Shown one piece after another: positions 1 through 64,000 of a stretch of DNA of 64,000 nt; positions within the stretch are counted from its first letter, which is position 1; every line of letters begins with the position of its first letter. The translations under genes and the position numbers were made by a program. The DNA is from a candidate division WOR-3 bacterium (lineage in GTDB: Bacteria > Hydrothermota > 32-111). Location: positions 160,001-224,000 of the forward strand of contig JBDRZU010000001.1 of the NCBI GenBank assembly GCA_039804105.1, read 5' to 3'. The notes under the pieces are model-generated. The model saw only the letters and a list, made by a program, of their open reading frames with translations, was not told the DNA's origin and searched no databases.

Positions 1-4
1 GGAA

Positions 5-1588
5 TTGGTTCAAAATTCAATAGATGCCTTTTCATCCAGTATAACAGTTTCTATTAATAAGGGGGGAAAAGAACTAATCAATGTGATAGATGATGGTGAA
101 GGGATGGATCGAGAGGATCTGATTTTTGCAACGAAAAAACATGCAACAAGTAAAATCAATACGATCGATGATCTCAAAAACTTGAACACTTATGGTTTCA
201 GAGGAGAAGCATTATATTCAATAGGTCTTGTATCAGAGTTGTTTATAGAATCAAAAGTTAAAGAGGATGAGATTGGAAACTCGATAAAGATAGATTCTGG
301 AAATCTTATAGGGATAGAAAAATCATCGATTGAAAAAGGAACGAGTATTGTTGTAAGAGATCTTTTTAAAAATATTCCAGCAAGAAGAAAATTCTTAAAA
401 TCTGATCTTTATGAACAGAAAAAGGTTGAAGAGGAATTCATTTACCATTCTTTAGCAAATCCTGAGATAAATTTTAGACTCATAGTTGATGGTCACATCG
501 TTTACAATTTAAAATCAAAAGATTTGAAGGAAAGAGTTAAAGAATTGAAAGGTGAAAATTTTGTGAAAAATAGTTTTCTTTTGGACTATTTTGAGAAGGG
601 CATACGTGTTAAAGGTTTTGTTGGGAATCCAAATCTTTTCAACGATTTAAAATATAAAGTTAGTATCGTATTCGTAAACAGAAGGTTTATAAATTTCCCT
701 CAGATAAAAAAAGCAATTTTTAGTGCTTTTGGAACTCAACTGAAAAAAGGATTCACTCCGTATATCGTTTATATAGAGATATCACCCGAACTTGTTGATT
801 TTAATGTCCATCCGATGAAAAAAGAGGTTAAATTTTCTTCGGAGAATGATCTTTTCTATGTTGTGAATCGAGCTGTCAGGAGTGGACTGATTGTTGATAA
901 AAAATTGATTGAAATTGAAAAAAAAGAGAGCAATGTTGATTTTTCAAAACCGGATATTTTTGTAAGAGAGGAAAAACTTTTTTCAGAGGTTGATTTTTAT
1001 CTTTCTGAGAAAAAAAATGTGGTTCAGGGCCAGGAAAGTTCAAAATTCTGGCAGTTTCAGAATTCATACATTTTTGCTTCAGTTAAAAATAAACTTTATA
1101 TAATTGATCAGCATGCTGCAGCCGAAAGGATTGCCTATGAAAAACTTTTGAAAGAGAAGTCAAAAATTACTTCTCAGAAACTTTTATTTCCTTTTACTCT
1201 GAGATTGAATTCAGAAGTTTATATTTTTATAAATGAAAATATCGACAGGTTTGAAAATTTAGGTTTTTCGATAAGGGTTTTTGATAATAACAAAATTCTT
1301 GTTGAATCTATTCCTTCGATAATAGAAGAGGATTTCAACAAAGAGGATTTTGAACAATTTGCCAATGAAATCTATAATGTTGGTTTTGGAACAGAATTTG
1401 ATGAAATTTTAAAAATCATAGCATGTAAATCCTCAATAAAAGCAGGAAAAAAGTTAAATGTGAATGAGATGGAAGAGATATTCAATCAACTTTTCGGTTG
1501 TGAAAATCCTCACTCGTGTCCTCATGGAAGACCGACTTTTATCATTTTTGAAACAGATGATTTTGAAAGATGGTTCAAAAGAAAATAG
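5..1588 (+). CDS. mutL: DNA mismatch repair protein MutL (5' truncated by window edge)
   Basis: GHKL motifs (NSIDA, DDGEGM, TYGFRGEAL), DFNVHP, C-terminal DQHAAAER and CPHGRP endonuclease motifs. Confidence 0.97.
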   Translation: MVQNSIDAFSSSITVSINKGGKELINVIDDGEGMDREDLIFATKKHATSKINTIDDLKNLNTYGFRGEALYSIGLVSELFIESKVKEDEIGNSIKIDSGNLIGIEKSSIEKGTSIVVRDLFKNIPARRKFLKSDLYEQKKVEEEFIYHSLANPEINFRLIVDGHIVYNLKSKDLKERVKELKGENFVKNSFLLDYFEKGIRVKGFVGNPNLFNDLKYKVSIVFVNRRFINFPQIKKAIFSAFGTQLKKGFTPYIVYIEISPELVDFNVHPMKKEVKFSSENDLFYVVNRAVRSGLIVDKKLIEIEKKESNVDFSKPDIFVREEKLFSEVDFYLSEKKNVVQGQESSKFWQFQNSYIFASVKNKLYIIDQHAAAERIAYEKLLKEKSKITSQKLLFPFTLRLNSEVYIFINENIDRFENLGFSIRVFDNNKILVESIPSIIEEDFNKEDFEQFANEIYNVGFGTEFDEILKIIACKSSIKAGKKLNVNEMEEIFNQLFGCENPHSCPHGRPTFIIFETDDFERWFKRK

Positions 1589-2427
1589 AACTTTTACTCG
1601 GGGAGACAGCATCTGGTAAAACTGAATATTTAAAGGAAAGATCTAAAAAAGAAAATTTTGTAGTTTTCAATTGTGACTCAAGACAGATATACAAATTTCT
1701 TGATATAGGTACAGCAAAACCTGATAAAGAATTTTTGGGTAAAGTTTTTCATTACTTTGTAGATATTGTTGAATACGATCAAAAATTTTCAGCAGGAGAT
1801 TTTTTAAGAAATTTTAATGACTACTTAAATAGAGAGGACAGAAAGATAATTTTAAGCGTTGGAACACCATTCTATCTGAATTCGATTATTTACGGACTCG
1901 ATGATATTCCAGAAGTTTCAAAGGAAACAAAGGGAAAGGTACAATTAATAATGAAAGAAAAGGGACTTTCTTACCTTTATGATCTTTTGAATAAAGTGGA
2001 TCCGCAGAGAGCACAGGAATTAAACAAAAATGATAAACAGAGAATAACAAGGGCAATTGAAGTGTACTTTGAAACTAAAAAACCGATAAGTTCTTTCTAC
2101 AGGAAGAGAAAAAAAATCGGTTTTAAAGTTGAAAAAATGGAATATCTTTATAGGGACAAAAAAGAATTACAAGAAAGGATAGTTAAAAGGGTTGAACGAA
2201 TGGTTTTTTCAGGACTTGTTGAGGAAGTAGAAAAAATAAAAGTTTTGTATGGGGAAGAGATTTTTTATGAAAAACCTGTTATAGGTTATTTTGAAACATT
2301 TGAGTATATTAAAGGTCTTATATCGAAGGAAGAGATGAAAGAAAAAATTGTAAAAAACACTCTTTCACTTGTAAAAAGGCAGAGAACATTCTTTAAAAAA
2401 ATTATAAAGGACTTGAACCAGCTTTAA
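1570..2427 (+). CDS. miaA: tRNA dimethylallyltransferase
   Basis: GETASGKT, DSRQIYK..DIGTAKP, KRQRTFF; canonical position after mutL. Confidence 0.95.
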   Translation: MVQKKIELLLGETASGKTEYLKERSKKENFVVFNCDSRQIYKFLDIGTAKPDKEFLGKVFHYFVDIVEYDQKFSAGDFLRNFNDYLNREDRKIILSVGTPFYLNSIIYGLDDIPEVSKETKGKVQLIMKEKGLSYLYDLLNKVDPQRAQELNKNDKQRITRAIEVYFETKKPISSFYRKRKKIGFKVEKMEYLYRDKKELQERIVKRVERMVFSGLVEEVEKIKVLYGEEIFYEKPVIGYFETFEYIKGLISKEEMKEKIVKNTLSLVKRQRTFFKKIIKDLNQL

Positions 2428-2450
2428 ATATTATTGATTTTAAAAAGATG

Positions 2451-2478
2451 TTGACAAAATTATTCCTTTTAATATAAT
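2451..2478 (+). promoter_or_regulatory. sigma70-type promoter
   Basis: TTGACA-16nt-TATAAT; AGGAG SD precedes ATG at 2504. Confidence 0.75.
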
Positions 2479-2503
2479 AAAACCTAAAAACAGGAGTAAA
2501 CAG

Positions 2504-3097
2504 ATGAAAAAATTTCCATTTTTAGAAATAGCGATAGTAATAGCAACAGCAATTCTTCTTTATATTTTAATATATCCAGGATATGTTAAAAATAAAGAAA
2601 CCAACAATAATTACAGTATGATTTCTAATATTTACGCTTTAAGAGCAGCATACGAAAAATATGTAGCCCTTGATAACAACGGAGAACTACCTTCAAAGAT
2701 CGAAAACAAAATATACCAATATTTAAAAGAGTTTAATGTAAAAAATCCATACACAAATGAGGAATACAAAGAAGGTGATATAAAAATATATAACCTTGAA
2801 AACACCCTTGATATAGTTGATAACACTCTTTCTGGAAAACATGGGTCACAGAGAGGAACCCCGGGGACTTTTGCTATAGGATTTTTTATCCCGGATCTTA
2901 CAACCTACAATGAACTTGTTAACAAACCAAACAAAACCAAAGATGAAATAAAGAAATTAGAGTCGATAAAACTTGAAGTGAAAAAGTATACTGTTATAGG
3001 ATTCAATCAGGACTCCATTCCTGTTACAACGAAAGATATGACAGGTGAACGATTGGAAGTATTTTTCCTTCAAGGAGAAAAGACATCTACTGATTAA
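2504..3097 (+). CDS. Pilin/pseudopilin-like membrane-anchored protein
   Basis: N-terminus KKFPFLEIAIVIA.. resembles a type IV pilin F1..E5 helix; later KNPYT motif. Confidence 0.5.
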   Translation: MKKFPFLEIAIVIATAILLYILIYPGYVKNKETNNNYSMISNIYALRAAYEKYVALDNNGELPSKIENKIYQYLKEFNVKNPYTNEEYKEGDIKIYNLENTLDIVDNTLSGKHGSQRGTPGTFAIGFFIPDLTTYNELVNKPNKTKDEIKKLESIKLEVKKYTVIGFNQDSIPVTTKDMTGERLEVFFLQGEKTSTD

Positions 3098-3918
3098 TAT
3101 TTTTCAATATCAACTTTTTCTATCTTATCTTTTAAATCGATCTTGAGAAACCTGTAAACTATTTTTGTAAAGTTTGCAGGTATATCTGAAAGATAAAGTT
3201 TTATATCTCCAGAAGATTCTTTTGAATTTTCAAGATAGTTATCTTCAAGTATATGTTTAACTGTTCTTGCGGTTTGTCTTGCAGAATTTACTATCGAAAT
3301 TCTTTTACCGCAGATTTTTGATATTTCCTTTTCAAATAATGGGTAGTGCGTACATCCAAGGATTAGAGTATCAATATTTTTGTTTATGAGTTCCGTTAGA
3401 TAATTTCTCAATACCAGTTTTACGATCTCTCCTTTGAAGAAACCTTCTTCAGCGAGAGGAACAAGTAGTGGAGTCATCTTTGAAAAAACTTTTATCTTAG
3501 GATTGAACCTTTTTAAAACTTTTCTGTATGATCCTGAACCGATTGTTGCTGGAGTTCCTATGACCCCAATTTTTAAATTATTTGTTATCTGTGAAGCGTA
3601 TAGAGCGTTTGGTATGAGAACGTCCACGAATGGTATTTTTTTATACTTAGATTTTAGTATATCCATTGCGTTTGATGAAACTGTATTGCAAGCAACTACT
3701 ATTAATTTTACATCTTTGTGAAGTAAAAAATTTGTATCCTGCAGAGCATACTTTTGAATTGTTTCAACAGATTTGATTCCATATGGAACCCTTGCAGTAT
3801 CACCAAAATATATTAAATCCTCATGTGGTAATACCTTTCTTATCTCTTTCAGAACTGTCAGTCCACCAATTCCTGAATCGAAAATCCCTATAGGTTTATT
3901 TTGTAAATTTTTTTTCAT
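3094..3918 (-). CDS. murI: Glutamate racemase
   Basis: FDSGIGGLTV, VACNTVS, LGCTHYP motifs. Confidence 0.97.
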   Translation of the reverse strand: MKKNLQNKPIGIFDSGIGGLTVLKEIRKVLPHEDLIYFGDTARVPYGIKSVETIQKYALQDTNFLLHKDVKLIVVACNTVSSNAMDILKSKYKKIPFVDVLIPNALYASQITNNLKIGVIGTPATIGSGSYRKVLKRFNPKIKVFSKMTPLLVPLAEEGFFKGEIVKLVLRNYLTELINKNIDTLILGCTHYPLFEKEISKICGKRISIVNSARQTARTVKHILEDNYLENSKESSGDIKLYLSDIPANFTKIVYRFLKIDLKDKIEKVDIEKY

Positions 3919-5356
3919 GTTCCTTTATAAAATCCCTTATACCTTCAAATATTACCTGAGTGAGTTCATCCCTGTAACTTTTGTTGTTTAATTTTTTTTC
4001 CTCTTCTTTGTTTGAAATGTAACCACATTCTATAAGTATCGCTGGCATGAAATTCCCTTTTAAAACATAGAAACCTGCCTGCTTTACTCCTCTTTCAGAA
4101 TCCTTAAATTTTTTTTCATATTTTGTTTGAATAAGTTCTGCTAATCTCGATGATTCATTTAAAAATTCATTCTGAGCTAAATCAAAGAATATAAAATCCA
4201 ATCCTTTTTTTTCTGCTTCTGGCAGATCAAATGTAACTGAAGCGTTTTCTCTTGCCTCTACAGCTCTTTCCCAGTCGGTTTTTGCTGTTGAAAGGAAGTA
4301 TGTTTCAAATCCTTTTGACTCAACGTTTTTAGATGCATTGCAATGTATTGATACAAAAAGCGCATTTTTGTATTTATTTGCAAAATTTGTCCTTTCCTTG
4401 AGAGAGAGAAATCGATCGTCATATCTTGTTAAAACCACATCAATATAACTCAAATTTGATTTTATTTTTTCTTTTAACCTTAACGATATATCAAGATTTA
4501 GATTTTTTTCTTTTGTTCCGTTGTATCCTATTGCACCTGGATCTTTTCCGCCGTGTCCTGGATCGATTATAATAGTTTTGATAGTTTGGGGTTCATTTTT
4601 GTTATCATTTTTTTTCAATTTGATGAAATTTATTTTTATCGAATCCTCAAACATAAAAAGAGTATCGAATAAAAATTCTGGAGAAAATGTGATTATATAT
4701 GTTGAGCCATCACTATCGTTGATCGGTTCGGCAACTCTTATGAGATTTTTTGAGTTTTTAAATTTAAAAGAATCCTCATGGATAAAACAATTTTTAAAAA
4801 ATAGTATCAAGTCCCTTTGAGTTAACTCATAATCGGTTTGCGGAGTTTTGTTGAAAAGGAGTATGATACTGTTTTCGTTTTCTTTGATTTTTTTTAAATA
4901 TATTTTTTCAAAATATTTGATGCTATAATCAGAATAGGATGTATTTTCTGGTAACAGTTTTTCGAATATTTGTTTTATACTTTTGACTGGCAGAAAGATC
5001 TGTTGATCTCTGATAATGGGAGTGTAAGATATTTTATATGTGGAACCACCTATTTTTACATAGGGTGAATTTATAAGTAATATAGCATAATTCCTGTTGG
5101 TTTCGATCGTGATCTCTTCCTGAACCTTTTTAAATTTTATTTTGCCGTTGATGGAGTTAATAAAGATGTTTAGATCGATATATTCTATGTTATCAAACCT
5201 CGCTATCTCTATGGAATCCGATATTCCATTTTTTATGATTTCAAAAAAATCCTCTGGATAAATATTTTGTGAAATTAGGATGAAAGCCAGAAGTAAAAAA
5301 AGTGGCCTAACAAAATTACCTATATTTTTTAAGATCTCTTGAAATCTCTCTTTCAT
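3896..5356 (-). CDS. N-acetylmuramoyl-L-alanine amidase (Amidase_3)
   Basis: IDPGHGGKDPGA, SIHCNA, ILIECGYISN; N-terminal hydrophobic segment; exact start uncertain. Confidence 0.93.
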   Translation of the reverse strand: MKERFQEILKNIGNFVRPLFLLLAFILISQNIYPEDFFEIIKNGISDSIEIARFDNIEYIDLNIFINSINGKIKFKKVQEEITIETNRNYAILLINSPYVKIGGSTYKISYTPIIRDQQIFLPVKSIKQIFEKLLPENTSYSDYSIKYFEKIYLKKIKENENSIILLFNKTPQTDYELTQRDLILFFKNCFIHEDSFKFKNSKNLIRVAEPINDSDGSTYIITFSPEFLFDTLFMFEDSIKINFIKLKKNDNKNEPQTIKTIIIDPGHGGKDPGAIGYNGTKEKNLNLDISLRLKEKIKSNLSYIDVVLTRYDDRFLSLKERTNFANKYKNALFVSIHCNASKNVESKGFETYFLSTAKTDWERAVEARENASVTFDLPEAEKKGLDFIFFDLAQNEFLNESSRLAELIQTKYEKKFKDSERGVKQAGFYVLKGNFMPAILIECGYISNKEEEKKLNNKSYRDELTQVIFEGIRDFIKEHEKKFTK

Positions 5357-5771
5357 AATCTTTTCTCTTAATACTCTCTTTTTTGTCGTACAACTTTTTA
5401 CCTTTACATAAAGCGACTTTAATTTTTACTAAATTCCTTTCATTTAAGTATACTTCAATAGGTTTTAAAGTCAAACCTTTTTCTTCAACCTTTCGTAACA
5501 ATCTTTTGATCTCATTTTTATGCATAAGGAGTTTTCTTTTTCTTTTTGGATCGATGTTTGTATGTGTTCCAAATGGATTTTTGTCGATCGTCATATCATG
5601 AACAAAAATTTCGATTTTTTCTTTATCTATTTTACAGTATGCTTCTTTTATTGAAAATGCACCTTTTCTTATCGATTTAACTTCATCTCCTTTTAACACG
5701 ATTCCAGCCTCAAATTCCTCTAATACTTCGTAATCGAAAAAAATTTTCTTATTTTTTTGTAAAATTTTCAT
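5316..5771 (-). CDS. smpB: SsrA-binding protein
   Basis: NKK..FDY, EAGIVLKGDEVKSIR, RKLLMHK, GKKLYDK. Confidence 0.96.
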   Translation of the reverse strand: MKILQKNKKIFFDYEVLEEFEAGIVLKGDEVKSIRKGAFSIKEAYCKIDKEKIEIFVHDMTIDKNPFGTHTNIDPKRKRKLLMHKNEIKRLLRKVEEKGLTLKPIEVYLNERNLVKIKVALCKGKKLYDKKESIKRKDYEREISRDLKKYR

Positions 5772-7924
5772 CTTAGTTTCAAAAATTTTAAAACCGGTTT
5801 GTCCTCAACGAGAACGAAGAATAGTCCATTCTTCAATCTTTTTACATCAACATATTCTTTTGCATTGCATTCGAAAATAGTTTTCCCTGAGATATCTATG
5901 ATCTTTACATGTTTCTGGATATTGTCATTAAACCTTATCAAATTACAGGTCGAATCAAAAATCACTTTTTCATAGTTCATATCTTCAGGATAGAATGAAA
6001 AGTTTATCGTTTTTTCAGTTTGTCCACTATAAGAAATAAAATCTATTTTGTAACTTGATTTTTCTTTAAAATTTTTATCTTTCAAAACAACAGTTTTTCC
6101 GAATTTTGAACAACTATCTATAAATTTAAAGTTATCGTCTATACTTTTATAGAGTTTTATCTCTTTATAATCTTTATCAATCCTTATAGTGACAAAGAGT
6201 GTTTCATCTATTTGTTTACAAAAATAGGAAAGTTCGTTCAAACCCTGTAAATCTGTCGAATCTATAACAAGCCAGTATGTAGTGTTCAATAAGAGTTTCC
6301 TTGAAACACCTTCGTTCCACCCATCGTACAAAAGATCAGAAGGATTACCTGTTCCATCATCAAAGGGAGATGAATCCCCACATCCTGCGACTTTCCCTTT
6401 TCCATATCTTGAAATAGTTAACATAGAATAATTTGTTCCGTAAAGTGCAATCGCTGTTGATTTTAAAGATTTTGGTATCATTGTCCCGGCGTGAAAATAA
6501 AAGTATCCAGAAACTTGACCGAATGGGCCGTTTGTTATTGTATCATTTGCTGTTGAATATATATTTGTTGAATCTGAAATATTGTTATATCCTTCTCCAA
6601 CTTGCTGAAAATGTATTCCAAATGAATCTGAACCGAAATCCTGCCATATTTCAGGTGAATCCCACCCATCTCCATCTCTGTCGGATGATACATGGTCTGC
6701 AATCATAAAAAGTGATCCTCCATCTCGTATGTAATTGAAAATATTTGTTTTTTCTGTTGATGTGAAAGGATTTTGTGGTTCACAGACCACATAGAGATCA
6801 AAATTTTTCAGATCAAGTGGACTTGATGAATTATATCTAATAGGAGAATCTGGTGGTAATGTAAAAACCTGAAAAGTGATTATCTCGCCAGTTGTTGAAT
6901 TGGTTATGTATGCGGTATCAAGTTCAAATCCCCATGCTGATATTGCTCCATCCCAATCGGTTTCATTTGTTGGATTCTGAGGGAGGGGAGTTGGATAATT
7001 CCTATCGATTACCCAATCAGCGTTTCCTGCTGTTTGATTTTTTGTATAGTCGAATAAAACTTTTTTTACTTTTGCTGGAAGAGAAATGGTATAAGAAAAT
7101 GTCGAACTTACAGTTCTGTTGTTTTCATTATCCTTTGCTATTATGAAATAATCAACTGTTCCAGATGTTTGTGGTGGAATTGTAAAAAACCTTTTGGAAA
7201 CTTTAACACTGTCATGAAAAACTGTTGACCAGATTCCACCGTTAACTCTGTAATATAATGAATCTGTTGAAACTGAAACATCATCTGTAATATCAGCTGA
7301 AACAGTAACTATATCAACTGGTGTTACAGTTGTTGGTATCCTTTGAACATTTGTTATTACTGGAGATGAAGTTGTTGAAAGTGTATCACCAAAATAAACT
7401 GAATCTATATAGATTGTTCCGTTTCCTGTAAAACCGGTTAGATCATAAAATCTAAATCCAACTCTTACATAGTAACAGTTTGCAGGAGTTGTGATGAGTG
7501 TTTCTGGAAAAAATTGCCATAAGTTTGAATTCCCAACAGAATCGAGAGTAAAATTGTTTGAAAGAAAAGTGTATGTTGAACCATAATAGTTTAGATAAAT
7601 TTTTGCATATAGATATTGATCATTATCGTAAACATAAGATTTTATTCTGTACACTTTATTTGGTAGAACTGGAATGTATTCTGATACAATATCGGTAAGA
7701 GACTGATTTTTTGTGAAAATATTTGCTTTTAAACTGTAATTTCCTGAAAATGAAAATGTAGATTTTTCGATAAAAAAGGAGTCGGGAAACAAAGAATCTG
7801 GAAACCAGTTCAAAGGATGATTATTATCAGCCCAGTTTTCAAAATCACTGTTCAAAAGAAGGTTCGATTGAAATGAGAAAATAAAACATATAAAAATTGA
7901 TAAAATCAAAAAAAATTTTTTCAT
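5768..7924 (-). CDS. Secreted multidomain protein with T9SS-like C-terminal sorting domain
   Basis: Signal peptide; carbohydrate-binding-like N-terminus (LLNSDFENW); Ig-like segment; KVLFD..TAGNADWVID domain; C-terminal IIDISGK..LKNGLFFV. Confidence 0.6.
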   Translation of the reverse strand: MKKFFLILSIFICFIFSFQSNLLLNSDFENWADNNHPLNWFPDSLFPDSFFIEKSTFSFSGNYSLKANIFTKNQSLTDIVSEYIPVLPNKVYRIKSYVYDNDQYLYAKIYLNYYGSTYTFLSNNFTLDSVGNSNLWQFFPETLITTPANCYYVRVGFRFYDLTGFTGNGTIYIDSVYFGDTLSTTSSPVITNVQRIPTTVTPVDIVTVSADITDDVSVSTDSLYYRVNGGIWSTVFHDSVKVSKRFFTIPPQTSGTVDYFIIAKDNENNRTVSSTFSYTISLPAKVKKVLFDYTKNQTAGNADWVIDRNYPTPLPQNPTNETDWDGAISAWGFELDTAYITNSTTGEIITFQVFTLPPDSPIRYNSSSPLDLKNFDLYVVCEPQNPFTSTEKTNIFNYIRDGGSLFMIADHVSSDRDGDGWDSPEIWQDFGSDSFGIHFQQVGEGYNNISDSTNIYSTANDTITNGPFGQVSGYFYFHAGTMIPKSLKSTAIALYGTNYSMLTISRYGKGKVAGCGDSSPFDDGTGNPSDLLYDGWNEGVSRKLLLNTTYWLVIDSTDLQGLNELSYFCKQIDETLFVTIRIDKDYKEIKLYKSIDDNFKFIDSCSKFGKTVVLKDKNFKEKSSYKIDFISYSGQTEKTINFSFYPEDMNYEKVIFDSTCNLIRFNDNIQKHVKIIDISGKTIFECNAKEYVDVKRLKNGLFFVLVEDKPVLKFLKLR

Positions 7925-7959
7925 TTTACACTTACCTTATTTATTTTTTTATTCATTTT

Positions 7960-7989
7960 ATTTTATACCGATAAAAAAAGAATTGTCAA
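7960..7989 (-). promoter_or_regulatory. Probable sigma70 promoter for the leftward operon
   Basis: Minus strand TTGACA (7989-7984) followed 16-18 nt later by TATAAA/TAAAAT. Confidence 0.5.
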
Positions 7990-8048
7990 GTAAAATTGGA
8001 TATTGATTTTTTGACAAATTGTTATAACATTTAAAAAAAGGAGTATAT

Positions 8049-8906
8049 TTGAAATCTATAGATGTTTATCTTTATTTGAGATTTTCAAAAGACGAAAAAG
8101 AGGATAAAAAAATTGAAGAGAAAGTTCAAAAATTTTTAGATGAACAAAAAATTTACAGAGTGATAAAAAGGTTTACAGATGATCCTGATTCTGAGGATCG
8201 TGGACTTGCTGAACTTTTTAACTATGCACGAGTGAACGAAAGTGTTAAGAAGGTACTCGCATATTCAAGAGAGAATATTTCTCCTGATGATATTTTTACT
8301 ATGTGGGTTGAAAAGGAACTGATCAAGTATGGTGTAACTGTAAGATACATTGATGAAAAAATATCGGATTCTATCGATTATGAAATTTTAAGGGAAAAAA
8401 TTATAGGTGCTTTTGCAAGGTATGAAAAAGAAAAACTTCCAAACAAACTCGCTGCACATAGAGTTTTAAGAACAGTTGAAAAAAGATTAAAATCGAGTGG
8501 TAATTGTCCGTTAGGTTATAAATATGTTGGGAAAGTCAACGATAAAAGAATAGTTGTGGTAAAGGAAGAAGCAGAGATAGTTAAACTTATCTTCAACAAA
8601 TATTTAGAGTTCAAATCTCTTGGTCGATTAAAAGAATATCTTCAGAAGAACAATATAAGGACAAAAAGGGGGAAAATTTTTTCAAGACAGGCATTGTACA
8701 ACATTTTAACAAACAAGTTCTATATAGGTTTTTTGTCATACAACTATTATAAGTATATTGAAACCGAAAAAAACAAGAGGAAACCTGTTTTAATCGAGGA
8801 AAGAAGAGTTGAAGGTAAACATGAGAGGATCATCGATAGAGAAATTTTTGAAGAGGCGAACAGAATACTTGAAGAGAACAACAAACATAAAAACGATCTT
8901 ATTTGA
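8049..8906 (+). CDS. Serine recombinase-family protein (resolvase + recombinase domains), catalytically degenerate
   Basis: [44 protein letters not shown] start after AGGAG; DRLxR motif absent. Confidence 0.85.
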
Positions 8907-8909
8907 TTA

Positions 8910-11693
8910 ATGGAAAAAATAGTTGTTAAAGGTGCAAAGGTCCACAACCTTAAAAATATATCCTGCGAAATTCCCAAAAGAAAATTCATCGTGATAACCG
9001 GCGTGAGCGGATCTGGAAAATCATCTTTTGCTTTTGACACTCTCTATGCTGAAGGTCAAAGAAGGTATGTTGAATCACTATCTTCCTATGCGAGACAGTT
9101 TTTAGGGGTTCTCGAAAAACCTGAGGTTGAAAGAATCGATGGCCTTTCACCTGCTATTTCTATTGAACAAAGAAGTATTGCAAAAAACCCAAGATCAACC
9201 GTTGCTACGATAACAGAGATATATGATTATTTAAGAGTTCTCTTTGCAAGAGTTGGCGATATATACTGCTATAACTGTTCAAGACCTGTTATAAAGATGA
9301 GTGTTGATCAGATAGCTGATGAAATACTCTCATTCGCAGGAAAAGTTATAACGATCCTTTCACCAGTTGTTAGAAATAAAAAAGGAGAATTTAAGGAATA
9401 TTTTAAAATTTTGATGAAGAAGGGATATACAAAAATTTTAGTTGATGGACAGACGAAACGGCTGGAAGAGGATATTATACTTGAAAAAAACAGGTTACAT
9501 AATATTTCCATAATTATAGACAAGATAAAAATTGATAATGTTAGCAGAATGCGTTTGACACAATCTTTGGAATTGGCTTTAAAGGAATCTTCAGGGATCG
9601 TTTCGATCTTAACTGAAGATGGACAGGAAAAATTATTTAACACCTCACTTTCATGTCCTTTTTGTAACATATCTTATGGTGAAATCTCTCCAAGAAGTTT
9701 CTCCTTCAACTCTCCTATAGGTGCATGTCCAGTATGTCATGGACTTGGATATAGTATAGAGGCAGATGAAGAACTAATAATTGCTAACGAGGAGCTCTCT
9801 TTATGGGAAGGAGCAATTCATCTCTGGACTGATATATCAAAAAGAACAGATCTTTTAGAACTTGCAAAAATTTTAAAAGTTGATCTAAAAAATAGTTATA
9901 AAGAATTACCTGCTTTTTTTAAAAGAATACTATTTTATGGAATAAAAGATGATGATTATATGTCCTTCAATATTCCAGAAAATTTCTCGTTTGAGTCGAT
10001 AACAGAGTATTTGAAAAGGATCTACCATTCAACGGATTCGGATTGGATGCAACAGGAAATGGGTAAATATCTAATATTTGCAAAATGTAAGGTATGCAAT
10101 GGCGCAAGATTGAAAAAAGAGTACCTTTCAGTTAAGATTAACGGTTTAAACATATATGAGATGACACAGATGAATATTTATAACTCTCTTGATTTTTTTA
10201 AAAATAAAATTTCTTTTAATGAAACGAAAAAAGAGATTTCAAAAGATCTTATTAAGGAAATAATAAAAAAACTCGAATTCCTTGTAAATGTTGGAGTTGG
10301 TTATTTAACATTGGAAAGATCTGTTGAAACTCTATCAGGTGGTGAAGCACAGAGAGTACATCTTGCAACACAGATCGGAAGTGGATTAAACGATGTTATG
10401 TATGTTCTCGATGAACCTTCTATTGGTTTGCACCAGAGGGATGTTAAATTGCTTATAGAAACTTTAAAAGATCTTAGAGATAGAGATAATACTGTCATAG
10501 TTGTTGAACATGATAAAAATTTTATAAAAGAAAGTGATCATATAATAGATTTTGGACCTGGTGCTGGAGATTTTGGGGGCAATATTGTTTTTCAAGGTAG
10601 TTTTGAAGAGATCTTAAAATCGAAGGATTCTCTGACAGGAAAATTTTTGATTGGTAAAGAAAAAGTTTTTGAAAGAAAAGAGGAAAGAAAATTTGATGAT
10701 AACAACTTTATTTTGATAAAAAATGCCTGTGAGCACAATTTAAAAAATATTGATGTGAAGATACCACTTGGATGTTTTGTATGTGTAACTGGAGTTTCTG
10801 GCAGTGGGAAATCGACTCTTGTCAATGATATTCTTTACAATGCTGTCAGAAGGTACTTAAAAGTTTCGAGAATCAAACCAGGAAAACATGATGGTATAGA
10901 AAATTTGCATTTTATAGATAAGGTTATAAACATAGATCAATCACCTATAGGTAGAACTCCAAGATCGAACCCAGCAACATATACTGGAGTTTTTACATAT
11001 ATTAGGGATTTCTTTTCCCAGTTAAAAGAATCAAAAATGAGAGGATACAAACCGGGTAGATTTTCGTTCAATGTCCCAGGTGGAAGATGTGAATCTTGTG
11101 AAGGAGACGGATACAAAAAGATTGAAATGTATTTCCTTCCACCAGTATATGTTCAATGTGATGTTTGTAATGGAAAAAGATTCAACGAGGAAACTTTGCA
11201 GGTTAAGTATAAGGGTAAAAATATTTCAGATGTTTTGAATATGACAGTTATAAACGCTATGGAACTTTTTAAAGATATTCCTAAAATCATTAAAAAGTTG
11301 GAAATTTTGAACGAAGTTGGACTCGGTTACATTAAACTTGGACAACCTGCTGTTTCTCTTTCAGGGGGTGAAGCACAAAGGATAAAACTTGCAAAAGAGC
11401 TTTCGAGAACGGACACCGGTAGAACTTTGTATATTCTCGATGAACCTTCAACTGGATTACATTTTTATGATGTTAAACTTTTACTTAAAGTGCTTGACAA
11501 ATTGGTTAAAAAAGGTAATACTTTAGTTGTGATAGAGCACAATCTTGATATCATAAAATTTGCTGACTGGATAATAGACCTTGGGCCTGAAGGAGGTGAT
11601 GAAGGAGGAAAACTTCTTTTTCAGGGAAAGTTTGATGAATTTTTAAAATGTAAAAATTCTTATACTGCTGAGTACTTAAGAAAAGAGAGATAA
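8910..11693 (+). CDS. uvrA: Excinuclease ABC subunit A
   Basis: Two ABC cassettes ([16 protein letters not shown]), zinc fingers, [11 protein letters not shown]. Confidence 0.99.
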
Positions 11694-11702
11694 GGAGGAG
11701 TT

Positions 11703-12146
11703 ATGTCTCCATCACTTTTCTGGATAATCGTTGCTGTTGTTATGTTTATAATCGAAGTCTTAACTCCATTTTTTCTATTTGTTCTATTTTCTTTTGCTGC
11801 TTTAATTTCATCACTTTTCTCTTTATTTTTTCCGAAACTTGTTTTTCTACAAATCCTTATTTTTGTTGTCCTTTCGATCATTTTTGCTTTCACGATAAGA
11901 AAAATTTTCATAAAATACCTTTCAAAGGATGATAAAGGCGGGTTGAAAACTAATGTTGATTCTTATATTGGAAGAGTTTGTAAAGTTGTTACAACTATCG
12001 ACAACTCAAAAGATCAAGGTATATGTGAGATAGATGGTGTAAGATGGAGAGCATATTCTGGTGATGGGAAAGTTATAGAGAAAGATGATTTTGCCAGAAT
12101 CGTAAAAGTCGAAGGGTCACATCTTTATGTCGTTAAAAATGAATAG
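11703..12146 (+). CDS. NfeD-like membrane protein (short form)
   Basis: N-terminal TM helices plus OB-fold C-terminus (G..EIDGVRWRA, VKVEGSHLYV). Confidence 0.85.
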   Translation: MSPSLFWIIVAVVMFIIEVLTPFFLFVLFSFAALISSLFSLFFPKLVFLQILIFVVLSIIFAFTIRKIFIKYLSKDDKGGLKTNVDSYIGRVCKVVTTIDNSKDQGICEIDGVRWRAYSGDGKVIEKDDFARIVKVEGSHLYVVKNE

Positions 12147-12537
12147 ATTTCTTTTGGTTATAATCTTTCTTTTCATTTCTGGATGTTCGTTATTTTACCC
12201 AACAGTTTATGAAGTTTCCAAAACTATGGAGATAGGCGAGATCATTGCTGATTCCATTATAATTGAACCAGGTTTCTATTCTGTTTTATTGAATTCAGAT
12301 TATGTTCTTGACATTTTCTTCTTCTCTTCAAAAAAAGGTTTTGATCTTTTTAGAGATTCATCAAAACTTTATTCAGAATATCTTGAGTATCCGTTAACTT
12401 TTGTTGCAAAATCTTTTATAGATGAAAGATTTTATATCTTTGAAAACAAAAAATTATATTTTGTTATCGATAATTCTGATATTGCAACAGAAAAATCTGG
12501 GAAACCAAACATTTATTTTAAAATAGGAAAAGAATAG
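12139..12537 (+). CDS. Hypothetical lipoprotein
   Basis: MNRFLL.. lipobox-like ISGC. Confidence 0.6.
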   Translation: MNRFLLVIIFLFISGCSLFYPTVYEVSKTMEIGEIIADSIIIEPGFYSVLLNSDYVLDIFFFSSKKGFDLFRDSSKLYSEYLEYPLTFVAKSFIDERFYIFENKKLYFVIDNSDIATEKSGKPNIYFKIGKE

Positions 12538-12546
12538 GAGTGAAAT

Positions 12547-13614
12547 GTGGCTGATGTTATTCTGAAAAATGTAACAAAAGTTTTTCCAAATGGCTATGTT
12601 GCGTTGAGAAACATTAACCTTGAAATTGAGGATAAAGAGTTTGTGGTTTTTGTTGGCCCTTCCGGCTGTGGGAAAACAACACTTTTAAGATGTATAGCCG
12701 GACTGGAACAGGTAACTGAAGGTGAGATAATCATTGATCGACAAGTGGTCAACGATGTCCATCCGAAAGATAGAGATATTGCTATGGTTTTTCAAAATTA
12801 TGCTCTCTATCCTCATATGAGTGTTTATGATAATGTTGCTTTTGGTTTGAGGACAAGAGGGTTTTTAAAAGAAGATATAGATAGAAAAGTTAAAGAAGCT
12901 CTCGAAATCCTTGATATAGAAAAATATGCAAAAAGTAAACCGAGAGAACTGTCAGGTGGACAAAGACAGAGGGTTGCAATCGGTAGAGCGATCGTAAGAG
13001 AACCAAAAGTTTTTCTTTTTGATGAACCACTCTCAAACCTTGATGCAAAAATGAGAGTGTCAATGAGAGCAGAAATTTCGAAATTACATAAAAAAATAAA
13101 TACAACGATAATTTATGTTACACATGATCAGACAGAAGCGATGACGATGGGTTCGAAAATTGTTGTGATGAACAATGGGGAGATAATGCAGATCGCTGAT
13201 CCTGATATACTTTACAATAGACCCGCAAATCTTTTCTGTGCAACATTCATAGGTTCACCTCAAATGAACATTTTTGAAAATGTTTATGAAAACGGAGAAA
13301 TTAGATCAGATTTCTTCAATTTTAAAGTCAGATTTGATGTTAAAGATTTAAAAAATGTGTATGTTGGTATAAGACCGGAAGATATCTATATTGATAAAGA
13401 AACTGAAATTTATAGCGAAGGGGTTGTTGAACTTGCTGAATCTTTAGGTGATGTAACTTTTCTTTATGTTAACATTTTTAATAAAACTGTTGTTTTAAAA
13501 ACAACTTTACATAAAAGATTTAAAATTGGAGAGAGTTATAAAATCTATTTTAATAAAAATAAATTTCATTACTTCAACATGGAGGATTCGAAACGGATAG
13601 AACCTATTATCTGA
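12547..13614 (+). CDS. Sugar ABC transporter ATP-binding protein (MalK/UgpC/MsmX family)
   Basis: GPSGCGKTT, VFQNYALYPHM, LSGGQRQR, DEPLSNLDAK, TOBE C-terminus. Confidence 0.95.
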   Translation: MADVILKNVTKVFPNGYVALRNINLEIEDKEFVVFVGPSGCGKTTLLRCIAGLEQVTEGEIIIDRQVVNDVHPKDRDIAMVFQNYALYPHMSVYDNVAFGLRTRGFLKEDIDRKVKEALEILDIEKYAKSKPRELSGGQRQRVAIGRAIVREPKVFLFDEPLSNLDAKMRVSMRAEISKLHKKINTTIIYVTHDQTEAMTMGSKIVVMNNGEIMQIADPDILYNRPANLFCATFIGSPQMNIFENVYENGEIRSDFFNFKVRFDVKDLKNVYVGIRPEDIYIDKETEIYSEGVVELAESLGDVTFLYVNIFNKTVVLKTTLHKRFKIGESYKIYFNKNKFHYFNMEDSKRIEPII

Positions 13615-14222
13615 TTCTGATATCTTCAGTTTTACTCCTTGATAATAGGATGTTATTTCAGTCGTTGGTCAGCGAACCTGTCTTTATATTTCCAGTTCTT
13701 TCATTTTTTCTAAAAATCAGTTTTGATAACTCTATTTTATTGTTGTTGATACTTTTCCAAACATTATCAATTTTCTCTCTTCAACTTGGAAAAGTAACAC
13801 CTCCAAATTTTCAGATAGGATTTGTATCATCATTGTTAACATACAGTTTTTTGAGATATCCTCTTTCTTTTTCAATACTTGTTGGAATTTTTTCCTCATT
13901 GATTTTTGGTTATTTTTATATTATAAAAAGGAGAATCAATTTTTATCTATCAAGAAGTTTTAAAATAGAACTTGCTCTATACCTCTCAATAATGATAACA
14001 TTTTTTTCTTATCTATTTTTTCTTTATTCTGAATATTTTCTTTTGACAAAACTTCAATTGTTTAAAACTCAACATAATAATATTTTTATTGTTTCCATAT
14101 TTTTAACACTCACACAGATAAAATATGTTAAAGTAAACAAAAAAATTGAAACTATTTTATTTTTTATGGGAATTCTGTTGGGTTTATTTTTATGCTTAAA
14201 AATAAAATTAAATTGGTTTTAA
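13593..14222 (+). CDS. Divergent mannose-family PTS IIC subunit (probable ACG start at 13593; first ATG 13650)
   Basis: LD...Q.LVSEP and LG..TPPN resemble ManY motifs; followed by IID-like gene, ptsH, ptsI. Confidence 0.6.
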   Translation, partial: TDRTYYLILISSVLLLDNRMLFQSLVSEPVFIFPVLSFFLKISFDNSILLLLILFQTLSIFSLQLGKVTPPNFQIGFVSSLLTYSFLRYPLSFSILVGIFSSLIFGYFYIIKRRINFYLSRSFKIELALYLSIMITFFSYLFFLYSEYFLLTKLQLFKTQHNNIFIVSIFLTLTQIKYVKVNKKIETILFFMGILLGLFLCLKIKLNWF

Positions 14223-14839
14223 AATCACTTTTCGTTCAGGTTTTGTTAAACGAAGACGAAATGCAACTATCTGGTTACAAAATACTTACAAATGGTAAAT
14301 TCAACCATCACATAAACTCAAACCCCTATTTTGCAACTATCGTTTCAGGTTTTATATCAAAGGTTGATGACTTAAAAAAAATAGAGATTTTTGCAAGCAT
14401 TTCAGCGTTTATTGGAGACGATCTGTTTTGGAACAATTTAAAACCTATAACTTTGATGGTATCTCTTTTTGTTTATATTTTTAAAATCGAAACTTATTTT
14501 CTCTTAATTCCTTTCTTAATATATTTTTTTTCAACCAATACTTTAAGGTTTATCGGTTATGAGTATGGAGCAAAAAATAGTGAAACTCTCGGTAATTTTT
14601 ATTCTTCTTTTTTCTTCAAAAATTTTAGATTTTTCCTTTCAAAAGTTAAATATCTTTTGTTTGGATTCTTTACAATCTTTTTACTATATTTAAACTTAAA
14701 AATATTGAATTTAGTTAATTTATATGTTATAATCTTTTTATTATGTATATGGGTAAACATTTTATTTAAAGAGTTTGCCTATATTTTTTTATTTATTTTA
14801 GGAGTTTTGTTAGAAGTACTTTTTAAGGTTTTGTTGTGA
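14192..14839 (+). CDS. Divergent mannose-family PTS IID subunit
   Basis: SLFVQ..N...MQLSG, NSNPY, IGDDLFW..LKP match ManZ motifs. Confidence 0.75.
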   Translation: MLKNKIKLVLKSLFVQVLLNEDEMQLSGYKILTNGKFNHHINSNPYFATIVSGFISKVDDLKKIEIFASISAFIGDDLFWNNLKPITLMVSLFVYIFKIETYFLLIPFLIYFFSTNTLRFIGYEYGAKNSETLGNFYSSFFFKNFRFFLSKVKYLLFGFFTIFLLYLNLKILNLVNLYVIIFLLCIWVNILFKEFAYIFLFILGVLLEVLFKVLL

Positions 14840-15105
14840 TGATAGAAAAAGAGGTAATTGTAAAAAATAAACTTGGATTACATGCAAGGCCAGCAGCTCT
14901 TCTTGTAAAGAGTTTAGGTAAATTTGAGTCAAAAGTTGAAATACAGAGAGATGATCTGCTGGTTGATGGAAAATCGATTATGGGTATTATGATGCTTGCT
15001 GCTGAACAGGGGGCAAAGTTGATATTTAGAATCGAAGGATCTGATGAAAAGGATGCGATGGATGCTGTAGAGGAACTTTTTGAGAAGAGGTTTTATGAGG
15101 AGTAA
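14836..15105 (+). CDS. ptsH: Phosphocarrier protein HPr
   Basis: GLHARPAA (His15) and GKSIMG (Ser46) motifs. Confidence 0.97.
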   Translation: MMIEKEVIVKNKLGLHARPAALLVKSLGKFESKVEIQRDDLLVDGKSIMGIMMLAAEQGAKLIFRIEGSDEKDAMDAVEELFEKRFYEE

Positions 15106-16858
15106 TATAATTTTAAGGGGTTATCCTGCATCTCCAGGTCTTGTGAAAGGCAAAATAAAAATTTTGAGTAATAAGATAGAAGTTATACAGGAATATGATG
15201 TTAACGATATAGAAAAGGAGGTCGAAAGATTTTTAACTGCAATTGAGGAATCAAAGCGTGAACTACTTGAAAATAAAAAAAACATTAAGGAAACGGTTGG
15301 TGACCAGTATGAGGAAATTTTTGAAGCGCAGATTCTTGCACTTGAAGATATGAGTGTTATAGAAAAAAGTATAAAAAATATAAGGGAAACAAAAAAGAAT
15401 GCTGAATCAGTTTATAAAAATGTTGTATCTGAAATACTTGAAAAAATGCAAAAAACGGATAACAAATATCTTAAAGAGAGAAGTTTTGATATAATAGATG
15501 TTATGAACAGAGTTTTAAAAAGGCTAAAAAACAGGGATGAGGAATCTTTACAATCCTTTGAAGAAATAATAATAGGTGCTTTTAACCTGACTCCAACTGA
15601 AACTATGAAATTTGATAAAAAAAGTATACTTGGAATCGTAACAGAAAGTGGAGGAATGACAAGTCATTCATCTATATTAGCGAGAGCACTCAATATCCCT
15701 GCTGTTGTAAATGTTAAAAACTTTCTTTCAAATGTTAACGACGGTGATATCGTTATAGTTGATGGTTATACTGGAACTGTGATCATTGATCCAGATGAAA
15801 ATTCTGAAAAAACTTTTAAAAAACGAAAAGAGGAATACAAAAATTACAATCTCAAGTTAATGGAGATGAAGGATGAAGAATCTGTGACCATAGATGGCAG
15901 AAATATAGATCTATCGGCGAATATAGAACTTCTTGAAGAACTTGGTGAAGTTAAAAAGTATGGTGGAAGGGGAATCGGACTTTTTCGAACCGAATTCATA
16001 TTTCTTGAAGAGAACGGATATCCCACTGTTGAAAAGCAAGAAAACATATATAGAAAGATAGCAGAATCGGTTTTCCCTGATTCTGTTATTATAAGGACTG
16101 TTGATATTGGAGGTGATAAACCGATTTATGTAAGAAACAAAGAAGAAAATCCATTTTTGGGTTTTAGAGGTATCAGGGTTTCGCTTGGTAATGAAAAAAT
16201 CTTAAGGGACCAGTTCAAAGCGATATTGAAGGCAAGTTCTAAAAAAAATTTGAAGATAATGCTTCCCATGGTATCGAAAATAGATGAAGTTATAAAAGCA
16301 AAAATGGTTTTAGATGATATAAAAAAGGAACTCTTTAACCAGCAGATCGATTTTGATAAAGATATTGAACTTGGAATAATGGTTGAAGTTCCCTCTGCCG
16401 CAATAATGGCTGAAGAGTTTGCAAAGTATGTGGATTTCTTTTCACTTGGGACAAACGATCTTACACAGTATACACTCGCAGTTGATAGAAACAATAATAA
16501 TGTTTCCTCATATTTTGATTCTCTTGATCCTGCTGTTTTAAAACTTATCAAGTTCACGATCGATGCTGCTCATGAGGCAAATATATGGGCGGGAGTATGT
16601 GGGGAACTTTCTTCTGATCCAATAGCGATACCGATTCTTGTTGGACTCGGAGTTGATGAATTATCGATGTCTCCCATCTTCATACCTGAGATTAAGATGA
16701 TAATCAAACAACTTTCCTATGAGGAAACAAAAGAGATCGCAAAAAACGCTTTGCTTTTGAAATCATCTGAAAAGGTGAGAGAGTATATGAAAGGAATAAT
16801 TTCTGAAAAATTCCCAAATCTCATAAAATATTTTCTTGGAGAGTTCTATGACAAATAG
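15095..16858 (+). CDS. ptsI: PEP-protein phosphotransferase Enzyme I
   Basis: GGMTSHSSILAR, GLFRTEF, EENPFLGFRGIR, GTNDLTQY, CGE. Confidence 0.97.
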   Translation: MRSNIILRGYPASPGLVKGKIKILSNKIEVIQEYDVNDIEKEVERFLTAIEESKRELLENKKNIKETVGDQYEEIFEAQILALEDMSVIEKSIKNIRETKKNAESVYKNVVSEILEKMQKTDNKYLKERSFDIIDVMNRVLKRLKNRDEESLQSFEEIIIGAFNLTPTETMKFDKKSILGIVTESGGMTSHSSILARALNIPAVVNVKNFLSNVNDGDIVIVDGYTGTVIIDPDENSEKTFKKRKEEYKNYNLKLMEMKDEESVTIDGRNIDLSANIELLEELGEVKKYGGRGIGLFRTEFIFLEENGYPTVEKQENIYRKIAESVFPDSVIIRTVDIGGDKPIYVRNKEENPFLGFRGIRVSLGNEKILRDQFKAILKASSKKNLKIMLPMVSKIDEVIKAKMVLDDIKKELFNQQIDFDKDIELGIMVEVPSAAIMAEEFAKYVDFFSLGTNDLTQYTLAVDRNNNNVSSYFDSLDPAVLKLIKFTIDAAHEANIWAGVCGELSSDPIAIPILVGLGVDELSMSPIFIPEIKMIIKQLSYEETKEIAKNALLLKSSEKVREYMKGIISEKFPNLIKYFLGEFYDK

Positions 16859-17837
16859 TGATATGTTATCACTCATAAAAAGTTTCCCATCATTTTTTCT
16901 TGATGGTTTTAATCTTGATGACAAAAAGTTCGAACTGAAAAAAATCGAAAACATTGTATATACTGGAATGGGAGGAAGTGCGATCGCTGGAGATGTTTTG
17001 AAAGAAATCATCTATCCATTCTCTCCTGTTCCTTTCGAAGTTGTAAGAAATTACAATCTTCCACACTATGTAAACGAGAAGACCTTTTTAATTGTATCAT
17101 CATTTTCTGGGAACACTGAGGAAACCTTAAAATGCTTTAAAGATGGGTTGAACAGAAAAGCAAAAATTTTAACACTTTCCAGTGGTGGTGAATTGGAAAA
17201 GCTCTCAAAGAAAAATGGGATTAAAAATATTAAACTGAATCTTGATTGTCCACCGAGAGCGGCACTTGGTATGACTCTTGGGGCTTTGTTAAAAAAGATG
17301 GTTTACATTTTAAAGGATAAAAATTTTGAAAATGAAATAAATGATGCTGTTCTTAAACTATCAGAATACTCTTTTGATGATGAAAATGCAAAGAAGGTAG
17401 CAAAAATTTTAAAAGGTAAAATAGTTAATATTTATACTGATTCGAACTTTTCCGCAGTTGTCAGAAGGTTTTCTAACCAGCTTCATGAAAACTCAAAACA
17501 CTTTTCTCATTTCAACTTTCTACCTGAAATGGATCATAATGAGATAGTTGGGCTTGAAAAGCCGGCATTTATAAAGTCGAAAATCTACATTTTATTTATA
17601 ATCTTTAAACAGATGAATGAAAGAAATAAAAAAAGAACGATGATAACAAATAAAATTTTAAGAGATTGTGGTTTTCAGACGATGATATTTGAGTTTGATG
17701 ATCAAAATAAGATTTTCAATATTTTAGATAGTATAATAACTTTTGATCTTATATCATATTACCTTGCGATCGAAAATCGGGTTGATCCTATAAAAATTGA
17801 AAGGATCGATATTCTTAAAAAAAGGATGAAAGAATGA
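16848..17837 (+). CDS. Bifunctional phosphoglucose/phosphomannose isomerase
   Basis: GMGGSAIAG, SSFSGNTEET, PPRAA, ENSK, PEMDHNEI. Confidence 0.92.
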   Translation: MTNSDMLSLIKSFPSFFLDGFNLDDKKFELKKIENIVYTGMGGSAIAGDVLKEIIYPFSPVPFEVVRNYNLPHYVNEKTFLIVSSFSGNTEETLKCFKDGLNRKAKILTLSSGGELEKLSKKNGIKNIKLNLDCPPRAALGMTLGALLKKMVYILKDKNFENEINDAVLKLSEYSFDDENAKKVAKILKGKIVNIYTDSNFSAVVRRFSNQLHENSKHFSHFNFLPEMDHNEIVGLEKPAFIKSKIYILFIIFKQMNERNKKRTMITNKILRDCGFQTMIFEFDDQNKIFNILDSIITFDLISYYLAIENRVDPIKIERIDILKKRMKE

Positions 17838-18781
17838 AAGCTATAATACCTGCAGCAGGTATCGGTAAAAGATTGCAACCTCTTACATTCTTTTTACCAA
17901 AACCTTTATTCTATGTTGGAAGTAAAAGAATAATAGATTATGTTATTCTTTCACTATCGGAAGTTGAAATAGATGAATATATTATAATTGTTGGATACAA
18001 AAAAGATATGTTGAAAGAATACCTTTTAAAGAATTATCCTGACAAAAAATTTACATTTGTTGAACAGGAAAAACAATCTGGATTAGGTGATGCAGTTTTT
18101 ATAGGATTAAAAGAGATTGGTGAGAATGATTATCCTTTGGTTATCCTTCTCTCAGATACCATTATCGATATTGATGTAAAGAAATTTTTGAAAACAAAAA
18201 ACTCTAAAATCGCTTTGATGGAAGTAGATGATCCGAAAAGGTTTGGTGTTGCAAAAATTTCTGAGAATTTTGTTTTAGATGTTGTTGAAAAACCTGAAAA
18301 TTATGTTTCAAACAAAGCGATAGTTGGTTTCTATTACTTTAAATCTTCAAAAAAACTTTTTGATTCATTAAGGTATCTTTATGAAAACAACATTAAAACA
18401 AGAGGTGAAATACAGTTGACAGATGGTATAAAAAAATTGATAGAAGATGGGGAAAAGATTGAATATGGTGATGTTAAAAAATGGATTGATTGTGGTGATT
18501 TTGAAACTCTATTGAAAGCAAACAGTTTATTGTTAAAAATCGAAAAAAGAAAGAATTTTATAGATCCTACTGCTTATTTGGAAAATTTAAAGGTTTCAAA
18601 AAATTGTTCAATTTTCAAAAATGCTAAACTGTTTAATACAAAAATTGAAAATTCAATAGTTGGAAACAATGTTGTTTTAAAAAATTGTAAAATAAAAAAT
18701 TCGATAATAGGCGATAATTCAAATTTGGAGAATTTCAAGGGTTCAATAATCTGTGGTGAAAATACAATAATAAAAAAATAA
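17834..18781 (+). CDS. Sugar-phosphate nucleotidyltransferase
   Basis: AAGIGKRL.PLT..LPKPL, VEKP, GEIQLTD, C-terminal hexapeptide-like repeats. Confidence 0.9.
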   Translation: MKAIIPAAGIGKRLQPLTFFLPKPLFYVGSKRIIDYVILSLSEVEIDEYIIIVGYKKDMLKEYLLKNYPDKKFTFVEQEKQSGLGDAVFIGLKEIGENDYPLVILLSDTIIDIDVKKFLKTKNSKIALMEVDDPKRFGVAKISENFVLDVVEKPENYVSNKAIVGFYYFKSSKKLFDSLRYLYENNIKTRGEIQLTDGIKKLIEDGEKIEYGDVKKWIDCGDFETLLKANSLLLKIEKRKNFIDPTAYLENLKVSKNCSIFKNAKLFNTKIENSIVGNNVVLKNCKIKNSIIGDNSNLENFKGSIICGENTIIKK

Positions 18782-18795
18782 AAAAGGAGTAGAAG

Positions 18796-19932
18796 ATGAA
18801 AAGATTTTTAACTTCAGAATCGGTGGCGGAAGGGCATCCTGATAAACTCTGTGATATCATATCGGATTCCTTACTCGATTCTATACTCGAACAGGATCCA
18901 AATGCAAGGGTCGCAGCTGAGACGATGGCAGCTACGGGCATGATAATAATAACTGGAGAGATTACAACAACATGTTATGTTGATACTCAAAAACTTGTTA
19001 GAAATGTAGTCAAAGAGGTTGGATACACGGATCCTGATTATGGTCTTGATTATCAAACCTGTGCGGTTGTTACATCGATACAGGAACAATCTCCAGATAT
19101 AGCGATGGGTGTAAACATCGGTGGAGCAGGTGACCAGGGGATGATGTTTGGATATGCGACGGACGAGACACCTGAACTTATGCCTATGACAATATCCTAT
19201 GCTCATAAACTTATAAAAAAAGTAGCTGAACTTAGAAAATTTGGTGATCTTGATTATCTTCGCCCTGATGGTAAATCACAGGTGACTGTCGAGTATGATG
19301 ATGGGGTTCCAACAAGGATAGATGCTATAGTTTTGAGTGTTCAGCACAATCCTGATGTTGACAGGAAAACGATAGAAAAGGATATGAAGAATCGAGTGAT
19401 AAATGAAGTTATCGATAGTAAGCTGATAGATTCAAGAACAAAGATTTTTGTTAACCCAACCGGAAGGTTTGTTGTTGGAGGCCCACTTGCTGATACTGGT
19501 TTGACTGGTCGAAAAATTATCGTTGATACCTATGGTGGAATGGCAAAACATGGTGGTGGATGTTTTTCAGGTAAGGATCCATCAAAGGTTGATAGATCAG
19601 CAGCGTATATGTGTAGATATATTGCAAAAAATCTTGTTGCTGCAGGTGTTGCAAAAAAAGTTGAAATCCAGGTCGCATATGCTATTGGTATAGCGGAACC
19701 AGTTTCAATTGCTGTTGATACTTTTAACACTTCAAAATATGATGATGAAAAAATCGTGAAAGTTATAAGAGAAATTTTTGATCTGACACCAAACGGTATA
19801 ATAGATCAGTTAAAACTCAGAAGACCTATATACAAAAAGACAGCTGCCTATGGGCATTTTGGAAGAGAAGAAGAGGGTTTCACATGGGAAGTTTGTGATA
19901 AAGTTGATGAGATAAAAAAGATTTTAAAATAA
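18796..19932 (+). CDS. metK: S-adenosylmethionine synthetase
   Basis: [26 protein letters not shown]. Confidence 0.99.
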
Positions 19933-19942
19933 AGAGGTCAAG

Positions 19943-21199
19943 ATGAAGTATGATATTAAAGATATTAAACTTGCGGATAAGGGTTTGAAAAGGATCGAAT
20001 GGGCTTATCAGGATATGCCTGTTTTAAAAAGTATCTATGATGAATTTTCAAAAAATAAACCTTTGAAGAGTTTGAAAATCGGTGCTTGTCTACATGTTAC
20101 TTCAGAAACTGCAAATCTCATGAGAGTTTTAAAAGCTGGTGGTGCAGAAGTTTTTTTATGTGCTTCAAATCCTTTATCCACACAGGATGATGTCGCTGCA
20201 TCACTTGTTAAGGATTTTAAAATCCCGGTTTTTGCAAAAAAAGGAATAGATGATAAGGGATATTATAACCACATAAAGAGTGTTCTTCTGAACGAGCCAA
20301 ATGTTACGATGGATGATGGTGCTGATCTTGTAACGATGCTTCACAAAGAGTTTGTTCAACTTTCAAAAAAAATTGTTGGTGGAACAGAAGAAACTACAAC
20401 CGGTGTGATCAGGTTGAAAAGTATGGAAAAAAATGGAATCCTGAGATACCCAATAGTTGCTGTGAACGATTCGTATACAAAATTTATGTTTGACAACAGA
20501 TATGGAACAGGTCAGTCAACCATAGATGGGATACTTCGTGCAACCAACAGGTTGCTTGCTGGTTCAACATTCGTGGTCGCAGGGTATGGCTGGTGTGGTA
20601 GAGGACTCGCTTTTAAAGCGAGAGGTCTTGGAGCGAATGTTATAGTTACTGAAGTTGATCCAGTTAAAGCTCTTGAGGCATTGATGGATGGTTTCAGGGT
20701 TATGAAAATGGATGATGCCTGTAAAGAAGCTGATTTTATAGTTACTCTGACAGGTGATATAAATGTAGTAGATGAAAAACATTTCAAAATTATGAAGAAT
20801 AATTGTATCGTTGCAAATTCGGGTCATTTTGACGTTGAAATAAATAAAAAAGCTCTTGAAAAGTTGACCCTTAGAAAAAAAGAGATAAGACCATTCCTTG
20901 TAGAACATACTTTAAAAGATCAGAAGAAAGTATATCTTTTAGCTGAAGGAAGGTTGATAAATCTTGCATCAGCAGAAGGACATCCTGCATGTGTAATGGA
21001 TATGTCTTTTGCAAATCAGGCGCTGTCAGTAAAATATATAAAAGAAAACCATCCAAAACTTTCCAAGAAAGTTTATAAACTCCCTGATGAGATCGATGTT
21101 GATATAGCAAGAAGGAAATTGAAATCTATGGGAGTTAAGTATGATAAACTAACAAAAGAACAGGAAGAATATTTAAAATCATGGGAAGAAGGGACATAA
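19943..21199 (+). CDS. ahcY: Adenosylhomocysteinase
   Basis: SNPLSTQD, EETTTG, FDNRYGTGQS, GYGWCGRG. Confidence 0.99.
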   Translation: MKYDIKDIKLADKGLKRIEWAYQDMPVLKSIYDEFSKNKPLKSLKIGACLHVTSETANLMRVLKAGGAEVFLCASNPLSTQDDVAASLVKDFKIPVFAKKGIDDKGYYNHIKSVLLNEPNVTMDDGADLVTMLHKEFVQLSKKIVGGTEETTTGVIRLKSMEKNGILRYPIVAVNDSYTKFMFDNRYGTGQSTIDGILRATNRLLAGSTFVVAGYGWCGRGLAFKARGLGANVIVTEVDPVKALEALMDGFRVMKMDDACKEADFIVTLTGDINVVDEKHFKIMKNNCIVANSGHFDVEINKKALEKLTLRKKEIRPFLVEHTLKDQKKVYLLAEGRLINLASAEGHPACVMDMSFANQALSVKYIKENHPKLSKKVYKLPDEIDVDIARRKLKSMGVKYDKLTKEQEEYLKSWEEGT

Positions 21200-22143
21200 G
21201 AGTTACAATTGTTGTTCCCATCTTCAACGAAGATGGGAACATTGAAAAACTTTATGAGGAATTGAAAGATAGTTTAAGAGATTATGAATATGAAATAATA
21301 TTTATTGATGATGGTTCGACCGATAATTCTTTTAAAATTCTTGAAAGTTTATCTTTAAAGGATTCGAATATAAAAGTAGTTCAACTCGCAAGGAATTTTG
21401 GACAATCCGCTGCTTTCCAAGCAGGTTTTGACAACGCAAAGAATGATATTCTTGTAACAATAGATGGAGATCTTCAAAATGATCCGAAAGATATACCATT
21501 GATGATAGATCACCTTTTGAAAAATGATTATGACATGGTTGTTGGATGGAGGAAGAAAAGACAGGATCCTCTCTTTTCGAAAAAGATTCCTTCACTTATT
21601 GCGAATAGGATAATTTCATCTTTTTTAAAACTTAAAATCCACGATACAGGTTGTACTCTTAAGGTTTTCAAAAGATCGGTTTTAAAGGATCTGAACCTGT
21701 ATGGACAGATGCATAGGTTTATCCCATATCTTTTGTATTCAAAAGGTTATAGAATAGGTGAAGTTAAGGTTAATCATAGAAAAAGGTTTAAAGGAAAAAG
21801 TAAATATGGGTTTTCAAGAATAATAAATGTTCTACTCGATCTTTTAACTGTAAAGTTTCTTAACGATTTTTCAACAAATCCGATATACATAATTGGAGGA
21901 CTATCATTTTTATCTTTTATCTTTGGAATAATTTCCTTTATTTTACTCATTCTTATGAAGATCTTTCAGAATGTTGATATGACTGGTAACCCTTTACTTC
22001 TGATATCGGTTTTCCTGTTTTTGATTTCAGTTCAACTTTTAATGATTGGATTGTTAAGTGAAATTATCATAAGGACATATTTTGAGACAACAAGGAAAGG
22101 AATTTATAGAGTGAAAAGATTCTTGGGTGATGATAAAAAATAA
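21181..22143 (+). CDS. GT2 polyprenol-phosphate glycosyltransferase (GtrB/ArnC-like)
   Basis: DDGSTD, RNFGQ, DGDLQNDP, two C-terminal TM helices. Confidence 0.9.
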   Translation: MGRRDIRVTIVVPIFNEDGNIEKLYEELKDSLRDYEYEIIFIDDGSTDNSFKILESLSLKDSNIKVVQLARNFGQSAAFQAGFDNAKNDILVTIDGDLQNDPKDIPLMIDHLLKNDYDMVVGWRKKRQDPLFSKKIPSLIANRIISSFLKLKIHDTGCTLKVFKRSVLKDLNLYGQMHRFIPYLLYSKGYRIGEVKVNHRKRFKGKSKYGFSRIINVLLDLLTVKFLNDFSTNPIYIIGGLSFLSFIFGIISFILLILMKIFQNVDMTGNPLLLISVFLFLISVQLLMIGLLSEIIIRTYFETTRKGIYRVKRFLGDDKK

Positions 22144-23134
22144 AAATATCCTTGCTTTATGTACAACAGCATTTTTCAACGATCGTGGTTGTCATACAAG
22201 AATTTTAAAGATTTTGAAATTTATGGAAAAAGAAGGTAACAGGATTGATATACTTACATATTCATACGGGAGAGATTTGAACAGCTTTAAGATATTTAGA
22301 ATTAAAAGATTGTTCAAAGATTTTGATCCTGTTGGATTCCATCCTTTGAAAATTCTTTTTGATATTCAAATTTTTTTCAAAACTTTAAAAATGCTACAAA
22401 AAAAAGAATATGATTACCTTCTGTCTTTCACACATGAAGCGGGAATAATCTCTTTGATGATAAAACTTCTCTATGGAAAAGAGTATGTTCTTGACTATCA
22501 GGGATCACTTTATTCTGAAATGACAATCTCAAATCCTGTTTTTAGATTTCCTCCATTTTCTTTTATAATTCGTTTTGTCGAAGAAATAGTTGAAAAAAAG
22601 AGTTTTGGAATAATCTATAACACTAATTTTAATTTTAAAAGGTCAAAAAAGAAAAGCAAATTTTATGTCAATGACGATATTTTTGAAGAGAATAAAAAAA
22701 TTACACACGATGTGAACAAGGATAAAATGTTTAAAATCGTCTGGCTCGGTATCAACACGAAGGTTCAAAATTTAAAAGGTTTTCTTGAAATAGCAGAAAA
22801 TATTCTTAAGAAAAAAAAGAATGTAGTTTTTTATATAATATCTTTTCCAATAAGTAAAAATACGAAAAACAAGTATAATGTATATCGTGACAGAATAATT
22901 TTTCTTGAAAAGATACCATTTGAAAGTTTACCGGAATATTTAAAGGACGCTGATATGTGTATCAGTACAAAACTTGATTCAACAGAAGGCAGTGGCAAAC
23001 TCCATCTCTATAAGAGATTTTGTAAAAATATCTTGTCTCTTGATTCAAAAATTTCAAGGGAAGTTTTAAATGAAGTTGAAATCGTAAAAAATGTTGAAGA
23101 GATGGAAGAGAGAATTTTAGAGAGGATCCGATGA
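22127..23134 (+). CDS. GT4-like glycosyltransferase
   Basis: FF.DRGCH.RI N-terminus, LPEYL..AD, EGSGKL. Confidence 0.7.
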   Translation: MMIKNKNILALCTTAFFNDRGCHTRILKILKFMEKEGNRIDILTYSYGRDLNSFKIFRIKRLFKDFDPVGFHPLKILFDIQIFFKTLKMLQKKEYDYLLSFTHEAGIISLMIKLLYGKEYVLDYQGSLYSEMTISNPVFRFPPFSFIIRFVEEIVEKKSFGIIYNTNFNFKRSKKKSKFYVNDDIFEENKKITHDVNKDKMFKIVWLGINTKVQNLKGFLEIAENILKKKKNVVFYIISFPISKNTKNKYNVYRDRIIFLEKIPFESLPEYLKDADMCISTKLDSTEGSGKLHLYKRFCKNILSLDSKISREVLNEVEIVKNVEEMEERILERIR

Positions 23135-23808
23135 TCTTTGAGCTGTTTTTGATCATTATTTCGATTATACTTTTAATATTTGATTTAGAAATTTTAGTAA
23201 TTCTTTTACTTTTGTTACTTTTCATTTTCAAAATATATCTTTTTTTGAAAAGACAAAACAGAACAAACAATCATAAAAAGTATTTTATTACATCTTCATC
23301 TTTGACAAATAGACTACTTTATGACCTTTTAATCGCGAACGTTTTGGAAGGTGAATTTTTTATACCATCAAAAGAAAACATTGATAACTATAACGAGTTT
23401 ACCTTAAAGACGATGCAACTATTAAAGAAAAGAGGAACAATTTTTTATTCGAATGTTGATAACAGAATTTCCGATATATTATCCTATTCATATAAAAATA
23501 ATTTGATTTTAATAATTACCGAAGAAAAGATACCAAAAAATCTGTTAAAGATGTTCAATATTAAAATTATTGATCTTTCGTCTTTTGAGAACAAAAAAGA
23601 AGAAGAGTATAAGGGGCTAAGATTTAAGGTTAAGGTGATGGAAAAAACTGAAGATGGTTATTACTGCAAGAGAATCGATCAGAAAGAAGTAATAATTTTT
23701 TTGAAAGATGGTGAGTATCCTTTAAACGAAGATGAAGAATTGGATGTTGAAGTTGAAAGTATTTTTGAATCTCCACAAAAAAGGATAATATATGTTAGAA
23801 GAATCTAA
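23131..23808 (+). CDS. Degenerate PIN/TRAM (YacL-like) membrane protein
   Basis: TM N-terminus, PIN-like central region, C-terminal VEVESIFES...RIIYVR; sits directly before ispD-ispF as yacL does. Confidence 0.55.
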   Translation: MIFELFLIIISIILLIFDLEILVILLLLLLFIFKIYLFLKRQNRTNNHKKYFITSSSLTNRLLYDLLIANVLEGEFFIPSKENIDNYNEFTLKTMQLLKKRGTIFYSNVDNRISDILSYSYKNNLILIITEEKIPKNLLKMFNIKIIDLSSFENKKEEEYKGLRFKVKVMEKTEDGYYCKRIDQKEVIIFLKDGEYPLNEDEELDVEVESIFESPQKRIIYVRRI

Positions 23809-24511
23809 TGATTGTTTATCTTTTGTGGTCGTAGGTGCAGGTAAATCGAAAAGATTTTTGCATCACAAAAAGAAGATTTTTTATAAGATTAATGATCAGA
23901 TTCCAGTTTTTATTTTTTTATTGAAAAACATCAAAGATGTTTTTAAAGAAAAAGTTGAAATAATATTTGTTCATTCAAGTGAAGATAAACAAGAGATTGA
24001 AAGTTTATTAGATCATTATAATTTTGATTATGTCAAACTTGTTGAAGGCGGAGTTGAAAGACCTATTTCAGTTCTAAATGGACTTTCAAAATGTTCAAAT
24101 GAAATTATTTTTATCCATGATTGCGCAAGACCTTTTTTAAGTGAACAACTTTTATTTTTACTTTATAAAAGGTTCAAAGAATCAAAAAAACCGATTGCAC
24201 CTTACATAACGCCGAACGATACTGTTAGAATCTTAGAGAATGGTTATGTAAAAACATTAGATAGAGACAAGGTCATGCTCATTCAGACACCACAGGTTGT
24301 AACAAAAAGTTTGTATCTACCAATTTTAAAAAAGAATATAGAAGACAAAATTTTTTTGACAGACGATTTAGAATATCTAATTAAAGAAGGAATAGAAGTT
24401 GAATTTGTAGAAGGTGATAGAAATAATATAAAAATAACAAACCCACAAGATATAAATATTGTTGAAACAATTTACAAAGGATGGGGAAATGAAAGTTGGA
24501 ATCGGTATTGA
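23792..24511 (+). CDS. ispD: 2-C-methyl-D-erythritol 4-phosphate cytidylyltransferase
   Basis: [31 protein letters not shown]. Confidence 0.93.
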
Positions 24512-24953
24512 TGCTCATAGGTTTTCCAGGGATAGAAAACTTATCCTTGGGGGAATTGAGATCCCTTATGAGATGGGACTCGATGGTCATTCTGATGCTG
24601 ATGTTTTAATACATGCTATTATAGATTCGATTTTAGGGGCACTTGGAAAAGGTGATATAGGTAGAATTTTCCCAGATTCAGAAGAAAAGTATCGAGGGAT
24701 TTACTCTATACTCTTACTTCAAAAGATAAAAGAAAAATTTAGTTTTGAAATTATAAATCTTGATACTGTTATAATTTGTCAAAAACCAAAACTTTTAAAT
24801 TATATGGATAAAATGGCTGAAACGATCGCACAGACACTTGGAATTGAGAAAGAAAAAGTTTCAGTGAAAGCAACGACGACCGAGTATATGGGATTTACAG
24901 GTAGAGGTGAAGGCATCTGTGCTGTTTCAATAGTTCTACTAAAGGAAAAATGA
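24489..24953 (+). CDS. ispF: MECDP synthase
   Basis: GIDAH, GHSDADV, GDIG, KATTTE. Confidence 0.97.
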
Positions 24954-25579
24954 TGAGGAATAAAATATTTATTTTTCTGATAATTCTGTTTTTATGTTCT
25001 ATTTTATTCTCTGCTGAAAATGGTAACAGGATTATAGATTTAATGAAAGAAAAGAATATTCCCCCTGGTTTTATAATACTTATTATTTCCATGTTACCTA
25101 TTTTCGAATTGAGATTGGGACTACCTTTAGCGATAACACTTTTTAAAATGAATTATTTCAGTGCACTCTTATTTTCTCTTTTAGGGAATTTTATTCCAGT
25201 GATACCTATTCTTTTACTCTTGAAAGGGGCTTACAAAGTTTTTGAGAAGGTAACACCCATAAAAAAGTTTTTCGATTGGATAATCGAAAGAACAGAAAAA
25301 AAATCTAAAGATATAAAAAAATATGAGTTCTGGGGTCTTGTTATTTTTGTAGGTATCCCTCTTCCAGGAACAGGTGCATGGACGGGGTCACTTGCAGCTG
25401 TGATATTGAATCTCGATTTTAAAAGATCTCTTGTGGCGATAACTCTTGGAATCATACTTGCTTCTATCATAGTTTCGATTTTTATTTTCATGGGTAAAAT
25501 TGGAGTTATTATCGCATCTTTGCTTCTTTTAATAATATATCTGGCAGAAATTTTTAAAACAAAAAGATATGAAAAGTAG
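24950..25579 (+). CDS. Putative small multi-drug export family membrane protein
   Basis: [23 protein letters not shown]. Confidence 0.85.
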
Positions 25580-26795
25580 TTGTATAATCGTTGGTACTTT
25601 TTCTAAAAATGAGTCTGAAGATAGGATCAACAAAACAATACTTGAGATGAAAGATCTATCTTCATCACTCGATATGGTAAGCAAAGAAGATGTGATTCAA
25701 AAAATCGAAAAAATAAATCCTGCTTTTTATATTGGAAAAGGGAAGGTGGATGAAATTCGTCAGATGGTTGAAAAGTTAAAAGTTGACTCTGTTATATTCT
25801 CAAACGAATTATCACCTTTACAAAAGAGAAATTTAGAAAAATATCTCAATGTAAGTGTTGTTGATAGAACAGAGCTGATTTTGAGGATTTTCGAAAGGAA
25901 TGCGAAAACAACGATATCAAAACTTGAAAGTGAACTCGCAAAATGGATTTATATGCTACCAAGGTTAACGGGGAAAGGGATCACGATGTCGCAGACAGGT
26001 GCTGGAATAGGAACAAGAGGCCCGGGAGAGAAAAAATTGGAAGTTGAAAAAAGATATATCGAAAAAAGGATCGAAATTTTGAAAAAGAAGATTAAAGAGT
26101 ATCAAAAAAGTGTGAAAGTTAAAAGTGAGAAAAGGAAAAATCTTTTTAAGGTTACACTTTTTGGATATACGAACGCTGGCAAAACAACCATAATGAACAG
26201 GTTAACAAGGAACAGATTTTATACTGATGATAAACTTTTCACCACACTTGATACTGTGACCAGGAAACTTGAAAAATATATAGTTGTTACAGATACGGTC
26301 GGTTTTCTTGGTGATTTACCACATGAGATAATAGAATCTTTTAAATTAACTATAGAAGAAGCATCTGATTCAGATTTAAAACTTTTTGTTGTTGATATTT
26401 CAGATCAATATATAGATCTTGTTCTTGAAGATATGGCAAAAGTGATTGAACAGTTAAAGTTGAACAAGGGAGATATTGTATATGTTTTTAATAAGATCGA
26501 TTTGCTTTTAAATTACAATAGAATAAACTATTTCAGTGATGTTTACAAAAATTCAATTTTTATTTCAGCAAAAACAGGAGATAATTTTGAAATGTTGAAA
26601 AAGGTTATTCTCGAAAAGTTTTATAATTCTCTTGATTATTTTGAAATTTCCTGTGATGATGAAATGTTGGAAAAAATTTTGAAATATGTTAACAGATTCG
26701 GAATAATAGTTGAAATGAAGAGTGATCTTGAGAATAATTTAAAATTTTATATACCAAAAAGATATTCAAAATTTATCAGAACAAATTTTTTATAA
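25569..26795 (+). CDS. hflX: GTPase HflX
   Basis: GPGEKKLE, GYTNAGKTT, LFTTLD, DTVGF, NKID. Confidence 0.96.
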   Translation: MKSSCIIVGTFSKNESEDRINKTILEMKDLSSSLDMVSKEDVIQKIEKINPAFYIGKGKVDEIRQMVEKLKVDSVIFSNELSPLQKRNLEKYLNVSVVDRTELILRIFERNAKTTISKLESELAKWIYMLPRLTGKGITMSQTGAGIGTRGPGEKKLEVEKRYIEKRIEILKKKIKEYQKSVKVKSEKRKNLFKVTLFGYTNAGKTTIMNRLTRNRFYTDDKLFTTLDTVTRKLEKYIVVTDTVGFLGDLPHEIIESFKLTIEEASDSDLKLFVVDISDQYIDLVLEDMAKVIEQLKLNKGDIVYVFNKIDLLLNYNRINYFSDVYKNSIFISAKTGDNFEMLKKVILEKFYNSLDYFEISCDDEMLEKILKYVNRFGIIVEMKSDLENNLKFYIPKRYSKFIRTNFL

Positions 26796-26801
26796 TTTTT
26801 T

Positions 26802-27548
26802 ATGGAAAAGTTATCTATAATAGGTTACGGTAGGTTTGGTAAAGTTTTTAAGAGAAATTATGAAAAATTTTTTCAACATAAAAAAGTTTATTATATTTAT
26901 GATAAAAGATTTAAAAAGACACTGAACCTTACAAAACTTTTTTCGTCTGATATAATTTTAATATCTGTGAACGATGATTCAATTTTAGATGTTTTAAAAA
27001 TCATAAAAAATTTCGATAAAGAGGTTATACTTGTTTCAGGATCCTGTGAGTTGAAACAAGCAAAGAAAATTTTGAAGAGAGCATCAAATGTATCAATATT
27101 TCATCCGATTCAGTCGTTTCAGAAGAACGATAGACCTGAAGTGTTCAAAAATATTTATGCTACCTGTGAATCTGAAAAGAGATCAAAGTTTATTGATGAT
27201 TTTTGTAAGGTAAACAGGATTAAACTTTTAAGATTAAAAAATATTAAAAGAAAGAAATATCATCTATCTTCAATGTTAGCTTTAAACTACACTCTCACAC
27301 TTCTTTCTATTTCCGAAAATCTGTTTCAGATTTCAACATCTAAAAATTTTGGAGTAAAACCATTTTTACCCGCATTACAAACTCTTATCAGAAAACTCGG
27401 TTCGAAAAAAATTAAAAATGTGATATCGGGACCTTCAATAAGGAAAGATGTGAAATTGATCAAAGAAATTTCAAAAAGTATAGATGACTCCGAAGTAAAA
27501 AAACTTTTTTTGCTTCTCGATAAAGTAACACGGGAAAAAATCAAATGA
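26802..27548 (+). CDS. Rossmann-like/DUF2520 oxidoreductase
   Basis: IGYGRFG, FHPIQSF, YH, SGPSIRKD; adjacent to coaX. Confidence 0.75.
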   Translation: MEKLSIIGYGRFGKVFKRNYEKFFQHKKVYYIYDKRFKKTLNLTKLFSSDIILISVNDDSILDVLKIIKNFDKEVILVSGSCELKQAKKILKRASNVSIFHPIQSFQKNDRPEVFKNIYATCESEKRSKFIDDFCKVNRIKLLRLKNIKRKKYHLSSMLALNYTLTLLSISENLFQISTSKNFGVKPFLPALQTLIRKLGSKKIKNVISGPSIRKDVKLIKEISKSIDDSEVKKLFLLLDKVTREKIK

Positions 27549-28255
27549 AAACTGTTGCTGTTGACATAGGAAATTCAAAAATTAAAATTGGATTGATTTC
27601 AAAAGATGTTTTGAAAAAAGTTTATACCTTTGATCAAAATGTACCGGAAAAAATTTTAAAATTTTCTCCAGAAAGAATATACGCTATCTCTGTAAACAAA
27701 AAAAACAAAAAGATTTTTGAACAATCTTGTTCCAAAAAGTTTGATTTTAATGTGTTATTTCTTGAAAAAACAAAAAATGTTTTTGAATCCGAATACTCTT
27801 ATGAAAATATTGGTATAGATAGATTTGTTTCTGTGTATTATGCAATAAAAAGAAAATTATATCCTTCATTGTTAATAGATCTGGGAACAGCTGATACTTA
27901 TGATTTTATTGATGAAAAAGGGAAACATCTTGGTGGGTTTATTTCAGCGGGTTTACAGACAATATCCTATGCCCTTGAAAGAAAAACAGATAATCTCTTT
28001 AAAGTGGAAACATCCACTTTTGATGAAAAAGTTGGTAAAGATACAGAACAGGCATTAAAGAATGGAATATTTTTGCAATGGATTTCTGGAATTTTAACTT
28101 TTATTGGTTTTGGTAAAAAAATTCTTGGAGATTCTAAAATTATCATCACTGGTGGTAACTCGTATCTTTTACAGGATTATATAAAAGATGCAATTTTTGA
28201 TAAAGATTTTCTGTTAAAGGCGATAAATGAATATGGAAAAGATTTTTTTAGTTAA
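27545..28255 (+). CDS. coaX: Type III pantothenate kinase
   Basis: VDIGNS, GIDR, IDLGTA, GGFI..G, TGG. Confidence 0.93.
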   Translation: MKTVAVDIGNSKIKIGLISKDVLKKVYTFDQNVPEKILKFSPERIYAISVNKKNKKIFEQSCSKKFDFNVLFLEKTKNVFESEYSYENIGIDRFVSVYYAIKRKLYPSLLIDLGTADTYDFIDEKGKHLGGFISAGLQTISYALERKTDNLFKVETSTFDEKVGKDTEQALKNGIFLQWISGILTFIGFGKKILGDSKIIITGGNSYLLQDYIKDAIFDKDFLLKAINEYGKDFFS

Positions 28256-28652
28256 AGAGGTTGAAGGTTTAAAAGAAATTGTTGATTTTATTTTAAATTT
28301 AAAATTGTCTACTCCGGTAGTATTTCTTTATGGAAACCTTGGTGCTGGGAAAACAGAATTTGTTAGAGTGTTCGCTAAACATTTCAAAATCGAAAATGTT
28401 TCAAGCCCGACTTTCAATATTGTACATGTTTATGAAAACGAAATGATAAAAATAACCCACATAGACCTCTATCGGATAACAAATATAAATTATGTTTTTG
28501 AACTTGACATATTCCAACTTTTTGAGGATTCAAATTTTACTTTTATCGAATGGCCTGAATTACTTGACCATATTGATCTTAAGCATTATCATTTGATAAA
28601 AATTTTTTTTGATGTAGAGAATGAAAAAAGAAAGGTAAAGATTATATGTTAG
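28233..28652 (+). CDS. tsaE: t6A biosynthesis ATPase TsaE
   Basis: GNLGAGKT, VSSPTF, HIDLYR, IEW. Confidence 0.95.
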   Translation: MEKIFLVKEVEGLKEIVDFILNLKLSTPVVFLYGNLGAGKTEFVRVFAKHFKIENVSSPTFNIVHVYENEMIKITHIDLYRITNINYVFELDIFQLFEDSNFTFIEWPELLDHIDLKHYHLIKIFFDVENEKRKVKIIC

Positions 28653-29242
28653 ATGTTTATATTTCATCTGTGACTTCACAACTGACAGTTTTATTGGTTG
28701 GTGATAATTTTAATATTTTTAGAAAAGTTGAAGATAAAGATTTTCTCGTTGAACTTCCTAAAATTTTCGATAACGATGATTTGAAGAATATTTTTAAAGG
28801 AAATATCTTAAAAAATGTTTTTATCCTTTCTGGAGTTGGCAAACTCACAGGGATGAGAATAGGAGAGGCATTTGCAAAAGGTTTGGTTTTAGGTGATGAT
28901 GAAAATAAGATCAAAAGATTAAATGCTCACGATGTGATATCATTTTCAGTCAAAAGTGATAAAAAAATTCTTTCAATCATAAAGATTAGAAAAAATTCAT
29001 ATTCTCTTTCATTGTTTTCAAATAAGAAAGATTTTAAAAGATTGTCCAACAATTTTGAACTTTCAGGTGAGCATGTTAATAGTTACATTAAAAAAAATGA
29101 ATTTTTTATTGTTGGTGAAGGTGCAAGAGATTTTGACAAGAGTTTGGATGAAAAATTTTTATTTCCAGATGCTTTAAAAATGCACGATTATATAAGAGGT
29201 TTTTATGGAAAAAGTGATGGTTTTGATTCCGGCATGCAATGA
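28646..29242 (+). CDS. tsaB: Divergent TsaB-like protein
   Basis: GVGKLTGMRIG..FAKGL resembles the GPGSFTGLRIG motif; follows tsaE. Confidence 0.7.
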   Translation: MLDVYISSVTSQLTVLLVGDNFNIFRKVEDKDFLVELPKIFDNDDLKNIFKGNILKNVFILSGVGKLTGMRIGEAFAKGLVLGDDENKIKRLNAHDVISFSVKSDKKILSIIKIRKNSYSLSLFSNKKDFKRLSNNFELSGEHVNSYIKKNEFFIVGEGARDFDKSLDEKFLFPDALKMHDYIRGFYGKSDGFDSGMQ

Positions 29243-29867
29243 GGAAAGATTTATAAGAAAATTGATCGAAGAGATAAAACAAAAATATGGTTTAAAAGTT
29301 ATAGTTGTAGATGATGGTTCAAAGGATAAAACTTTTGAGGAAGCGAAGAAGATCGCTGATCATGTAATAAAACATTCCCAGAATCAGGGGAAAGGTCAAT
29401 CAATAATAGATGGTATCAATTTCGCTTTTGGAAAATCTGAGTATATTATTCTCATGGATGGAGATTATCAACATTCACCTGATGATATTGGAAATTTCCT
29501 TAAACAAGATTATGAAAATTTTGATATGTTGGTTGGGAAAAGAAAAATGAATTTTCAAAATATGCCTTTTGATAGGTATCTTACAAATAGAACTACCACA
29601 CTTGTAACATCACTTCTTGCAACAAAAAGAGTTTTTGATTCACAATCAGGTTTTAGAATGGTTAAGGTTGAATCGATTAAAAAGTTGAATTTAAAATACA
29701 AAAGGTTTCAAATCGAATCGGAGATGCTTATAAAAGCTGGAAGGATGAAGATGAATATAGGTTATGTTGATATAAAAACTATTTATGGTGATGAAAAATC
29801 AAAAATAAACAAAATACTTGATACATTAAGATTTATAAAAATGTGTTTGGAGATCTTATGTCTTTAA
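29205..29867 (+). CDS. GT2 glycosyltransferase (DPM1-like)
   Basis: IPACNEE, DDGSKD, GKG, DGDYQH, DSQSGFR. Confidence 0.9.
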   Translation: MEKVMVLIPACNEERFIRKLIEEIKQKYGLKVIVVDDGSKDKTFEEAKKIADHVIKHSQNQGKGQSIIDGINFAFGKSEYIILMDGDYQHSPDDIGNFLKQDYENFDMLVGKRKMNFQNMPFDRYLTNRTTTLVTSLLATKRVFDSQSGFRMVKVESIKKLNLKYKRFQIESEMLIKAGRMKMNIGYVDIKTIYGDEKSKINKILDTLRFIKMCLEILCL

Positions 29868-30607
29868 AAATTCTTCTATCAAACGATGATGGCTTTTACG
29901 CGGAAGGTTTGAAGACATTGAAAGAAATTTTAATCTCTCTTGGACATCAGGTTTATATAGTTGCTCCATCACAAAACCAATCAGCAACAAGTCATTCTCT
30001 AACTTTAACAATTCCTTTGAGGATCAACAGAGTTAATAAGAATGAATATATAACAACCGGAACACCAACAGATTGTGTTTTGATAGCAACACATGGATTG
30101 ATCAAAGAAAAGTTTGATTATGTTTTTTCAGGGATAAACCATGGACCAAATATGGGAGAAGATGTGATATATTCTGGAACTGTTGCTGCTGCAATGGAAG
30201 GTGTTTTGATGAATATACCCTCTGTTGCTTTTTCGATGGCTGCATTTGAAAATGTTGATTTTGCTTATGCAAAGGATGTTGTTCCAAAAATAATCGAACT
30301 TTTAAAACTTATAGGTAAGAGAAAAAGGTTGCTTTTGAATGTGAATATACCAAATAGTTCTATAAAAGGTTATAAAATAACAAAACTTGGAAGCAGGATA
30401 TATTCTGACTCACTCATAACAAAAATTGATCCGAGAGGGAAAAAATATTACTGGATAGGTGGAGAGAAACCTACATACAAGATAAAAAAAGGCACAGATT
30501 TTGAAGCGATCGAAAAAGGTTATGTTTCTATAACACCGATAACATTTGATTTAACAGATTTTAGAATGTTAACTAAAATTAAAAAGGTAGCGAAAAATGT
30601 CTTTTGA
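29858..30607 (+). CDS. surE: 5'/3'-nucleotidase SurE
   Basis: LSNDDG, GTPTDC, SGIN.GPNMG, YSGTVAAA. Confidence 0.97.
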   Translation: MSLKILLSNDDGFYAEGLKTLKEILISLGHQVYIVAPSQNQSATSHSLTLTIPLRINRVNKNEYITTGTPTDCVLIATHGLIKEKFDYVFSGINHGPNMGEDVIYSGTVAAAMEGVLMNIPSVAFSMAAFENVDFAYAKDVVPKIIELLKLIGKRKRLLLNVNIPNSSIKGYKITKLGSRIYSDSLITKIDPRGKKYYWIGGEKPTYKIKKGTDFEAIEKGYVSITPITFDLTDFRMLTKIKKVAKNVF

Positions 30608-31247
30608 AGATTTAAGAAAAAAGATGGTAGAACAACAGTTAAAAAAAAGAGGTATTAAAGATGAAGAACTTTTAAAGGTATTTGAAGAGATACCAAGAGA
30701 ATTTTTTTTACCAAAAGAACTTGTTAACCTTGCTTACGATGATTCTCCCATTCCTATAGGTTTTGGACAGACGATTTCACAACCTTATATCGTTGCAAGG
30801 ATGACTGAACTTTTAGAGGTGAAAAAAAATGATAGGATTCTTGAAATTGGAACAGGTTCAGGTTATCAGGCAGCGATTCTTTCAAAACTTGGGAAAGTTG
30901 TTTTTACTATCGAAAGGATAACAGAATTAAAAAAATTTGCAGAGTCAAATTTAAAAAAACTTGATATAAAAAATGTTTTTTTAGTTACAGGTGATGGAAC
31001 TATCGGTTTATCGAATTATGCGCCTTTTGATAAAATAATTGTTACTGCGGCATCTCCACAGATACCGAAAAACCTTGTTGACCAGTTATCAGATAAAGGT
31101 ATAATGGTTTTGCCATTTGGAGATATATCTTTGCAGGTGTTAACGAAAGTTATTAAGTCAAATGGTGAAATAAAAGTTGAAAAATACGACTACTGTAGAT
31201 TTGTGCCTTTGCTTGGTAAATATGGATTTTTTGAAAACGGGGTGTAG
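30597..31247 (+). CDS. pcm: Protein-L-isoaspartate O-methyltransferase
   Basis: GQTISQP, LEIGTGSGYQ, APFDKI, RFVPL; surE-pcm synteny. Confidence 0.97.
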   Translation: MSFEDLRKKMVEQQLKKRGIKDEELLKVFEEIPREFFLPKELVNLAYDDSPIPIGFGQTISQPYIVARMTELLEVKKNDRILEIGTGSGYQAAILSKLGKVVFTIERITELKKFAESNLKKLDIKNVFLVTGDGTIGLSNYAPFDKIIVTAASPQIPKNLVDQLSDKGIMVLPFGDISLQVLTKVIKSNGEIKVEKYDYCRFVPLLGKYGFFENGV

Positions 31248-31313
31248 CGCAGATGGAAGCGCGCTTGGTTCGGGACCAAGAGGTCGCTGGTTCAAGTCCA
31301 GTCACCCCGACCA
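31238..31313 (+). tRNA. tRNA-Pro (anticodon CGG)
   Basis: Cloverleaf: acceptor CGGGGTG/CACCCCG, D-stem GCGC/GCGC, anticodon stem CTTGG/CCAAG with loop TTCGGGA, T-loop TTCAAGT, 3' ACCA. Confidence 0.97.
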
Positions 31314-32831
31314 AATGCAACTTTTATCAATTTCTGGGTGAGGATATTTGCTCGCTTGCCTCGACTTCGGCTGCTCGCTTCGCAAATTCCCTTATATTTT
31401 GGGATTAAATCAAATGGACGGACAAAATCAAGAATTATTTTTCTATCAAGCAGGCGGCGGTTCGTTCCAATTTTTTCTACGAACGATTTAATTTCATCAA
31501 AATCGTTTGACGAAGCCAGTTTTTACGCTTGATAAGCGGATAAAATCCAATCTATCAATGGTTCAATCCAATTGTTTCCCTTTCGCCCCAAATTAGCCTT
31601 TTTCTGCAGAAGGGTAACTTTGACTTTAATGAATTCTTCTTTTTTAGCAGTATAAATATCTTTCTCAATTGAACCATCCAAAAAAAAGCATTTAGCAATC
31701 TATCAAGTTTTTGTTCTATTTCTTTAATTTCCTTTTCCAGATTTTTGGCCAAAGATTGCAAAGACTGGATATTTTCTTTTTCCCATATCTCAACTTGTGC
31801 CAACATCTTTTCTTTCCACTCTTCGCAAAGAGCGACTTTTGAGTTTTTTTATAATTTTTCAACTAGCAAATCTTCTCTTAGATATCTTTGAGAGCAAGGA
31901 CCGACCTGTTTTGTGCAATGATAGTAGCGGTATGTTCCGTCATTGCCATGCGCCCATTTCGCTGTAATTGCCGCGCTGCACTCACCGCATTTAAAAAGTT
32001 CGGTGAATGGGAAATAATGTCTTTTTTTCGAATGGCGTGGCTTAGTTCGGTTTTTCAAAACTTCCTGCACTATCTCAAAAGTTGCTCTGGAAAAAATTAG
32101 TTTAAACTTATCCTCATAAGTTTCACTATTGTGGACAATCAAGCCAATGTAAACTTTATTAGTTAACATTCTTTGGATTGTTGCTTTACAAAGTGGCTTT
32201 CCGTTTTTACTTATCACGCCCCAAAATTTAAGCTGTTCTCCTAAACTTTCTAAAGTATGTTTTCCATGGCTATATTCTTCAAATGCCCTTTTAATTATTT
32301 TTGATTTTACTGGGGCTAGTTCTATATTTCTTGTTTTGGGATTGTTCACATAGCCAAACGGCGCAAGTTCGGGCCATTCTACGCGTCTCAATTTTTGTCT
32401 AATCCCGCGTTTTACATTTTCGGACAAATTATCGAAGTAGTATTTACTCTAGCCAAAGTCGACTTGAAGCATAAAAAGTCCTTGCGGAATTGGCTCAAAC
32501 CAAAATGTAGGAAAACGCAAAGAAACGATCTTGCCAATATAAATAAGATAAATAATTTGTCCGCTATCAACACTGTTTCTAGCTAACCTGTCTGGATGCC
32601 AGGCCAAAATCCCAACAGGTTCTTTTGATTCATAAATTTTCTGTATCATGTTATTAAAAACTTCTCTTCCGAGTTCTTTGCACTTTTACTTTCAATAACC
32701 TTTTCAGCAATAAAAAGATTTTCTCTTTTAGCGTATTCCATCAACTCAGTTAATTATGCTTCAATGGACATCACTTGTTTTTCTTCATCTTCTGTTGATT
32801 TGCGAGCGTAAGGAAAATATTTTATTTTCAT
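31302..32831 (-). pseudogene. Large serine recombinase, multiple stops and frameshifts
   Basis: ATG 32831 MKIKYFPYARKSTEDEEKQ..(TAA); DRLARN; PFGY; CGEC/YYHC zinc ribbon; coiled coil; 3' end runs into the tRNA. Confidence 0.92.
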
Positions 32832-32952
32832 ATGTTTTCTCCTTAAATTTTAAAAACTGGCTTCGTATTTCCACCAAAGGCGGAAAAGAAAAAATTGAAA
32901 ACAAAATTTTCATTTTGTGCGTTGCTTTGCAACGTCGAACTGCCGTTGGTCG

Positions 32953-33131
32953 CAATTACTGAACGAAGCACGAACATATTTTGAACAAAATCATGACTAA
33001 CATGTTAGTCGCCTTCGTCGACGCACATCCACCTCCTACCCAACAGAAGCGGCGGGAAAAAATTCCTTCCCTCAGACCCGTTTCCTTTTTGCCGCCCGCC
33101 ATGCCCGCTTCGCGGGCGTGCCGCCGATTTT
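32953..33131 (+). repeat. Left arm of ~180-bp imperfect inverted repeat (att-like site plus GC-rich hairpin block)
   Basis: Reverse complement of 36527-36706; manual alignment 54/65 in block 32953-33017 and about 90% in block 33051-33131. Confidence 0.93.
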
Positions 33132-33156
33132 TAGGAAAGAAAAAATCAAAAAACTC

Positions 33157-33185
33157 TTGACATTATTAAAATAATTTTGTATCAT
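33157..33185 (+). promoter_or_regulatory. Promoter for the cargo operon
   Basis: TTGACA-17nt-TATCAT upstream of the XRE gene. Confidence 0.65.
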
Positions 33186-33227
33186 AATTATAAATTGTTA
33201 TTACTGCATATATACATCAATACTATA

Positions 33228-33446
33228 ATGTCAAAAGAGATTTCGCAAATGGGTAAAAATATAAAAAAATTAAGAGAACAAAAAGGCCTGTCCCAAGATT
33301 GGCTTTCTAAAATAGCTGATAATTCCTATAACACAGTCATAAAGTTAGAGTCGGGCGATATTACCAATCCCTCAATTGACACGCTTCAAAAATTAGCCAA
33401 GACTCTTAATGTTTCCGTTGATGATTTATTGAAAGTGCCAAAATAA
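33228..33446 (+). CDS. XRE-family HTH regulator (possible R-M controller protein)
   Basis: GKNIKKLREQKGLSQ..L.....KLESG...NPSIDTLQKLA..LNVS. Confidence 0.9.
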   Translation: MSKEISQMGKNIKKLREQKGLSQDWLSKIADNSYNTVIKLESGDITNPSIDTLQKLAKTLNVSVDDLLKVPK

Positions 33447-33450
33447 AAAT

Positions 33451-34503
33451 ATGAACGATTACAAAGAACGAAAATATTTATCTTCGATAGAGGCTGCCAA
33501 GTATTTAGGTATTACCGTTGAAATGCTACATAATTTAGTTAGATCAAAAAAAATCAAATGTATTATTGCAGCAAGCGGACAAAAACGCTTTGATTTAAGA
33601 GATTTAAAAGAATACGAAAAAACAAATCTTAAAATAGATAAAGAACATATTAAGGAAATAGAATTGCCTGTGGAAAATGTATTGAGCATTAATAATACTA
33701 TTCAAAAAATCTTTATTAAAAATGCTATGAGCATGGATGAATTAAAAGATGATTCAATCCATTTAATGGTTACTTCACCGCCTTATTTCGATGCCAAAAT
33801 GTATACTAAAAAACCGATCAAAAACGATTTAGGTAATATACATGATCTTGATGAATGGTTTGAGAAAATTAGTGCGGTTTGGAAAGAGGTCTTTAGAGTT
33901 TTACAGCCGGGGAGAAAAGCATTCATTAATATCATGAATTTACCTGTAAGAGACAATGGAGGATTTAAATCTTTGAATTTAGTTGGTAGCACTATAGATA
34001 TAATGGAGAAAATTGGATTTATCTTTAAAAGAGATATAGTGTGGCATAAAACTCATGGTGTTAAAGCACATTTTGGAACTTATCCATATCCAGGCGGAAT
34101 TCTTATAAATAATATGCATGAATTTATTTTGGAATTTAATAAACCTGACAAAAAGGGATTTAACAAATATGGACATCTAACTAAAGAACAAAAAGAAGCA
34201 TCCAAACTTGATAAAGAATTTTGGTTATCCCTTAAAAATACTGATGTTTGGCTTATGAAGCCGCAGAATAGTGGTGATAACCGTTTACATGTAGCCCAAT
34301 TTCCTTATGAGTTACCTTATAAAATAATTAAAGCATTTACCTTCGTTGGCGAAACAGTATTAGATCCATTTTTAGGAAGTGGTACAACCTTAAAAGCAGC
34401 GGCAGATTTAAAACGAAATGGTATTGGTTACGAGATTGTTCCTGAAATTGCAGAAACAGCGATAAAAAATTTAAACAATTATCAAAGTAAATTATTTGTC
34501 TAA
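33451..34503 (+). CDS. Beta-class amino-DNA methyltransferase (N4-C/N6-A) with N-terminal excisionase-like HTH
   Basis: LSSIEAAKYLGI HTH; motif IV TSPPY precedes motif I DPFLGSGTT. Confidence 0.93.
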   Translation: MNDYKERKYLSSIEAAKYLGITVEMLHNLVRSKKIKCIIAASGQKRFDLRDLKEYEKTNLKIDKEHIKEIELPVENVLSINNTIQKIFIKNAMSMDELKDDSIHLMVTSPPYFDAKMYTKKPIKNDLGNIHDLDEWFEKISAVWKEVFRVLQPGRKAFINIMNLPVRDNGGFKSLNLVGSTIDIMEKIGFIFKRDIVWHKTHGVKAHFGTYPYPGGILINNMHEFILEFNKPDKKGFNKYGHLTKEQKEASKLDKEFWLSLKNTDVWLMKPQNSGDNRLHVAQFPYELPYKIIKAFTFVGETVLDPFLGSGTTLKAAADLKRNGIGYEIVPEIAETAIKNLNNYQSKLFV

Positions 34504-35632
34504 AATTATGAAACAAGACGCAAAAACAATTTATGCTCAATCAAGCGATATTAAGTCTAGAACTTATCTAGAATATCGCAAAGATATGAAACAAAAAGCC
34601 ATTGCAGAACTAGAAGTTTTACCTTGGCTACGAGAGAAAGTTAAAGAGAAAGATAAAAAGGCTACAGTAGAAAAATTTGGTGGGGATAAATTTATCTGGT
34701 TTTTGAGAAAGGGAGGAATTACCAGAGAACCTGATTTTGTCATTAGATATTCGGACGGAAAAACTAAATTCGTTGAATTTCAATATGCAAAAGAAGAGCT
34801 AAATGCTTATGATTTTAAAATTTCTAAAATAGCTCCCCGAGATAGAACTCTAAAGAAAAGAGTCCCTAAAGATGATACAGAAATTTTATATGTTATAAAA
34901 CCAACTAACAAATTCGCTATTTTATATCCTTCTTGGATAGTTAGAAATTCAAAAGAAACAGTAGCAGCAGCATGGGGCAACGCCCCAGTATTTAGAGTAC
35001 CCGCTAATAAATTCAAAAAAGTTTTAATGACAGATAATAGCTTAAATAAAGTTTGTGACTCTATAGATAAAAAAATAGCAATTTTAGAATTTCAACATAA
35101 AGCTATTGAAATTGAAAAAGAAAAAATGTCCTACCTATTACAACAGGTTGTTGATGAAAAAAAAATTTTGAAAATAATTCCTCAAACATTAGATGGTTTT
35201 TTTAAGGTTTGTTTTATACTCAATCATCTAGAAAAAATTCCTATTAATGCTAATTTATGGCTTATCTACCTTTTGTCTTTTTTGAATACAAAATTAAACT
35301 CCCTAGAATTATTTCAGTTAATTTATAGTTTAGATTTTCTTTATTTAAAAATTGAGTTAAAAGAAAACGAGTTAAATAAATTAGTCGAAAGCTTAAAAGA
35401 GATTCAAAATCAGATTAATGAATTTTCAAAACCAGATGGTTCATATCAATCCGATAAAACTATATCGCCATTAGAAGATACAAGATATTCATTATTCTCA
35501 ATAAATATTCTTGAAGATTTAATACAAGATGTTTTGTATTATTATGGAAACAAAGTTAATTTGAAGCCCATTACTAGAATTTATCAAAATGTTTCAGATA
35601 TAGAGAAAACCTTTGAATTTATTTCAAAATAG
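34496..35632 (+). CDS. Putative restriction endonuclease with helical C-terminal extension
   Basis: PD-(D/E)xK-like REPDF...VEFQ; abuts or overlaps the MTase end; start may be 34508. Confidence 0.55.
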   Translation: MSKIMKQDAKTIYAQSSDIKSRTYLEYRKDMKQKAIAELEVLPWLREKVKEKDKKATVEKFGGDKFIWFLRKGGITREPDFVIRYSDGKTKFVEFQYAKEELNAYDFKISKIAPRDRTLKKRVPKDDTEILYVIKPTNKFAILYPSWIVRNSKETVAAAWGNAPVFRVPANKFKKVLMTDNSLNKVCDSIDKKIAILEFQHKAIEIEKEKMSYLLQQVVDEKKILKIIPQTLDGFFKVCFILNHLEKIPINANLWLIYLLSFLNTKLNSLELFQLIYSLDFLYLKIELKENELNKLVESLKEIQNQINEFSKPDGSYQSDKTISPLEDTRYSLFSINILEDLIQDVLYYYGNKVNLKPITRIYQNVSDIEKTFEFISK

Positions 35633-35634
35633 GT

Positions 35635-35994
35635 ATGGAAAATAGAATTAAGCATTTAGAATTTATACAATCTATAAATCAACAGAATGGCTAATAATTC
35701 ATTTATAATGAAAGTCTGGTCGATAACTTTGATTGCGGTTTTTTTGCTTTATCCTCAAAAGATGCTAACAAAAATTATATTGTCATTTCTCTCTTGCCTG
35801 TTATAATTTTTTGGATTCTAGATAGATATTTTTTATCTAGAGAAAGAGCATTCCTTTGTTTATATAACAAAGTAAGAAATTTACACGTGAAGGATATTGA
35901 TTTCTCTTTAGATATTTCAGAATTTAGAGAGCGAAAAAATAATTGGTTTCTGTCGATTTCTTGCATACAGTTTTATTTTTCTATGCTTCTTTAA
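35635..35994 (+). pseudogene. Frameshifted multi-TM protein of a family I recall being encoded beside TIR genes
   Basis: MENRIKHLEFIQSI /fs/ NRMANNSFIMKVWSITLIA /fs/ ..FWILDRYFLSRERAF..LY..VR..IDFS. Confidence 0.75.
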
Positions 35995-36036
35995 TAGATG
36001 TTATGTTAATAATTTCATATCTAATCAAGTAAAATT

Positions 36037-36528
36037 ATGGCAAGACGAGTATTTTTTAGTTTTCATTATGAAAGGGATATTTGTCGAGCAAGCCAAATTA
36101 GAAACAGCTGGATAACAAAACCAGACAGAGAAACCGCTGGCTTTTGGGTCGCTGCTTCGTGTGAGGAAGTAAAAAAGAAAGGCAAAGAAACAATTAAACG
36201 ATGGATTGATAATCAACTCAATGGCACATCTGTTACGTTAGTGTTAATAGGAGCTGAAACCAATGAGAGCAAGTGGGTTAGTTATGAAATTCAAAAAAGT
36301 TATCAAATTGGAAATGGTATGTTGGGTATTTATAATCGTAATATGAAAGATCAGTATGGACGAACTTATTATAAAGGTAAAAATCCATTTTATAATTGGT
36401 CTATTACAAGAAATACTCAAAAAATTCTTCTTTCATCTCTTTATCGGACTTATGATTGGGTTTCTGATAATAGATATAAGAATTTAGTTGATTGGGTAGA
36501 AAAAGCGGCGAAAGATGCTGGAAGATAA
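36037..36528 (+). CDS. TIR-like protein (MTH538/DUF1863, Thoeris ThsB-like)
   Basis: RRVFFSFHY..D, TSVTLVLIG.ET..SKWV.YEI with catalytic Glu. Confidence 0.9.
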   Translation: MARRVFFSFHYERDICRASQIRNSWITKPDRETAGFWVAASCEEVKKKGKETIKRWIDNQLNGTSVTLVLIGAETNESKWVSYEIQKSYQIGNGMLGIYNRNMKDQYGRTYYKGKNPFYNWSITRNTQKILLSSLYRTYDWVSDNRYKNLVDWVEKAAKDAGR

Positions 36529-36706
36529 AATCGGCGGCTCGCCCACGAAGCGGGCATGGCAGGCGGGCAAAAAGGAAGGGGTCTGGGGGAAGGAATTTTT
36601 TCCCGCCCTTTAGTTTTGAGTGTCGCGGGGGCGACCGTATTCGAAGACGACGCAAAGATTAGTCAGAATTTTGTTCAAAATATATTCGTGTTTCATTCAG
36701 TAATTG
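36527..36706 (-). repeat. Right arm of ~180-bp inverted repeat, includes predicted attR half-site
   Basis: Reverse complement matches 32953-33131; encodes QLLNETRIYFEQNSD* on the minus strand. Confidence 0.93.
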
Positions 36707-36782
36707 AGAAAATTTTTAAATTTCTTTGTTTCTTGACACTTTTCATGATTTAAATAAAATCAAATTTTTAAAAGGAGGTAAT

Positions 36783-37361
36783 ATGAACAATAAATTTTTC
36801 ACATTTATTAAACCTTATCTTGCATTCATCGACAATGGAGATTTCTTTAAAAAACCATTTTTATGGCTTTACACAATTTTAGCGTTAATCAATCTGATTA
36901 TTCCTATTTATATTCTTTATGAAGCAATTGACAACAAGATTTTTGATGCTGGGGCAAAACATGTTTTTATATTTTTTATAGTTTGGTTGATAATAACTTT
37001 TGCAAGTTGGGTCAGTTTTCAGTTGTGGTGGGATAGAAGGTTTAAAGTTGTTTCCATATCGAAAATGGGGGACGATTTTGTTGTGATTCCAATATTTTCA
37101 CATTTTGTTCAAACAGCAGGGGAATGGATAGGAACATGGCTTGGTATCGTTGGTTTTTTTAGTTCTCTTCTTGTGTCTTTATTTATTGGAGAAGAGGGTA
37201 GTAATTTTATGCAAAATTTAAACCTTGGTTTTTTGAGTTTGAATTTCATATTTATTATTTTAATGCCTGTAATTGGTTTTCTGATAATAATTGTAACAAG
37301 ATTTTTATCTGAACAGTTCAAAGCGATTGCGATGATCGCTAACAATACGAAAAAAAGTTGA
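36783..37361 (+). CDS. Hypothetical multi-pass membrane protein
   Basis: AGGAGG SD before ATG 36783; about 4 hydrophobic helices. Confidence 0.75.
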   Translation: MNNKFFTFIKPYLAFIDNGDFFKKPFLWLYTILALINLIIPIYILYEAIDNKIFDAGAKHVFIFFIVWLIITFASWVSFQLWWDRRFKVVSISKMGDDFVVIPIFSHFVQTAGEWIGTWLGIVGFFSSLLVSLFIGEEGSNFMQNLNLGFLSLNFIFIILMPVIGFLIIIVTRFLSEQFKAIAMIANNTKKS

Positions 37362-37385
37362 AAGATTGAAAAGTTTAAGATTTAC

Positions 37386-37411
37386 AATGGGGGTGTTATA
37401 AAACCCCCATT
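37386..37411. terminator. Probable bidirectional intrinsic terminator
   Basis: AATGGGGGT-loop-ACCCCCATT hairpin between convergent genes. Confidence 0.7.
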
Positions 37412-37426
37412 CTTTATTAAAAAAAT

Positions 37427-38161
37427 TTAAAAAAATTGTTCTTCGATCTTTTGAATATTTTCTTTTATCAATTTTTCAATCTCTTTTATCACAAGTTCTG
37501 AATATTTTTTACATTTTGTTTTATTAAGATCAATTTTCCCGCCATTTTCAGAGTAAAGTATTGTTGAAGCAGGTGATGGTATAGATTCAAAACCTTCTAT
37601 AGAAATATTGTAAAGATTTTTATCGTTAATATATTTTTCATTTATCTGTTTATCATCTATGATTTTTACCATCGCTGTTTCATCAACTCCACCATGTCCA
37701 CCTTCCTTACCAAAAACTTTTTTACAGAAAGGATATCCAATGATCCACCAATGGATTATAAAGACAAACATTCCAGTTTCTAAAAAGATTTTCTTTTTTA
37801 AATTTGAAAGAACTTTATTGTTGCCACCATGTCCATTCATAATGATAAGGTATTTAAAATTTTCCTTTTTCATCGATAAAGCGATGTCAAAAATTAATTT
37901 TTCAAAGGTCTCATCTTTTAATGTAACAGAACCTGGATATGGTAAAAGTGAAGATGTGATCGAGTAGTGAACAGGCGGGTAGATAAGCCCATTGAGTTTG
38001 TCAGCAAGTTTTTCACAAATATATTCGGGGATTATCGTATCTGTTCCATTTGAAGTTATCGAATGTGCTTCAAGAGTTCCTATTGGAAGAAAAGCAATAT
38101 CACATTTTTCTTTCAATTTTTTTATATCTCTCCAGTTGAGTTTATCTATTCTTCTTTCCAT
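37427..38161 (-). CDS. Creatininase family protein
   Basis: PIGTLEAH, GTD, NGHGGN, GHGGVDET. Confidence 0.92.
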   Translation of the reverse strand: MERRIDKLNWRDIKKLKEKCDIAFLPIGTLEAHSITSNGTDTIIPEYICEKLADKLNGLIYPPVHYSITSSLLPYPGSVTLKDETFEKLIFDIALSMKKENFKYLIIMNGHGGNNKVLSNLKKKIFLETGMFVFIIHWWIIGYPFCKKVFGKEGGHGGVDETAMVKIIDDKQINEKYINDKNLYNISIEGFESIPSPASTILYSENGGKIDLNKTKCKKYSELVIKEIEKLIKENIQKIEEQFF

Positions 38162-38220
38162 AAACACTCCTTTTTCTCTATTATACTTGTTAATTTTAAA
38201 AAATCTATTATAATTTTTTT

Positions 38221-39231
38221 ATGCAAATTTTTTTATTTCTATTCATTGTTGTTGTTTTAATAATTATAAATTTTATTTTCTTTAAATTTTTTGAGTTAAA
38301 AATAGTTTCAAAAATAAAAGAGAATGAAAATTATTTTAAAGATCAGGTAATTCAGTCATTGAATCAAAACATTGAGAAGATTGAAAGAACAAAAGATCTC
38401 ATTTCAACAAATGCTATTGAAACTTTCAAAGTGATCAACAATTTAACGGATTCTTTAAGTAAAATAAGCGAGGACCAGAAAGTTGCAAATGAACTTTCTA
38501 AAGATTTAAAATACTTTTTCGATCGGCCAAAACTCCGAGGAGGATTTGGAGAGGTTATTTTAAAGGAACTTGTTTCTGATATTTTACCTTTAAATATGTA
38601 TGAAGAGCAGTTTAAATTACCTAACAATTATATAGTTGATCTGGTTATAAAGTATAGGGATCTTTTGATACCGATTGATTCGAAATTTCCCTCTGAGGAT
38701 TATAAAAGATACTATTTTGAAAAGGATGAAAAACTAAAAAACGATTATTTTAAAATTTTTATAAATCAGTTGAAAAAAATAGGAGAATCAGTTAGTTCAA
38801 AATATATAAGACCTGAAGATGGAACATCGGATTTTGCAATCATTTTTATTCCTTCAGATTCTATTTATATTGAAGCAATACAACAAACTTATCCTGGTGG
38901 TGAGAAGAACGATCTTTTTGAAACCCTTTTGAAAAAAAGGGTGCTTCTTGCAGGACCTTCAACATTTTTTGCTTTTTTAAATGTTATACTTGCAGGTTTA
39001 AAACAATATAGATTTGTTGAGATTTCAAAAGAGATTATCAAAAATGTTGAAAAATTGAGTAAAAATTTAGAAGAGAATTCTTTGAATTTACAAAATCTTG
39101 AAAAAAAAGTTAACGAACTGAATAAAAGTTATGAAACATTGCAGAAATCTTTTTCGAAAACTGAAAAAAGTTTTAAAAACATTTTGAGTTTTGAAAAGGA
39201 AGAGAGGGAAAATGATGAAAAGAATTTATAG
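38221..39231 (+). CDS. rmuC: DNA recombination protein RmuC
   Basis: RGGFGEVIL, PIDSKFP, DFAIIFIPSDS, GPST. Confidence 0.9.
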   Translation: MQIFLFLFIVVVLIIINFIFFKFFELKIVSKIKENENYFKDQVIQSLNQNIEKIERTKDLISTNAIETFKVINNLTDSLSKISEDQKVANELSKDLKYFFDRPKLRGGFGEVILKELVSDILPLNMYEEQFKLPNNYIVDLVIKYRDLLIPIDSKFPSEDYKRYYFEKDEKLKNDYFKIFINQLKKIGESVSSKYIRPEDGTSDFAIIFIPSDSIYIEAIQQTYPGGEKNDLFETLLKKRVLLAGPSTFFAFLNVILAGLKQYRFVEISKEIIKNVEKLSKNLEENSLNLQNLEKKVNELNKSYETLQKSFSKTEKSFKNILSFEKEERENDEKNL

Positions 39232-39817
39232 ATTCATTCTGGTGCCAATGTTACTTTTAATACTTTTTGGTTGTTCAAATAATGATATAAAGGTAAGTTT
39301 CAACAGGATTGGGAATTTAAAACCGAAATCCCCTGTTATTTTTGAAAGTGATTCTGTTGGTTTTGTCCATAAGATTGAGTTTCTTGATTCGAACTATCTT
39401 GTTCATATAAAAATAACTGAAAAAAAGGAATTCTTAAATTATAATCCTTATTTTTACCTGATCGACTCAGATTCTGATGCAAAGATTGTAATTCTTGATG
39501 ATCCTTCAAAAGGTTTCAATGATTTTGATGAAGAAAAGATTTTTAAAGGTGGAAATGAACTCGATTACTATCTAAAACTTTTTTCGTTAAAGTTAAATGA
39601 GAAAATAGATTCTTTGAAATCAGATGAAAGGATCAAAGAGTTAATTGAAAATTTGAATCTAAAATTGAATGAACTGAAAGATAAAGGTGAAGAAAAATAT
39701 GAGAAAATAAGACCCGAAATTGAAAAAAATATTGATGAAATTTTTGAAAAAATGAAAAAAAGTTTTAAAAGAGAAGAGTTTGAAAGTTTAAAAGAGAAGA
39801 TTAAAAAGTTATTTTAA
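39212..39817 (+). CDS. MCE/MlaD-like lipoprotein
   Basis: Lipobox LFGC; F...GNLKPKSPV....VG.V..I; coiled-coil tail. Confidence 0.55.
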   Translation: MMKRIYRFILVPMLLLILFGCSNNDIKVSFNRIGNLKPKSPVIFESDSVGFVHKIEFLDSNYLVHIKITEKKEFLNYNPYFYLIDSDSDAKIVILDDPSKGFNDFDEEKIFKGGNELDYYLKLFSLKLNEKIDSLKSDERIKELIENLNLKLNELKDKGEEKYEKIRPEIEKNIDEIFEKMKKSFKREEFESLKEKIKKLF

Positions 39818-39819
39818 AA

Positions 39820-40641
39820 ATGTTCTTTTTAATTTTAAGTGTTGTTTCATCGGTAATAATAGGAAATCTTTTAAAGCTCTTTCAAAAAGATAAAGAATTT
39901 TCAATACTCTTGATACTTCTTTCAAACTATTTTATAGCAACCTTTATAAGTGTTCTTCAGTTAAATGTGTCAAATTTAACTTTTAATTTTTATGATATAA
40001 TACTTGCGATCTTTGTTGGAGTGCTCTATTTTATAAATTTTTTAATTTACAATAAAAATGTAAAAGAAAATGGTATATCTTTGTCCATATCTGTTATGAG
40101 AGTTTCTCTTATTATACCTTTATTTCTTTCAGTTTTTCTTTTTAAAGAAGGTTTGACTATTAATTTGCTATTAGGATCATTTTTTATCATTCTTGCACTC
40201 CTTTTGATTGGAAAGTTGAAAGATAGAATAAACATATCATTATTATTTCTCTTATTTTTTAATACGGGGGTATCAGAATCCGGGTTTAAATTTTTTGACG
40301 CTTATGGCAAAATCAACAACTCCCTTTTTTTATCTATTCTTTTTTCATCAGCATTTATTGCTAATTTTCTTTTTTTTCTTATCGCAAAAGAAAGAATTAG
40401 TTTTAAAAATATACTTTATGGAATCATGATTGGAATCCCTAACCAATTCATGTCATTTTTTTTTCTTAAATCTTTAAAATATATTCCTGCATCAATGGCG
40501 TATCCATTTCTTGGTGGAGGTGTTGTGTTGGGAGGTATTTTTACTGATATGATATTTTGGAAACTAAAACCATCTTTTAAACAGAATATTATTTTGATTT
40601 TACTTCTTTTTGGAGTAATCTTTCTCAATTTAAAACCTTAA
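39820..40641 (+). CDS. DMT/EamA-family transporter
   Basis: About 10 TM helices in two repeats; GIPN, AYP motifs. Confidence 0.8.
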   Translation: MFFLILSVVSSVIIGNLLKLFQKDKEFSILLILLSNYFIATFISVLQLNVSNLTFNFYDIILAIFVGVLYFINFLIYNKNVKENGISLSISVMRVSLIIPLFLSVFLFKEGLTINLLLGSFFIILALLLIGKLKDRINISLLFLLFFNTGVSESGFKFFDAYGKINNSLFLSILFSSAFIANFLFFLIAKERISFKNILYGIMIGIPNQFMSFFFLKSLKYIPASMAYPFLGGGVVLGGIFTDMIFWKLKPSFKQNIILILLLFGVIFLNLKP

Positions 40642-40691
40642 AATTGAACTTAATATTGACTAAAATTTTTAATGATTTAAAATAAAAAATT

Positions 40692-41498
40692 ATGGATAAA
40701 GAAAAAATTTTTAAAGAGATGATCACGAAAAATTGGGAAGAAATTTTAGAAACAATTTTAAAGGGTCTTAAAAAGGAATTTAAAAAAAGAAATTTTGAAA
40801 ATTGTGTTATAGGGCTTTCAGGAGGTATTGATTCCTCAGTAGTGCTTTCGATTCTTGTAAAAACCTTTGATAGAAAAAATATAAAACCTCTTTTTATGCC
40901 TTATAAAACGACTTCCCAAACTTCTTATGAAGATGTTGAAATTTTAGCAAAAAAATTTAACATCGAATATGAAACTGTAGAGATAACACCTCAGATTGAT
41001 GTGTATTTTAAAAATGAAAAAGAATCAACGGATGATTATATTTTGAAATTAAGAATTGGAAACAAATGTGCAAGGGAAAGGATGTCAGTACTTTTCGATA
41101 GAGCTCTCAAATATAAAGCACTTGTGATTGGAACGAGTAATAGATCTGAGATAATCATGGGTTATGGAACCATTTATGGAGATCTTGCCTGTTCAATCAA
41201 TCCTATTGGAAATCTTTTTAAGACACAGATTTTTGAATTTGCAAAATTTCTGGAAATACCTGAAAGGATAATCTTGAAAAAACCTTCTGCTGATCTCTGG
41301 GTTGGGCAGACAGATGAAGGTGAAATGGGAATAGATTACAAAACGATCGATATTATATCTTATCTATATTTTGATAAAAAGTTTCCTGTTGAAAAAATTG
41401 AAAGTTTTGGTATCGAAAAAGAAAAAATATTAAAAGTTATTTCAAATTTTGAAAAAAATAGATTCAAAAGGGAATTACCGAAAATTTTAAAAATATAA
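40692..41498 (+). CDS. nadE: NH3-dependent NAD+ synthetase
   Basis: GLSGGIDS, GTSNRSE, GYGTIYGD, PSADLW.GQTDE. Confidence 0.96.
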   Translation: MDKEKIFKEMITKNWEEILETILKGLKKEFKKRNFENCVIGLSGGIDSSVVLSILVKTFDRKNIKPLFMPYKTTSQTSYEDVEILAKKFNIEYETVEITPQIDVYFKNEKESTDDYILKLRIGNKCARERMSVLFDRALKYKALVIGTSNRSEIIMGYGTIYGDLACSINPIGNLFKTQIFEFAKFLEIPERIILKKPSADLWVGQTDEGEMGIDYKTIDIISYLYFDKKFPVEKIESFGIEKEKILKVISNFEKNRFKRELPKILKI

Positions 41499-41509
41499 AA
41501 GGAGATTTT

Positions 41510-42151
41510 ATGGGGGAGAACAGTAAAATCGAAAGATTATTAAAAGATGGTGAGGTTCTTTTTAGAGAAGGTGAGATTGGAGATGAGATGTATTTGATAA
41601 AATCAGGAAAAATAAAGATTGTTCAAAAAATTGGAGATGAAATGAAAGTTCTTGCTGTGCTTTCAGAGGGAGATTTTTTTGGAGAGATGGCATTGATCGA
41701 TGGTAGTCCAAGATCAGCAACAGCGATAGCAGAAGGGGATACTGAACTGATAACTTTTGATAAGGTTGCTTTTAGAAAAAAAATTGGTGAAGAACCTTTG
41801 ATAGAATATATAATAACCGAGTTATCAAAAAGATTGAGAAGGGCTGATGAACAGATTAAATTTTTAATGATAAAGGGAGACGAAAAGAGATTGATCGCCT
41901 TTTTGATAATGAAAGCACAGGATGAAGGGATAAAACAGCAGGATGGAAGTTATCTTATAAATATCGACTTTAAATATGAAAACATTGCTCCACTAGTTGG
42001 AATGAGTGTTGATAAATTGAAAAGATTGATCGAGAATCTTGAAAAGTCAAATTTAATAAAGATTTATAACGATAAAATCATTATAAACAATTTAACAAAC
42101 CTCGAAGAGTATCTAAAATATGTTTCCTTAAAGGAGAAGTATGGAGAATAA
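41510..42151 (+). CDS. Crp/Fnr family regulator
   Basis: cNMP domain (GDFFGEMAL, PRSATA) plus C-terminal HTH-like region. Confidence 0.9.
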   Translation: MGENSKIERLLKDGEVLFREGEIGDEMYLIKSGKIKIVQKIGDEMKVLAVLSEGDFFGEMALIDGSPRSATAIAEGDTELITFDKVAFRKKIGEEPLIEYIITELSKRLRRADEQIKFLMIKGDEKRLIAFLIMKAQDEGIKQQDGSYLINIDFKYENIAPLVGMSVDKLKRLIENLEKSNLIKIYNDKIIINNLTNLEEYLKYVSLKEKYGE

Positions 42152-43052
42152 AAAAAAGAAAGCTGGAGGACAAGCACTAATCGAAGGTGTTCTTATGATG
42201 TCAGAAAATGGATATGCTTTGAGTGTTAGAAAAAAGGATGGAAGCATAATAACCGAATCAAAACCTTTTCAAAAAACTGTTAAAAAGAATAGATATTTGA
42301 ATTTTTTCCCACTAAGGGGAATCATAACTTTCGTTGAAACATTAAAAATCGGTTTTGATAGTTTAAACAGAAGTGCTGATATTTATTATGACACAAAAGT
42401 TCAAGAGAAAAACAGCATAAAAAATTTTTTTGAAACTTTTTTTACTTTTTTTATTGCAATTTTTATAGGGTTTTTTCTTTTTCTGTATCTTCCGATCCAA
42501 ATTGTCCAGTTATTGAAAGTAGGTAATCAATTTTATTTTAATGTTTTAATAGGTTCTATAAGATTTATCTTCTTTATCATTTATCTGATTTTGATATCTC
42601 AGATAAAAGATATAAAAAGAATTTTTATGTACCATGGAGCCGAACACAAAACTGTTTTTGCGTATGAAAACGGTGATGAATTGACAGTTGAGAACGCAAA
42701 AAAATATTCAACAAAACATCCCCGTTGTGGAACAAGTTTTTTGTTTATAACTCTTGCGTTTGCAATAATTTTTTACTCTATTGTTGATACATTTGTTTTT
42801 TCTATTTTTAAAATAACAAATTCTCCTATAAACAGATTTTTGAATCATATTATCTTTTTACCAATTATTGCGACGATCTCTTATGAACTTCTTTTTCTTG
42901 CTGAGAAATTTTCAAATAATCTTTTAATAAAAATTCTCATATTTCCCGGTTTGCTTTTTCAATACATTACCACAAAAGAACCTACAGATGACATGTTAGA
43001 GGTATCAATAATTTCTTTAAAAGAATCTTTAAAATATGATCTTAAGGAGTGA
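42141..43052 (+). CDS. DUF1385 membrane protein
   Basis: GGQALIEGV, YHGAEHK, HPRCGTSF, TTKEP; typical neighbour of prfA/prmC. Confidence 0.9.
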   Translation: MENKKKKAGGQALIEGVLMMSENGYALSVRKKDGSIITESKPFQKTVKKNRYLNFFPLRGIITFVETLKIGFDSLNRSADIYYDTKVQEKNSIKNFFETFFTFFIAIFIGFFLFLYLPIQIVQLLKVGNQFYFNVLIGSIRFIFFIIYLILISQIKDIKRIFMYHGAEHKTVFAYENGDELTVENAKKYSTKHPRCGTSFLFITLAFAIIFYSIVDTFVFSIFKITNSPINRFLNHIIFLPIIATISYELLFLAEKFSNNLLIKILIFPGLLFQYITTKEPTDDMLEVSIISLKESLKYDLKE

Positions 43053-44134
43053 GAATGCTTAAGGAAGCTTTGGAGATAAAATTAAAAGAGTATAAAGAGA
43101 TGGAAAATATGCTTTCCGATCCTTCAATAGTTTCAGATAATAAAAAATACAAAGAAATTTCGAAAAGATATGCTGAAATGGGAGCACTCGTCCAGAAGAC
43201 AAATGAATATTATAAAACTCTTGAACAACTTGAAGAGAATTTACAACTATTAAAACAGGAAAAAGATATTGAAATGAAAGAATTGATAAACCAGGAAATT
43301 AAAGAAATCAATGAAAAAATAAATAGATTGGAAGATGAACTCAAAGTTCTGCTATTACCGAAAGATCCAGAGGATGAAAAAAATATTATCTTTGAAATAA
43401 GGGCTGGAACTGGTGGAGAAGAAGCTGCCCTTTTTGTTGCTGATCTTTACAGGATGTACAAACGGTATGCTGAAAGTAAAGGATATGTATTTGAACATAT
43501 AGATTTTCATCCAACAGAACTTGGGGGATATAAAGAGATGATATTTGCATTAAAAGGGAAAAATGCATATGGAAATTTTAAATTTGAAAGTGGTGTACAT
43601 CGCGTCCAGAGAATCCCTGAAACCGAAGCGAATGGCAGGATACATACATCAGCGGTAACTGTTGCTGTTTTACCTGAAGTTGAGGATGTTGAACTTGAAA
43701 TAAATGAAAAAGATTTAAGAATCGATATATTCCATTCATCAGGTGCTGGTGGACAGAATGTTAATAAGGTCGCTACTGCGGTAAGGATAACTCATTTGCC
43801 AACGAACACTGTTGTAGTTTGTCAGGATGAAAGGAGTCAACATAAGAATAGGGAAAAAGCGATGAGGATTCTCAAAGCACGCTTGTATGAAAAAATAATG
43901 AAAGAACAACAGGAAAAGATTTCTCAGAACAGAAAAAATCTTGTTGGAACTGGGGATAGATCAGAAAGAATAAGAACATACAACTTCCCTGAAAGAAGGG
44001 TAACAGATCATAGAATAAACTTAACTCTTTATAGATTGGAAGAGATACTCGATGGTAACCTTGATCTTCTGATTCAACCTTTAAAGGATGAGGATATGAG
44101 GATAAAACTGCAGGAGTTTTATGAGAAAGGTTAG
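43049..44134 (+). CDS. prfA: Peptide chain release factor 1
   Basis: GGQ motif, PET (PxT) specificity loop, ERIRTYNF. Confidence 0.97.
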   Translation: MRMLKEALEIKLKEYKEMENMLSDPSIVSDNKKYKEISKRYAEMGALVQKTNEYYKTLEQLEENLQLLKQEKDIEMKELINQEIKEINEKINRLEDELKVLLLPKDPEDEKNIIFEIRAGTGGEEAALFVADLYRMYKRYAESKGYVFEHIDFHPTELGGYKEMIFALKGKNAYGNFKFESGVHRVQRIPETEANGRIHTSAVTVAVLPEVEDVELEINEKDLRIDIFHSSGAGGQNVNKVATAVRITHLPTNTVVVCQDERSQHKNREKAMRILKARLYEKIMKEQQEKISQNRKNLVGTGDRSERIRTYNFPERRVTDHRINLTLYRLEEILDGNLDLLIQPLKDEDMRIKLQEFYEKG

Positions 44135-44996
44135 TGTCACCCCTAAAGATCTGATAACTGAATCGATTCTCATTTTAAAAAAGCATAAAATTAAGGAAGC
44201 TAAACTGAACGCTGAGCTCATAATGTCCCATTGTATGAATGGTGATCGGATATATCTTTATGAAAATTATAACAAAAGTTTAACGAAAATAGAGCAAAAT
44301 CTTTTTAGATCACTTATAAGAAGAAGAATTAAAAAGGAACCTGTGCAATACATAATTGGTAAAACTGAATTTATGGGACTTACTTTTAAAGTAAACAAAA
44401 ATGTGTTGATCCCGAGACCTGATACTGAAACTCTTGTTGAATTCGCTATAAAATATTCACTTGAAAATAAAAAAGATTCAAATTATAGAATTCTCGATTT
44501 TGGAACAGGAAGTGGAAATATAATAGTTTCTCTTGCAAAATATTCACCGAATTTAAAATATTATGCAATAGATCTTTCAAGAGGTGCATTGCTTATTGCA
44601 AAAGAAAATGCAAAAATAAATGGCGTTGATAAAGATATAATTTTCATTCAATCAAATGGATTTTCATCTTTAAACAGTAATTTTAAATATGATATGATAC
44701 TTTCAAATCCTCCCTATATACCAACTTCGGTTATTTTAAAACTTCCAGAAGAGATAAGATTTTATGAACCTGTTATTTCTCTCGATGGTGGTGATGATGG
44801 ATTAAAAATCATTAGAATAATTGTAAACTCTGCCTATAAATATCTTAAGAAGGAAGGTGTTTGTCTTATAGAAATCGGATACGATCAGAGTGAACAGGTA
44901 GAAAAATTGGTAAAAGAAACCAGAAAATATAAAGATGTAAAATTTTTAAAAGATCTCTCAGGAATAAAGAGAGTTATATTTTTTAAAAAAATATGA
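44121..44996 (+). CDS. prmC: Release factor glutamine methyltransferase
   Basis: LIPRPDTE, DFGTGSG, SNPPY. Confidence 0.96.
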   Translation: MRKVSVTPKDLITESILILKKHKIKEAKLNAELIMSHCMNGDRIYLYENYNKSLTKIEQNLFRSLIRRRIKKEPVQYIIGKTEFMGLTFKVNKNVLIPRPDTETLVEFAIKYSLENKKDSNYRILDFGTGSGNIIVSLAKYSPNLKYYAIDLSRGALLIAKENAKINGVDKDIIFIQSNGFSSLNSNFKYDMILSNPPYIPTSVILKLPEEIRFYEPVISLDGGDDGLKIIRIIVNSAYKYLKKEGVCLIEIGYDQSEQVEKLVKETRKYKDVKFLKDLSGIKRVIFFKKI

Positions 44997-45805
44997 AAAG
45001 GATATTCTATTTTTTGAATGAGGAAAAGAGAGGTTGTGCGCAAGCACTCGATAGATTAAAAAGATGGTGCAATTATAACAGGGTGGATGTTTACCCTATT
45101 GAGACTTTAAAAATTTTTAAAGGTAATCTTAAAGATTCTTTTGTTATTTCATTTGGTGGTGATGGAACCATGCTATCTGCAGCAAAAACAGCTATTTTAT
45201 ATTCCCTTCCAGTTATGGGAGTTAACCTTGGTTCCCTTGGATTTCTTTCAAATATAAGAGAAAGCGAACTTGAAAAACGTCTTGATATGGTAAAAAGTAA
45301 AAATTATTTTATACAGTTATGTAACCTTCTTTCAACAAAAATTAAAAATACTTTTCTTACCGGCCTTAACGATATAGTTATGAAATCAGAGGATATTCAT
45401 CGAATGATAAAAATAAAAGTACTTGTAGATAATAAAGAGATCTCCACAATATCTGCTGATGGGGTTATTGTTTCAACTCCACTCGGCTCAACTGCATACT
45501 CACTTGCTGCTGGTGGGCCAATCGTTTATCCTGATATAGATGCATTCATTATTACACCAATATGTCCACATTTGCTTGTTCAAAGACCAATAATTGTAAA
45601 AAGTTCATCAAAAATAACGCTTATTCCAATTTCTAAAAATGCTATAATCTCTGCTGATTCTCAAAAAGTAATAAAGATTTCGGAAAATCAAAAAGTTATT
45701 CTTTCAAACTATTCAGAAAAAATAAAAATCATTAAATTTGATGATTTTGACCTTTTTGATATTTTGAAAGAAAAATTCCATCTTGGAAAGGATCCGAGAA
45801 TATGA
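44993..45805 (+). CDS. nadK: NAD kinase
   Basis: GGDGT, GSLGFL, DG..VSTP.GSTAYSLAAGGP. Confidence 0.96.
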   Translation: MKRIFYFLNEEKRGCAQALDRLKRWCNYNRVDVYPIETLKIFKGNLKDSFVISFGGDGTMLSAAKTAILYSLPVMGVNLGSLGFLSNIRESELEKRLDMVKSKNYFIQLCNLLSTKIKNTFLTGLNDIVMKSEDIHRMIKIKVLVDNKEISTISADGVIVSTPLGSTAYSLAAGGPIVYPDIDAFIITPICPHLLVQRPIIVKSSSKITLIPISKNAIISADSQKVIKISENQKVILSNYSEKIKIIKFDDFDLFDILKEKFHLGKDPRI

Positions 45806-47439
45806 TACGAGAATTGATTATTGAAAATCTCTTATTTTTTGAGGATAACAGAATTGAATTCAAAAAAGGTTTCAATGTTATAACAGGTGAAACTGGTGCA
45901 GGGAAAACTGTTCTTGTGAATACTCTTTTAAATCTTATTGGTGAAAAAATAGATCTTACACTTCGTAACAAAAATCAAGATGCTTCAATCACTGGAGTTT
46001 TTGAAATTTCTGATGAAATATCGGAAGAATTGAAAAATATAGATATATATGTTGAAGATGAACTTATAATCAGAAAGGTTATAAAACCCAACAATAAGAA
46101 TACAATCTATTTGAATGATTCTGTAATAAGTTCAGCAACTTTAAAAAAAATAGGCATACTTCTCTTCGATCTACATGGCCAATATGATCATCAACTTCTT
46201 TTGAAAAAGGATAATCATATTAAAATTATCGATAGAATTTCAGATACTGAAGATACACTATCAGAATTTATTGCAAAGTACAGGGAATACAATGAACTGT
46301 TAAAAAAATTCAACTACTTAAAAGAGCAACTTGATACATTTCTAAAAGAAAAAGAATTTTATGAATTTGCTCTTAAAGAATTTGAAGAAATCGATATAGA
46401 AAAAATCGATGAGGTAAAACTTAAAGATTCATTATCCGAAATGGAAAACTTTGAAAATATCAAAGAAAAAATCGATTATTCTTTAAAATTGTTGGAAGAG
46501 AATGAAATAAATATAAATCTGCTTTTGTCAGATCTTAGGAAAAGTCTTAAAGAGATCTCAAATAAAAGTTCAAAAATTTCAAAAATCACAGAAAGTGTTG
46601 ACCTTATAATTGAATATGTTTCAGATATTTATAAAGAACTTTATAATTATGGAGAAACTTTATCCTATGATAGAAATGAACTTGAAAATCTAAGAAATAC
46701 CTATGATAAACTTGAGAGTTTAAAAAGAAAATATAACAGAGATCTTGTTGGTTTGATAAAGTTTAAAGAAGAAATTTATTCTAAGTTAAAGATAGCAGAG
46801 GATCCTGAGGGAGAATTGAAAATTCAAGAAAATATGTTGATCGAGGTAAAAAAACAACTTGATGAGTTGGGGCTAATACTTCACAAAAAAAGAGTTAGAG
46901 GTTCAAAAAAATTTGAGGAGTATGTAAATGAATGTTTGAAAAATTTGAATATGAAGGATACTAAACTTAATATAAAGATTGATTTTTCTTTAAAAAACTT
47001 TAATGAAATGGGTTATGATGATGTAGAGTTTTTTATAGCCAACAGATTCAATGAAGAAGGACAACCGTTGAAAAAAATTGCTTCTGGAGGAGAAATATCA
47101 AGGATTATGTTAAGTATTAAAGATTATTTGAGAAAAAAAGATCCTGTTATGACCATGATTTTTGATGAAATTGATATTGGAATAAGTGGAGATACAGCAA
47201 CAAAGGTTGCAGAACTTATGAAAAACATTTCTAAATTCAAACAGATTATCACCATCACTCATCTTCCCCAGATAGCAGCAAAAGCTGATAATCATATTTT
47301 TGTTTCAAAAGATAACAAGAGCATAAAAGTTAAAGAACTTAACGATGAGGAAAGAGTTAAAGAAATAGCAAGATTACTTGGAAGTTCTGAATCATATGAA
47401 ACAGCGTTAAAGCATGCTAAAGCTCTCTTGAAAAAATGA
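45802..47439 (+). CDS. recN: DNA repair protein RecN
   Basis: TGETGAGK, HGQ, SGGEISR, FDEID, THLPQIA. Confidence 0.96.
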   Translation: MIRELIIENLLFFEDNRIEFKKGFNVITGETGAGKTVLVNTLLNLIGEKIDLTLRNKNQDASITGVFEISDEISEELKNIDIYVEDELIIRKVIKPNNKNTIYLNDSVISSATLKKIGILLFDLHGQYDHQLLLKKDNHIKIIDRISDTEDTLSEFIAKYREYNELLKKFNYLKEQLDTFLKEKEFYEFALKEFEEIDIEKIDEVKLKDSLSEMENFENIKEKIDYSLKLLEENEININLLLSDLRKSLKEISNKSSKISKITESVDLIIEYVSDIYKELYNYGETLSYDRNELENLRNTYDKLESLKRKYNRDLVGLIKFKEEIYSKLKIAEDPEGELKIQENMLIEVKKQLDELGLILHKKRVRGSKKFEEYVNECLKNLNMKDTKLNIKIDFSLKNFNEMGYDDVEFFIANRFNEEGQPLKKIASGGEISRIMLSIKDYLRKKDPVMTMIFDEIDIGISGDTATKVAELMKNISKFKQIITITHLPQIAAKADNHIFVSKDNKSIKVKELNDEERVKEIARLLGSSESYETALKHAKALLKK

Positions 47440-48062
47440 TACTTTCGATTTTTGTATATTCAACAATATTTTTTTATTCCTTTTGTTATGGGGTTTTTAT
47501 CTTTGCTAATAAAGATTTTTCCTTTTACTTTGTTACCGGTCATTATAATTTTATAGTTGGATTTTTACTGTATCTTATCATAAGATTTTTTTTTAAACCG
47601 TTGAAAGAAAATATAAGTTTTTTTGAAACTTTTCAACATGAATTGACACACATGTTTTTTGCATTTATTACCTTTAAAAATATTTATTCATTTAAAGCAT
47701 CATCTAAAAGTGGTGGACTGATAAAAACAGAAAAAATTAATCCTATTGTTGCACTCTCTCCTTATACGATACCTTTGTTTTCCAGTTTTTTTATAATACT
47801 CACATTTTTTATAAAAGAAAGATATTTGAATTTTCTTTTTTTCTTTTCCGGGTTCTTTTTTTCCCAATTTGTTTCTGCAACACTCAAGGACATCTTGTTT
47901 GTTAAGCAACCCGATCTTGAGAGGTATCCTGTAATTTCTTACCTTATCATTCTCGTTTCAATATTTTTCTTTATCTTTTTTTTCTATCTGTTTATTATTT
48001 ATGGAATCAATCTTTTTATTATAGTTCCTAAATCTACTTTTTATATTTTATTTTCAAAATGA
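47436..48062 (+). CDS. Membrane protein, M50B-like metallopeptidase
   Basis: HELTH zinc motif within TM protein, ALSPY, later Asp. Confidence 0.65.
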   Translation: MILSIFVYSTIFFYSFCYGVFIFANKDFSFYFVTGHYNFIVGFLLYLIIRFFFKPLKENISFFETFQHELTHMFFAFITFKNIYSFKASSKSGGLIKTEKINPIVALSPYTIPLFSSFFIILTFFIKERYLNFLFFFSGFFFSQFVSATLKDILFVKQPDLERYPVISYLIILVSIFFFIFFFYLFIIYGINLFIIVPKSTFYILFSK

Positions 48063-50140
48063 AAATTGTAAAAGTACTTTTACCTGTTGATATAGATAAA
48101 ACATTTGATTATTGTTTTCCAAAAGATTCAAATGTGAATCTTTTTAAAGGGGATATAGTTCAGGTTGATTTTAGAAATAAAAAATATCTTGGATTGGTTT
48201 ATGGTTTTTCAGATCATAGTGAAATAAAAAATATTAAGTCGATCGAACAAAAGGTATATGATAAAGTTATCTCAGATAAGATATTTGAATTCATAGAATG
48301 GGCATCAAAATATTATTTCGTTTCAAAAGGATTGATTATAAAGAATTATTTACCATACAATATTTCGATACCAAGAAAATATGTTTGTGTCTCAAAAGAT
48401 TATGAATATATTGAACTATTTTATGAAACGAAAAAAAGGCCTCTATCGAAAAGTGAGGTTGAAAAAATAACAAAGGAGAAGATCGATTTTTTAATTCAAA
48501 GAAATATAGTGAAGGAAGATCTTTTTCCATACACTGAAGGGAATCATAATGAAAAGATTTTAACAGATGAACAGGAAAATGCTTTTTCAATTTTAAAAGA
48601 AACTTTTGATAAAGGAGTATTTAGAACATTTTTGCTATATGGTCAACCTGCAACAGGCAAAACTGAAGTATACATAAAATTTGTGAAATATGTTTTTGAG
48701 AATTCAAACAAACAGATTCTAATTTTGCTTCCTGAAATTGGCCTTGTTGAACAGATTTCCAAAATATTTTCGAAGTTGTTCGGTTCATTGAACATAGCAA
48801 AGATCCATTCAGAACTTTCAAAAGGTGAATTCAATTTTCTGTTTGAAAAAATAAATTCTCAACATAAAAGGATAATAATAGGAACAAGGTCTGCTATTTT
48901 TTTACCATTTAAAGATCTTGGTGCTGTAATAGTTGACGAGGAGCAAGATATCTCTTATAAACAGTATGATATGGCTCCATTCTATAATGCAAGGGACTGT
49001 TCAATATATCTAGGAAAACTTTTTTCTTCCCCGGTTCTACTTGTTTCTGCAACTCCATCTCTTGAAACCTATTACAATGTTTTGAATAAAAAATATGAAC
49101 TTTTAAAACTTGAAAACAGATTCCTTGGAACGGAAAAACCCGAAGTAAAAATTGTTTATAACGAGTATGATTGTAAAAAGATTTCTCAAATCGCAATAGA
49201 TGAGATATCAAATTCTCTTGACGATGGAGAACAGGTTATAGTTTTTCTTAATCGAAGAGGTTATTTGAATCTTTACAGATGTGTTGATTGTGGAGAGTAT
49301 TTCAAATGTGAAAATTGTTCGGTTTCATACTCTTTTCATAAATCCACCAATCGTTTTATTTGTCATTACTGTCTTGATGAAAAACCATTTGATTCAAAAT
49401 GTAAAATTTGCGGTGGCAAGTTGATCTCTGCAGGAATTTGGGGGACTGAGATGGTTGAGACGATTTTTAGAAAAATATATAAAGATAGAATAATAGAAAG
49501 ATTTGATATCGATTCAACATCAAGAAAAGGTGAAAGGAACAGAATAATCGAAAATTTTATCAATCATAAAATTGATATACTTGTCGGAACACAGATGGTT
49601 TCAAAAGGTTATGATGTTCCAAATGTTTCAACTGTTCTCATTTTAAATTTCGATTCTACAATAAATCTTCCAGATATAAGGAGTATGGAAAGGTTTATGC
49701 AACTTCTGATACAGACCTCTGGAAGAGCCGGTAGAAGGGAAAAACGAGGGAAGATAATAATTGAAACCGCTATAAAAAATCAACAGATTTTTGATATAAT
49801 TCAGAATCTTGATTATCAAAAGTTTCTTGATGTTGAGATCGAAAAAAGAAAGGAACGAAATTTCCCTCCTTACAAAAGAGTATTAAAGATAAGCCATAAA
49901 AATAAAAACAGAGAAGATGCATGGAAAAACATTAAAAAGATATATGATATTCTAACACATAACAATTCTTATAGTGATATAAAGATTTTCCCACCAGGTT
50001 TTAATTTCATCGAAAAAATTAAAAATCATTATAGAACCGAAATATTTATATTCTATAAAGATTTTAAAAATGTCCATAAACTTTGCGAAAAGTTAAAAAA
50101 TGTAAAGATTGAATTTTACATAGATAATGATTATTTATAG
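48059..50140 (+). CDS. priA: Primosomal protein N'
   Basis: TGKTEVY, GTRSA, DEEQD, SATPS, Cys-rich zinc region, GTQMVSKG, GRAGR. Confidence 0.96.
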   Translation: MKIVKVLLPVDIDKTFDYCFPKDSNVNLFKGDIVQVDFRNKKYLGLVYGFSDHSEIKNIKSIEQKVYDKVISDKIFEFIEWASKYYFVSKGLIIKNYLPYNISIPRKYVCVSKDYEYIELFYETKKRPLSKSEVEKITKEKIDFLIQRNIVKEDLFPYTEGNHNEKILTDEQENAFSILKETFDKGVFRTFLLYGQPATGKTEVYIKFVKYVFENSNKQILILLPEIGLVEQISKIFSKLFGSLNIAKIHSELSKGEFNFLFEKINSQHKRIIIGTRSAIFLPFKDLGAVIVDEEQDISYKQYDMAPFYNARDCSIYLGKLFSSPVLLVSATPSLETYYNVLNKKYELLKLENRFLGTEKPEVKIVYNEYDCKKISQIAIDEISNSLDDGEQVIVFLNRRGYLNLYRCVDCGEYFKCENCSVSYSFHKSTNRFICHYCLDEKPFDSKCKICGGKLISAGIWGTEMVETIFRKIYKDRIIERFDIDSTSRKGERNRIIENFINHKIDILVGTQMVSKGYDVPNVSTVLILNFDSTINLPDIRSMERFMQLLIQTSGRAGRREKRGKIIIETAIKNQQIFDIIQNLDYQKFLDVEIEKRKERNFPPYKRVLKISHKNKNREDAWKNIKKIYDILTHNNSYSDIKIFPPGFNFIEKIKNHYRTEIFIFYKDFKNVHKLCEKLKNVKIEFYIDNDYL

Positions 50141-50149
50141 GAGTATACT

Positions 50150-51391
50150 ATGTTTAAATTTTTGAAAAATACCTTCAGATCGTTCAGATATTACAATTAT
50201 CGGTTATTTTTCCTCGGGCAGGGTATATCATTGATAGGGACATGGATGCAACAGGTAGCTTCTCCGTGGCTGGTTTATAGAATAACGAATTCACCTTTTT
50301 TACTTGGGTTAACATCATTTGTAGCTTTGAGTCCAAACATATTCATCACACCTTTCAGTGGTGTGGTCGCAGATAGGATTGATCGAAGAAAAATTTTGTA
50401 TTTTACTCAGATTAACATGATGTTATCAGCGTTTCTTTTAACATATTTCTATTTTAAAGGTAGAGGATATGTGTCCTATCCAATCATTTTATTTTTATCT
50501 TTTTATACAGGGATTATGAATGCACTTGATGCTCCAGCGAGACAGGCTTTTGTTTATGATATAGTTTCGGATAAAGTCGATTTACCTAATGCTATCGCTT
50601 TAAACAGTGCAATGTTCAATGGAGCAAGATTTTTCGGCCCAACATTTGCAGGTATTGTTTTGGCAAAGTGGAATGAAGGTGTTTGTTTTTTGATCAACGG
50701 AATCAGTTTTATAGCAGTTTTGATCGCTCTGTTTTTCATGAAACTTGAAAAACATGACAGGGTAAAACTGAAAACAATCAATTTTATTGATGAGTTTAAA
50801 GAAGGTTTAGATTACACATTTAAACATAAGGGAATCCTTTCTATACTTGTTATAGTTGTTATAATTTCAATTTTTGGAATGAGTTATCCTGTTGTGCTTC
50901 CGGTATATGTTAAAGAGATTTTGAAAAAAGGTGGAGATACATTAGGATTTCTGCTTTCGTTCATCGGAATAGGAGCTTTGACTGGTGCGATCTTTATAGC
51001 TTCTTTGAAAAATATAAATATTGTTGTTAGACAGTTTTTTCTTGCGGGATTGATTTTTGGAATCTCATTGATTTCCATCTCTTTTGTGCGCAACATATAT
51101 TTTTTGTATATATTTTTGTTTACGCTTGGTTTTGGTGTTGTATCCCAGGTTTCATCTGGAAACACATTGATTCAACTTTTTGTTGATGATAAGAAAAGGG
51201 GAAGAGTCATGAGTTTATACAATATGGCTTTTTTAGGTTCTGCTCCGATTGGTAGTTTGATCGCAGGATTTTTAATAAAGCAAAATGTTCTCGGAATCTC
51301 AAGAACTTTACTTGTTCTTGGACTTATTTGTGCATCCACATCATTTTTTCTTGTGTTGAACAGAAAAGAGTTCAGAAAAGTGTTCAAATAG
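50150..51391 (+). CDS. MFS transporter (MFS_3-like)
   Basis: GQGISLIGTWMQ, ADRIDRR, 12 TM. Confidence 0.9.
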   Translation: MFKFLKNTFRSFRYYNYRLFFLGQGISLIGTWMQQVASPWLVYRITNSPFLLGLTSFVALSPNIFITPFSGVVADRIDRRKILYFTQINMMLSAFLLTYFYFKGRGYVSYPIILFLSFYTGIMNALDAPARQAFVYDIVSDKVDLPNAIALNSAMFNGARFFGPTFAGIVLAKWNEGVCFLINGISFIAVLIALFFMKLEKHDRVKLKTINFIDEFKEGLDYTFKHKGILSILVIVVIISIFGMSYPVVLPVYVKEILKKGGDTLGFLLSFIGIGALTGAIFIASLKNINIVVRQFFLAGLIFGISLISISFVRNIYFLYIFLFTLGFGVVSQVSSGNTLIQLFVDDKKRGRVMSLYNMAFLGSAPIGSLIAGFLIKQNVLGISRTLLVLGLICASTSFFLVLNRKEFRKVFK

Positions 51392-51392
51392 T

Positions 51393-51911
51393 TTACTTCC
51401 TAAAACTCAAAATTATACCAAGAACTATGGACCATAAAGCGGCAATACCTATTTGATAATCTTTGGGTAATAAGAATGTGAAAGTATGTGCTGGTATCCA
51501 GAACCAGATTAAAGAAATTAGAGAAAATTCGATACCTTTAAAATCTTTTTTCCACATTATCAGATTCTCCACGAGCCGATGGAACAACATCATCTGGGGC
51601 CCAAAAAAAATATTGGTTAACGCGGAAAGAGAAAAAGCGTAGAATAATGTCCCTTCCTTTACATTGAAGAACATATTGTTTTCAATCAATGCTTTTAAAC
51701 TACCTTTACTTCCAGTAAAACCCATTTTTATCATTATACCTAAAATTCCCCATCCCAATATTTTTAAAATTATTTGAAAAAAGTTTCCGATATTTTTTAA
51801 TCTTTTTCGTATAGAATACGAAATAACTTCTCCTAAAAATCCTAGTATTGCAAATTGAAGGAAAGATGAAATTATAGGGTAAGTTTTTACAAAATGTAAA
51901 TATTTATCCAT
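51393..51911 (-). CDS. Membrane protein (Mpv17/PMP22-like)
   Basis: FWIPAHTFTF.LP..YQI..AALWS motif, about 4 TM. Confidence 0.6.
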   Translation of the reverse strand: MDKYLHFVKTYPIISSFLQFAILGFLGEVISYSIRKRLKNIGNFFQIILKILGWGILGIMIKMGFTGSKGSLKALIENNMFFNVKEGTLFYAFSLSALTNIFFGPQMMLFHRLVENLIMWKKDFKGIEFSLISLIWFWIPAHTFTFLLPKDYQIGIAALWSIVLGIILSFRK

Positions 51912-51982
51912 TTTTTCTCCTTATTTTAATTTCAAATTATATTTTAAATCCTCATGTAATCAACAAAAATTTTATCTGTTTA

Positions 51983-52010
51983 TTGACATGTTGAGTCAAC
52001 TTTATATAAT
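51983..52010 (+). promoter_or_regulatory. sigma70 promoter with overlapping palindrome
   Basis: TTGACA-16nt-TATAAT; TTGAC-N7-GTCAA dyad. Confidence 0.7.
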
Positions 52011-52037
52011 TGATAAATAACAAAACAGGAGAAATAA

Positions 52038-53582
52038 ATGAAGTTTATTGAAAGAATGGCCAAATGGTTTAACAAAAAGAAAGTTTTATTGGAGGGCGGT
52101 GGGGAACAGGCAATCGAAAAACAGATCCAGAGTGGTAAACTGTTTGCAAGAGATAGAATAGAGTTGCTCCTTGACAAAGATAGTTTTGTTGAAACCGATC
52201 TTTTTGTTGAACACAGTGCAAAAGATTTTGGATTATCAAAGAAATCACTTGCTGGTGATGGTGTTATAACAGGTTATGGAAAAATAAATGGAAGAAAAGT
52301 TTGTATATTTGCACAGGACTTCACAGTTGCAGGTGGTTCACTTGGTGAAATGCATGCCCTAAAAATTACAAAGATTATGGATCTTGCAGCTAAAATGGGG
52401 GTTCCACTCATAGGATTAAACGATTCTGGAGGAGCAAGGATTCAGGAGGGAGTTTCAGCATTGGCTGGTTATGGTAACATATTTTTCAGAAATGCGAGAT
52501 TATCTGGAGTTATTCCCCAAATCTCTGTGATTCTTGGACCATGCGCTGGGGGAGCAGTTTATTCTCCTGCTTTAATGGATTTTGTTTTTATGGTTAACGA
52601 TCTTTCAAAAATGTTTATAACTGGACCTCAGGTCATTAAAACAGTTATAGGAGAGGACATCTCGATGGAGGAACTTGGTGGTGCTTATACACATCACACA
52701 AAAACGGGTAATATACATTTCTTTGCTTCGAACGAATATGAATCATTCTTTCAGGTTCAAAAACTCCTTTCATATATTCCAGACAATTGTTATGAGAAAC
52801 CCAAAAGGATTGAACCCAAACCTCCCAAGGAAACAAAAAGTATTGAAGAGATAATACCTCACGATTCCAAAGAACCTTATGATGTAAAAGATGTGATTTA
52901 TAGTATTGTTGATGATTCCGACTTTTTTGAAGTTCAATCTGGTTGGGCTGAAAATATTGTTGTTGGTTTCGCAAGAATTGATGGAAGGAGTATAGGAATA
53001 GTGGCAAACCAACCTGATGTTCTTGCAGGAGTTCTTGATGTTAACTCTTCTGATAAAGCCGCAAGATTCGTTAGATTCTGTGATGCCTTTAATATACCCC
53101 TTTTAACACTTGTTGATATGCCTGGTTATTTACCGGGAATAGATCAAGAATATGCAGGAGTCATAAGACATGGAGCAAAGTTGTTGTACGCTTACTCTGA
53201 AGCAACTGTACCAAAAATAACTTTGATCTTGAGAAAGGCTTATGGTGGTGGATATATTGCTATGTGTTCTAAACATTTGGGGGCAGATCTTGTGTTTGCT
53301 TTACCAACTGCTGAAATCGCTGTAATGGGACCAGAAGGCGCAGCGAATATTATATTTAAAAAGGAGATTGACGAAAGTGAAGATAAAGAAAAAACCAGAC
53401 AACTAAAAATTCAGGAGTATATCGAAAAGTTTGCTAATCCTTTTGTTGCTGCATCGAAAGGTTATATTGATTCAGTTATAAATCCCGATGAAATAAGAAA
53501 TATGCTTATAAGTGCTTTCGAGATAACTGAGGATAAAAAAGAGAATCTCCCAATCAAAAAACATTCAAACATGCCGGTGTGA
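52038..53582 (+). CDS. Acyl-CoA carboxyltransferase (PccB/MmdA type)
   Basis: DSGGARIQEG, GPCAGGAVY, RKAYGG, KKH.NMP. Confidence 0.95.
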   Translation: MKFIERMAKWFNKKKVLLEGGGEQAIEKQIQSGKLFARDRIELLLDKDSFVETDLFVEHSAKDFGLSKKSLAGDGVITGYGKINGRKVCIFAQDFTVAGGSLGEMHALKITKIMDLAAKMGVPLIGLNDSGGARIQEGVSALAGYGNIFFRNARLSGVIPQISVILGPCAGGAVYSPALMDFVFMVNDLSKMFITGPQVIKTVIGEDISMEELGGAYTHHTKTGNIHFFASNEYESFFQVQKLLSYIPDNCYEKPKRIEPKPPKETKSIEEIIPHDSKEPYDVKDVIYSIVDDSDFFEVQSGWAENIVVGFARIDGRSIGIVANQPDVLAGVLDVNSSDKAARFVRFCDAFNIPLLTLVDMPGYLPGIDQEYAGVIRHGAKLLYAYSEATVPKITLILRKAYGGGYIAMCSKHLGADLVFALPTAEIAVMGPEGAANIIFKKEIDESEDKEKTRQLKIQEYIEKFANPFVAASKGYIDSVINPDEIRNMLISAFEITEDKKENLPIKKHSNMPV

Positions 53583-53584
53583 TT

Positions 53585-53896
53585 ATGGAAAAGAAAAAAA
53601 ATAACATATCAGTTGATTTTGATCAGTATCCAACAAACATCCCACAGGATTATAAATTACCCATAGATACCACTCTTGAAGATCCATTCGAAGTAAGATC
53701 TCCAATACCAGGAATCATTACGAAAGTTTTTGTTAAAGAGAGGGATAAGGTTTCAAGTGGAACAGTGTTGATGATACTTGAAGCGATGAAAATGAAAAAC
53801 AGAATCTATTCGAAGGTGGAAGGGGAAATAAAGGAAATCTATGTTAAAGAAGGAGAAAGGGTTGTTAAGAATCAAAAACTCTGTAAAATCGAATAA
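53585..53896 (+). CDS. Biotin carboxyl carrier protein
   Basis: SPIPG and EAMKM biotinylation motif. Confidence 0.93.
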   Translation: MEKKKNNISVDFDQYPTNIPQDYKLPIDTTLEDPFEVRSPIPGIITKVFVKERDKVSSGTVLMILEAMKMKNRIYSKVEGEIKEIYVKEGERVVKNQKLCKIE

Positions 53897-54518
53897 AATT
53901 ATTTTCTTATTTCTATCTTTATACTTTATTATATTTCTTTTTGGTGATTATAAATTTTCATACCGTTTGAAAGAATATTTTGAAAACGATTCTTCTTTAA
54001 TAAATTTTGATATTCTGACGAAAGAAAATAGTATCATTTTTAAAAATGAGAATATTAGATACATTTTCAAAGAAAATAGTGATACCTTTTATCTTGTAGA
54101 TGATGAAAATAAAACCGTAACTACTCTTTCTTTTGAATTTTTTGATTTCTTTTCATCTTATCTTGATAAAAATATCCTAAAAAATAAAAAAATGAATTTT
54201 GTTAAGGATACTGTATTAACAGGTATTCCGGTTAAATATTTTAGTATGGATATAGATTCTTTAAAAAGAATAAAAATGTTTGTAACAAAAGAAAACTTTG
54301 AACTATCAAAAATGATCAAAAGGTATAACAAGATTTTGAAAAGTTACCTGAATGTTGATTTTGAGATAATATTTGATTCGATTTATGGAGGTATTCCTGT
54401 TTTGTTCGAATTTATTAATGGGAAGGATGTTGATGTTGATATGCAACTTTTGAGTTTTCAAAAGGATAATTTTGAGAGGGAATTTGTGATACCACAAAAT
54501 TACAAAATTAACAGATGA
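53841..54518 (+). CDS. Hypothetical exported protein
   Basis: Long ORF in operon with hydrophobic N-terminal segment; start uncertain. Confidence 0.55.
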   Translation: MLKKEKGLLRIKNSVKSNKIIFLFLSLYFIIFLFGDYKFSYRLKEYFENDSSLINFDILTKENSIIFKNENIRYIFKENSDTFYLVDDENKTVTTLSFEFFDFFSSYLDKNILKNKKMNFVKDTVLTGIPVKYFSMDIDSLKRIKMFVTKENFELSKMIKRYNKILKSYLNVDFEIIFDSIYGGIPVLFEFINGKDVDVDMQLLSFQKDNFEREFVIPQNYKINR

Positions 54519-55381
54519 AAAGAAGAAAGCGGATAGTGAAAAAAATAATACTCTGTTGTATTCTAATGATTTTTACTAATATATATTCTCAGATAGTTTT
54601 ACCTGATGCGAGTTTTGACCATAAATATTTTGATTATTTTGAACAAGGAATAAATGCAAATTTTACCACTTCGCAACTCTCCAATTCTTTTAATCTACTC
54701 TATCTATGGAATAGCGACTTTTTGACAGGACTTGGTTTAAAAGTTATTAATTATGGCACTATCGATTATACAACTGTTTTGGATACAACCAGCGAGCCTT
54801 CTCCCATTAATTATCCATACATAATTAAGAATGAAAATCTAAATAAATTAAGTTTCACTTTTTTCTTTGGTAAAAAAACAAAATTTTTGAATTGTCTATT
54901 CAACCTGAATTTCAACTATTTAAATTTTTCAAAGAATCCAATAATATTAACAAATTCTCTTAATATTGAAAAAATTTTAGCTGATTATTCTCTTTTTTTA
55001 AATTTTTATGATTTACTTCCTGTTCAAAACTTTGGAGAGGATTATGAATATGTTTTTGAACCTCAGGGAGATGTCGGTTTTTCAAAACTGTTCAAAAAAG
55101 ATGCATCATCTTTAAAAATATCCTTTGTTGTAAATTTCTTAACATATCTTGATGATGGATATACTTTTGTTTACAAATTTCTTTCTTTATCTCCATCCCT
55201 GGAGTTAGATTACAAGTATAAAAATATTGCACTTGTTTTAAATACTTTTTCAGAGAAGTTCGAAGTTTCATTCTTATACACTTTTTCAGAAAAGTTTGCC
55301 ATATTTTCAAGTTATGGTAAAAATTATTCAAGTTTTCAATATTTTTCGATTGGTATAAATTTTAAAGGAGTAAATAATTGA
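54515..55381 (+). CDS. Putative outer-membrane beta-barrel protein
   Basis: Signal peptide, alternating aromatic strands, C-terminal FSIGINF. Confidence 0.5.
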   Translation: MKRRKRIVKKIILCCILMIFTNIYSQIVLPDASFDHKYFDYFEQGINANFTTSQLSNSFNLLYLWNSDFLTGLGLKVINYGTIDYTTVLDTTSEPSPINYPYIIKNENLNKLSFTFFFGKKTKFLNCLFNLNFNYLNFSKNPIILTNSLNIEKILADYSLFLNFYDLLPVQNFGEDYEYVFEPQGDVGFSKLFKKDASSLKISFVVNFLTYLDDGYTFVYKFLSLSPSLELDYKYKNIALVLNTFSEKFEVSFLYTFSEKFAIFSSYGKNYSSFQYFSIGINFKGVNN

Positions 55382-56844
55382 AAAAGATAATTATCATCGG
55401 ATCTGGTTTTGGAGGACTTTCTGCTGCTGCTTTTCTTTCAAAATATGGTTTCGATGTAACGGTGTTAGAAAAGAATTCTCAGATTGGTGGAAGAGCTTCA
55501 ACCTATTTTGAAAAAGGATTTCTTTTTGATAAAGGACCTTCATGGTATTTGATGCCTGAAATTTTTGAGAGGTTTTTCCAAAATTTTAATAAAAATTTTT
55601 TTGACTATTATAAACTTATAAAACTTGATCCAAACTATAGGTTATTTTTTGAGGATGGTCAGATAATAGATATACCATCAGATATCGAATCGATAAAAGA
55701 TATTTTTGAAAGTTTAGAAAGAGGAAGTTCTAAAAGGTTAGAAGAATATATTTCGAATGCGACATATCAATACAATCTGATAGATAAATTTTTGTATAGA
55801 AAGTATGAAAGTATTAAAGATGTTATTGATCTAAAACTTTTAACGGATGGAATAAAACTCAATATTTTCCATTATATGGATGGTTATGTAAAACGATTTT
55901 TTAAGAGCAAGAAATTGAGACAGATTCTTGAATACACAACAGTTTTTCTTGGTTCTTCTCCATATAATACACCAGCATTCTATTCCATTATGAGTTATGT
56001 TGATTTCAAGTCGGGAGTTTTTTATCCTTTTGAGGGTTTTTCTAAAGTTGCTCAATCTTATGCAGAAGTTGCAAGGGAGTTTGGATGTAAAATTTTCCTT
56101 AACAATGAAGTGAAAAAGATAGTTGTTAAAAATGGAATAGCAAAAGGTGTTGAAACCAACAATGGTTTTTTTGATGGTGATATAGTTATTTCGAATGCAG
56201 ATTTTTATTTTACGGAAAACTATCTGCTTGAACCTTCCTATAAAAGTTTTGATGAAAAATACTGGAATAAAAAAATTTTAGGGCCATCAGCTTTTTTAAT
56301 CTTTCTTGGGATCAATAAAAAAATAGAAAAATTAAAACATCATAACCTTTGTCTTGTTAACGATTGGGAAATACATTTTAAAACTATTTTTGATATACAA
56401 AAAATGCCTGAAAATCCATCCTTTTATATATCGGTCACCTCAAAAACAGATAAAACGACAGCACCTGAAAATTATGAAAATCTTTTTGTCCTTGTGCCAA
56501 TATCTTCAGGTATTGATGATAACGATCATTTAAGAAAAGAATTTTCTGAAAAAATAGTTAACAGAATTTCAAAACTTGTTGGTTTTGATTTAAAAGAAAA
56601 TATTATAGTAAAAAAAGTATATTCTATAAATGATTTTATAGAAGATTATAATTCATATAAAGGGAATGCTCTTGGTCTTTCCCATGCTAAATTTCAAACT
56701 GCAATTTTTCGATTGCCTTATAGAAGTAAAAAAGTGAAAAACCTATTTTTTGTTGGACATTATACACATCCGGGAATCGGAGTCCCAATGGTAACAATCG
56801 CTGGAGAAGTTTTATCGAAAATTGTCAAAAAAATTTATGATTAA
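55378..56844 (+). CDS. crtI: Phytoene desaturase
   Basis: GSGFGG FAD site, FDKGPSWYLMP, HPGIGVPM. Confidence 0.92.
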   Translation: MKKIIIIGSGFGGLSAAAFLSKYGFDVTVLEKNSQIGGRASTYFEKGFLFDKGPSWYLMPEIFERFFQNFNKNFFDYYKLIKLDPNYRLFFEDGQIIDIPSDIESIKDIFESLERGSSKRLEEYISNATYQYNLIDKFLYRKYESIKDVIDLKLLTDGIKLNIFHYMDGYVKRFFKSKKLRQILEYTTVFLGSSPYNTPAFYSIMSYVDFKSGVFYPFEGFSKVAQSYAEVAREFGCKIFLNNEVKKIVVKNGIAKGVETNNGFFDGDIVISNADFYFTENYLLEPSYKSFDEKYWNKKILGPSAFLIFLGINKKIEKLKHHNLCLVNDWEIHFKTIFDIQKMPENPSFYISVTSKTDKTTAPENYENLFVLVPISSGIDDNDHLRKEFSEKIVNRISKLVGFDLKENIIVKKVYSINDFIEDYNSYKGNALGLSHAKFQTAIFRLPYRSKKVKNLFFVGHYTHPGIGVPMVTIAGEVLSKIVKKIYD

Positions 56845-57664
56845 CAAAACCTCTTATCAAATTTTTAAAAACGGGTCAAAAACATACTTTTATTCAAGCG
56901 TATTTTTCCCTATAACAGTAAGAAGCAGGGTTTTTATCCTTTACAGTTTTGTAAGAAAAGCTGATAATTTTGTTGATTCTGTTCCACAAGATAAGGATGG
57001 TTTTTACAGGTTCAAGGATGATTTTTATAAGAGGTTGAAAGGGGAGAAGGTTGAAGATGTGGTGATTGAAAGTTTTGTTTCTCTTATGAAAAAATTTGAT
57101 ATCAAAAAAGAATGGGTCGATTCATTTCTTGATTCGATGGAGATGGATATAAATAAAAAAACATATTTAAATCTCGACGAAACTTTAAAATATATGTACG
57201 GATCAGCGGAAGTCATAGGTATTATGATGTGTAAAATTATGGGACTTACAGAAGAGTCATACCATTATGCAAGAAATTTAGGCAGAGCGATGCAATATAT
57301 CAATTTTATAAGAGATATAAATGAGGATAATCAACTTGGGAGGTTGTATCTCCCACTTGATGTTTTGAAAAAATATGATCTAAATTCTTTAACCTATGAA
57401 GAGGTTTCAAAGAAAGACGAACGATTTAAAGAATTTCTAAGGGAACAGTTAGATCTTTATTTTAAGTGGCAAAATATTGGTGAACAAGGTTATAGATACA
57501 TTCCAAAATATCTTATGGTTCCAATCAAAACAGCATCAGATATGTACAAATATACAGCGAAAAGAATTTATGATAATCCTTTCATAGTTTACAAGATCAA
57601 AGTTAAACCAAGGATCAGAAGAATTGTTTTCACTGGTATAAAAAATATTTTTAATACTTTTTAA
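56837..57664 (+). CDS. crtB: Phytoene synthase
   Basis: SKTY, R.ADNFVD, YMYGSAEVIG, NFIRDINED..LGR.Y.P. Confidence 0.93.
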   Translation: MINKTSYQIFKNGSKTYFYSSVFFPITVRSRVFILYSFVRKADNFVDSVPQDKDGFYRFKDDFYKRLKGEKVEDVVIESFVSLMKKFDIKKEWVDSFLDSMEMDINKKTYLNLDETLKYMYGSAEVIGIMMCKIMGLTEESYHYARNLGRAMQYINFIRDINEDNQLGRLYLPLDVLKKYDLNSLTYEEVSKKDERFKEFLREQLDLYFKWQNIGEQGYRYIPKYLMVPIKTASDMYKYTAKRIYDNPFIVYKIKVKPRIRRIVFTGIKNIFNTF

Positions 57665-57665
57665 T

Positions 57666-58229
57666 ATGAAAAAATTATCTCTTATTCTTATATTTATATT
57701 AGTTTTTTATATTTTTCCGAATAACCCATATAAAGAGGAAATCGATTATGAAAAATTGAACTTTATTAGGGAAAAATATTATATAGCAATCGAAAATCTT
57801 GATACGACAAAGTTTTTAGAAAATTATATGGAAAAAAACTTTGGAACCGATATTTCCCAATATAATCCTATTCTTATGTCATATTATGCATGTCTAAAGG
57901 GTCTCGAGGGTAAGTTTGAAAAAAACATTCCCAAAAAAGTCAAATTTGTGTTCAAAGCGATTTCGATAATCGATAGTTCTGTTAGCAAATTTCCTGATTG
58001 TCTTGAAATCAGATTCTTAAGGTTTTCTTTTTATGAAAATCTCCCAGATTACTTCAATGTATCAAAAAAGAGAAATGAGGATTTAAAATTTATTTATGAG
58101 TATCTGCTTCATAAAGATTTTTCATTCGTTCCTCGAAAGATTCAGGTTGATATGATAAAATTTATTGTTTCAACAAGAAGATTGAGAGATAATGAAAATT
58201 TAAAACTGATAAGGTTATTGAATGAGTAG
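57666..58229 (+). CDS. Hypothetical exported protein in carotenoid cluster
   Basis: Signal peptide; EIRFLR motif; between crtB and the cyclase. Confidence 0.6.
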   Translation: MKKLSLILIFILVFYIFPNNPYKEEIDYEKLNFIREKYYIAIENLDTTKFLENYMEKNFGTDISQYNPILMSYYACLKGLEGKFEKNIPKKVKFVFKAISIIDSSVSKFPDCLEIRFLRFSFYENLPDYFNVSKKRNEDLKFIYEYLLHKDFSFVPRKIQVDMIKFIVSTRRLRDNENLKLIRLLNE

Positions 58230-58908
58230 ATATCTTTTGATCAATATTATCATTATCATTTTTCCTTTAATAGGTTCTATTTTATTGTACAAATATACTC
58301 TAAAAAAATTGATATCATTTTTTATATCATTTATTTCGGTCGGAATACCTTTTATAATCTGGGATTCGGTAGCAACAAAAAGGGGAGATTGGTTTTTCAA
58401 TTCGAAATATGTTAACACTACAAGAATTTTTGATCTACCTTTAGAAGAAGTACTTTTTTTTATTACCGTTCCTTATGCATGTTTATTTCTATATGAAGGA
58501 ATAAAATTTTTTGTTTTTGATACAAAAGTAAAGCCATTGCCAAAAATTGTTATAACATCTGTAGGATTAACTTTTATTCTTCTTGGTGTTTATTTTATTT
58601 TTACTCCCTACACTTCAACCATTTTCTTTGTTACGGGATTAACATTTATAATGTTATCTTACTGTTTTAATTTTCTTCTTAAAAATGTTCATTACTACAT
58701 TTTTCTTGTGCTTATTTTTATTCTATTCTTTATTTTTAATTCATTGTTAACTGGAATTCCAATCGTTTTATATTCTAAAAAAGCGATCACAAATATAAGG
58801 ATCGGAACAATTCCTGTTGAGGATTTTTTTTATAACTTTTCATTGCTGACTCTCTATCTTGGAATTTATGAATTGATTAACAGAAAATTTTTTACAAAAG
58901 AAGTATAA
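58222..58908 (+). CDS. Lycopene cyclase, membrane type with two repeated domains (CrtYcd-like)
   Basis: WD...W.F..LPLEE.LFF and IPVEDFFY repeats. Confidence 0.88.
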   Translation: MSRYLLINIIIIIFPLIGSILLYKYTLKKLISFFISFISVGIPFIIWDSVATKRGDWFFNSKYVNTTRIFDLPLEEVLFFITVPYACLFLYEGIKFFVFDTKVKPLPKIVITSVGLTFILLGVYFIFTPYTSTIFFVTGLTFIMLSYCFNFLLKNVHYYIFLVLIFILFFIFNSLLTGIPIVLYSKKAITNIRIGTIPVEDFFYNFSLLTLYLGIYELINRKFFTKEV

Positions 58909-59716
58909 GTTCTCTGACTATTTTTGCAGCTGCTGCTGAAGAGATTCCTGAAACGTCATGTTCAGGTGAAAGTTCGACGATATCGGTTCCAATGATTTCA
59001 AAATTTTTAAATTTTAATAGAAAATCTATGAACTCTTTAAAATTTAACCCACCTGCTTCAGGTGTTCCTGTTCCTGGAACAACAGAAGGATCAAGAACAT
59101 CGAGATCTATTGAAATATAAATTTTTTTATTTTTGATAAGATCAAAATCGAAAGAATCAGGTCGCTCATTAAAAAAGAGAAGTTTTTTTGAAAATTCGTA
59201 CTCTTCTTCTGTATAAGATCTGATGCCGATCTGACATATTCTTTTCTCACCAATCAATTTTGTACAATTTCTTATTACACATGCATGTGAAAATTTAGTT
59301 CCCATATATTCTTCTCTTAAATCTGCATGAGCATCAAAAACTATTAGAACAAAGTCGTTGTAGAAATCGTTGAAAGCTTTTATTATCGGATAAGTTATCG
59401 AATGCTCCCCGCCGAGAGAAATTATTTTTTTGTTTGATTTTAAAAGTTTTTTTGTTGTTTTAAATATTATTTCATTTGTTTTTTTGATGTTTCCTAAAGG
59501 TAATTCAATATCACCCATATCGAAATAATTTTTCGTATGGATATCTTTTTTTTGATAGTTTGAAAAAGTTTCAAGGTTCCAAGAAAAAAATCTTAATGAA
59601 TTTGGTCCATTCCTTGAACCTGCTCTAAAAGATGATGTTGAATCGAAAGGATATCCGACGATAACGATTTCAGAATTTTTTTTATCCTCTGATGATTCGA
59701 GAAAATTATAGATCAT
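58892..59716 (-). CDS. speB: Agmatinase / aminopropylagmatine ureohydrolase
   Basis: GGEHS, DAHAD, DLDVLDP..PGTGTPE.GG. Confidence 0.95.
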   Translation of the reverse strand: MIYNFLESSEDKKNSEIVIVGYPFDSTSSFRAGSRNGPNSLRFFSWNLETFSNYQKKDIHTKNYFDMGDIELPLGNIKKTNEIIFKTTKKLLKSNKKIISLGGEHSITYPIIKAFNDFYNDFVLIVFDAHADLREEYMGTKFSHACVIRNCTKLIGEKRICQIGIRSYTEEEYEFSKKLLFFNERPDSFDFDLIKNKKIYISIDLDVLDPSVVPGTGTPEAGGLNFKEFIDFLLKFKNFEIIGTDIVELSPEHDVSGISSAAAAKIVRELILLL

Positions 59717-60569
59717 AGATCTTTTTAACAAAGTTTGGCAAAGCGAACGAACTTTTGTGAATCTCGTGGTTGTAATAGTTTAAACTTTTTTCAAAAGGTT
59801 TTATTAATTTTTTATCTTTTACTTCTATGTCGAAATTTTCTTTTGAGCATATCATAAAATTCCACATCCCAGATGGATATGTTGGTATGAATGCAAGATA
59901 AGGTTTTACATGTTTAAAAACTTTTTTCATCCTTTCATATATAATTTTAACAGATTCTTTATGAAGGTATGGACTTTCGGCTTGAACTGTTAAAAAGCCG
60001 TTTTTACTTAAAATCTTATGACAGTTTTTATAAAATTTTTCTGTAAAAAGTCCTTCACCTGGTCCTATTGGATCAGAAGAGTCAATAATTATGAGATCAA
60101 AATTTTCATTTGTTTTGTTGACAAAATCAATTCCATCTCCAATTATGATGTTAGCATTTTTTGAAAGATTTTTTGTTAACTGAGGGAAAAATTTTTTAGA
60201 TGATTTTACAACTTCACCATCGATTTCAACCATTTTTATTTTTTTAATGTGTTTATATTTTGAAACTTCTCTTAAAGTTCCACAATCTCCACCCCCAATT
60301 ATCAATACATTTTCTATATCAGGATTTATATTTATCGGTATATGGGTTATCATTTCATGGTAAACGAACTCATCCCTTTCTGTAAGCATTACTAGTCCAT
60401 CTAAGATCATTACTTTACCATATTCGTATGTGTCAAGTATCACGAGGTCCTGATATTTTGTTTTTTTTCTGTAGAGTGTCTCTTTGACTTTAAAAGTGAT
60501 CCCGGTATTTTTTGTATGGTATTCTGTGAACCAGATTTCGGTTTGCCCGGAAGTGTTGAACTCTTTCAT
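59706..60569 (-). CDS. speE: Polyamine aminopropyltransferase
   Basis: LDG..M.TE.DEF.YHEM, IGGGD, DSSDP.GP, PTYPSG. Confidence 0.96.
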   Translation of the reverse strand: MKEFNTSGQTEIWFTEYHTKNTGITFKVKETLYRKKTKYQDLVILDTYEYGKVMILDGLVMLTERDEFVYHEMITHIPININPDIENVLIIGGGDCGTLREVSKYKHIKKIKMVEIDGEVVKSSKKFFPQLTKNLSKNANIIIGDGIDFVNKTNENFDLIIIDSSDPIGPGEGLFTEKFYKNCHKILSKNGFLTVQAESPYLHKESVKIIYERMKKVFKHVKPYLAFIPTYPSGMWNFMICSKENFDIEVKDKKLIKPFEKSLNYYNHEIHKSSFALPNFVKKIYDL

Positions 60570-60571
60570 TT

Positions 60572-61039
60572 TCACTCCCATAGAACTACAGCTGCGAACG
60601 CTGTTCCGATTCTTTTAACTCTATGTTCACATGCTTTGCTTTGAAGGGTAAAATTTGAAATACCTCTTACTTTCATCGCCTCTTCCGCCATACTTCTTAC
60701 AATATCTTCAATATCTTTTTTTCTTCCGTTTGAGGAATATTCCATTATAACACCTGGTAAAGAATCATCATCAGGTTTTGCTGCAGCAACACCAGCAGAA
60801 ATGTATTGACCTGTCATATCAGATGTGATCGATGCATAAGCAACCGGAATAAAACTTCCCTGGGGAATCTTTATGAATTTAACATTTTTACAATAAGGTG
60901 GGATTATTGAAGATATCTTAATAAGATTCATATTTCCTATTTTTGCGTTTAGAAGTGCACAGTCAAATGAATTCAATTTTGAAAAACCTTCTGAATGCCC
61001 CGCAACAAAGAAAAATCTTTTCGGAGTAAAAAGGTTCAT
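60572..61039 (-). CDS. pdaD: Pyruvoyl-dependent arginine decarboxylase
   Basis: LNSFD.AL..A.IGN.NLIKISSI.PP (Ser-Ser autocleavage). Confidence 0.9.
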   Translation of the reverse strand: MNLFTPKRFFFVAGHSEGFSKLNSFDCALLNAKIGNMNLIKISSIIPPYCKNVKFIKIPQGSFIPVAYASITSDMTGQYISAGVAAAKPDDDSLPGVIMEYSSNGRKKDIEDIVRSMAEEAMKVRGISNFTLQSKACEHRVKRIGTAFAAVVLWE

Positions 61040-61040
61040 T

Positions 61041-61448
61041 TTAAACTCCTATTTTTTCTGTTGAACTTTTATCAGTTTTGTGTTTCAATGTTCCATCAAC
61101 ATCAAAAAGTCCTCTTTTAACTTCCATCATGGAAGTTTCTTTAGCTTTCAATTTTTTTACAAGGTATTTGAATGAGATCCAGGGGTCAAGAGTGTTTCCG
61201 CAAGTGTAGATGTCTATCGATGCGTAACCATATTCTGGCCATGTGTGGATCGTGAGGTGGGATTCCGCTATTACTACAACTCCGCTAACTCCGAAAGGTG
61301 AAAAGTGATGAAAAGAACTTGAAATCACTGTTGCTCTTGCTCTTTTTGCTGCTTCAACCATGAGTTGTTCGATTTGAGCAACATCGTTTAAAATCGCTGA
61401 GTCACATTTGTAGAACTCAGCAAGAATGTGTTTACCTAGGGCTTGCAT
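61041..61448 (-). CDS. speD: S-adenosylmethionine decarboxylase proenzyme
   Basis: GVSGVVVIAESHLTIHTWPE, YTCG. Confidence 0.95.
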   Translation of the reverse strand: MQALGKHILAEFYKCDSAILNDVAQIEQLMVEAAKRARATVISSSFHHFSPFGVSGVVVIAESHLTIHTWPEYGYASIDIYTCGNTLDPWISFKYLVKKLKAKETSMMEVKRGLFDVDGTLKHKTDKSSTEKIGV

Positions 61449-61513
61449 TCTTTCATACCTCCATAATCTGAAGTTAAAGGGTTTAACTGATACCTACACA
61501 AAAAAAGACACAT
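61436..61513 (-). CDS. Putative 25-aa leader peptide overlapping the speD start
   Basis: AGGAG-6nt-ATG; MCLFLCRYQLNPLTSDYGGMKECKP*. Confidence 0.35.
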   Translation of the reverse strand: MCLFLCRYQLNPLTSDYGGMKECKP

Positions 61514-61535
61514 ACGAAACTCCTGTTTTGAAGGT

Positions 61536-61563
61536 ATTATATATTTTTTTTTTATAAATTCAA
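61536..61563 (-). promoter_or_regulatory. Promoter for the polyamine operon
   Basis: Minus strand TTGAAT-16nt-TATAAT. Confidence 0.6.
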
Positions 61564-61636
61564 TAGGAAAAATTAAAAATTTTTTTATTGACAGAAAAAA
61601 AAATGGTTTTAATATAATAAATAGAAAGGGGGGAAG

Positions 61637-61990
61637 ATGTCAAAAAAGAATATTTTAAAAATTTTGTTAATTCTATTATTGGCATCCTGTGCGAAAACTG
61701 GGAAAATAGAAGATGTGGATTGTTATTTGATCAGTATCAATGGTCCTTCAAAAATCTCTGTTGGAGAATCTGCAATATTCAACATTGTGGGTTATGACCA
61801 GAATTCAGCAGTGTTGAAAAATTCATCCTGTATAAAAAATGTTGACTGGGAATTACAAGGGGATAACATTTACATAGTTGAAAAGAAAGAGAAAAATTTT
61901 GTCAGAATTAAAGGTATAAAAAAGGGAATGTTCTGTATAAAAGCAACATATAAAGATCATAAAACTTATTTGAGTGTTACAGTAGAATGA
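61637..61990 (+). CDS. Lipoprotein with Ig-like domain
   Basis: Lipobox LASC; beta-rich body; TTGACA at 61588 upstream. Confidence 0.7.
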   Translation: MSKKNILKILLILLLASCAKTGKIEDVDCYLISINGPSKISVGESAIFNIVGYDQNSAVLKNSSCIKNVDWELQGDNIYIVEKKEKNFVRIKGIKKGMFCIKATYKDHKTYLSVTVE

Positions 61991-61993
61991 TTT

Positions 61994-63322
61994 TTATTGG
62001 AGATACCTTGCTTTTAATCTCTCATGCAAATCAGGATAAACATCCTTTATGCTTTCGATAAGATCAGATAATTTTAAAAATTTTTTATTTTTACTATAGA
62101 TGGTTGTAAGGTATTTAATATTTATGGTATCCTTATCGTTTAACAGGTAGAGTTTTTCGAAGTAAAATTCTGATGAATCATTTTCATTTTTTTTATATTT
62201 AATTATACCTTTAAACTTGAAGAAAAAAATTGAATCATTAAAATTTTTTAAATCCATTCTTGAGATTATCTTTTCTGATATATCGAGTTCATTTAAGAGG
62301 ATATAATTTTGAACTGATTCCTTTGAAAAATATTTTTGGTTTTTTTCTAAAATTTTGTCATAATATTTTTTTGAAAGATTTAAAGAATCACTTTTAAAAA
62401 ATTCTTTTCCAAGATTTTCAAAAATTTCCTGATCATATTTTTCAGTGTTGGTCAAAATTGAATCCATTTTTAAAAGTAGAGGAAAATTTTTAGTTCTGTT
62501 GTAAAGGTTTAAAAGTTTTTTTAGAACGATCAAAGAATCTGGATAACCTTTCAATGTGTTGAAACAGTAAACCTCGACGGAATCATAAAAATTTTTTTCA
62601 TAAAAATTGTCGATAATGCGATTCAAAGCGTAAAAATCATATTCTGTGTTTAAAAGTTTTTTAAAATAGTTGTTACTCTTATCATACTTTTTTAATTTAT
62701 GAAAAATTTCAGCTGCGAGAAAAATGTGCCTTTGGTTTTTCTCATCAATATTTAAAACCTGTGAGATATAATTTTCAGCAAGATTGTAATTTTTAATTTT
62801 ATGATAGTAGTTTGCAATCGAGAATAAAGCATCGATATCATTATCATCAAGGGATAAGATTTTTTGTGCTGCAAAAAGTGTTGAATCGTTTAAATTTTTT
62901 CTTTCGAAATAAAAAAGTTTCAGTTTCATCAGTTTTATACTGTTTGGGAAATATTTGATCGAATAATTTATTTTTTCCAGAAACTTTTTATCATCTTTTT
63001 CTAAAAGACATTTATTTAAAAGATAAAAAACTTCTTCATCATTTTTTAAGTTTGAAGCGATCGTTAGATAATGGATCGCTTTGTCCAGATTATTATTCTG
63101 GTAATATAAAAAACCTATAAAGTAGTAGGGTTCATATTTTGAGGAATCTATTTCTTTTAAAACATTAAAAAATCTTAAACTTTTTATCGTATCATTTTTT
63201 TCAATATAAAACTCTAAAGAGTCAAGAGAATCTGAAAAAAAATCTATAACTTCTTTTGAAAAAAAGTTGATTGCAAAAATTATTAGGAAAATAATGATAA
63301 AAATTTTTTTCATATAAAACAT
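61994..63322 (-). CDS. Exported TPR-repeat protein
   Basis: Signal peptide and repeated TPR-like helices (PYYFIGFLYY..KAIHY, ALFSIANYY..LAENY). Confidence 0.8.
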   Translation of the reverse strand: MFYMKKIFIIIFLIIFAINFFSKEVIDFFSDSLDSLEFYIEKNDTIKSLRFFNVLKEIDSSKYEPYYFIGFLYYQNNNLDKAIHYLTIASNLKNDEEVFYLLNKCLLEKDDKKFLEKINYSIKYFPNSIKLMKLKLFYFERKNLNDSTLFAAQKILSLDDNDIDALFSIANYYHKIKNYNLAENYISQVLNIDEKNQRHIFLAAEIFHKLKKYDKSNNYFKKLLNTEYDFYALNRIIDNFYEKNFYDSVEVYCFNTLKGYPDSLIVLKKLLNLYNRTKNFPLLLKMDSILTNTEKYDQEIFENLGKEFFKSDSLNLSKKYYDKILEKNQKYFSKESVQNYILLNELDISEKIISRMDLKNFNDSIFFFKFKGIIKYKKNENDSSEFYFEKLYLLNDKDTINIKYLTTIYSKNKKFLKLSDLIESIKDVYPDLHERLKARYLQ

Positions 63323-63382
63323 TATAAAAGTTTATTTTTCATAGTCAACAAACAAAAGAAAGTTATCAAAATTAAAAATTAG

Positions 63383-63410
63383 TTGACAAAATAAAATAAA
63401 TTAGTATAAT
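63383..63410 (+). promoter_or_regulatory. Consensus sigma70 promoter
   Basis: TTGACA-16nt-TATAAT. Confidence 0.75.
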
Positions 63411-63430
63411 TCATCTTGACGGGGTTGAAG

Positions 63431-63517
63431 ATGGAAAAAATTAAATTTTATATTATCGGATTTATTGTTTTTTTATTTGTACTTTTAAATATTTGTTATA
63501 TACTTTCCCGTGGCTAA
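63431..63517 (+). CDS. Unannotated 28-aa single-TM peptide
   Basis: MEKIKFYIIGFIVFLFVLLNICYILSRG*; only plus-strand ORF behind the promoter; GGGGT SD-like sequence. Confidence 0.55.
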   Translation: MEKIKFYIIGFIVFLFVLLNICYILSRG

Positions 63518-63999
63518 AAAATAAATCCAAACGATATTGAACTTGGTGCAGAGAAGTTTAACTGAAGATCATATTTTCTTTTTATTATCATTCCCATTTT
63601 TATTGAAGGGAAGGGAAAATCGTTTGTGAATACATCATCAAATCTATCATCAGAATATGAAATAAGTTTTATAGGCATGAGTATTCCACCGCCAATATAA
63701 AATAGTATTCCCTGTTTTACTGTTTCTTTTAACTCTCTTATATAATAATAAAAAGATAGATCTGGAATTATCAAAGAATATACACAATTAGATTCTATAT
63801 TAATAAGTCCTACTCTTTCTTTAACGACTCCACCCCCCATCGAAATTCCGATCTGTGGTCTTAAACTCAAATTTTTAACTTCAAACATCTCTTTGATATC
63901 AAGTCCATAAGAGACACCAAAAGTTCCAATATATGATGTTGTATTTGCTGGTTTTGAAAAAACAAAATCAAAATGGAGAAAATTATCAGTTTTTGTTTG
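63514..63999 (-). CDS. Outer-membrane beta-barrel-like protein (start beyond window)
   Basis: Frame stays open to the window edge; amphipathic strands; C-terminal SFGFIF. Confidence 0.55.
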   Translation of the reverse strand, partial: QTKTDNFLHFDFVFSKPANTTSYIGTFGVSYGLDIKEMFEVKNLSLRPQIGISMGGGVVKERVGLINIESNCVYSLIIPDLSFYYYIRELKETVKQGILFYIGGGILMPIKLISYSDDRFDDVFTNDFPFPSIKMGMIIKRKYDLQLNFSAPSSISFGFIF

Positions 64000-64000
64000 T

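Follow-up and report, generated by a model that had tools for sequence, protein, structure and literature searches.

A decayed tRNA-Pro island and its family of small integrative elements with the attachment site inside the serine recombinase gene

Described systems closest to the island

In the yeast 2-micron plasmid, which replicates autonomously, the sites of the tyrosine recombinase Flp lie in long inverted repeats, which separate the circle into two parts. The elements described here are similar in that their inferred circle would comprise two unique segments (recombinase and cargo) between two near-identical inverted repeats holding recombination sites. Unlike the 2-micron plasmid, the family elements showed no conserved replication genes in a clustering of 19 delimited elements.

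Phage-type large serine recombinases (LSRs), such as those of Listeria A118/LI, SPbeta (SprA), Bxb1, and phiC31, share with our family the Resolvase, Recombinase, and zinc-ribbon domains, a 2-bp common core, and a zinc-ribbon motif whose distance from the center is 5 bp greater in the attP than in the attB half-site. Among solved structures, SPbeta SprA (9dxh, E 1e-9) and the A118 integrase (4kis) come closest. Unlike in these systems, attP here lies inside the enzyme's own frame, so that integration removes a conserved, predicted C-terminal helix, and a putative second, inverted attP lies within the element. No conserved directionality-factor gene was found either, because no cargo protein family was common to at least 3 of the 19 delimited elements, a clustering result that cannot prove absence.

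The review PMC8371274 describes archaeal "suicidal" integrases of the SSV1/pTN3/pT26-2 type as having the site within the integrase gene, which integration therefore disrupts, and a tRNA target, as posing a mobility puzzle, and as exclusive to archaea. Our elements likewise have a recombination site within their own integrase gene and a tRNA target, and they pose the same puzzle. The archaeal enzymes are tyrosine recombinases (Phage_integr_3), whereas only serine-recombinase domains were found here. The archaeal gene is cut into an N and a C half, and its catalytic domain is separated off, whereas 13-22 C-terminal codons are lost here, and the element has a spare copy of the lost end. This built-in spare end is a possible answer to how self-splitting integrases remain mobile.

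For mycobacteriophages BPs and Brujita (Broussard 2013), PMC9262239 reports that attP lies in a gene, that integration at a tRNA removes the 3' end of this gene and alters the C-terminus and behavior of its protein, and that no directionality factor is encoded. In that account, the split gene is the repressor, the integrase is a tyrosine recombinase, and the common core is 35 bp, whereas here the recombinase itself is split. Mycobacteriophage integration, as described there, removes an ssrA-like degradation tag, whereas the tails here end variably after ...F-E-Q-N-P and not in -LAA. We found no description in print of the family's self-split design, which would make it the first case of self-splitting in bacteria and also the first among serine recombinases. 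The means by which serine integrases set their direction in the absence of a partner protein matters in practice for genome engineering, and it could be tested directly with two constructs of a natural enzyme that alters its own C-terminus through the reaction it catalyzes.

The tRNA-Pro island and its split recombinase gene

The window analyzed here is a 64,000-nucleotide stretch of a candidate division WOR-3 bacterium (contig JBDRZU010000001.1, positions 160,001 to 224,000). An insert of 5399 bp in tRNA-Pro(CGG) occupies window positions 31311-36709, with the following features.

31238..31313, plus strand: tRNA-Pro(CGG), tRNA side of attB (ARAGORN; Rfam gives 31238-31310)
31305..32832, minus strand: LSR pseudogene running into the tRNA (Pfam Resolvase, Recombinase, Zn_ribbon_recom; tblastn of P0001)
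31309..31310, no strand: GA crossover dinucleotide of attL (sequence comparison)
32899..32952, plus strand: R2, remnant of an inverted copy of the recombinase 3' end, ending ...CRWS (sequence comparison)
32953..33131, plus strand: left arm, with an intact tail ORF, QLLNEARTYFEQNHD (stop 32998-33000), then a GC-rich terminator-like stretch (inverted repeat, fold)
33177..33446, plus strand: Cro/C1-type HTH protein, like a restriction-modification control protein (Pfam HTH_3 2.7e-15; PADLOC Control_protein 2e-8)
33451..34503, plus strand: type II N6/N4 DNA methyltransferase with N-terminal HTH_17 (Pfam N6_N4_Mtase 3e-44, HTH_17 1e-7; PADLOC MTase_II 1e-57)
34496..35632, plus strand: 378-aa ORF without any Pfam, PADLOC, or NCBIfam match; candidate restriction endonuclease by position
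36037..36528, plus strand: ThsB-like TIR protein (Pfam ThsB_TIR 4e-23; PADLOC ThsB 2e-60)
36527..36709, minus strand: right arm, with the recombinase tail (codons 36706-36662, stop 36661-36659), then a terminator-like stretch
36708..36709, no strand: GA crossover dinucleotide of attR, with host DNA from 36710 on (sequence comparison)

The empty tRNA-Pro site that the initial annotation had proposed to seek in relatives was found in G004, of the same genus. The order there is pcm, tRNA-Pro(CGG) ending ...CACCCCGA, a 63-nt AT-rich spacer, and then the counterpart of the gene that follows the insert in the window (ORF 36783-37361, 87% identical), with nothing else between. No CCA is encoded at this empty site, and the CCA at 31311-31313 of the window is element-derived. 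The window's attB, attL, attR, and P2 (the internal attP copy considered below) have only GA in common; the crossover is 2 bp without a long common core, with an exact cut that is not placeable from sequence. G001, also of the same genus, shares CCGCCA at its crossover.

The window holds no functional recombinase gene, as the pseudogene has four premature stops (at 32756-54, 32451-49, 31851-49, and 31525-23) and at least three frame changes relative to P0001. The frame changes lie near 32670 and 31690, plus two within 31400-31330. Compared with P0001, its closest homologue, the frame passes from 1 to 2 to 0 within the last ~100 nt. The additional frameshift conceded in the initial annotation is real but was understated, with two needed in this stretch. 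PF07508 (6e-13) and PF13408 (1e-8) were detected on 31852-32448, and both domains are present in homologues too. The Resolvase domain scored only 0.0047 on the pseudogene's middle piece, compared with 2.7e-19 in P0027 and 4.8e-20 in the G001 protein, and the Y-x-R-x-S serine motif region retains ...YARKST....

On the minus strand, frame 0 reads ...EIDKSCIWSG + TGA, stopping at 31305 within the tRNA. At the far end, the minus strand from 36709 down reads TC, T, 15 codons QLLNETRIYFEQNSD, and TAA at 36661-36659; the right arm is the element side of attR. The pieces join in frame at the GA dinucleotide, bearing out the proposal that integration split the gene and left its tail at the far end. A homologue tail W-S-x-L-L-N-E-x-R-x-Y-F had been predicted, and intact homologues end W-S-Q-L-L-N-E-x-R-T-[FY]-F-E. 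Among the 120 closest protein clusters, 23 end in the tail (e.g., ...WS then QLLNEVRTFFEQNPE), 70 run into a tRNA antisense, and 27 are truncated or other. A motif scan of all fetched loci returned 112 family tails, which comprise 82 unique DNA sequences.

Just upstream of the gene, at 32899-33131, lies an internal copy, inverted and unsplit, in which the recombinase 3' end, the tail, and the arm are all represented. Its frame is open from 32899, reading ...NCRWS, then QLLNEARTYFEQNHD up to the stop, and the last 17 residues of intact homologue P0002 match it by tblastn (E 0.004). At 32925-32975, far-end and recombinase-side sequences are contiguous across the same GA. The split tail in the window is not due to chance, because it is unsplit in this copy and recurs in the P0002 match, the cluster tails, and the motif scan. 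The predicted circle joint is accordingly present as a paralogue inside the element, but neither a circle junction nor an empty-site variant of the window element was in public contigs; the missing junction is not surprising because the window recombinase is dead. From the homologue tails, the G004 empty site, and the joint preserved in the internal copy, we conclude that attP lies within the recombinase gene and that the integrated and unintegrated forms therefore encode different C-termini, as had been proposed.

The left arm forms an inverted repeat with 36709-36527 (79% identity, two copies only in the genome), and in R2 similarity to 31311-31326 is left in about the last 16 nt only. Relatives have 120-200 nt at the R2 position, and their contigs link 31464 to 32896-32935 on opposite strands. 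By sequence comparison, the left arm and R2 together are a putative second, unsplit attP, which we term P2. The arms flank the cargo exactly (33132-36526), which would fit a separate restriction-modification/TIR cassette nested in an older island, with a right end that was never recombinase. That reading is already contradicted and retains only a very slight probability: the right arm stops at the host junction set by the empty site, the arm of the internal copy is contiguous with the recombinase 3' end, intact homologues have the tail in frame, and a far-end tail adjoins host flank in 19 other loci.

The window island (31311-36709) belongs, in decayed form, to a very large family of small integrative elements. 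It is a fossil, because its recombinase is dead and its P2 is without most of its recombinase-side half. The window itself is a modest result, a dead island with a restriction-modification system and a TIR gene. The internal inverted copy had been overlooked in the initial annotation, where the "tail" described is one arm of the 183-nt inverted repeat.

The family and its inverted copy of the recombinase end

The recombinase family comprises 1186 proteins at E <= 1e-20; two contig collections each contain over 500 relatives, and none was found in IMG/VR viral contigs. We surveyed 159 loci, mostly Patescibacteria MAGs and mostly from short-read MAGs. The elements are 3-14 kb in size with the LSR as sole conserved gene, and no locus among the 159 had a terminal overlap. 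The recombinase gene ends in a tRNA (Pro, Ser, Gln, Lys, Trp, Ala, or Ile) in 103 loci and in the tail in 12. Among the 79 tRNA-ended loci whose upstream sequence was long enough, 55 have the inverted copy continuing into a tail; the copy has a median length of 144 nt and 98.7% identity (n=75), and the two tail arms have a median identity of 98.0% (16 loci). Against P2 as a general feature, the other 24 informative loci had no recognizable P2 with tail, the copy continuing into something else in 10 and being absent in 14. The split-gene design is family-wide, occurring in hundreds of related elements in uncultured bacteria.

In G001, an intact 544-aa homologue runs into tRNA-Ser(CGA), and its inverted copy (134 nt, 99% identical) continues into the tail YLLDKIRTYFEQNPDADF. 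The attR of G001 is a hybrid in which the tRNA 3' end replaces tail codons 1-5, and it is not explained by a single 2-bp exchange.

The best explanation, which we consider probable, is that the family LSR frame crosses its own attP, that the tail has a dual DNA and protein role, and that P2, found just upstream of the recombinase gene in all well-preserved elements, is a second, inverted copy of the recombinase end, tail, and arm. Recombination occurs at a 2-bp GA/TC core next to the tRNA discriminator base. After integration, the gene body lies at attL, running antisense into the tRNA, and the last 13-22 codons with the terminator-like arm lie at attR. The element side supplies the encoded CCA of the tRNA gene, as the complement of the conserved Trp codon. 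Full-length enzyme would be made only from the unintegrated circle, or once the gene joins the tail of P2, and the integrated gene would yield tail-less enzyme.

The internal inverted copy could instead be functionless, either a remnant of a second related element or a duplication homogenized by gene conversion. Its degeneracy in the window (79% arm identity, with the recombinase-side half nearly gone), its absence or joining to other DNA in those 24 loci, and the lack of a consistent start codon that would make it its own gene (69 copies) fit this alternative. We nevertheless regard it as improbable: its position and orientation are constant across recombinase clades that are only about 45-60% identical and have different tRNA targets, its near-identity extends over far more than a minimal att site, its tail frame and stop are kept, and in L125 and L052 it adjoins a tRNA.

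These junctions suggest, at the level of contig sequence, that P2 is used in nature. In L129 and L168, the inverted copy runs into the tail; in L125, which carries the same element (99.9% identical over 1362 nt), it runs into tRNA-Pro(GGG). Both copies are joined to tRNA-Ser genes in L052. The contigs with flipped arrangements (L125, L132, and L169 vs L170) end within the repeat and may reflect assembly-graph ambiguity. PMC3783163 states that attP x attP recombination is not done by characterized LSRs. P2 may serve as a spare end from which the gene recovers its tail, through an inversion that uses the two near-identical repeats or through integration via P2, a role that we hold to be possible but doubtful.

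The tail as DNA site and as protein

The T-loop motif TTCGAAC of the tRNA recurs in tail codons 6-8, where its distance from the crossover is 5 bp greater (nt 17-23, against nt 12-18 in attL; nt 17 vs nt 12 in the window). This +5 offset was found in 36 of 39 pairs with the motif in both, among 50 pairs examined. In Rutherford 2013 (PMC3783163), attB was modeled by moving the zinc-ribbon domains 5 bp toward the crossover, bp 16-24 onto 11-19. As read from sequence, the spacings in tail and tRNA correspond to those of attP-type and attB-type LSR half-sites, respectively. The T-loop mimic with its 5-bp shift would be a sequence-level rule by which one enzyme family targets many tRNA genes.

This geometry also fits a reading in which the tail is not functional protein, the frame simply continues through attP to a stop, and the conservation is that of a DNA half-site. 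The Arg-7 codon, almost invariant at every position of its DNA, fits such a constraint, as do the ~30 residues preceding the tail, which form a variable, disordered linker, and the intactness of most integrated genes without the tail. We judge this reading quite unlikely. Conservation reaches codons 11-14 (E/D, Q/E, N, P), 33-42 nt from the crossover and past the ~25 bp of an LSR half-site, and the stop position is kept at 13-22 codons. Third positions are the most variable, and Leu codons 2-3 alternate CTN/TTR, varying at positions 1 and 3 and not at position 2. The synonymous share of single-base codon differences was 0.50 in the tail vs 0.21 in the 14 codons before the crossover, in tails chosen by protein motif, which makes positions 2-3 and 6-10 partly circular. 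The AlphaFold2 model of P0027 (22 close sequences, pTM 0.48) has a linker at 487-505 with pLDDT <50 and a confident tail helix at 507-521 in a block of pLDDT ~88. According to this model, the tail is predicted to encode a conserved helix on a variable, disordered linker. Long helices at 338-385 and 391-418 follow the zinc ribbon in the AlphaFold2 model and may or may not be the coiled-coil motif that LSRs carry within this domain.

With the dual-role tail as the preferred reading, the swap of tails could act as the directionality switch suggested in the initial annotation, determining how active the enzyme is or which way it works without a separate directionality factor, a proposal that we put forward tentatively. 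More speculatively, and in our estimate unlikely as a whole, the elements may be two-state devices without a directionality factor, in which integration removes a regulatory helix, the spare copy lets the gene segment flip, orientation decides between staying and leaving, and the T-loop is the attB motif. The segment would then flip between tail-less and tailed states through inversion, either homologous or site-specific, in the manner of the 2-micron plasmid, and the spare inverted end would be kept near-identical over 120-200 nt. The universal tRNA T-loop as attB motif would explain why the family reaches at least seven tRNA species and many phyla. The tail-less integrated form may itself be fully functional, because 79 of 98 integrated genes are uninterrupted and another 11 are first interrupted only in the tRNA-derived extension.

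The insert and its split recombinase gene

The element (window 31311-36709, 5399 bp) is bounded by a tRNA-Pro(CGG) gene; the locus has the following features, with the cargo of the element lying between the two arms of an inverted repeat.
31238-31313, plus strand: tRNA-Pro(CGG), downstream of surE- and pcm-like genes
directly after the tRNA, minus strand, start at 32832: large serine recombinase gene, pseudogene
between the arms: control-protein-like HTH
between the arms: type II methyltransferase
between the arms: 378-aa ORF of no known family
35636-36000, between the 378-aa gene and the TIR gene: decayed small ORFs
36037-36528, plus strand: ThsB-like TIR gene (PADLOC 2e-60)

The window recombinase gene is dead. 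Set against its closest homologue, P0001, the gene is interrupted by premature stops (32756-54, 32451-49, 31851-49, and 31525-23) and shifts frame near 32670 and 31690 and two times between 31400 and 31330. An intact central piece of 199 codons (32448-31852) carries the Pfam domains Recombinase and Zn_ribbon_recom and shares 87% identity with P0001. As the initial annotation had read it, the last frame runs ...EIDKSCIWSG and stops inside the tRNA; P0001 has ...RNDKSCIWS at the corresponding position. At the right end of the element, reading on the minus strand from position 36709 gives TC and T, after which QLLNETRIYFEQNSD leads to a stop. The dinucleotide proposed to be shared by both ends, GA, is present at 31309-10 and at 36708-09.

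The annotation had concluded that the gene is split by its own integration, with its last codons (the tail) cut off and left at the far end. This interpretation is supported by homologue tails, an empty site in a relative, and an unsplit joint inside the element. Among the 120 closest protein clusters, which share 67-87% identity with the 199-aa piece, the C-terminus of 23 is ...W-S and then Q-L-L-N-E/A-V/A-R-T-F/Y-F-E-..., 70 continue into tRNA antisense (...WSGR.DLN...), and 27 are truncated or otherwise different. These C-termini identify the tail as the true end of the unsplit gene, so the main test, whether intact homologues end in the predicted tail, was decided in favor of the split.

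The anticipated empty tRNA-Pro site was found in the same-genus genome G004. There, pcm (95% identical protein) is followed by tRNA-Pro(CGG) ending ...CACCCCGA, a 63 nt AT-rich spacer, and a homologue of the next ORF, 87% identical to window ORF 36783-37361, with the intervening 5399 bp absent. The 5399-bp insert is real, with the limits given here. The empty-site tRNA (locus L014, 1435-1507) has no encoded CCA, and in the window the conserved recombinase Trp codon is complementary to the CCA at 31311-13; the CCA of the integrated tRNA-Pro was thus supplied by the element. In genome G003, a contig (L016, 2142-2266) stops 49 nt past the same tRNA-Pro, where a related element may have broken the assembly.

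The right-end tail belongs to one arm of an inverted repeat (36709-36527, minus strand, against 32950-33131, plus strand; 79% identity), a sequence with just two copies in the genome. The left arm is unsplit: a frame open from 32899 gives ...NCRWS, then QLLNEARTYFEQNHD, and a stop. In its reverse complement, far-end and recombinase-side sequence are contiguous across the same GA, making this internal inverted copy (P2) a paralogue of the predicted circle joint and a second intact attP, head to head with the recombinase gene. The inverted arm and P2 were overlooked in the initial annotation. Its predicted circle joint is therefore seen as a contiguous junction in the paralogue P2, and the joint itself was not recovered from metagenomes. 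Parts of the stretch are present in five hot-spring metagenome runs from two studies, all as Logan contigs; in the four examined for joints, neither the circle joint (36709 to 31311) nor the empty-site skip (31310 to 36710) was found, and contigs cannot show absence. Opposite-strand joints of 31464 to 32896-32935 in metagenome contigs came from relatives at 90-95% likeness.

An Rfam search of 30500-37500 found no known RNA family in the arms, returning only the tRNA and one weak chance match. Folding of three arms gave z = -2.0, -0.7, and -2.9, with terminator-like hairpins and no convincing shared structure among the three. As a stand-alone small gene, the internal copy has no consistent start codon in 69 copies, and its open frame extends from -5 to 133 codons past the repeat.

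Several minor features accompany the element. No ThsA partner for the ThsB-like TIR protein lies inside the island, and the broken ORFs at 35636-36000 look like a decayed small membrane-protein gene. The cargo methyltransferase has an N-terminal HTH_17 (excisionase-family) DNA-binding domain (33451-33620, plus strand; Pfam 1e-7; NCBIfam 'excise' below cut-off), a domain that might have a role in regulation or excision. Outside the element, a second, distant serine-recombinase-like gene lies at 8067-8894 (plus strand), with 22% identity to P0001 over ~290 residues; an own-genome search also matched it (29% identity, 292-aa open frame).

A family of self-splitting serine recombinases

The same design was observed in G001, a same-genus genome (recorded as a candidate division TA06 bacterium). 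Its intact 544-aa homologue, with 45% identity over the central 199-aa piece, runs into tRNA-Ser(CGA). Just upstream of the gene lies a 134-nt inverted copy of its 3' end, 99% identical, which runs on into YLLDKIRTYFEQNPDADF, and the matching arms of this element are at the far end, 12 kb away.

Two collection scans found 506 and 571 relatives and yielded 80 and 79 loci, respectively; all 159 were classified. The loci are mostly from Patescibacteria MAGs, with other phyla also represented. In 103 loci the recombinase gene runs into a tRNA (tRNA-Ser in 46, tRNA-Pro in 43, tRNA-Gln in 8, tRNA-Lys and tRNA-Trp in 2 each, and tRNA-Ala and tRNA-Ile in 1 each); another 12 genes finish with a tail, 31 are cut off by the contig end, and the remaining 13 end otherwise. 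Where tRNA-ended loci had usable upstream sequence (79 loci), the inverted copy led to a tail in 55 and to other DNA in 10, and 14 had no copy; in 16 further tRNA-ended loci the contig stops within it. The inverted copy has a median length of 144 nt and 98.7% identity (75 copies measured), and the median distance from its end to the start codon is 126 nt. In 19 loci a far-end tail adjoins host flank; 16 of these have tail-arm pairs 84-100% identical (median 98.0%), and the delimited elements span 3.2-10.7 kb. No terminal overlap indicating a circular contig was present in any of the 159 loci, and a search of IMG/VR viral contigs with homologue P0027 found no relative. The self-splitting design is family-wide, and the dead window copy, a fossil, opens onto a large and apparently undescribed family.

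By their domains, nearest solved structures, and half-site geometry, the family members are large serine integrases; the structures nearest to the recombinase are SPbeta SprA (9dxh) and the A118 integrase (4kis). According to PMC8371274, the self-splitting integrases known so far are all tyrosine enzymes of archaea, whereas the family described here consists of serine recombinases. PMC9262239 describes integration-dependent immunity in mycobacteriophages, in which attP lies in the repressor gene and a degradation tag is removed; there the repressor is split, whereas here it is the recombinase itself. The same review states that mycobacteriophages with a serine integrase do not use tRNA genes. 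No description of a serine recombinase with attP in its own gene was found in the full-text literature, a search that did not cover subscription journals.

The tail as DNA site and protein segment

The motif TTCGAAC (at most 1 mismatch) occurs on both sides in 39 of 50 pairs of attL (the tRNA end) and tail. Counted after the divergence point, its spacing is nt 12-18 versus nt 17-23 in 36 of these 39, and the attL copy is the tRNA T-loop read in reverse complement. The window keeps this spacing: its versions of the motif are CTTGAAC (nt 12) and CACGAAC (nt 17). This 5-bp offset matches the attB model of Rutherford et al. 2013 (PMC3783163), where the zinc-ribbon domains are moved 5 bp towards the crossover, from base pairs 16-24 onto 11-19. 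The match identifies the tail side as a P-type half-site, the tRNA as B-type, and the T-loop as the recognized motif; the universality of the T-loop accounts for the range of tRNA targets.

Tail conservation also reaches codons 11-14, past the 25-bp half-site. Diversity at codon positions 1, 2, and 3 is 0.39, 0.30, and 0.51, highest at the third, and the tail Leu codons change between codon families. Of the single-base codon differences in the tail, half are synonymous; in the 14 codons that precede the crossover, the share is 0.21. A caveat to these tail patterns is that a protein motif served to select the tails. An AlphaFold2 model of P0027 (22 tailed homologues; mean pLDDT 75.5, pTM 0.48) shows residues 487-505 as a disordered linker and residues 507-521 as a helix (block pLDDT ~88). 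The tail is a DNA site and a protein segment at once.

Proposed mechanism and use of the second site

Integration at the 2-bp core strips the tail helix from the gene and sends the tail with the terminator-like arm to attR (the far end), while an intact spare copy stays inside the element. The circle would then encode a full-length enzyme and the integrated gene a tail-less one. A view of the integrated gene as a dead end is disfavored by the 79 of 98 integrated recombinase genes that are uninterrupted and by 11 of the other 19, in which the first stop comes only in the tRNA-derived extension. No protein family is common to the cargo of the delimited elements; with no conserved directionality factor there, the most evident candidate for setting the direction or activity of the recombinase is the swap of its tail, a possibility we rate below even.

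Several loci give evidence that the second site is active. One element was found in two arrangements (99.9% identity over 1362 nt): in L129 and L168 its inverted copy leads to the tail, and in L125 it leads to tRNA-Pro(GGG). These loci diverge exactly after ...TGGTCG. In L052 (1-2786), tRNA-Ser genes flank the recombinase (GCT upstream, GGA downstream), each abutting a 3'-end copy, which implies recombination at both attP sites, probably accompanied by inversion of the chromosome. The spare end may give the gene back its tail, either through inversion between the near-identical repeats or when integration takes P2 rather than the gene's own attP (P1), an account we also rate below even. If it were true, the excess of genes reading into the tRNA would mark that arrangement as the stable state.

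Contigs end inside the inverted copy in 21 of the 159 loci. Two 100% identical loci, L169 and L170, have the same tail-plus-cargo flank, at the gene's 3' end in one and inverted at the 5' side in the other; they represent a pair of inversion isomers, or else the assembly graph is ambiguous across a perfect repeat of 273 nt. Both copies carry tails in L123, L075, and L089. In L075 (11378-11590) and L089 (11362-11620), the gene ends in divergent tail-like sequences (...VVDDVRTYW... and ...LWDDIRTEL...) and the inverted copies have the normal tail; these two may be hybrids with older elements. At the attR of G001 (L022, 16020-16080), the final 17 nt of tRNA-Ser stand in place of tail codons 1-5, with the fusion at a shared GGTTCGAA. 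The order there is the tail arm up to GGTTCGAA, the tRNA-Ser segment, and host flank, and this hybrid attR thus holds a second copy of the tRNA 3' end, while its far-end tail no longer lies in frame.

Follow-up and report, generated by a model that had tools for sequence, protein, structure and literature searches.

Two inverted copies of a sequence of about 180 nucleotides enclose a set of defence genes in the 64,000-nucleotide stretch of WOR-3 DNA analyzed here (the window), next to a gene for a large serine recombinase (LSR) that runs into a tRNA. A preliminary description took the inner copy for a third, inverted att-type site and the locus for an element with two invertible segments. This raises the question of what the additional site is, whether anything inverts here, and whether the arrangement is peculiar to this genome.

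The same-genus genome G001 aligns to positions 28000-31310 and 36768-40000 of the window, with 44 nt between the two blocks and no island. Because this site is empty, the limits of the insertion can be placed at 31311 and about 36709, and the 5.4 kb between them reads as an integrative island inserted by an LSR at the 3′ tip of tRNA-Pro(CGG). The empty site has ..CACCCCGA at its end, followed by TTTTTATT; in the window, the 3′ CCA of the tRNA comes from the island. The features of the locus are as follows.

31238-31313, plus strand: tRNA-Pro(CGG), the integration target and left half of attB (ARAGORN; Rfam tRNA, 65.7 bits).
31303-32832, minus strand: LSR pseudogene, running into the tRNA and ending ..KSCIWSG* (three-frame translation, tblastn).
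31309-31315: attL core, CGACCAA on the plus strand and TTGGTCG on the recombinase strand (site and family-core comparison).
32833-32945, minus strand: conserved recombinase-upstream region with a small hairpin (aligned with L032, L056, L054 and G020).
32946-33131, plus strand: inner inverted copy, with core TTGGTCG at 32946-32952, tail QLLNEARTYFEQNHD* at 32953-33000, a diverged spacer, and a GC-rich hairpin region at 33047-33131 ending in a T-run.
33157-33185, plus strand: promoter-like site TTGACA-17-TATCAT before the cargo (11 of 12 consensus matches).
33177-33446, plus strand: XRE or restriction-modification (R-M) controller (C) protein (Pfam HTH_3, 2.7e-15; PADLOC Control_protein and HTH).
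33451-34503, plus strand: type II N6/N4 DNA methyltransferase (Pfam N6_N4_Mtase, 3.3e-44; PADLOC MTase_II, 1e-57).
34496-35632, plus strand: 378-aa protein of no known family.
35655-35994, plus strand: frameshifted gene for a PDC-M50A-like small membrane protein (PADLOC PDC-M50A, 1.4e-16).
36037-36528, plus strand: ThsB-like TIR protein, PDC-M50B (Pfam ThsB_TIR, 3.7e-23).
36527-36706, minus strand: right copy, with tail QLLNETRIYFEQNSD* at 36706-36659 and a GC-rich hairpin region at 36607-36527.
36707-36709: remnant of the attR core and right island boundary, AGA instead of the expected CGA.

The recombinase gene, described earlier as truncated for want of a full-length tail, turns out to be a pseudogene. 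Compared with the intact homologue in G020, three-frame translation and tblastn give at least three in-frame stops and at least three frameshifts. With the G020 protein as query, tblastn finds three pieces in two frames with internal stops, the long ones sharing 64-66% amino-acid identity with it. The N-terminal piece matches G020 residue by residue, including ..YARKSTEDE.., despite its stops, and the longest fragment (31849-32427) retains matches to Recombinase (PF07508, 5.6e-13) and Zn_ribbon_recom (PF13408, 1.2e-8); the Resolvase catalytic domain (PF00239) scores 1.2e-20 in the intact homologue. The gene thus has the resolvase, Recombinase and zinc-ribbon domains of an LSR, in a broken reading frame, and a search of the window's genome found no second recombinase homologue. 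As in most of its relatives, it runs antisense into the tRNA's 3′ end.

Only the dinucleotide GA/TC occurs in all four sites (attL, attR, the inner site and the empty attB), where it sits in inverted orientation, and the crossover probably falls at GA, 31309-31310. The right copy lies on the recombinase strand at the opposite end of the island and adjoins the host flank, which is where an attP inside the recombinase gene would put it; it is the genuine attR-side end of that gene. The attR core and an otherwise invariant tail codon (the CGAAC tail motif) are both mutated.

The two copies, 32953-33131 and 36706-36527, form an inverted repeat of about 180 nt, and each consists of the last 16 codons of the LSR followed by the GC-rich hairpin region. 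The preliminary description was right that the pair exists and brackets five genes, read there as XRE, methyltransferase, nuclease, TM and TIR, the third of which matches no family; its equation of one copy with the reverse complement of the other has to be relaxed to about 80% identity. A repeat search of the window found just a core of 81 nt and 89% identity (33051-33131 and 36527-36607), which MAFFT and BLAST widen to about 32950-33131 and 36709-36527. BLAST against the 1.81-Mb genome gives 79% over query positions 10-191 (E 2.5e-37), a second BLAST of the pair 79.3% over 184 nt, and these two are the only copies in the genome. Many contigs of relatives end within the repeat, as might be seen if it were a chance match or an assembly artefact. 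That reading is effectively excluded by the E value, by independent contigs of run X1, probably the source run, that span both copies, and by the reappearance of the layout in more than 50 independent assemblies; moreover, an assembler cannot collapse or duplicate the copies, because they have diverged. The hairpin regions have unremarkable folding energies (z scores of -1.9 and -0.9), and a simple terminator scan called no terminator there.

For the C-protein gene of the cargo, the true start is likely the ATG near 33228. The promoter-like string upstream is conserved beside the equivalent repeat in G043 and is present in L013 too; promoter-like matches in the region as a whole do not exceed the count in shuffled sequence. 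The methyltransferase carries an N-terminal HTH_17 domain (Pfam, 1e-7). With the C protein and the methyltransferase, two parts of a type II R-M system are present, and the adjoining 378-aa protein matches nothing in NCBIfam, Pfam or PADLOC, its position making it a candidate restriction endonuclease; its residues ~5-185 give weak Atlas structural leads to Hjc/NOV_C-type nuclease folds. The TIR protein (PADLOC ThsB1, 2.1e-60; PDC-M50B, 8.1e-59) and the membrane protein together match PDC-M50, a candidate system in PADLOC, as its B and A components. The match to A covers profile positions 56-122 of 134, with the N-terminal part in another frame. We rejected Thoeris for this pair: the ThsB-like TIR is present and ThsA, the SIR2/SLOG or Macro effector, is absent.

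The inner copy also proved to be what had been proposed, an inverted site of att type. It belongs to a second, inverted attP just upstream of the recombinase gene. The copy does read ..CRWSQLLNEARTYFEQNHD*, with TTGGTCG (32946-32952) common to the tRNA junction (31309-31315, other strand), as the preliminary description said, but the site around it is incomplete. Alignment shows that the P arm, about 150 nt to the left of the core in intact relatives, is deleted from the spare attP of the window, where the recombinase-upstream region runs straight into the core. What is left is the core and the T arm, with an inverted match to the recombinase 3′ end of at most 7-11 nt; the P arm survives as its first ~10 and its last 7 nt. 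In relatives sampled in runs X3 and X4, position 31464 is joined to 32896-32935 on opposite strands, which implies an intact P arm.

Such remnants bear on whether the inner copy could instead be the leftover of a second, related island that arrived by tandem or nested insertion followed by deletion. The window's T copies are ~80% identical, compared with the 97-100% usual in intact relatives, and are nearly equidistant from the T of G020 (79% and 75%); L098 has three diverged T copies and a native-tailed recombinase, as arrays would be expected to have. Nevertheless, the inner copy sits exactly at the family's position for the spare attP, abuts the conserved recombinase-upstream region and retains both ends of the P arm, and the spare occupies the same place in nearly all relatives. 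We therefore regard a leftover as improbable.

To place the locus we compared 80 related loci from many phyla, 57 of them eligible for the P-arm repeat and 27 for the T repeat. An antisense tRNA or tmRNA lies at the recombinase 3′ end in 63 of the 80, tRNA-Pro in 47; of the other 17, 11 end at a contig edge there and 6 have no called tRNA or tmRNA. An inverted spare repeat of the P arm, 92-281 nt long, is present in 53 of the 57 eligible loci, with at least 98% identity in 35, 90-98% in 12 and less than 90% in 6. It is absent from L023, L032, L056 and L084; because at least L056 keeps an open 555-aa frame, the spare is dispensable for persistence. The abutting T repeat (148-435 nt) was found in 17 of 27 loci, six times at 100% identity. 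T repeats flank 1.1-8.9 kb of cargo that is variable and often defensive, including R-M systems of types I, II and III as well as CBASS-like, Abi and TIR systems. Of the 18 loci with both kinds of repeat, 14 show an overlap of 3-7 nt between the P-arm and T repeats, and this short stretch is reverse-complementary to the tRNA's 3′ end. The duplicated unit of 250-600 bp holds the last 30-55 codons, the tail with its stop, and the hairpin region. G020 shares this layout. Its intact 537-aa recombinase runs into an antisense tRNA-Pro; the inner site matches the end of the gene exactly over 62-63 nt at its 3′ side and then continues with the tail, and from the core on the third site is identical too.

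We compared 36 distinct tails, two of them the window's and 34 those of related loci. Every one is open, for 13-18 aa and in one case for 29 aa, and all 36 have Leu at codon 3, written with four different codons. The tail is thus a real peptide, which bears out the earlier suggestion that the natural C-terminus of the recombinase is encoded past the crossover point. The recurrence of the repeat as inverted pairs beside serine recombinases, around variable and often defensive cargo, is what the preliminary description had proposed to look for; a one-off relic, the case it named against itself, does not fit a three-site layout found in many genomes. Its author knew of no described element of this kind, and the literature we searched likewise held no description of a three-site layout with an inverted spare attP. 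The islands form a widespread, apparently undescribed family.

The explanation that we consider the most probable overall, with some confidence but well short of certainty, is that these are LSR islands of the tRNA tip with attP inside the recombinase gene and an inverted spare attP, and that the copy in the window is dead. With attP inside the 3′ end of the gene, integration leaves the body of the gene beside the tRNA, while the tail and the hairpin region come to lie at the opposite end. An integrated member then has three sites with a common core of 3-7 nt (attL, inner attP and attR) and two pairs of long, usually near-identical inverted repeats, of which one pair encloses the recombinase segment and the other the cargo. 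The four eligible relatives without a P-arm repeat count against this explanation, as does the 20% difference between the window's T copies in an island whose recombinase is still well recognizable, since the copies may have different lineages. The ordinary folding energy and uncalled terminator of the hairpin region also weigh on that side.

What the spare gene end does is a separate matter. It could be a switch, a proposal we make tentatively. Integration would cut away the conserved tail and so lock the island in place, and inversion of the recombinase segment would rejoin the gene to a tail and downstream hairpin and re-arm the enzyme, either through homologous recombination between the long repeats or through the recombinase itself. 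The geometry predicted earlier holds: exchange at TTGGTCG leaves the tRNA ending ..CCCCGA-CCA and joins the tail in frame to the recombinase's ..KSCIWS. Inversion is thus geometrically possible at this island, and may be a function of the family.

Several results argue against flipping. Contigs of run X1 bridge 32710-33352 and 35754-37200 in the assembled orientation, so the assembled gene order is real. Among the Logan contigs listed, which drop rare variants and cannot show absence, none matching at 99% or more has either segment flipped. In the family, the locked state with the recombinase running into the tRNA dominates, 63 loci against 4 with a flipped-type left junction (sense tRNA, inverted P arm, promoter, recombinase). 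The four do show that flipped-type junctions occur in nature, which speaks for the switch. In two of them, L081 and L034, tRNAs flank the recombinase module at either end, an arrangement that differs from a simple flip. Cargo orientation in 18 loci is biased rather than random (all genes point away from the inner site in 12 and toward it in 2, and 4 are mixed). By the accepted rules for phage serine integrases attL does not synapse with attP, so a flip catalyzed by the recombinase would be unorthodox.

For the copy in the window, the claim of a working three-site element, whose recombinase flips its own gene between attL and the inner site and the defence cassette between the inner site and attR, is largely refuted, and we give it hardly any credence. 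It has the right geometry and reading frame, the GA/TC dinucleotide in all four sites and a layout conserved across the family in its favor. But the recombinase has stops and frameshifts and the genome contains no other copy of it, the inner site has lost its P arm, the attR core and CGAAC motif are mutated, the repeat copies are just 80% alike, and the X1 contigs support the assembled order only. The window copy is thus a fossil: with recombinase and spare site both broken, nothing in it should be able to flip now.

An alternative to the switch, which we think unlikely, is that the spare attP serves as a recombinase-binding operator between the divergent promoters of recombinase and cargo, with autoregulation as at Tn3 res, or as a second docking site, which would let the circle use either attP for integration or capture another tRNA gene. 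The spare lies at a constant position, 120-350 nt upstream of the recombinase start and between recombinase and cargo, and the predominance of the locked state argues against frequent flipping. The module of L081 between tRNA-Pro(GGG) and tRNA-Pro(CGG), and the sense tRNA joined to an inverted P arm in L066 and L039, are as expected of inner attP recombining with a tRNA attB. However, a binding site needs about 50 bp, while the duplicated 250-600 bp amount to a complete spare gene end, and with equal use of both attP about half of the loci should have an intact recombinase pointing away from the tRNA, compared with 4 of 80 seen. Returning to the switch, a broader version, held more tentatively still, is a class of self-locking elements in which integration state rather than a separate directionality factor decides mobility and rare inversion re-arms the enzyme through the spare. 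If so, the twin sites would let cargo cassettes flip or be exchanged, and the inner attP could capture other tRNA genes and rearrange chromosomes.

The family resembles large serine integrases of phages and ICEs (A118/LI, SPbeta SprA/YokA, phiC31, Bxb1) in its order of Resolvase, Recombinase and Zn-ribbon domains, its short core, and a recombination of attP with attB that yields hybrid attL and attR. Unlike them, it has attP within the integrase gene's own 3′ end, targets the last few nucleotides of a tRNA, and retains a second, inverted, complete attP inside the element; we recognized no RDF candidate in the small islands. The best solved structural relatives of the recombinase are SPbeta YokA (9dxh, E 1.4e-7) and A118 (4kis); it is at most 29% identical to any plasmid or phage record searched, and an IMG/VR search returned no relatives. 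SSV-type archaeal integrases also have attP within the int gene, which integration partitions and excision restores; they are tyrosine recombinases, split near the middle of the gene, with no known inverted spare site. Recombinase-flanked invertible segments are known from the yeast 2-micron circle (FLP/FRT, within large inverted repeats) and from Hin/Gin-type invertons. The predicted excised circle of the family would resemble 2-micron in its two large inverted repeats with central recombination sites and two unique segments, but it would use an LSR, not FLP or a small invertase, has no known enhancer, and its inversion is a matter of prediction.

Also similar are the DsiB islands at ssrA of Dehalococcoides, which have an edge LSR gene by attL, on the reverse strand and overlapping the tmRNA 3′ end (McMurdie et al. 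2011, PMC3146451). To those authors the stop codon of dsiB was unclear, and they suggested that dsiB is perhaps fully functional only when circular or beside an island that supplies a 3′ fragment (PMC3146451). These islands differ in that their integration module has six genes, their direct repeat measures 20 bp and they insert in the T loop (PMC3146451); the main text of that paper does not contain the word "inverted", so a spare inverted attP seems not to be described there. The best partial NCBIfam matches of the intact homologue are SCCmec CcrB (101 bits) and XisF (88.6 bits), so far under the cut-offs of 900 and 375 bits that it belongs to neither.

Serine integrases are major tools of genome engineering, and the control of their directionality is an active question. 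Three features stand out here: attP in the enzyme's own gene, a target at the universally conserved tRNA 3′ tip in many phyla, and an inverted second attP. Together they would provide a natural example of state-dependent control of an integrase and a ready architecture for two-site cassettes. In uncultivated bacteria with small genomes, where few mobile elements are understood, small defence and accessory cassettes appear to travel commonly on these islands. The fossil in the window suggests a path of decay, in which the recombinase goes first and then the spare-site P arm, the core and the cargo, and remnants of the tail-hairpin block survive beside tRNA genes.

A pair of inverted repeats of about 180 nt and about 80% identity, roughly 32950-33131 against 36709-36527, was recovered by alignment and BLAST (E 2.5e-37), with two copies only in the 1.81-Mb genome. 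A repeat search of the window also found an 81-nt inverted pair (33051-33131 / 36527-36607, 89%). Both copies face inward and enclose the cargo genes, five in number, which confirms the inverted repeat that the preliminary description had placed around the cargo.

Features of the island
31238-31313: tRNA-Pro(CGG), the sole tRNA in the window
32832 down to 31303, minus strand: large serine recombinase (LSR) gene, with Recombinase and Zn-ribbon domains
32946-33131, plus strand: inner copy of the repeat
Between the two copies: genes for an XRE/C-protein, an N6/N4 methyltransferase, a 378-aa protein, a small membrane protein and a ThsB-like TIR protein
36706-36527, minus strand: right copy of the repeat, on the attR side

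Each copy holds 16 sense codons, QLLNEARTYFEQNHD and a stop in the inner copy and QLLNETRIYFEQNSD and a stop in the right copy. The tail codons are followed by a diverged spacer and a hairpin-capable GC-rich block of ~80 nt with a T-run at its end. The GC-rich hairpins and T-run make these blocks putative terminators at most, since their folding is not unusual (z -1.9 and -0.9) and a simple terminator scan made no call there. Rfam placed no RNA family on either repeat copy, finding only the tRNA and a sub-threshold RAGATH-12 in the cargo. The block at 33047-33131 is a long near-palindromic hairpin, and the central part of the hairpin in the related locus L098 (9505-9600) has the opposite orientation, as happens in flip-flop within hairpins.

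The C-protein, methyltransferase and 378-aa protein are probably a type II R-M system; the last has no Pfam, PADLOC or NCBIfam family, and its structural leads from the Atlas are weak. PADLOC reports the candidate pair PDC-M50 in the window, with A frameshifted and B corresponding to the TIR protein. Thoeris was rejected for this cargo because ThsA is absent. The methyltransferase has an N-terminal HTH_17 (33451-33620; Pfam 1e-7), with a weak NCBIfam match to 'excisionase family' (E 0.0036).

The same layout occurs with an intact LSR gene in G020, a genome from another family of the phylum. Its 537-aa LSR runs across the core into an antisense tRNA-Pro (..NDESCIWS, then GRLDLNQRPLGPEPSAL.. beyond the core). 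Just upstream of the LSR start, on the other strand, the gene's 3' end recurs as 62-63 identical nt, with the core and then the tail after it. A third copy sits at the end of another contig; it matches exactly from the core on, and unrelated host sequence precedes it. These three copies place attP within the 3' end of the recombinase gene. The integrated element has the gene body at attL and the tail at attR on the same strand, and the right copy in the window is this tail at attR. The inner copy is an additional inverted attP, complete in layout, of which the window's own copy lacks the P half, i.e., the sequence of the recombinase gene's 3' end (P arm), as opposed to the tail codons and hairpin block (T arm). 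The reading frame proposed beforehand holds: after recombination at the common core the gene would read ..CIWS-QLLNEARTYFEQNHD and a stop, and the tRNA would still end in CCA.

The same-genus genome G001, which has an empty site, aligns to 28000-31310 and 36768-40000 of the window, with 44 nt between the two blocks directly 3' of its tRNA-Pro; the island thus extends from 31311 to ~36709.

Comparison of the four sites around the core
attB: ..CACCC-C-GA-TTTTTATT
attL: ..CACCC-C-GA-CCAAATGC
Inner site, reverse complement: CAGTAATTG-C-GA-CCAACGG
attR: CAGTAATTG-A-GA-AAATTTTT

The attR core has A in place of the expected C. The four sites share a single dinucleotide, GA (TC on the recombinase strand), which makes GA/TC the candidate for the crossover. 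A palindromic CG crossover, which could take away site polarity, was rejected as the best reading on the same ground, and also because the Gln, Lys, Arg and tmRNA subtypes have no palindrome at the corresponding position.

The LSR of the window is a pseudogene. It aligns to the intact homologue in three pieces and two reading frames, with in-frame stops at Gln26, at the Gln of ..AFGQSKYY.. and within ..LLVRQLKD.., and the frame is lost again past ..NAFL. Its class was assigned by domain content; the nearest solved structures are SPbeta YokA/SprA and the A118 integrase (E ~1e-7 to 1e-6), and NCBIfam gave only CcrB and XisF, both sub-threshold. The window's genome (85% complete) has no second LSR homologue, the IMG/VR viral contigs contain no relative, and PLSDB plasmids and INPHARED phages contain only distant LSRs of at most 29% identity.

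The inner site had been called intact-looking, but by the standard of its family it is not, because its P half is absent: a sensitive self-comparison found nothing longer than words of 7-11 nt. The region upstream of the LSR, common to L032, L056, L054 and other related loci, runs in the window from ..CGAACTGCCG straight into TTGGTCG, a joint at which relatives carry 92-160 nt of gene-end sequence. Contigs of related elements in the sequencing runs X3 and X4 join 31464 to 32896-32935 on opposite strands, and this is the intact arrangement. Further defects are the mutated attR core, a frameshift in the PDC-M50A-like gene and a 20% difference between the two T copies. The window copy is a fossil, in which inversion is not possible.

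With the G020 protein as query, 563 stretches encoding relatives were found in one-genome-per-species contigs, and the counts that follow refer to the best 80 of these 563 (57-100% identity). They come from MAGs labelled Patescibacteria/CPR, Omnitrophota, Saccharibacteria, Atribacterota, Planctomycetia, Bdellovibrionales and Actinomycetota, among others. An antisense tRNA or tmRNA lies at the LSR 3' end in 63 of the 80 (in 11 others the contig ends there, and in 6 no such gene was called); the targets are Pro (47), Gln (6), Trp (2), Lys (2) and one each of Phe, Arg, Val, Asp, His and tmRNA. Of the 57 loci with a near-full-length match and an upstream flank of at least 300 nt, 53 carry an inverted P-arm repeat of 92-281 nt; 35 of these repeats reach an identity of at least 98%, 12 lie at 90-98% and 6 fall below 90%. 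The loci lacking it are L023, L032, L056 and L084. An inverted repeat of the T arm to a distal site (148-435 nt, 85-100% identical) was found in 17 of the 27 loci with a P-arm repeat and at least 3 kb upstream, with 1.1-8.9 kb between the T-arm copies. L061 has it despite a shorter flank, and L042, L076 and L098 have a non-abutting version. Of the 18 loci with both repeats, 14 show an overlap of 3-7 nt between P and T. In reverse complement this overlap (TGGTCG or TGTCG for Pro, TGGCTG for Gln, and TGGTGG for both Lys and tmRNA) corresponds to the final acceptor bases with the discriminator and CCA. Many related contigs end 200-450 nt upstream of the LSR, i.e., within the repeat, and runs of N in the inner-site region of L032 (about 9700-9720) and at the LSR 3' end of L030 make these two loci only partly judgeable. 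LSR intactness showed no clear correlation with repeat identity in this small sample.

In the sample of the window's phylum, 7 of 100 genomes (G000 included) match the repeat, mostly with two copies. Together with the family counts this means that related elements are not limited to one copy, as they would be if the inner copy were a one-off relic. In the window, a widespread kind of LSR island that carries a mirrored spare attP is represented by a decayed copy. This kind appears to be undescribed: the openly available full texts that were searched describe no second inverted attP in serine-recombinase islands. The nearest printed account found concerns the Dehalococcoides ssrA islands (McMurdie et al. 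2011, PMC3146451). There dsiB overlaps both attL and the tmRNA gene and has no clear stop codon, and the authors suggest that it may be complete only in the circular form or when another island lies beside it; the word 'inverted' is absent from the main text.

We compared 36 distinct tails, 34 from related loci and the two of the window. All are open for 13-18 aa (29 aa in one) and then stop. Codon 3 is Leu in every tail, written with four different codons, and codon 2 is Leu, Ile or Phe, with ten codons; the invariant Arg codon follows by construction from anchoring the alignment on CGAAC. The right copy in the window has ATA at a codon where 35 of the 36 have Thr. Synonymous variation at conserved residues points to selection on the translated tail, and hence to a full-length LSR being made in some state of the element. 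The tail is not only a DNA site but also a peptide.

The elements integrate at a tRNA tip via a short core, have attP within the gene and contain three core-sharing sites, and the family has long inverted repeats that are mostly near-identical. Site-specific exchange merely swaps arms and cannot keep repeats that flank only 1.5-9 kb so nearly identical; their identity would imply that the copies undergo gene conversion or homologous recombination, or that they are of very recent origin. The duplicated unit is the whole gene end, from the last 30-55 codons through the tail and stop to the hairpin block. This far exceeds a binding site of ~50 bp and speaks against the main rival reading, that the spare site is an operator or second docking site, which we regard as rather unlikely. 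We tentatively favour a reading in which the spare gene end may act as an ON/OFF switch: integration would remove the LSR tail and lock the island (OFF), and inversion of the LSR segment would re-join the gene to the spare tail and re-arm it (ON). Against this switch, the locked state dominates in the family, some relatives persist without a spare, such as L056 with an open 555-aa frame, and under the known rules of synapsis for phage serine integrases no pairing of attL with attP is expected. From the preliminary interpretation, the three-site layout and the reading frame stand and a working inversion in the window copy does not; for intact relatives an invertible switch is an attractive candidate only.

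Five runs from two studies, all labelled hot-springs metagenomes, contain part of the window. X1 holds 84% of its sampled words and may be the source sample; X2-X4 hold small shares, mostly from relatives. Mapping of orientation on Logan contigs recovered the assembled order, with X1 contigs of 643 nt (covering 32710-33352) and 3871 nt (covering 35754-37200) in agreement with the assembly. No flipped junction of at least 99% likeness occurs among the X1 Logan contigs, which cannot show the absence of rare forms. The joints of 31464 to 32896-32935 (opposite strands) and of 32996 to 36608 belong to related elements (90-95% likeness) and were rejected as flips of the window.

A single X1 contig (depth 10.5, shorter side 20 nt) joins 33132, where the inner copy ends, to 36708 in the host flank immediately beyond the right copy, and so skips 3575 nt; it might come from a second strain that lacks the cargo, or from a chance join. 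Another contig, in X1 and X2, shares with the window only the ~30 nt of 33140-33171, just upstream of and into the cargo promoter. Both its sides differ, so this promoter-proximal string occurs in another context in the same community.

Flipped-type left junctions, with a sense tRNA, inverted P arm, promoter and an LSR pointing away, occur in 4 of the 80 loci (L034, L039, L066 and L081). In L081 and L034 the other gene end also enters a tRNA, and in L039 and L066 the contig ends first; a search of the MAG holding L066 and L081 found T copies at contig ends only. Going by these junctions, either the inner attP or a flip has been used in nature, and none of the four is a proven simple flip. L098, and perhaps L087, has an LSR with a native-type tail, on contigs too short to separate a circle, an array and a flipped state. 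In L081 (the whole 4661-nt contig) and L034 (9642-11571) the LSR module stands alone between two facing tRNA genes, in L081 a tRNA-Pro(GGG) and a tRNA-Pro(CGG) with arms only 79% alike. This layout would be the expected product of inner attP recombining with a second tRNA gene, the intervening DNA being lost or inverted.

Cargo genes in the 18 complete loci point all away from the inner site in 12, all toward it in 2 and in mixed directions in 4. Defence cargo of the relatives includes ApaLI-like and BglII-like type II R-M with C-proteins, type I R-M, ResIII with a methyltransferase and AbiU2, SMODS with SLATT, an AAA_15 ATPase with DUF2130, and AAA_13 with HNH. Non-defence cargo includes ArsR-thioredoxin-permease, a P-type ATPase, glyoxalase, and ALAD with a hydrolase. 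Variable, accessory and often defence is a fair description of the family's cargo.

Some loci have partial or other layouts. In L020 (G029:C29, 7889-8100) a GC-rich block lies within ~130 nt past a tRNA-Pro(CGG), together with a tail fragment in reverse complement that ends ..cagtaattgCGA; host sequence comes next. The locus resembles a solo scar that has lost the LSR, spare site and cargo and kept nothing but the attR-side block. L013 (G043:C3, 6563-11520) is a version without recombinase at a tmRNA gene, with inward-facing tail and hairpin blocks (tail ..DDVRTFFEQNPDDFTD and a stop) and the conserved promoter string of the window. Between its blocks lie a 1069-aa type IIG-like R-M gene and a 159-aa ORF; it is bounded by a 38-bp direct repeat starting with the terminal CCA of the tmRNA, and its left junction is not a canonical att. 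In G003:C1, from the same genus, L014/L015 (about 115689-130027) has two inverted 26-nt tail matches 12.4 kb apart, the first ~1.8 kb from a tRNA-Ser(CGA), and is probably a second family member, at that tRNA.
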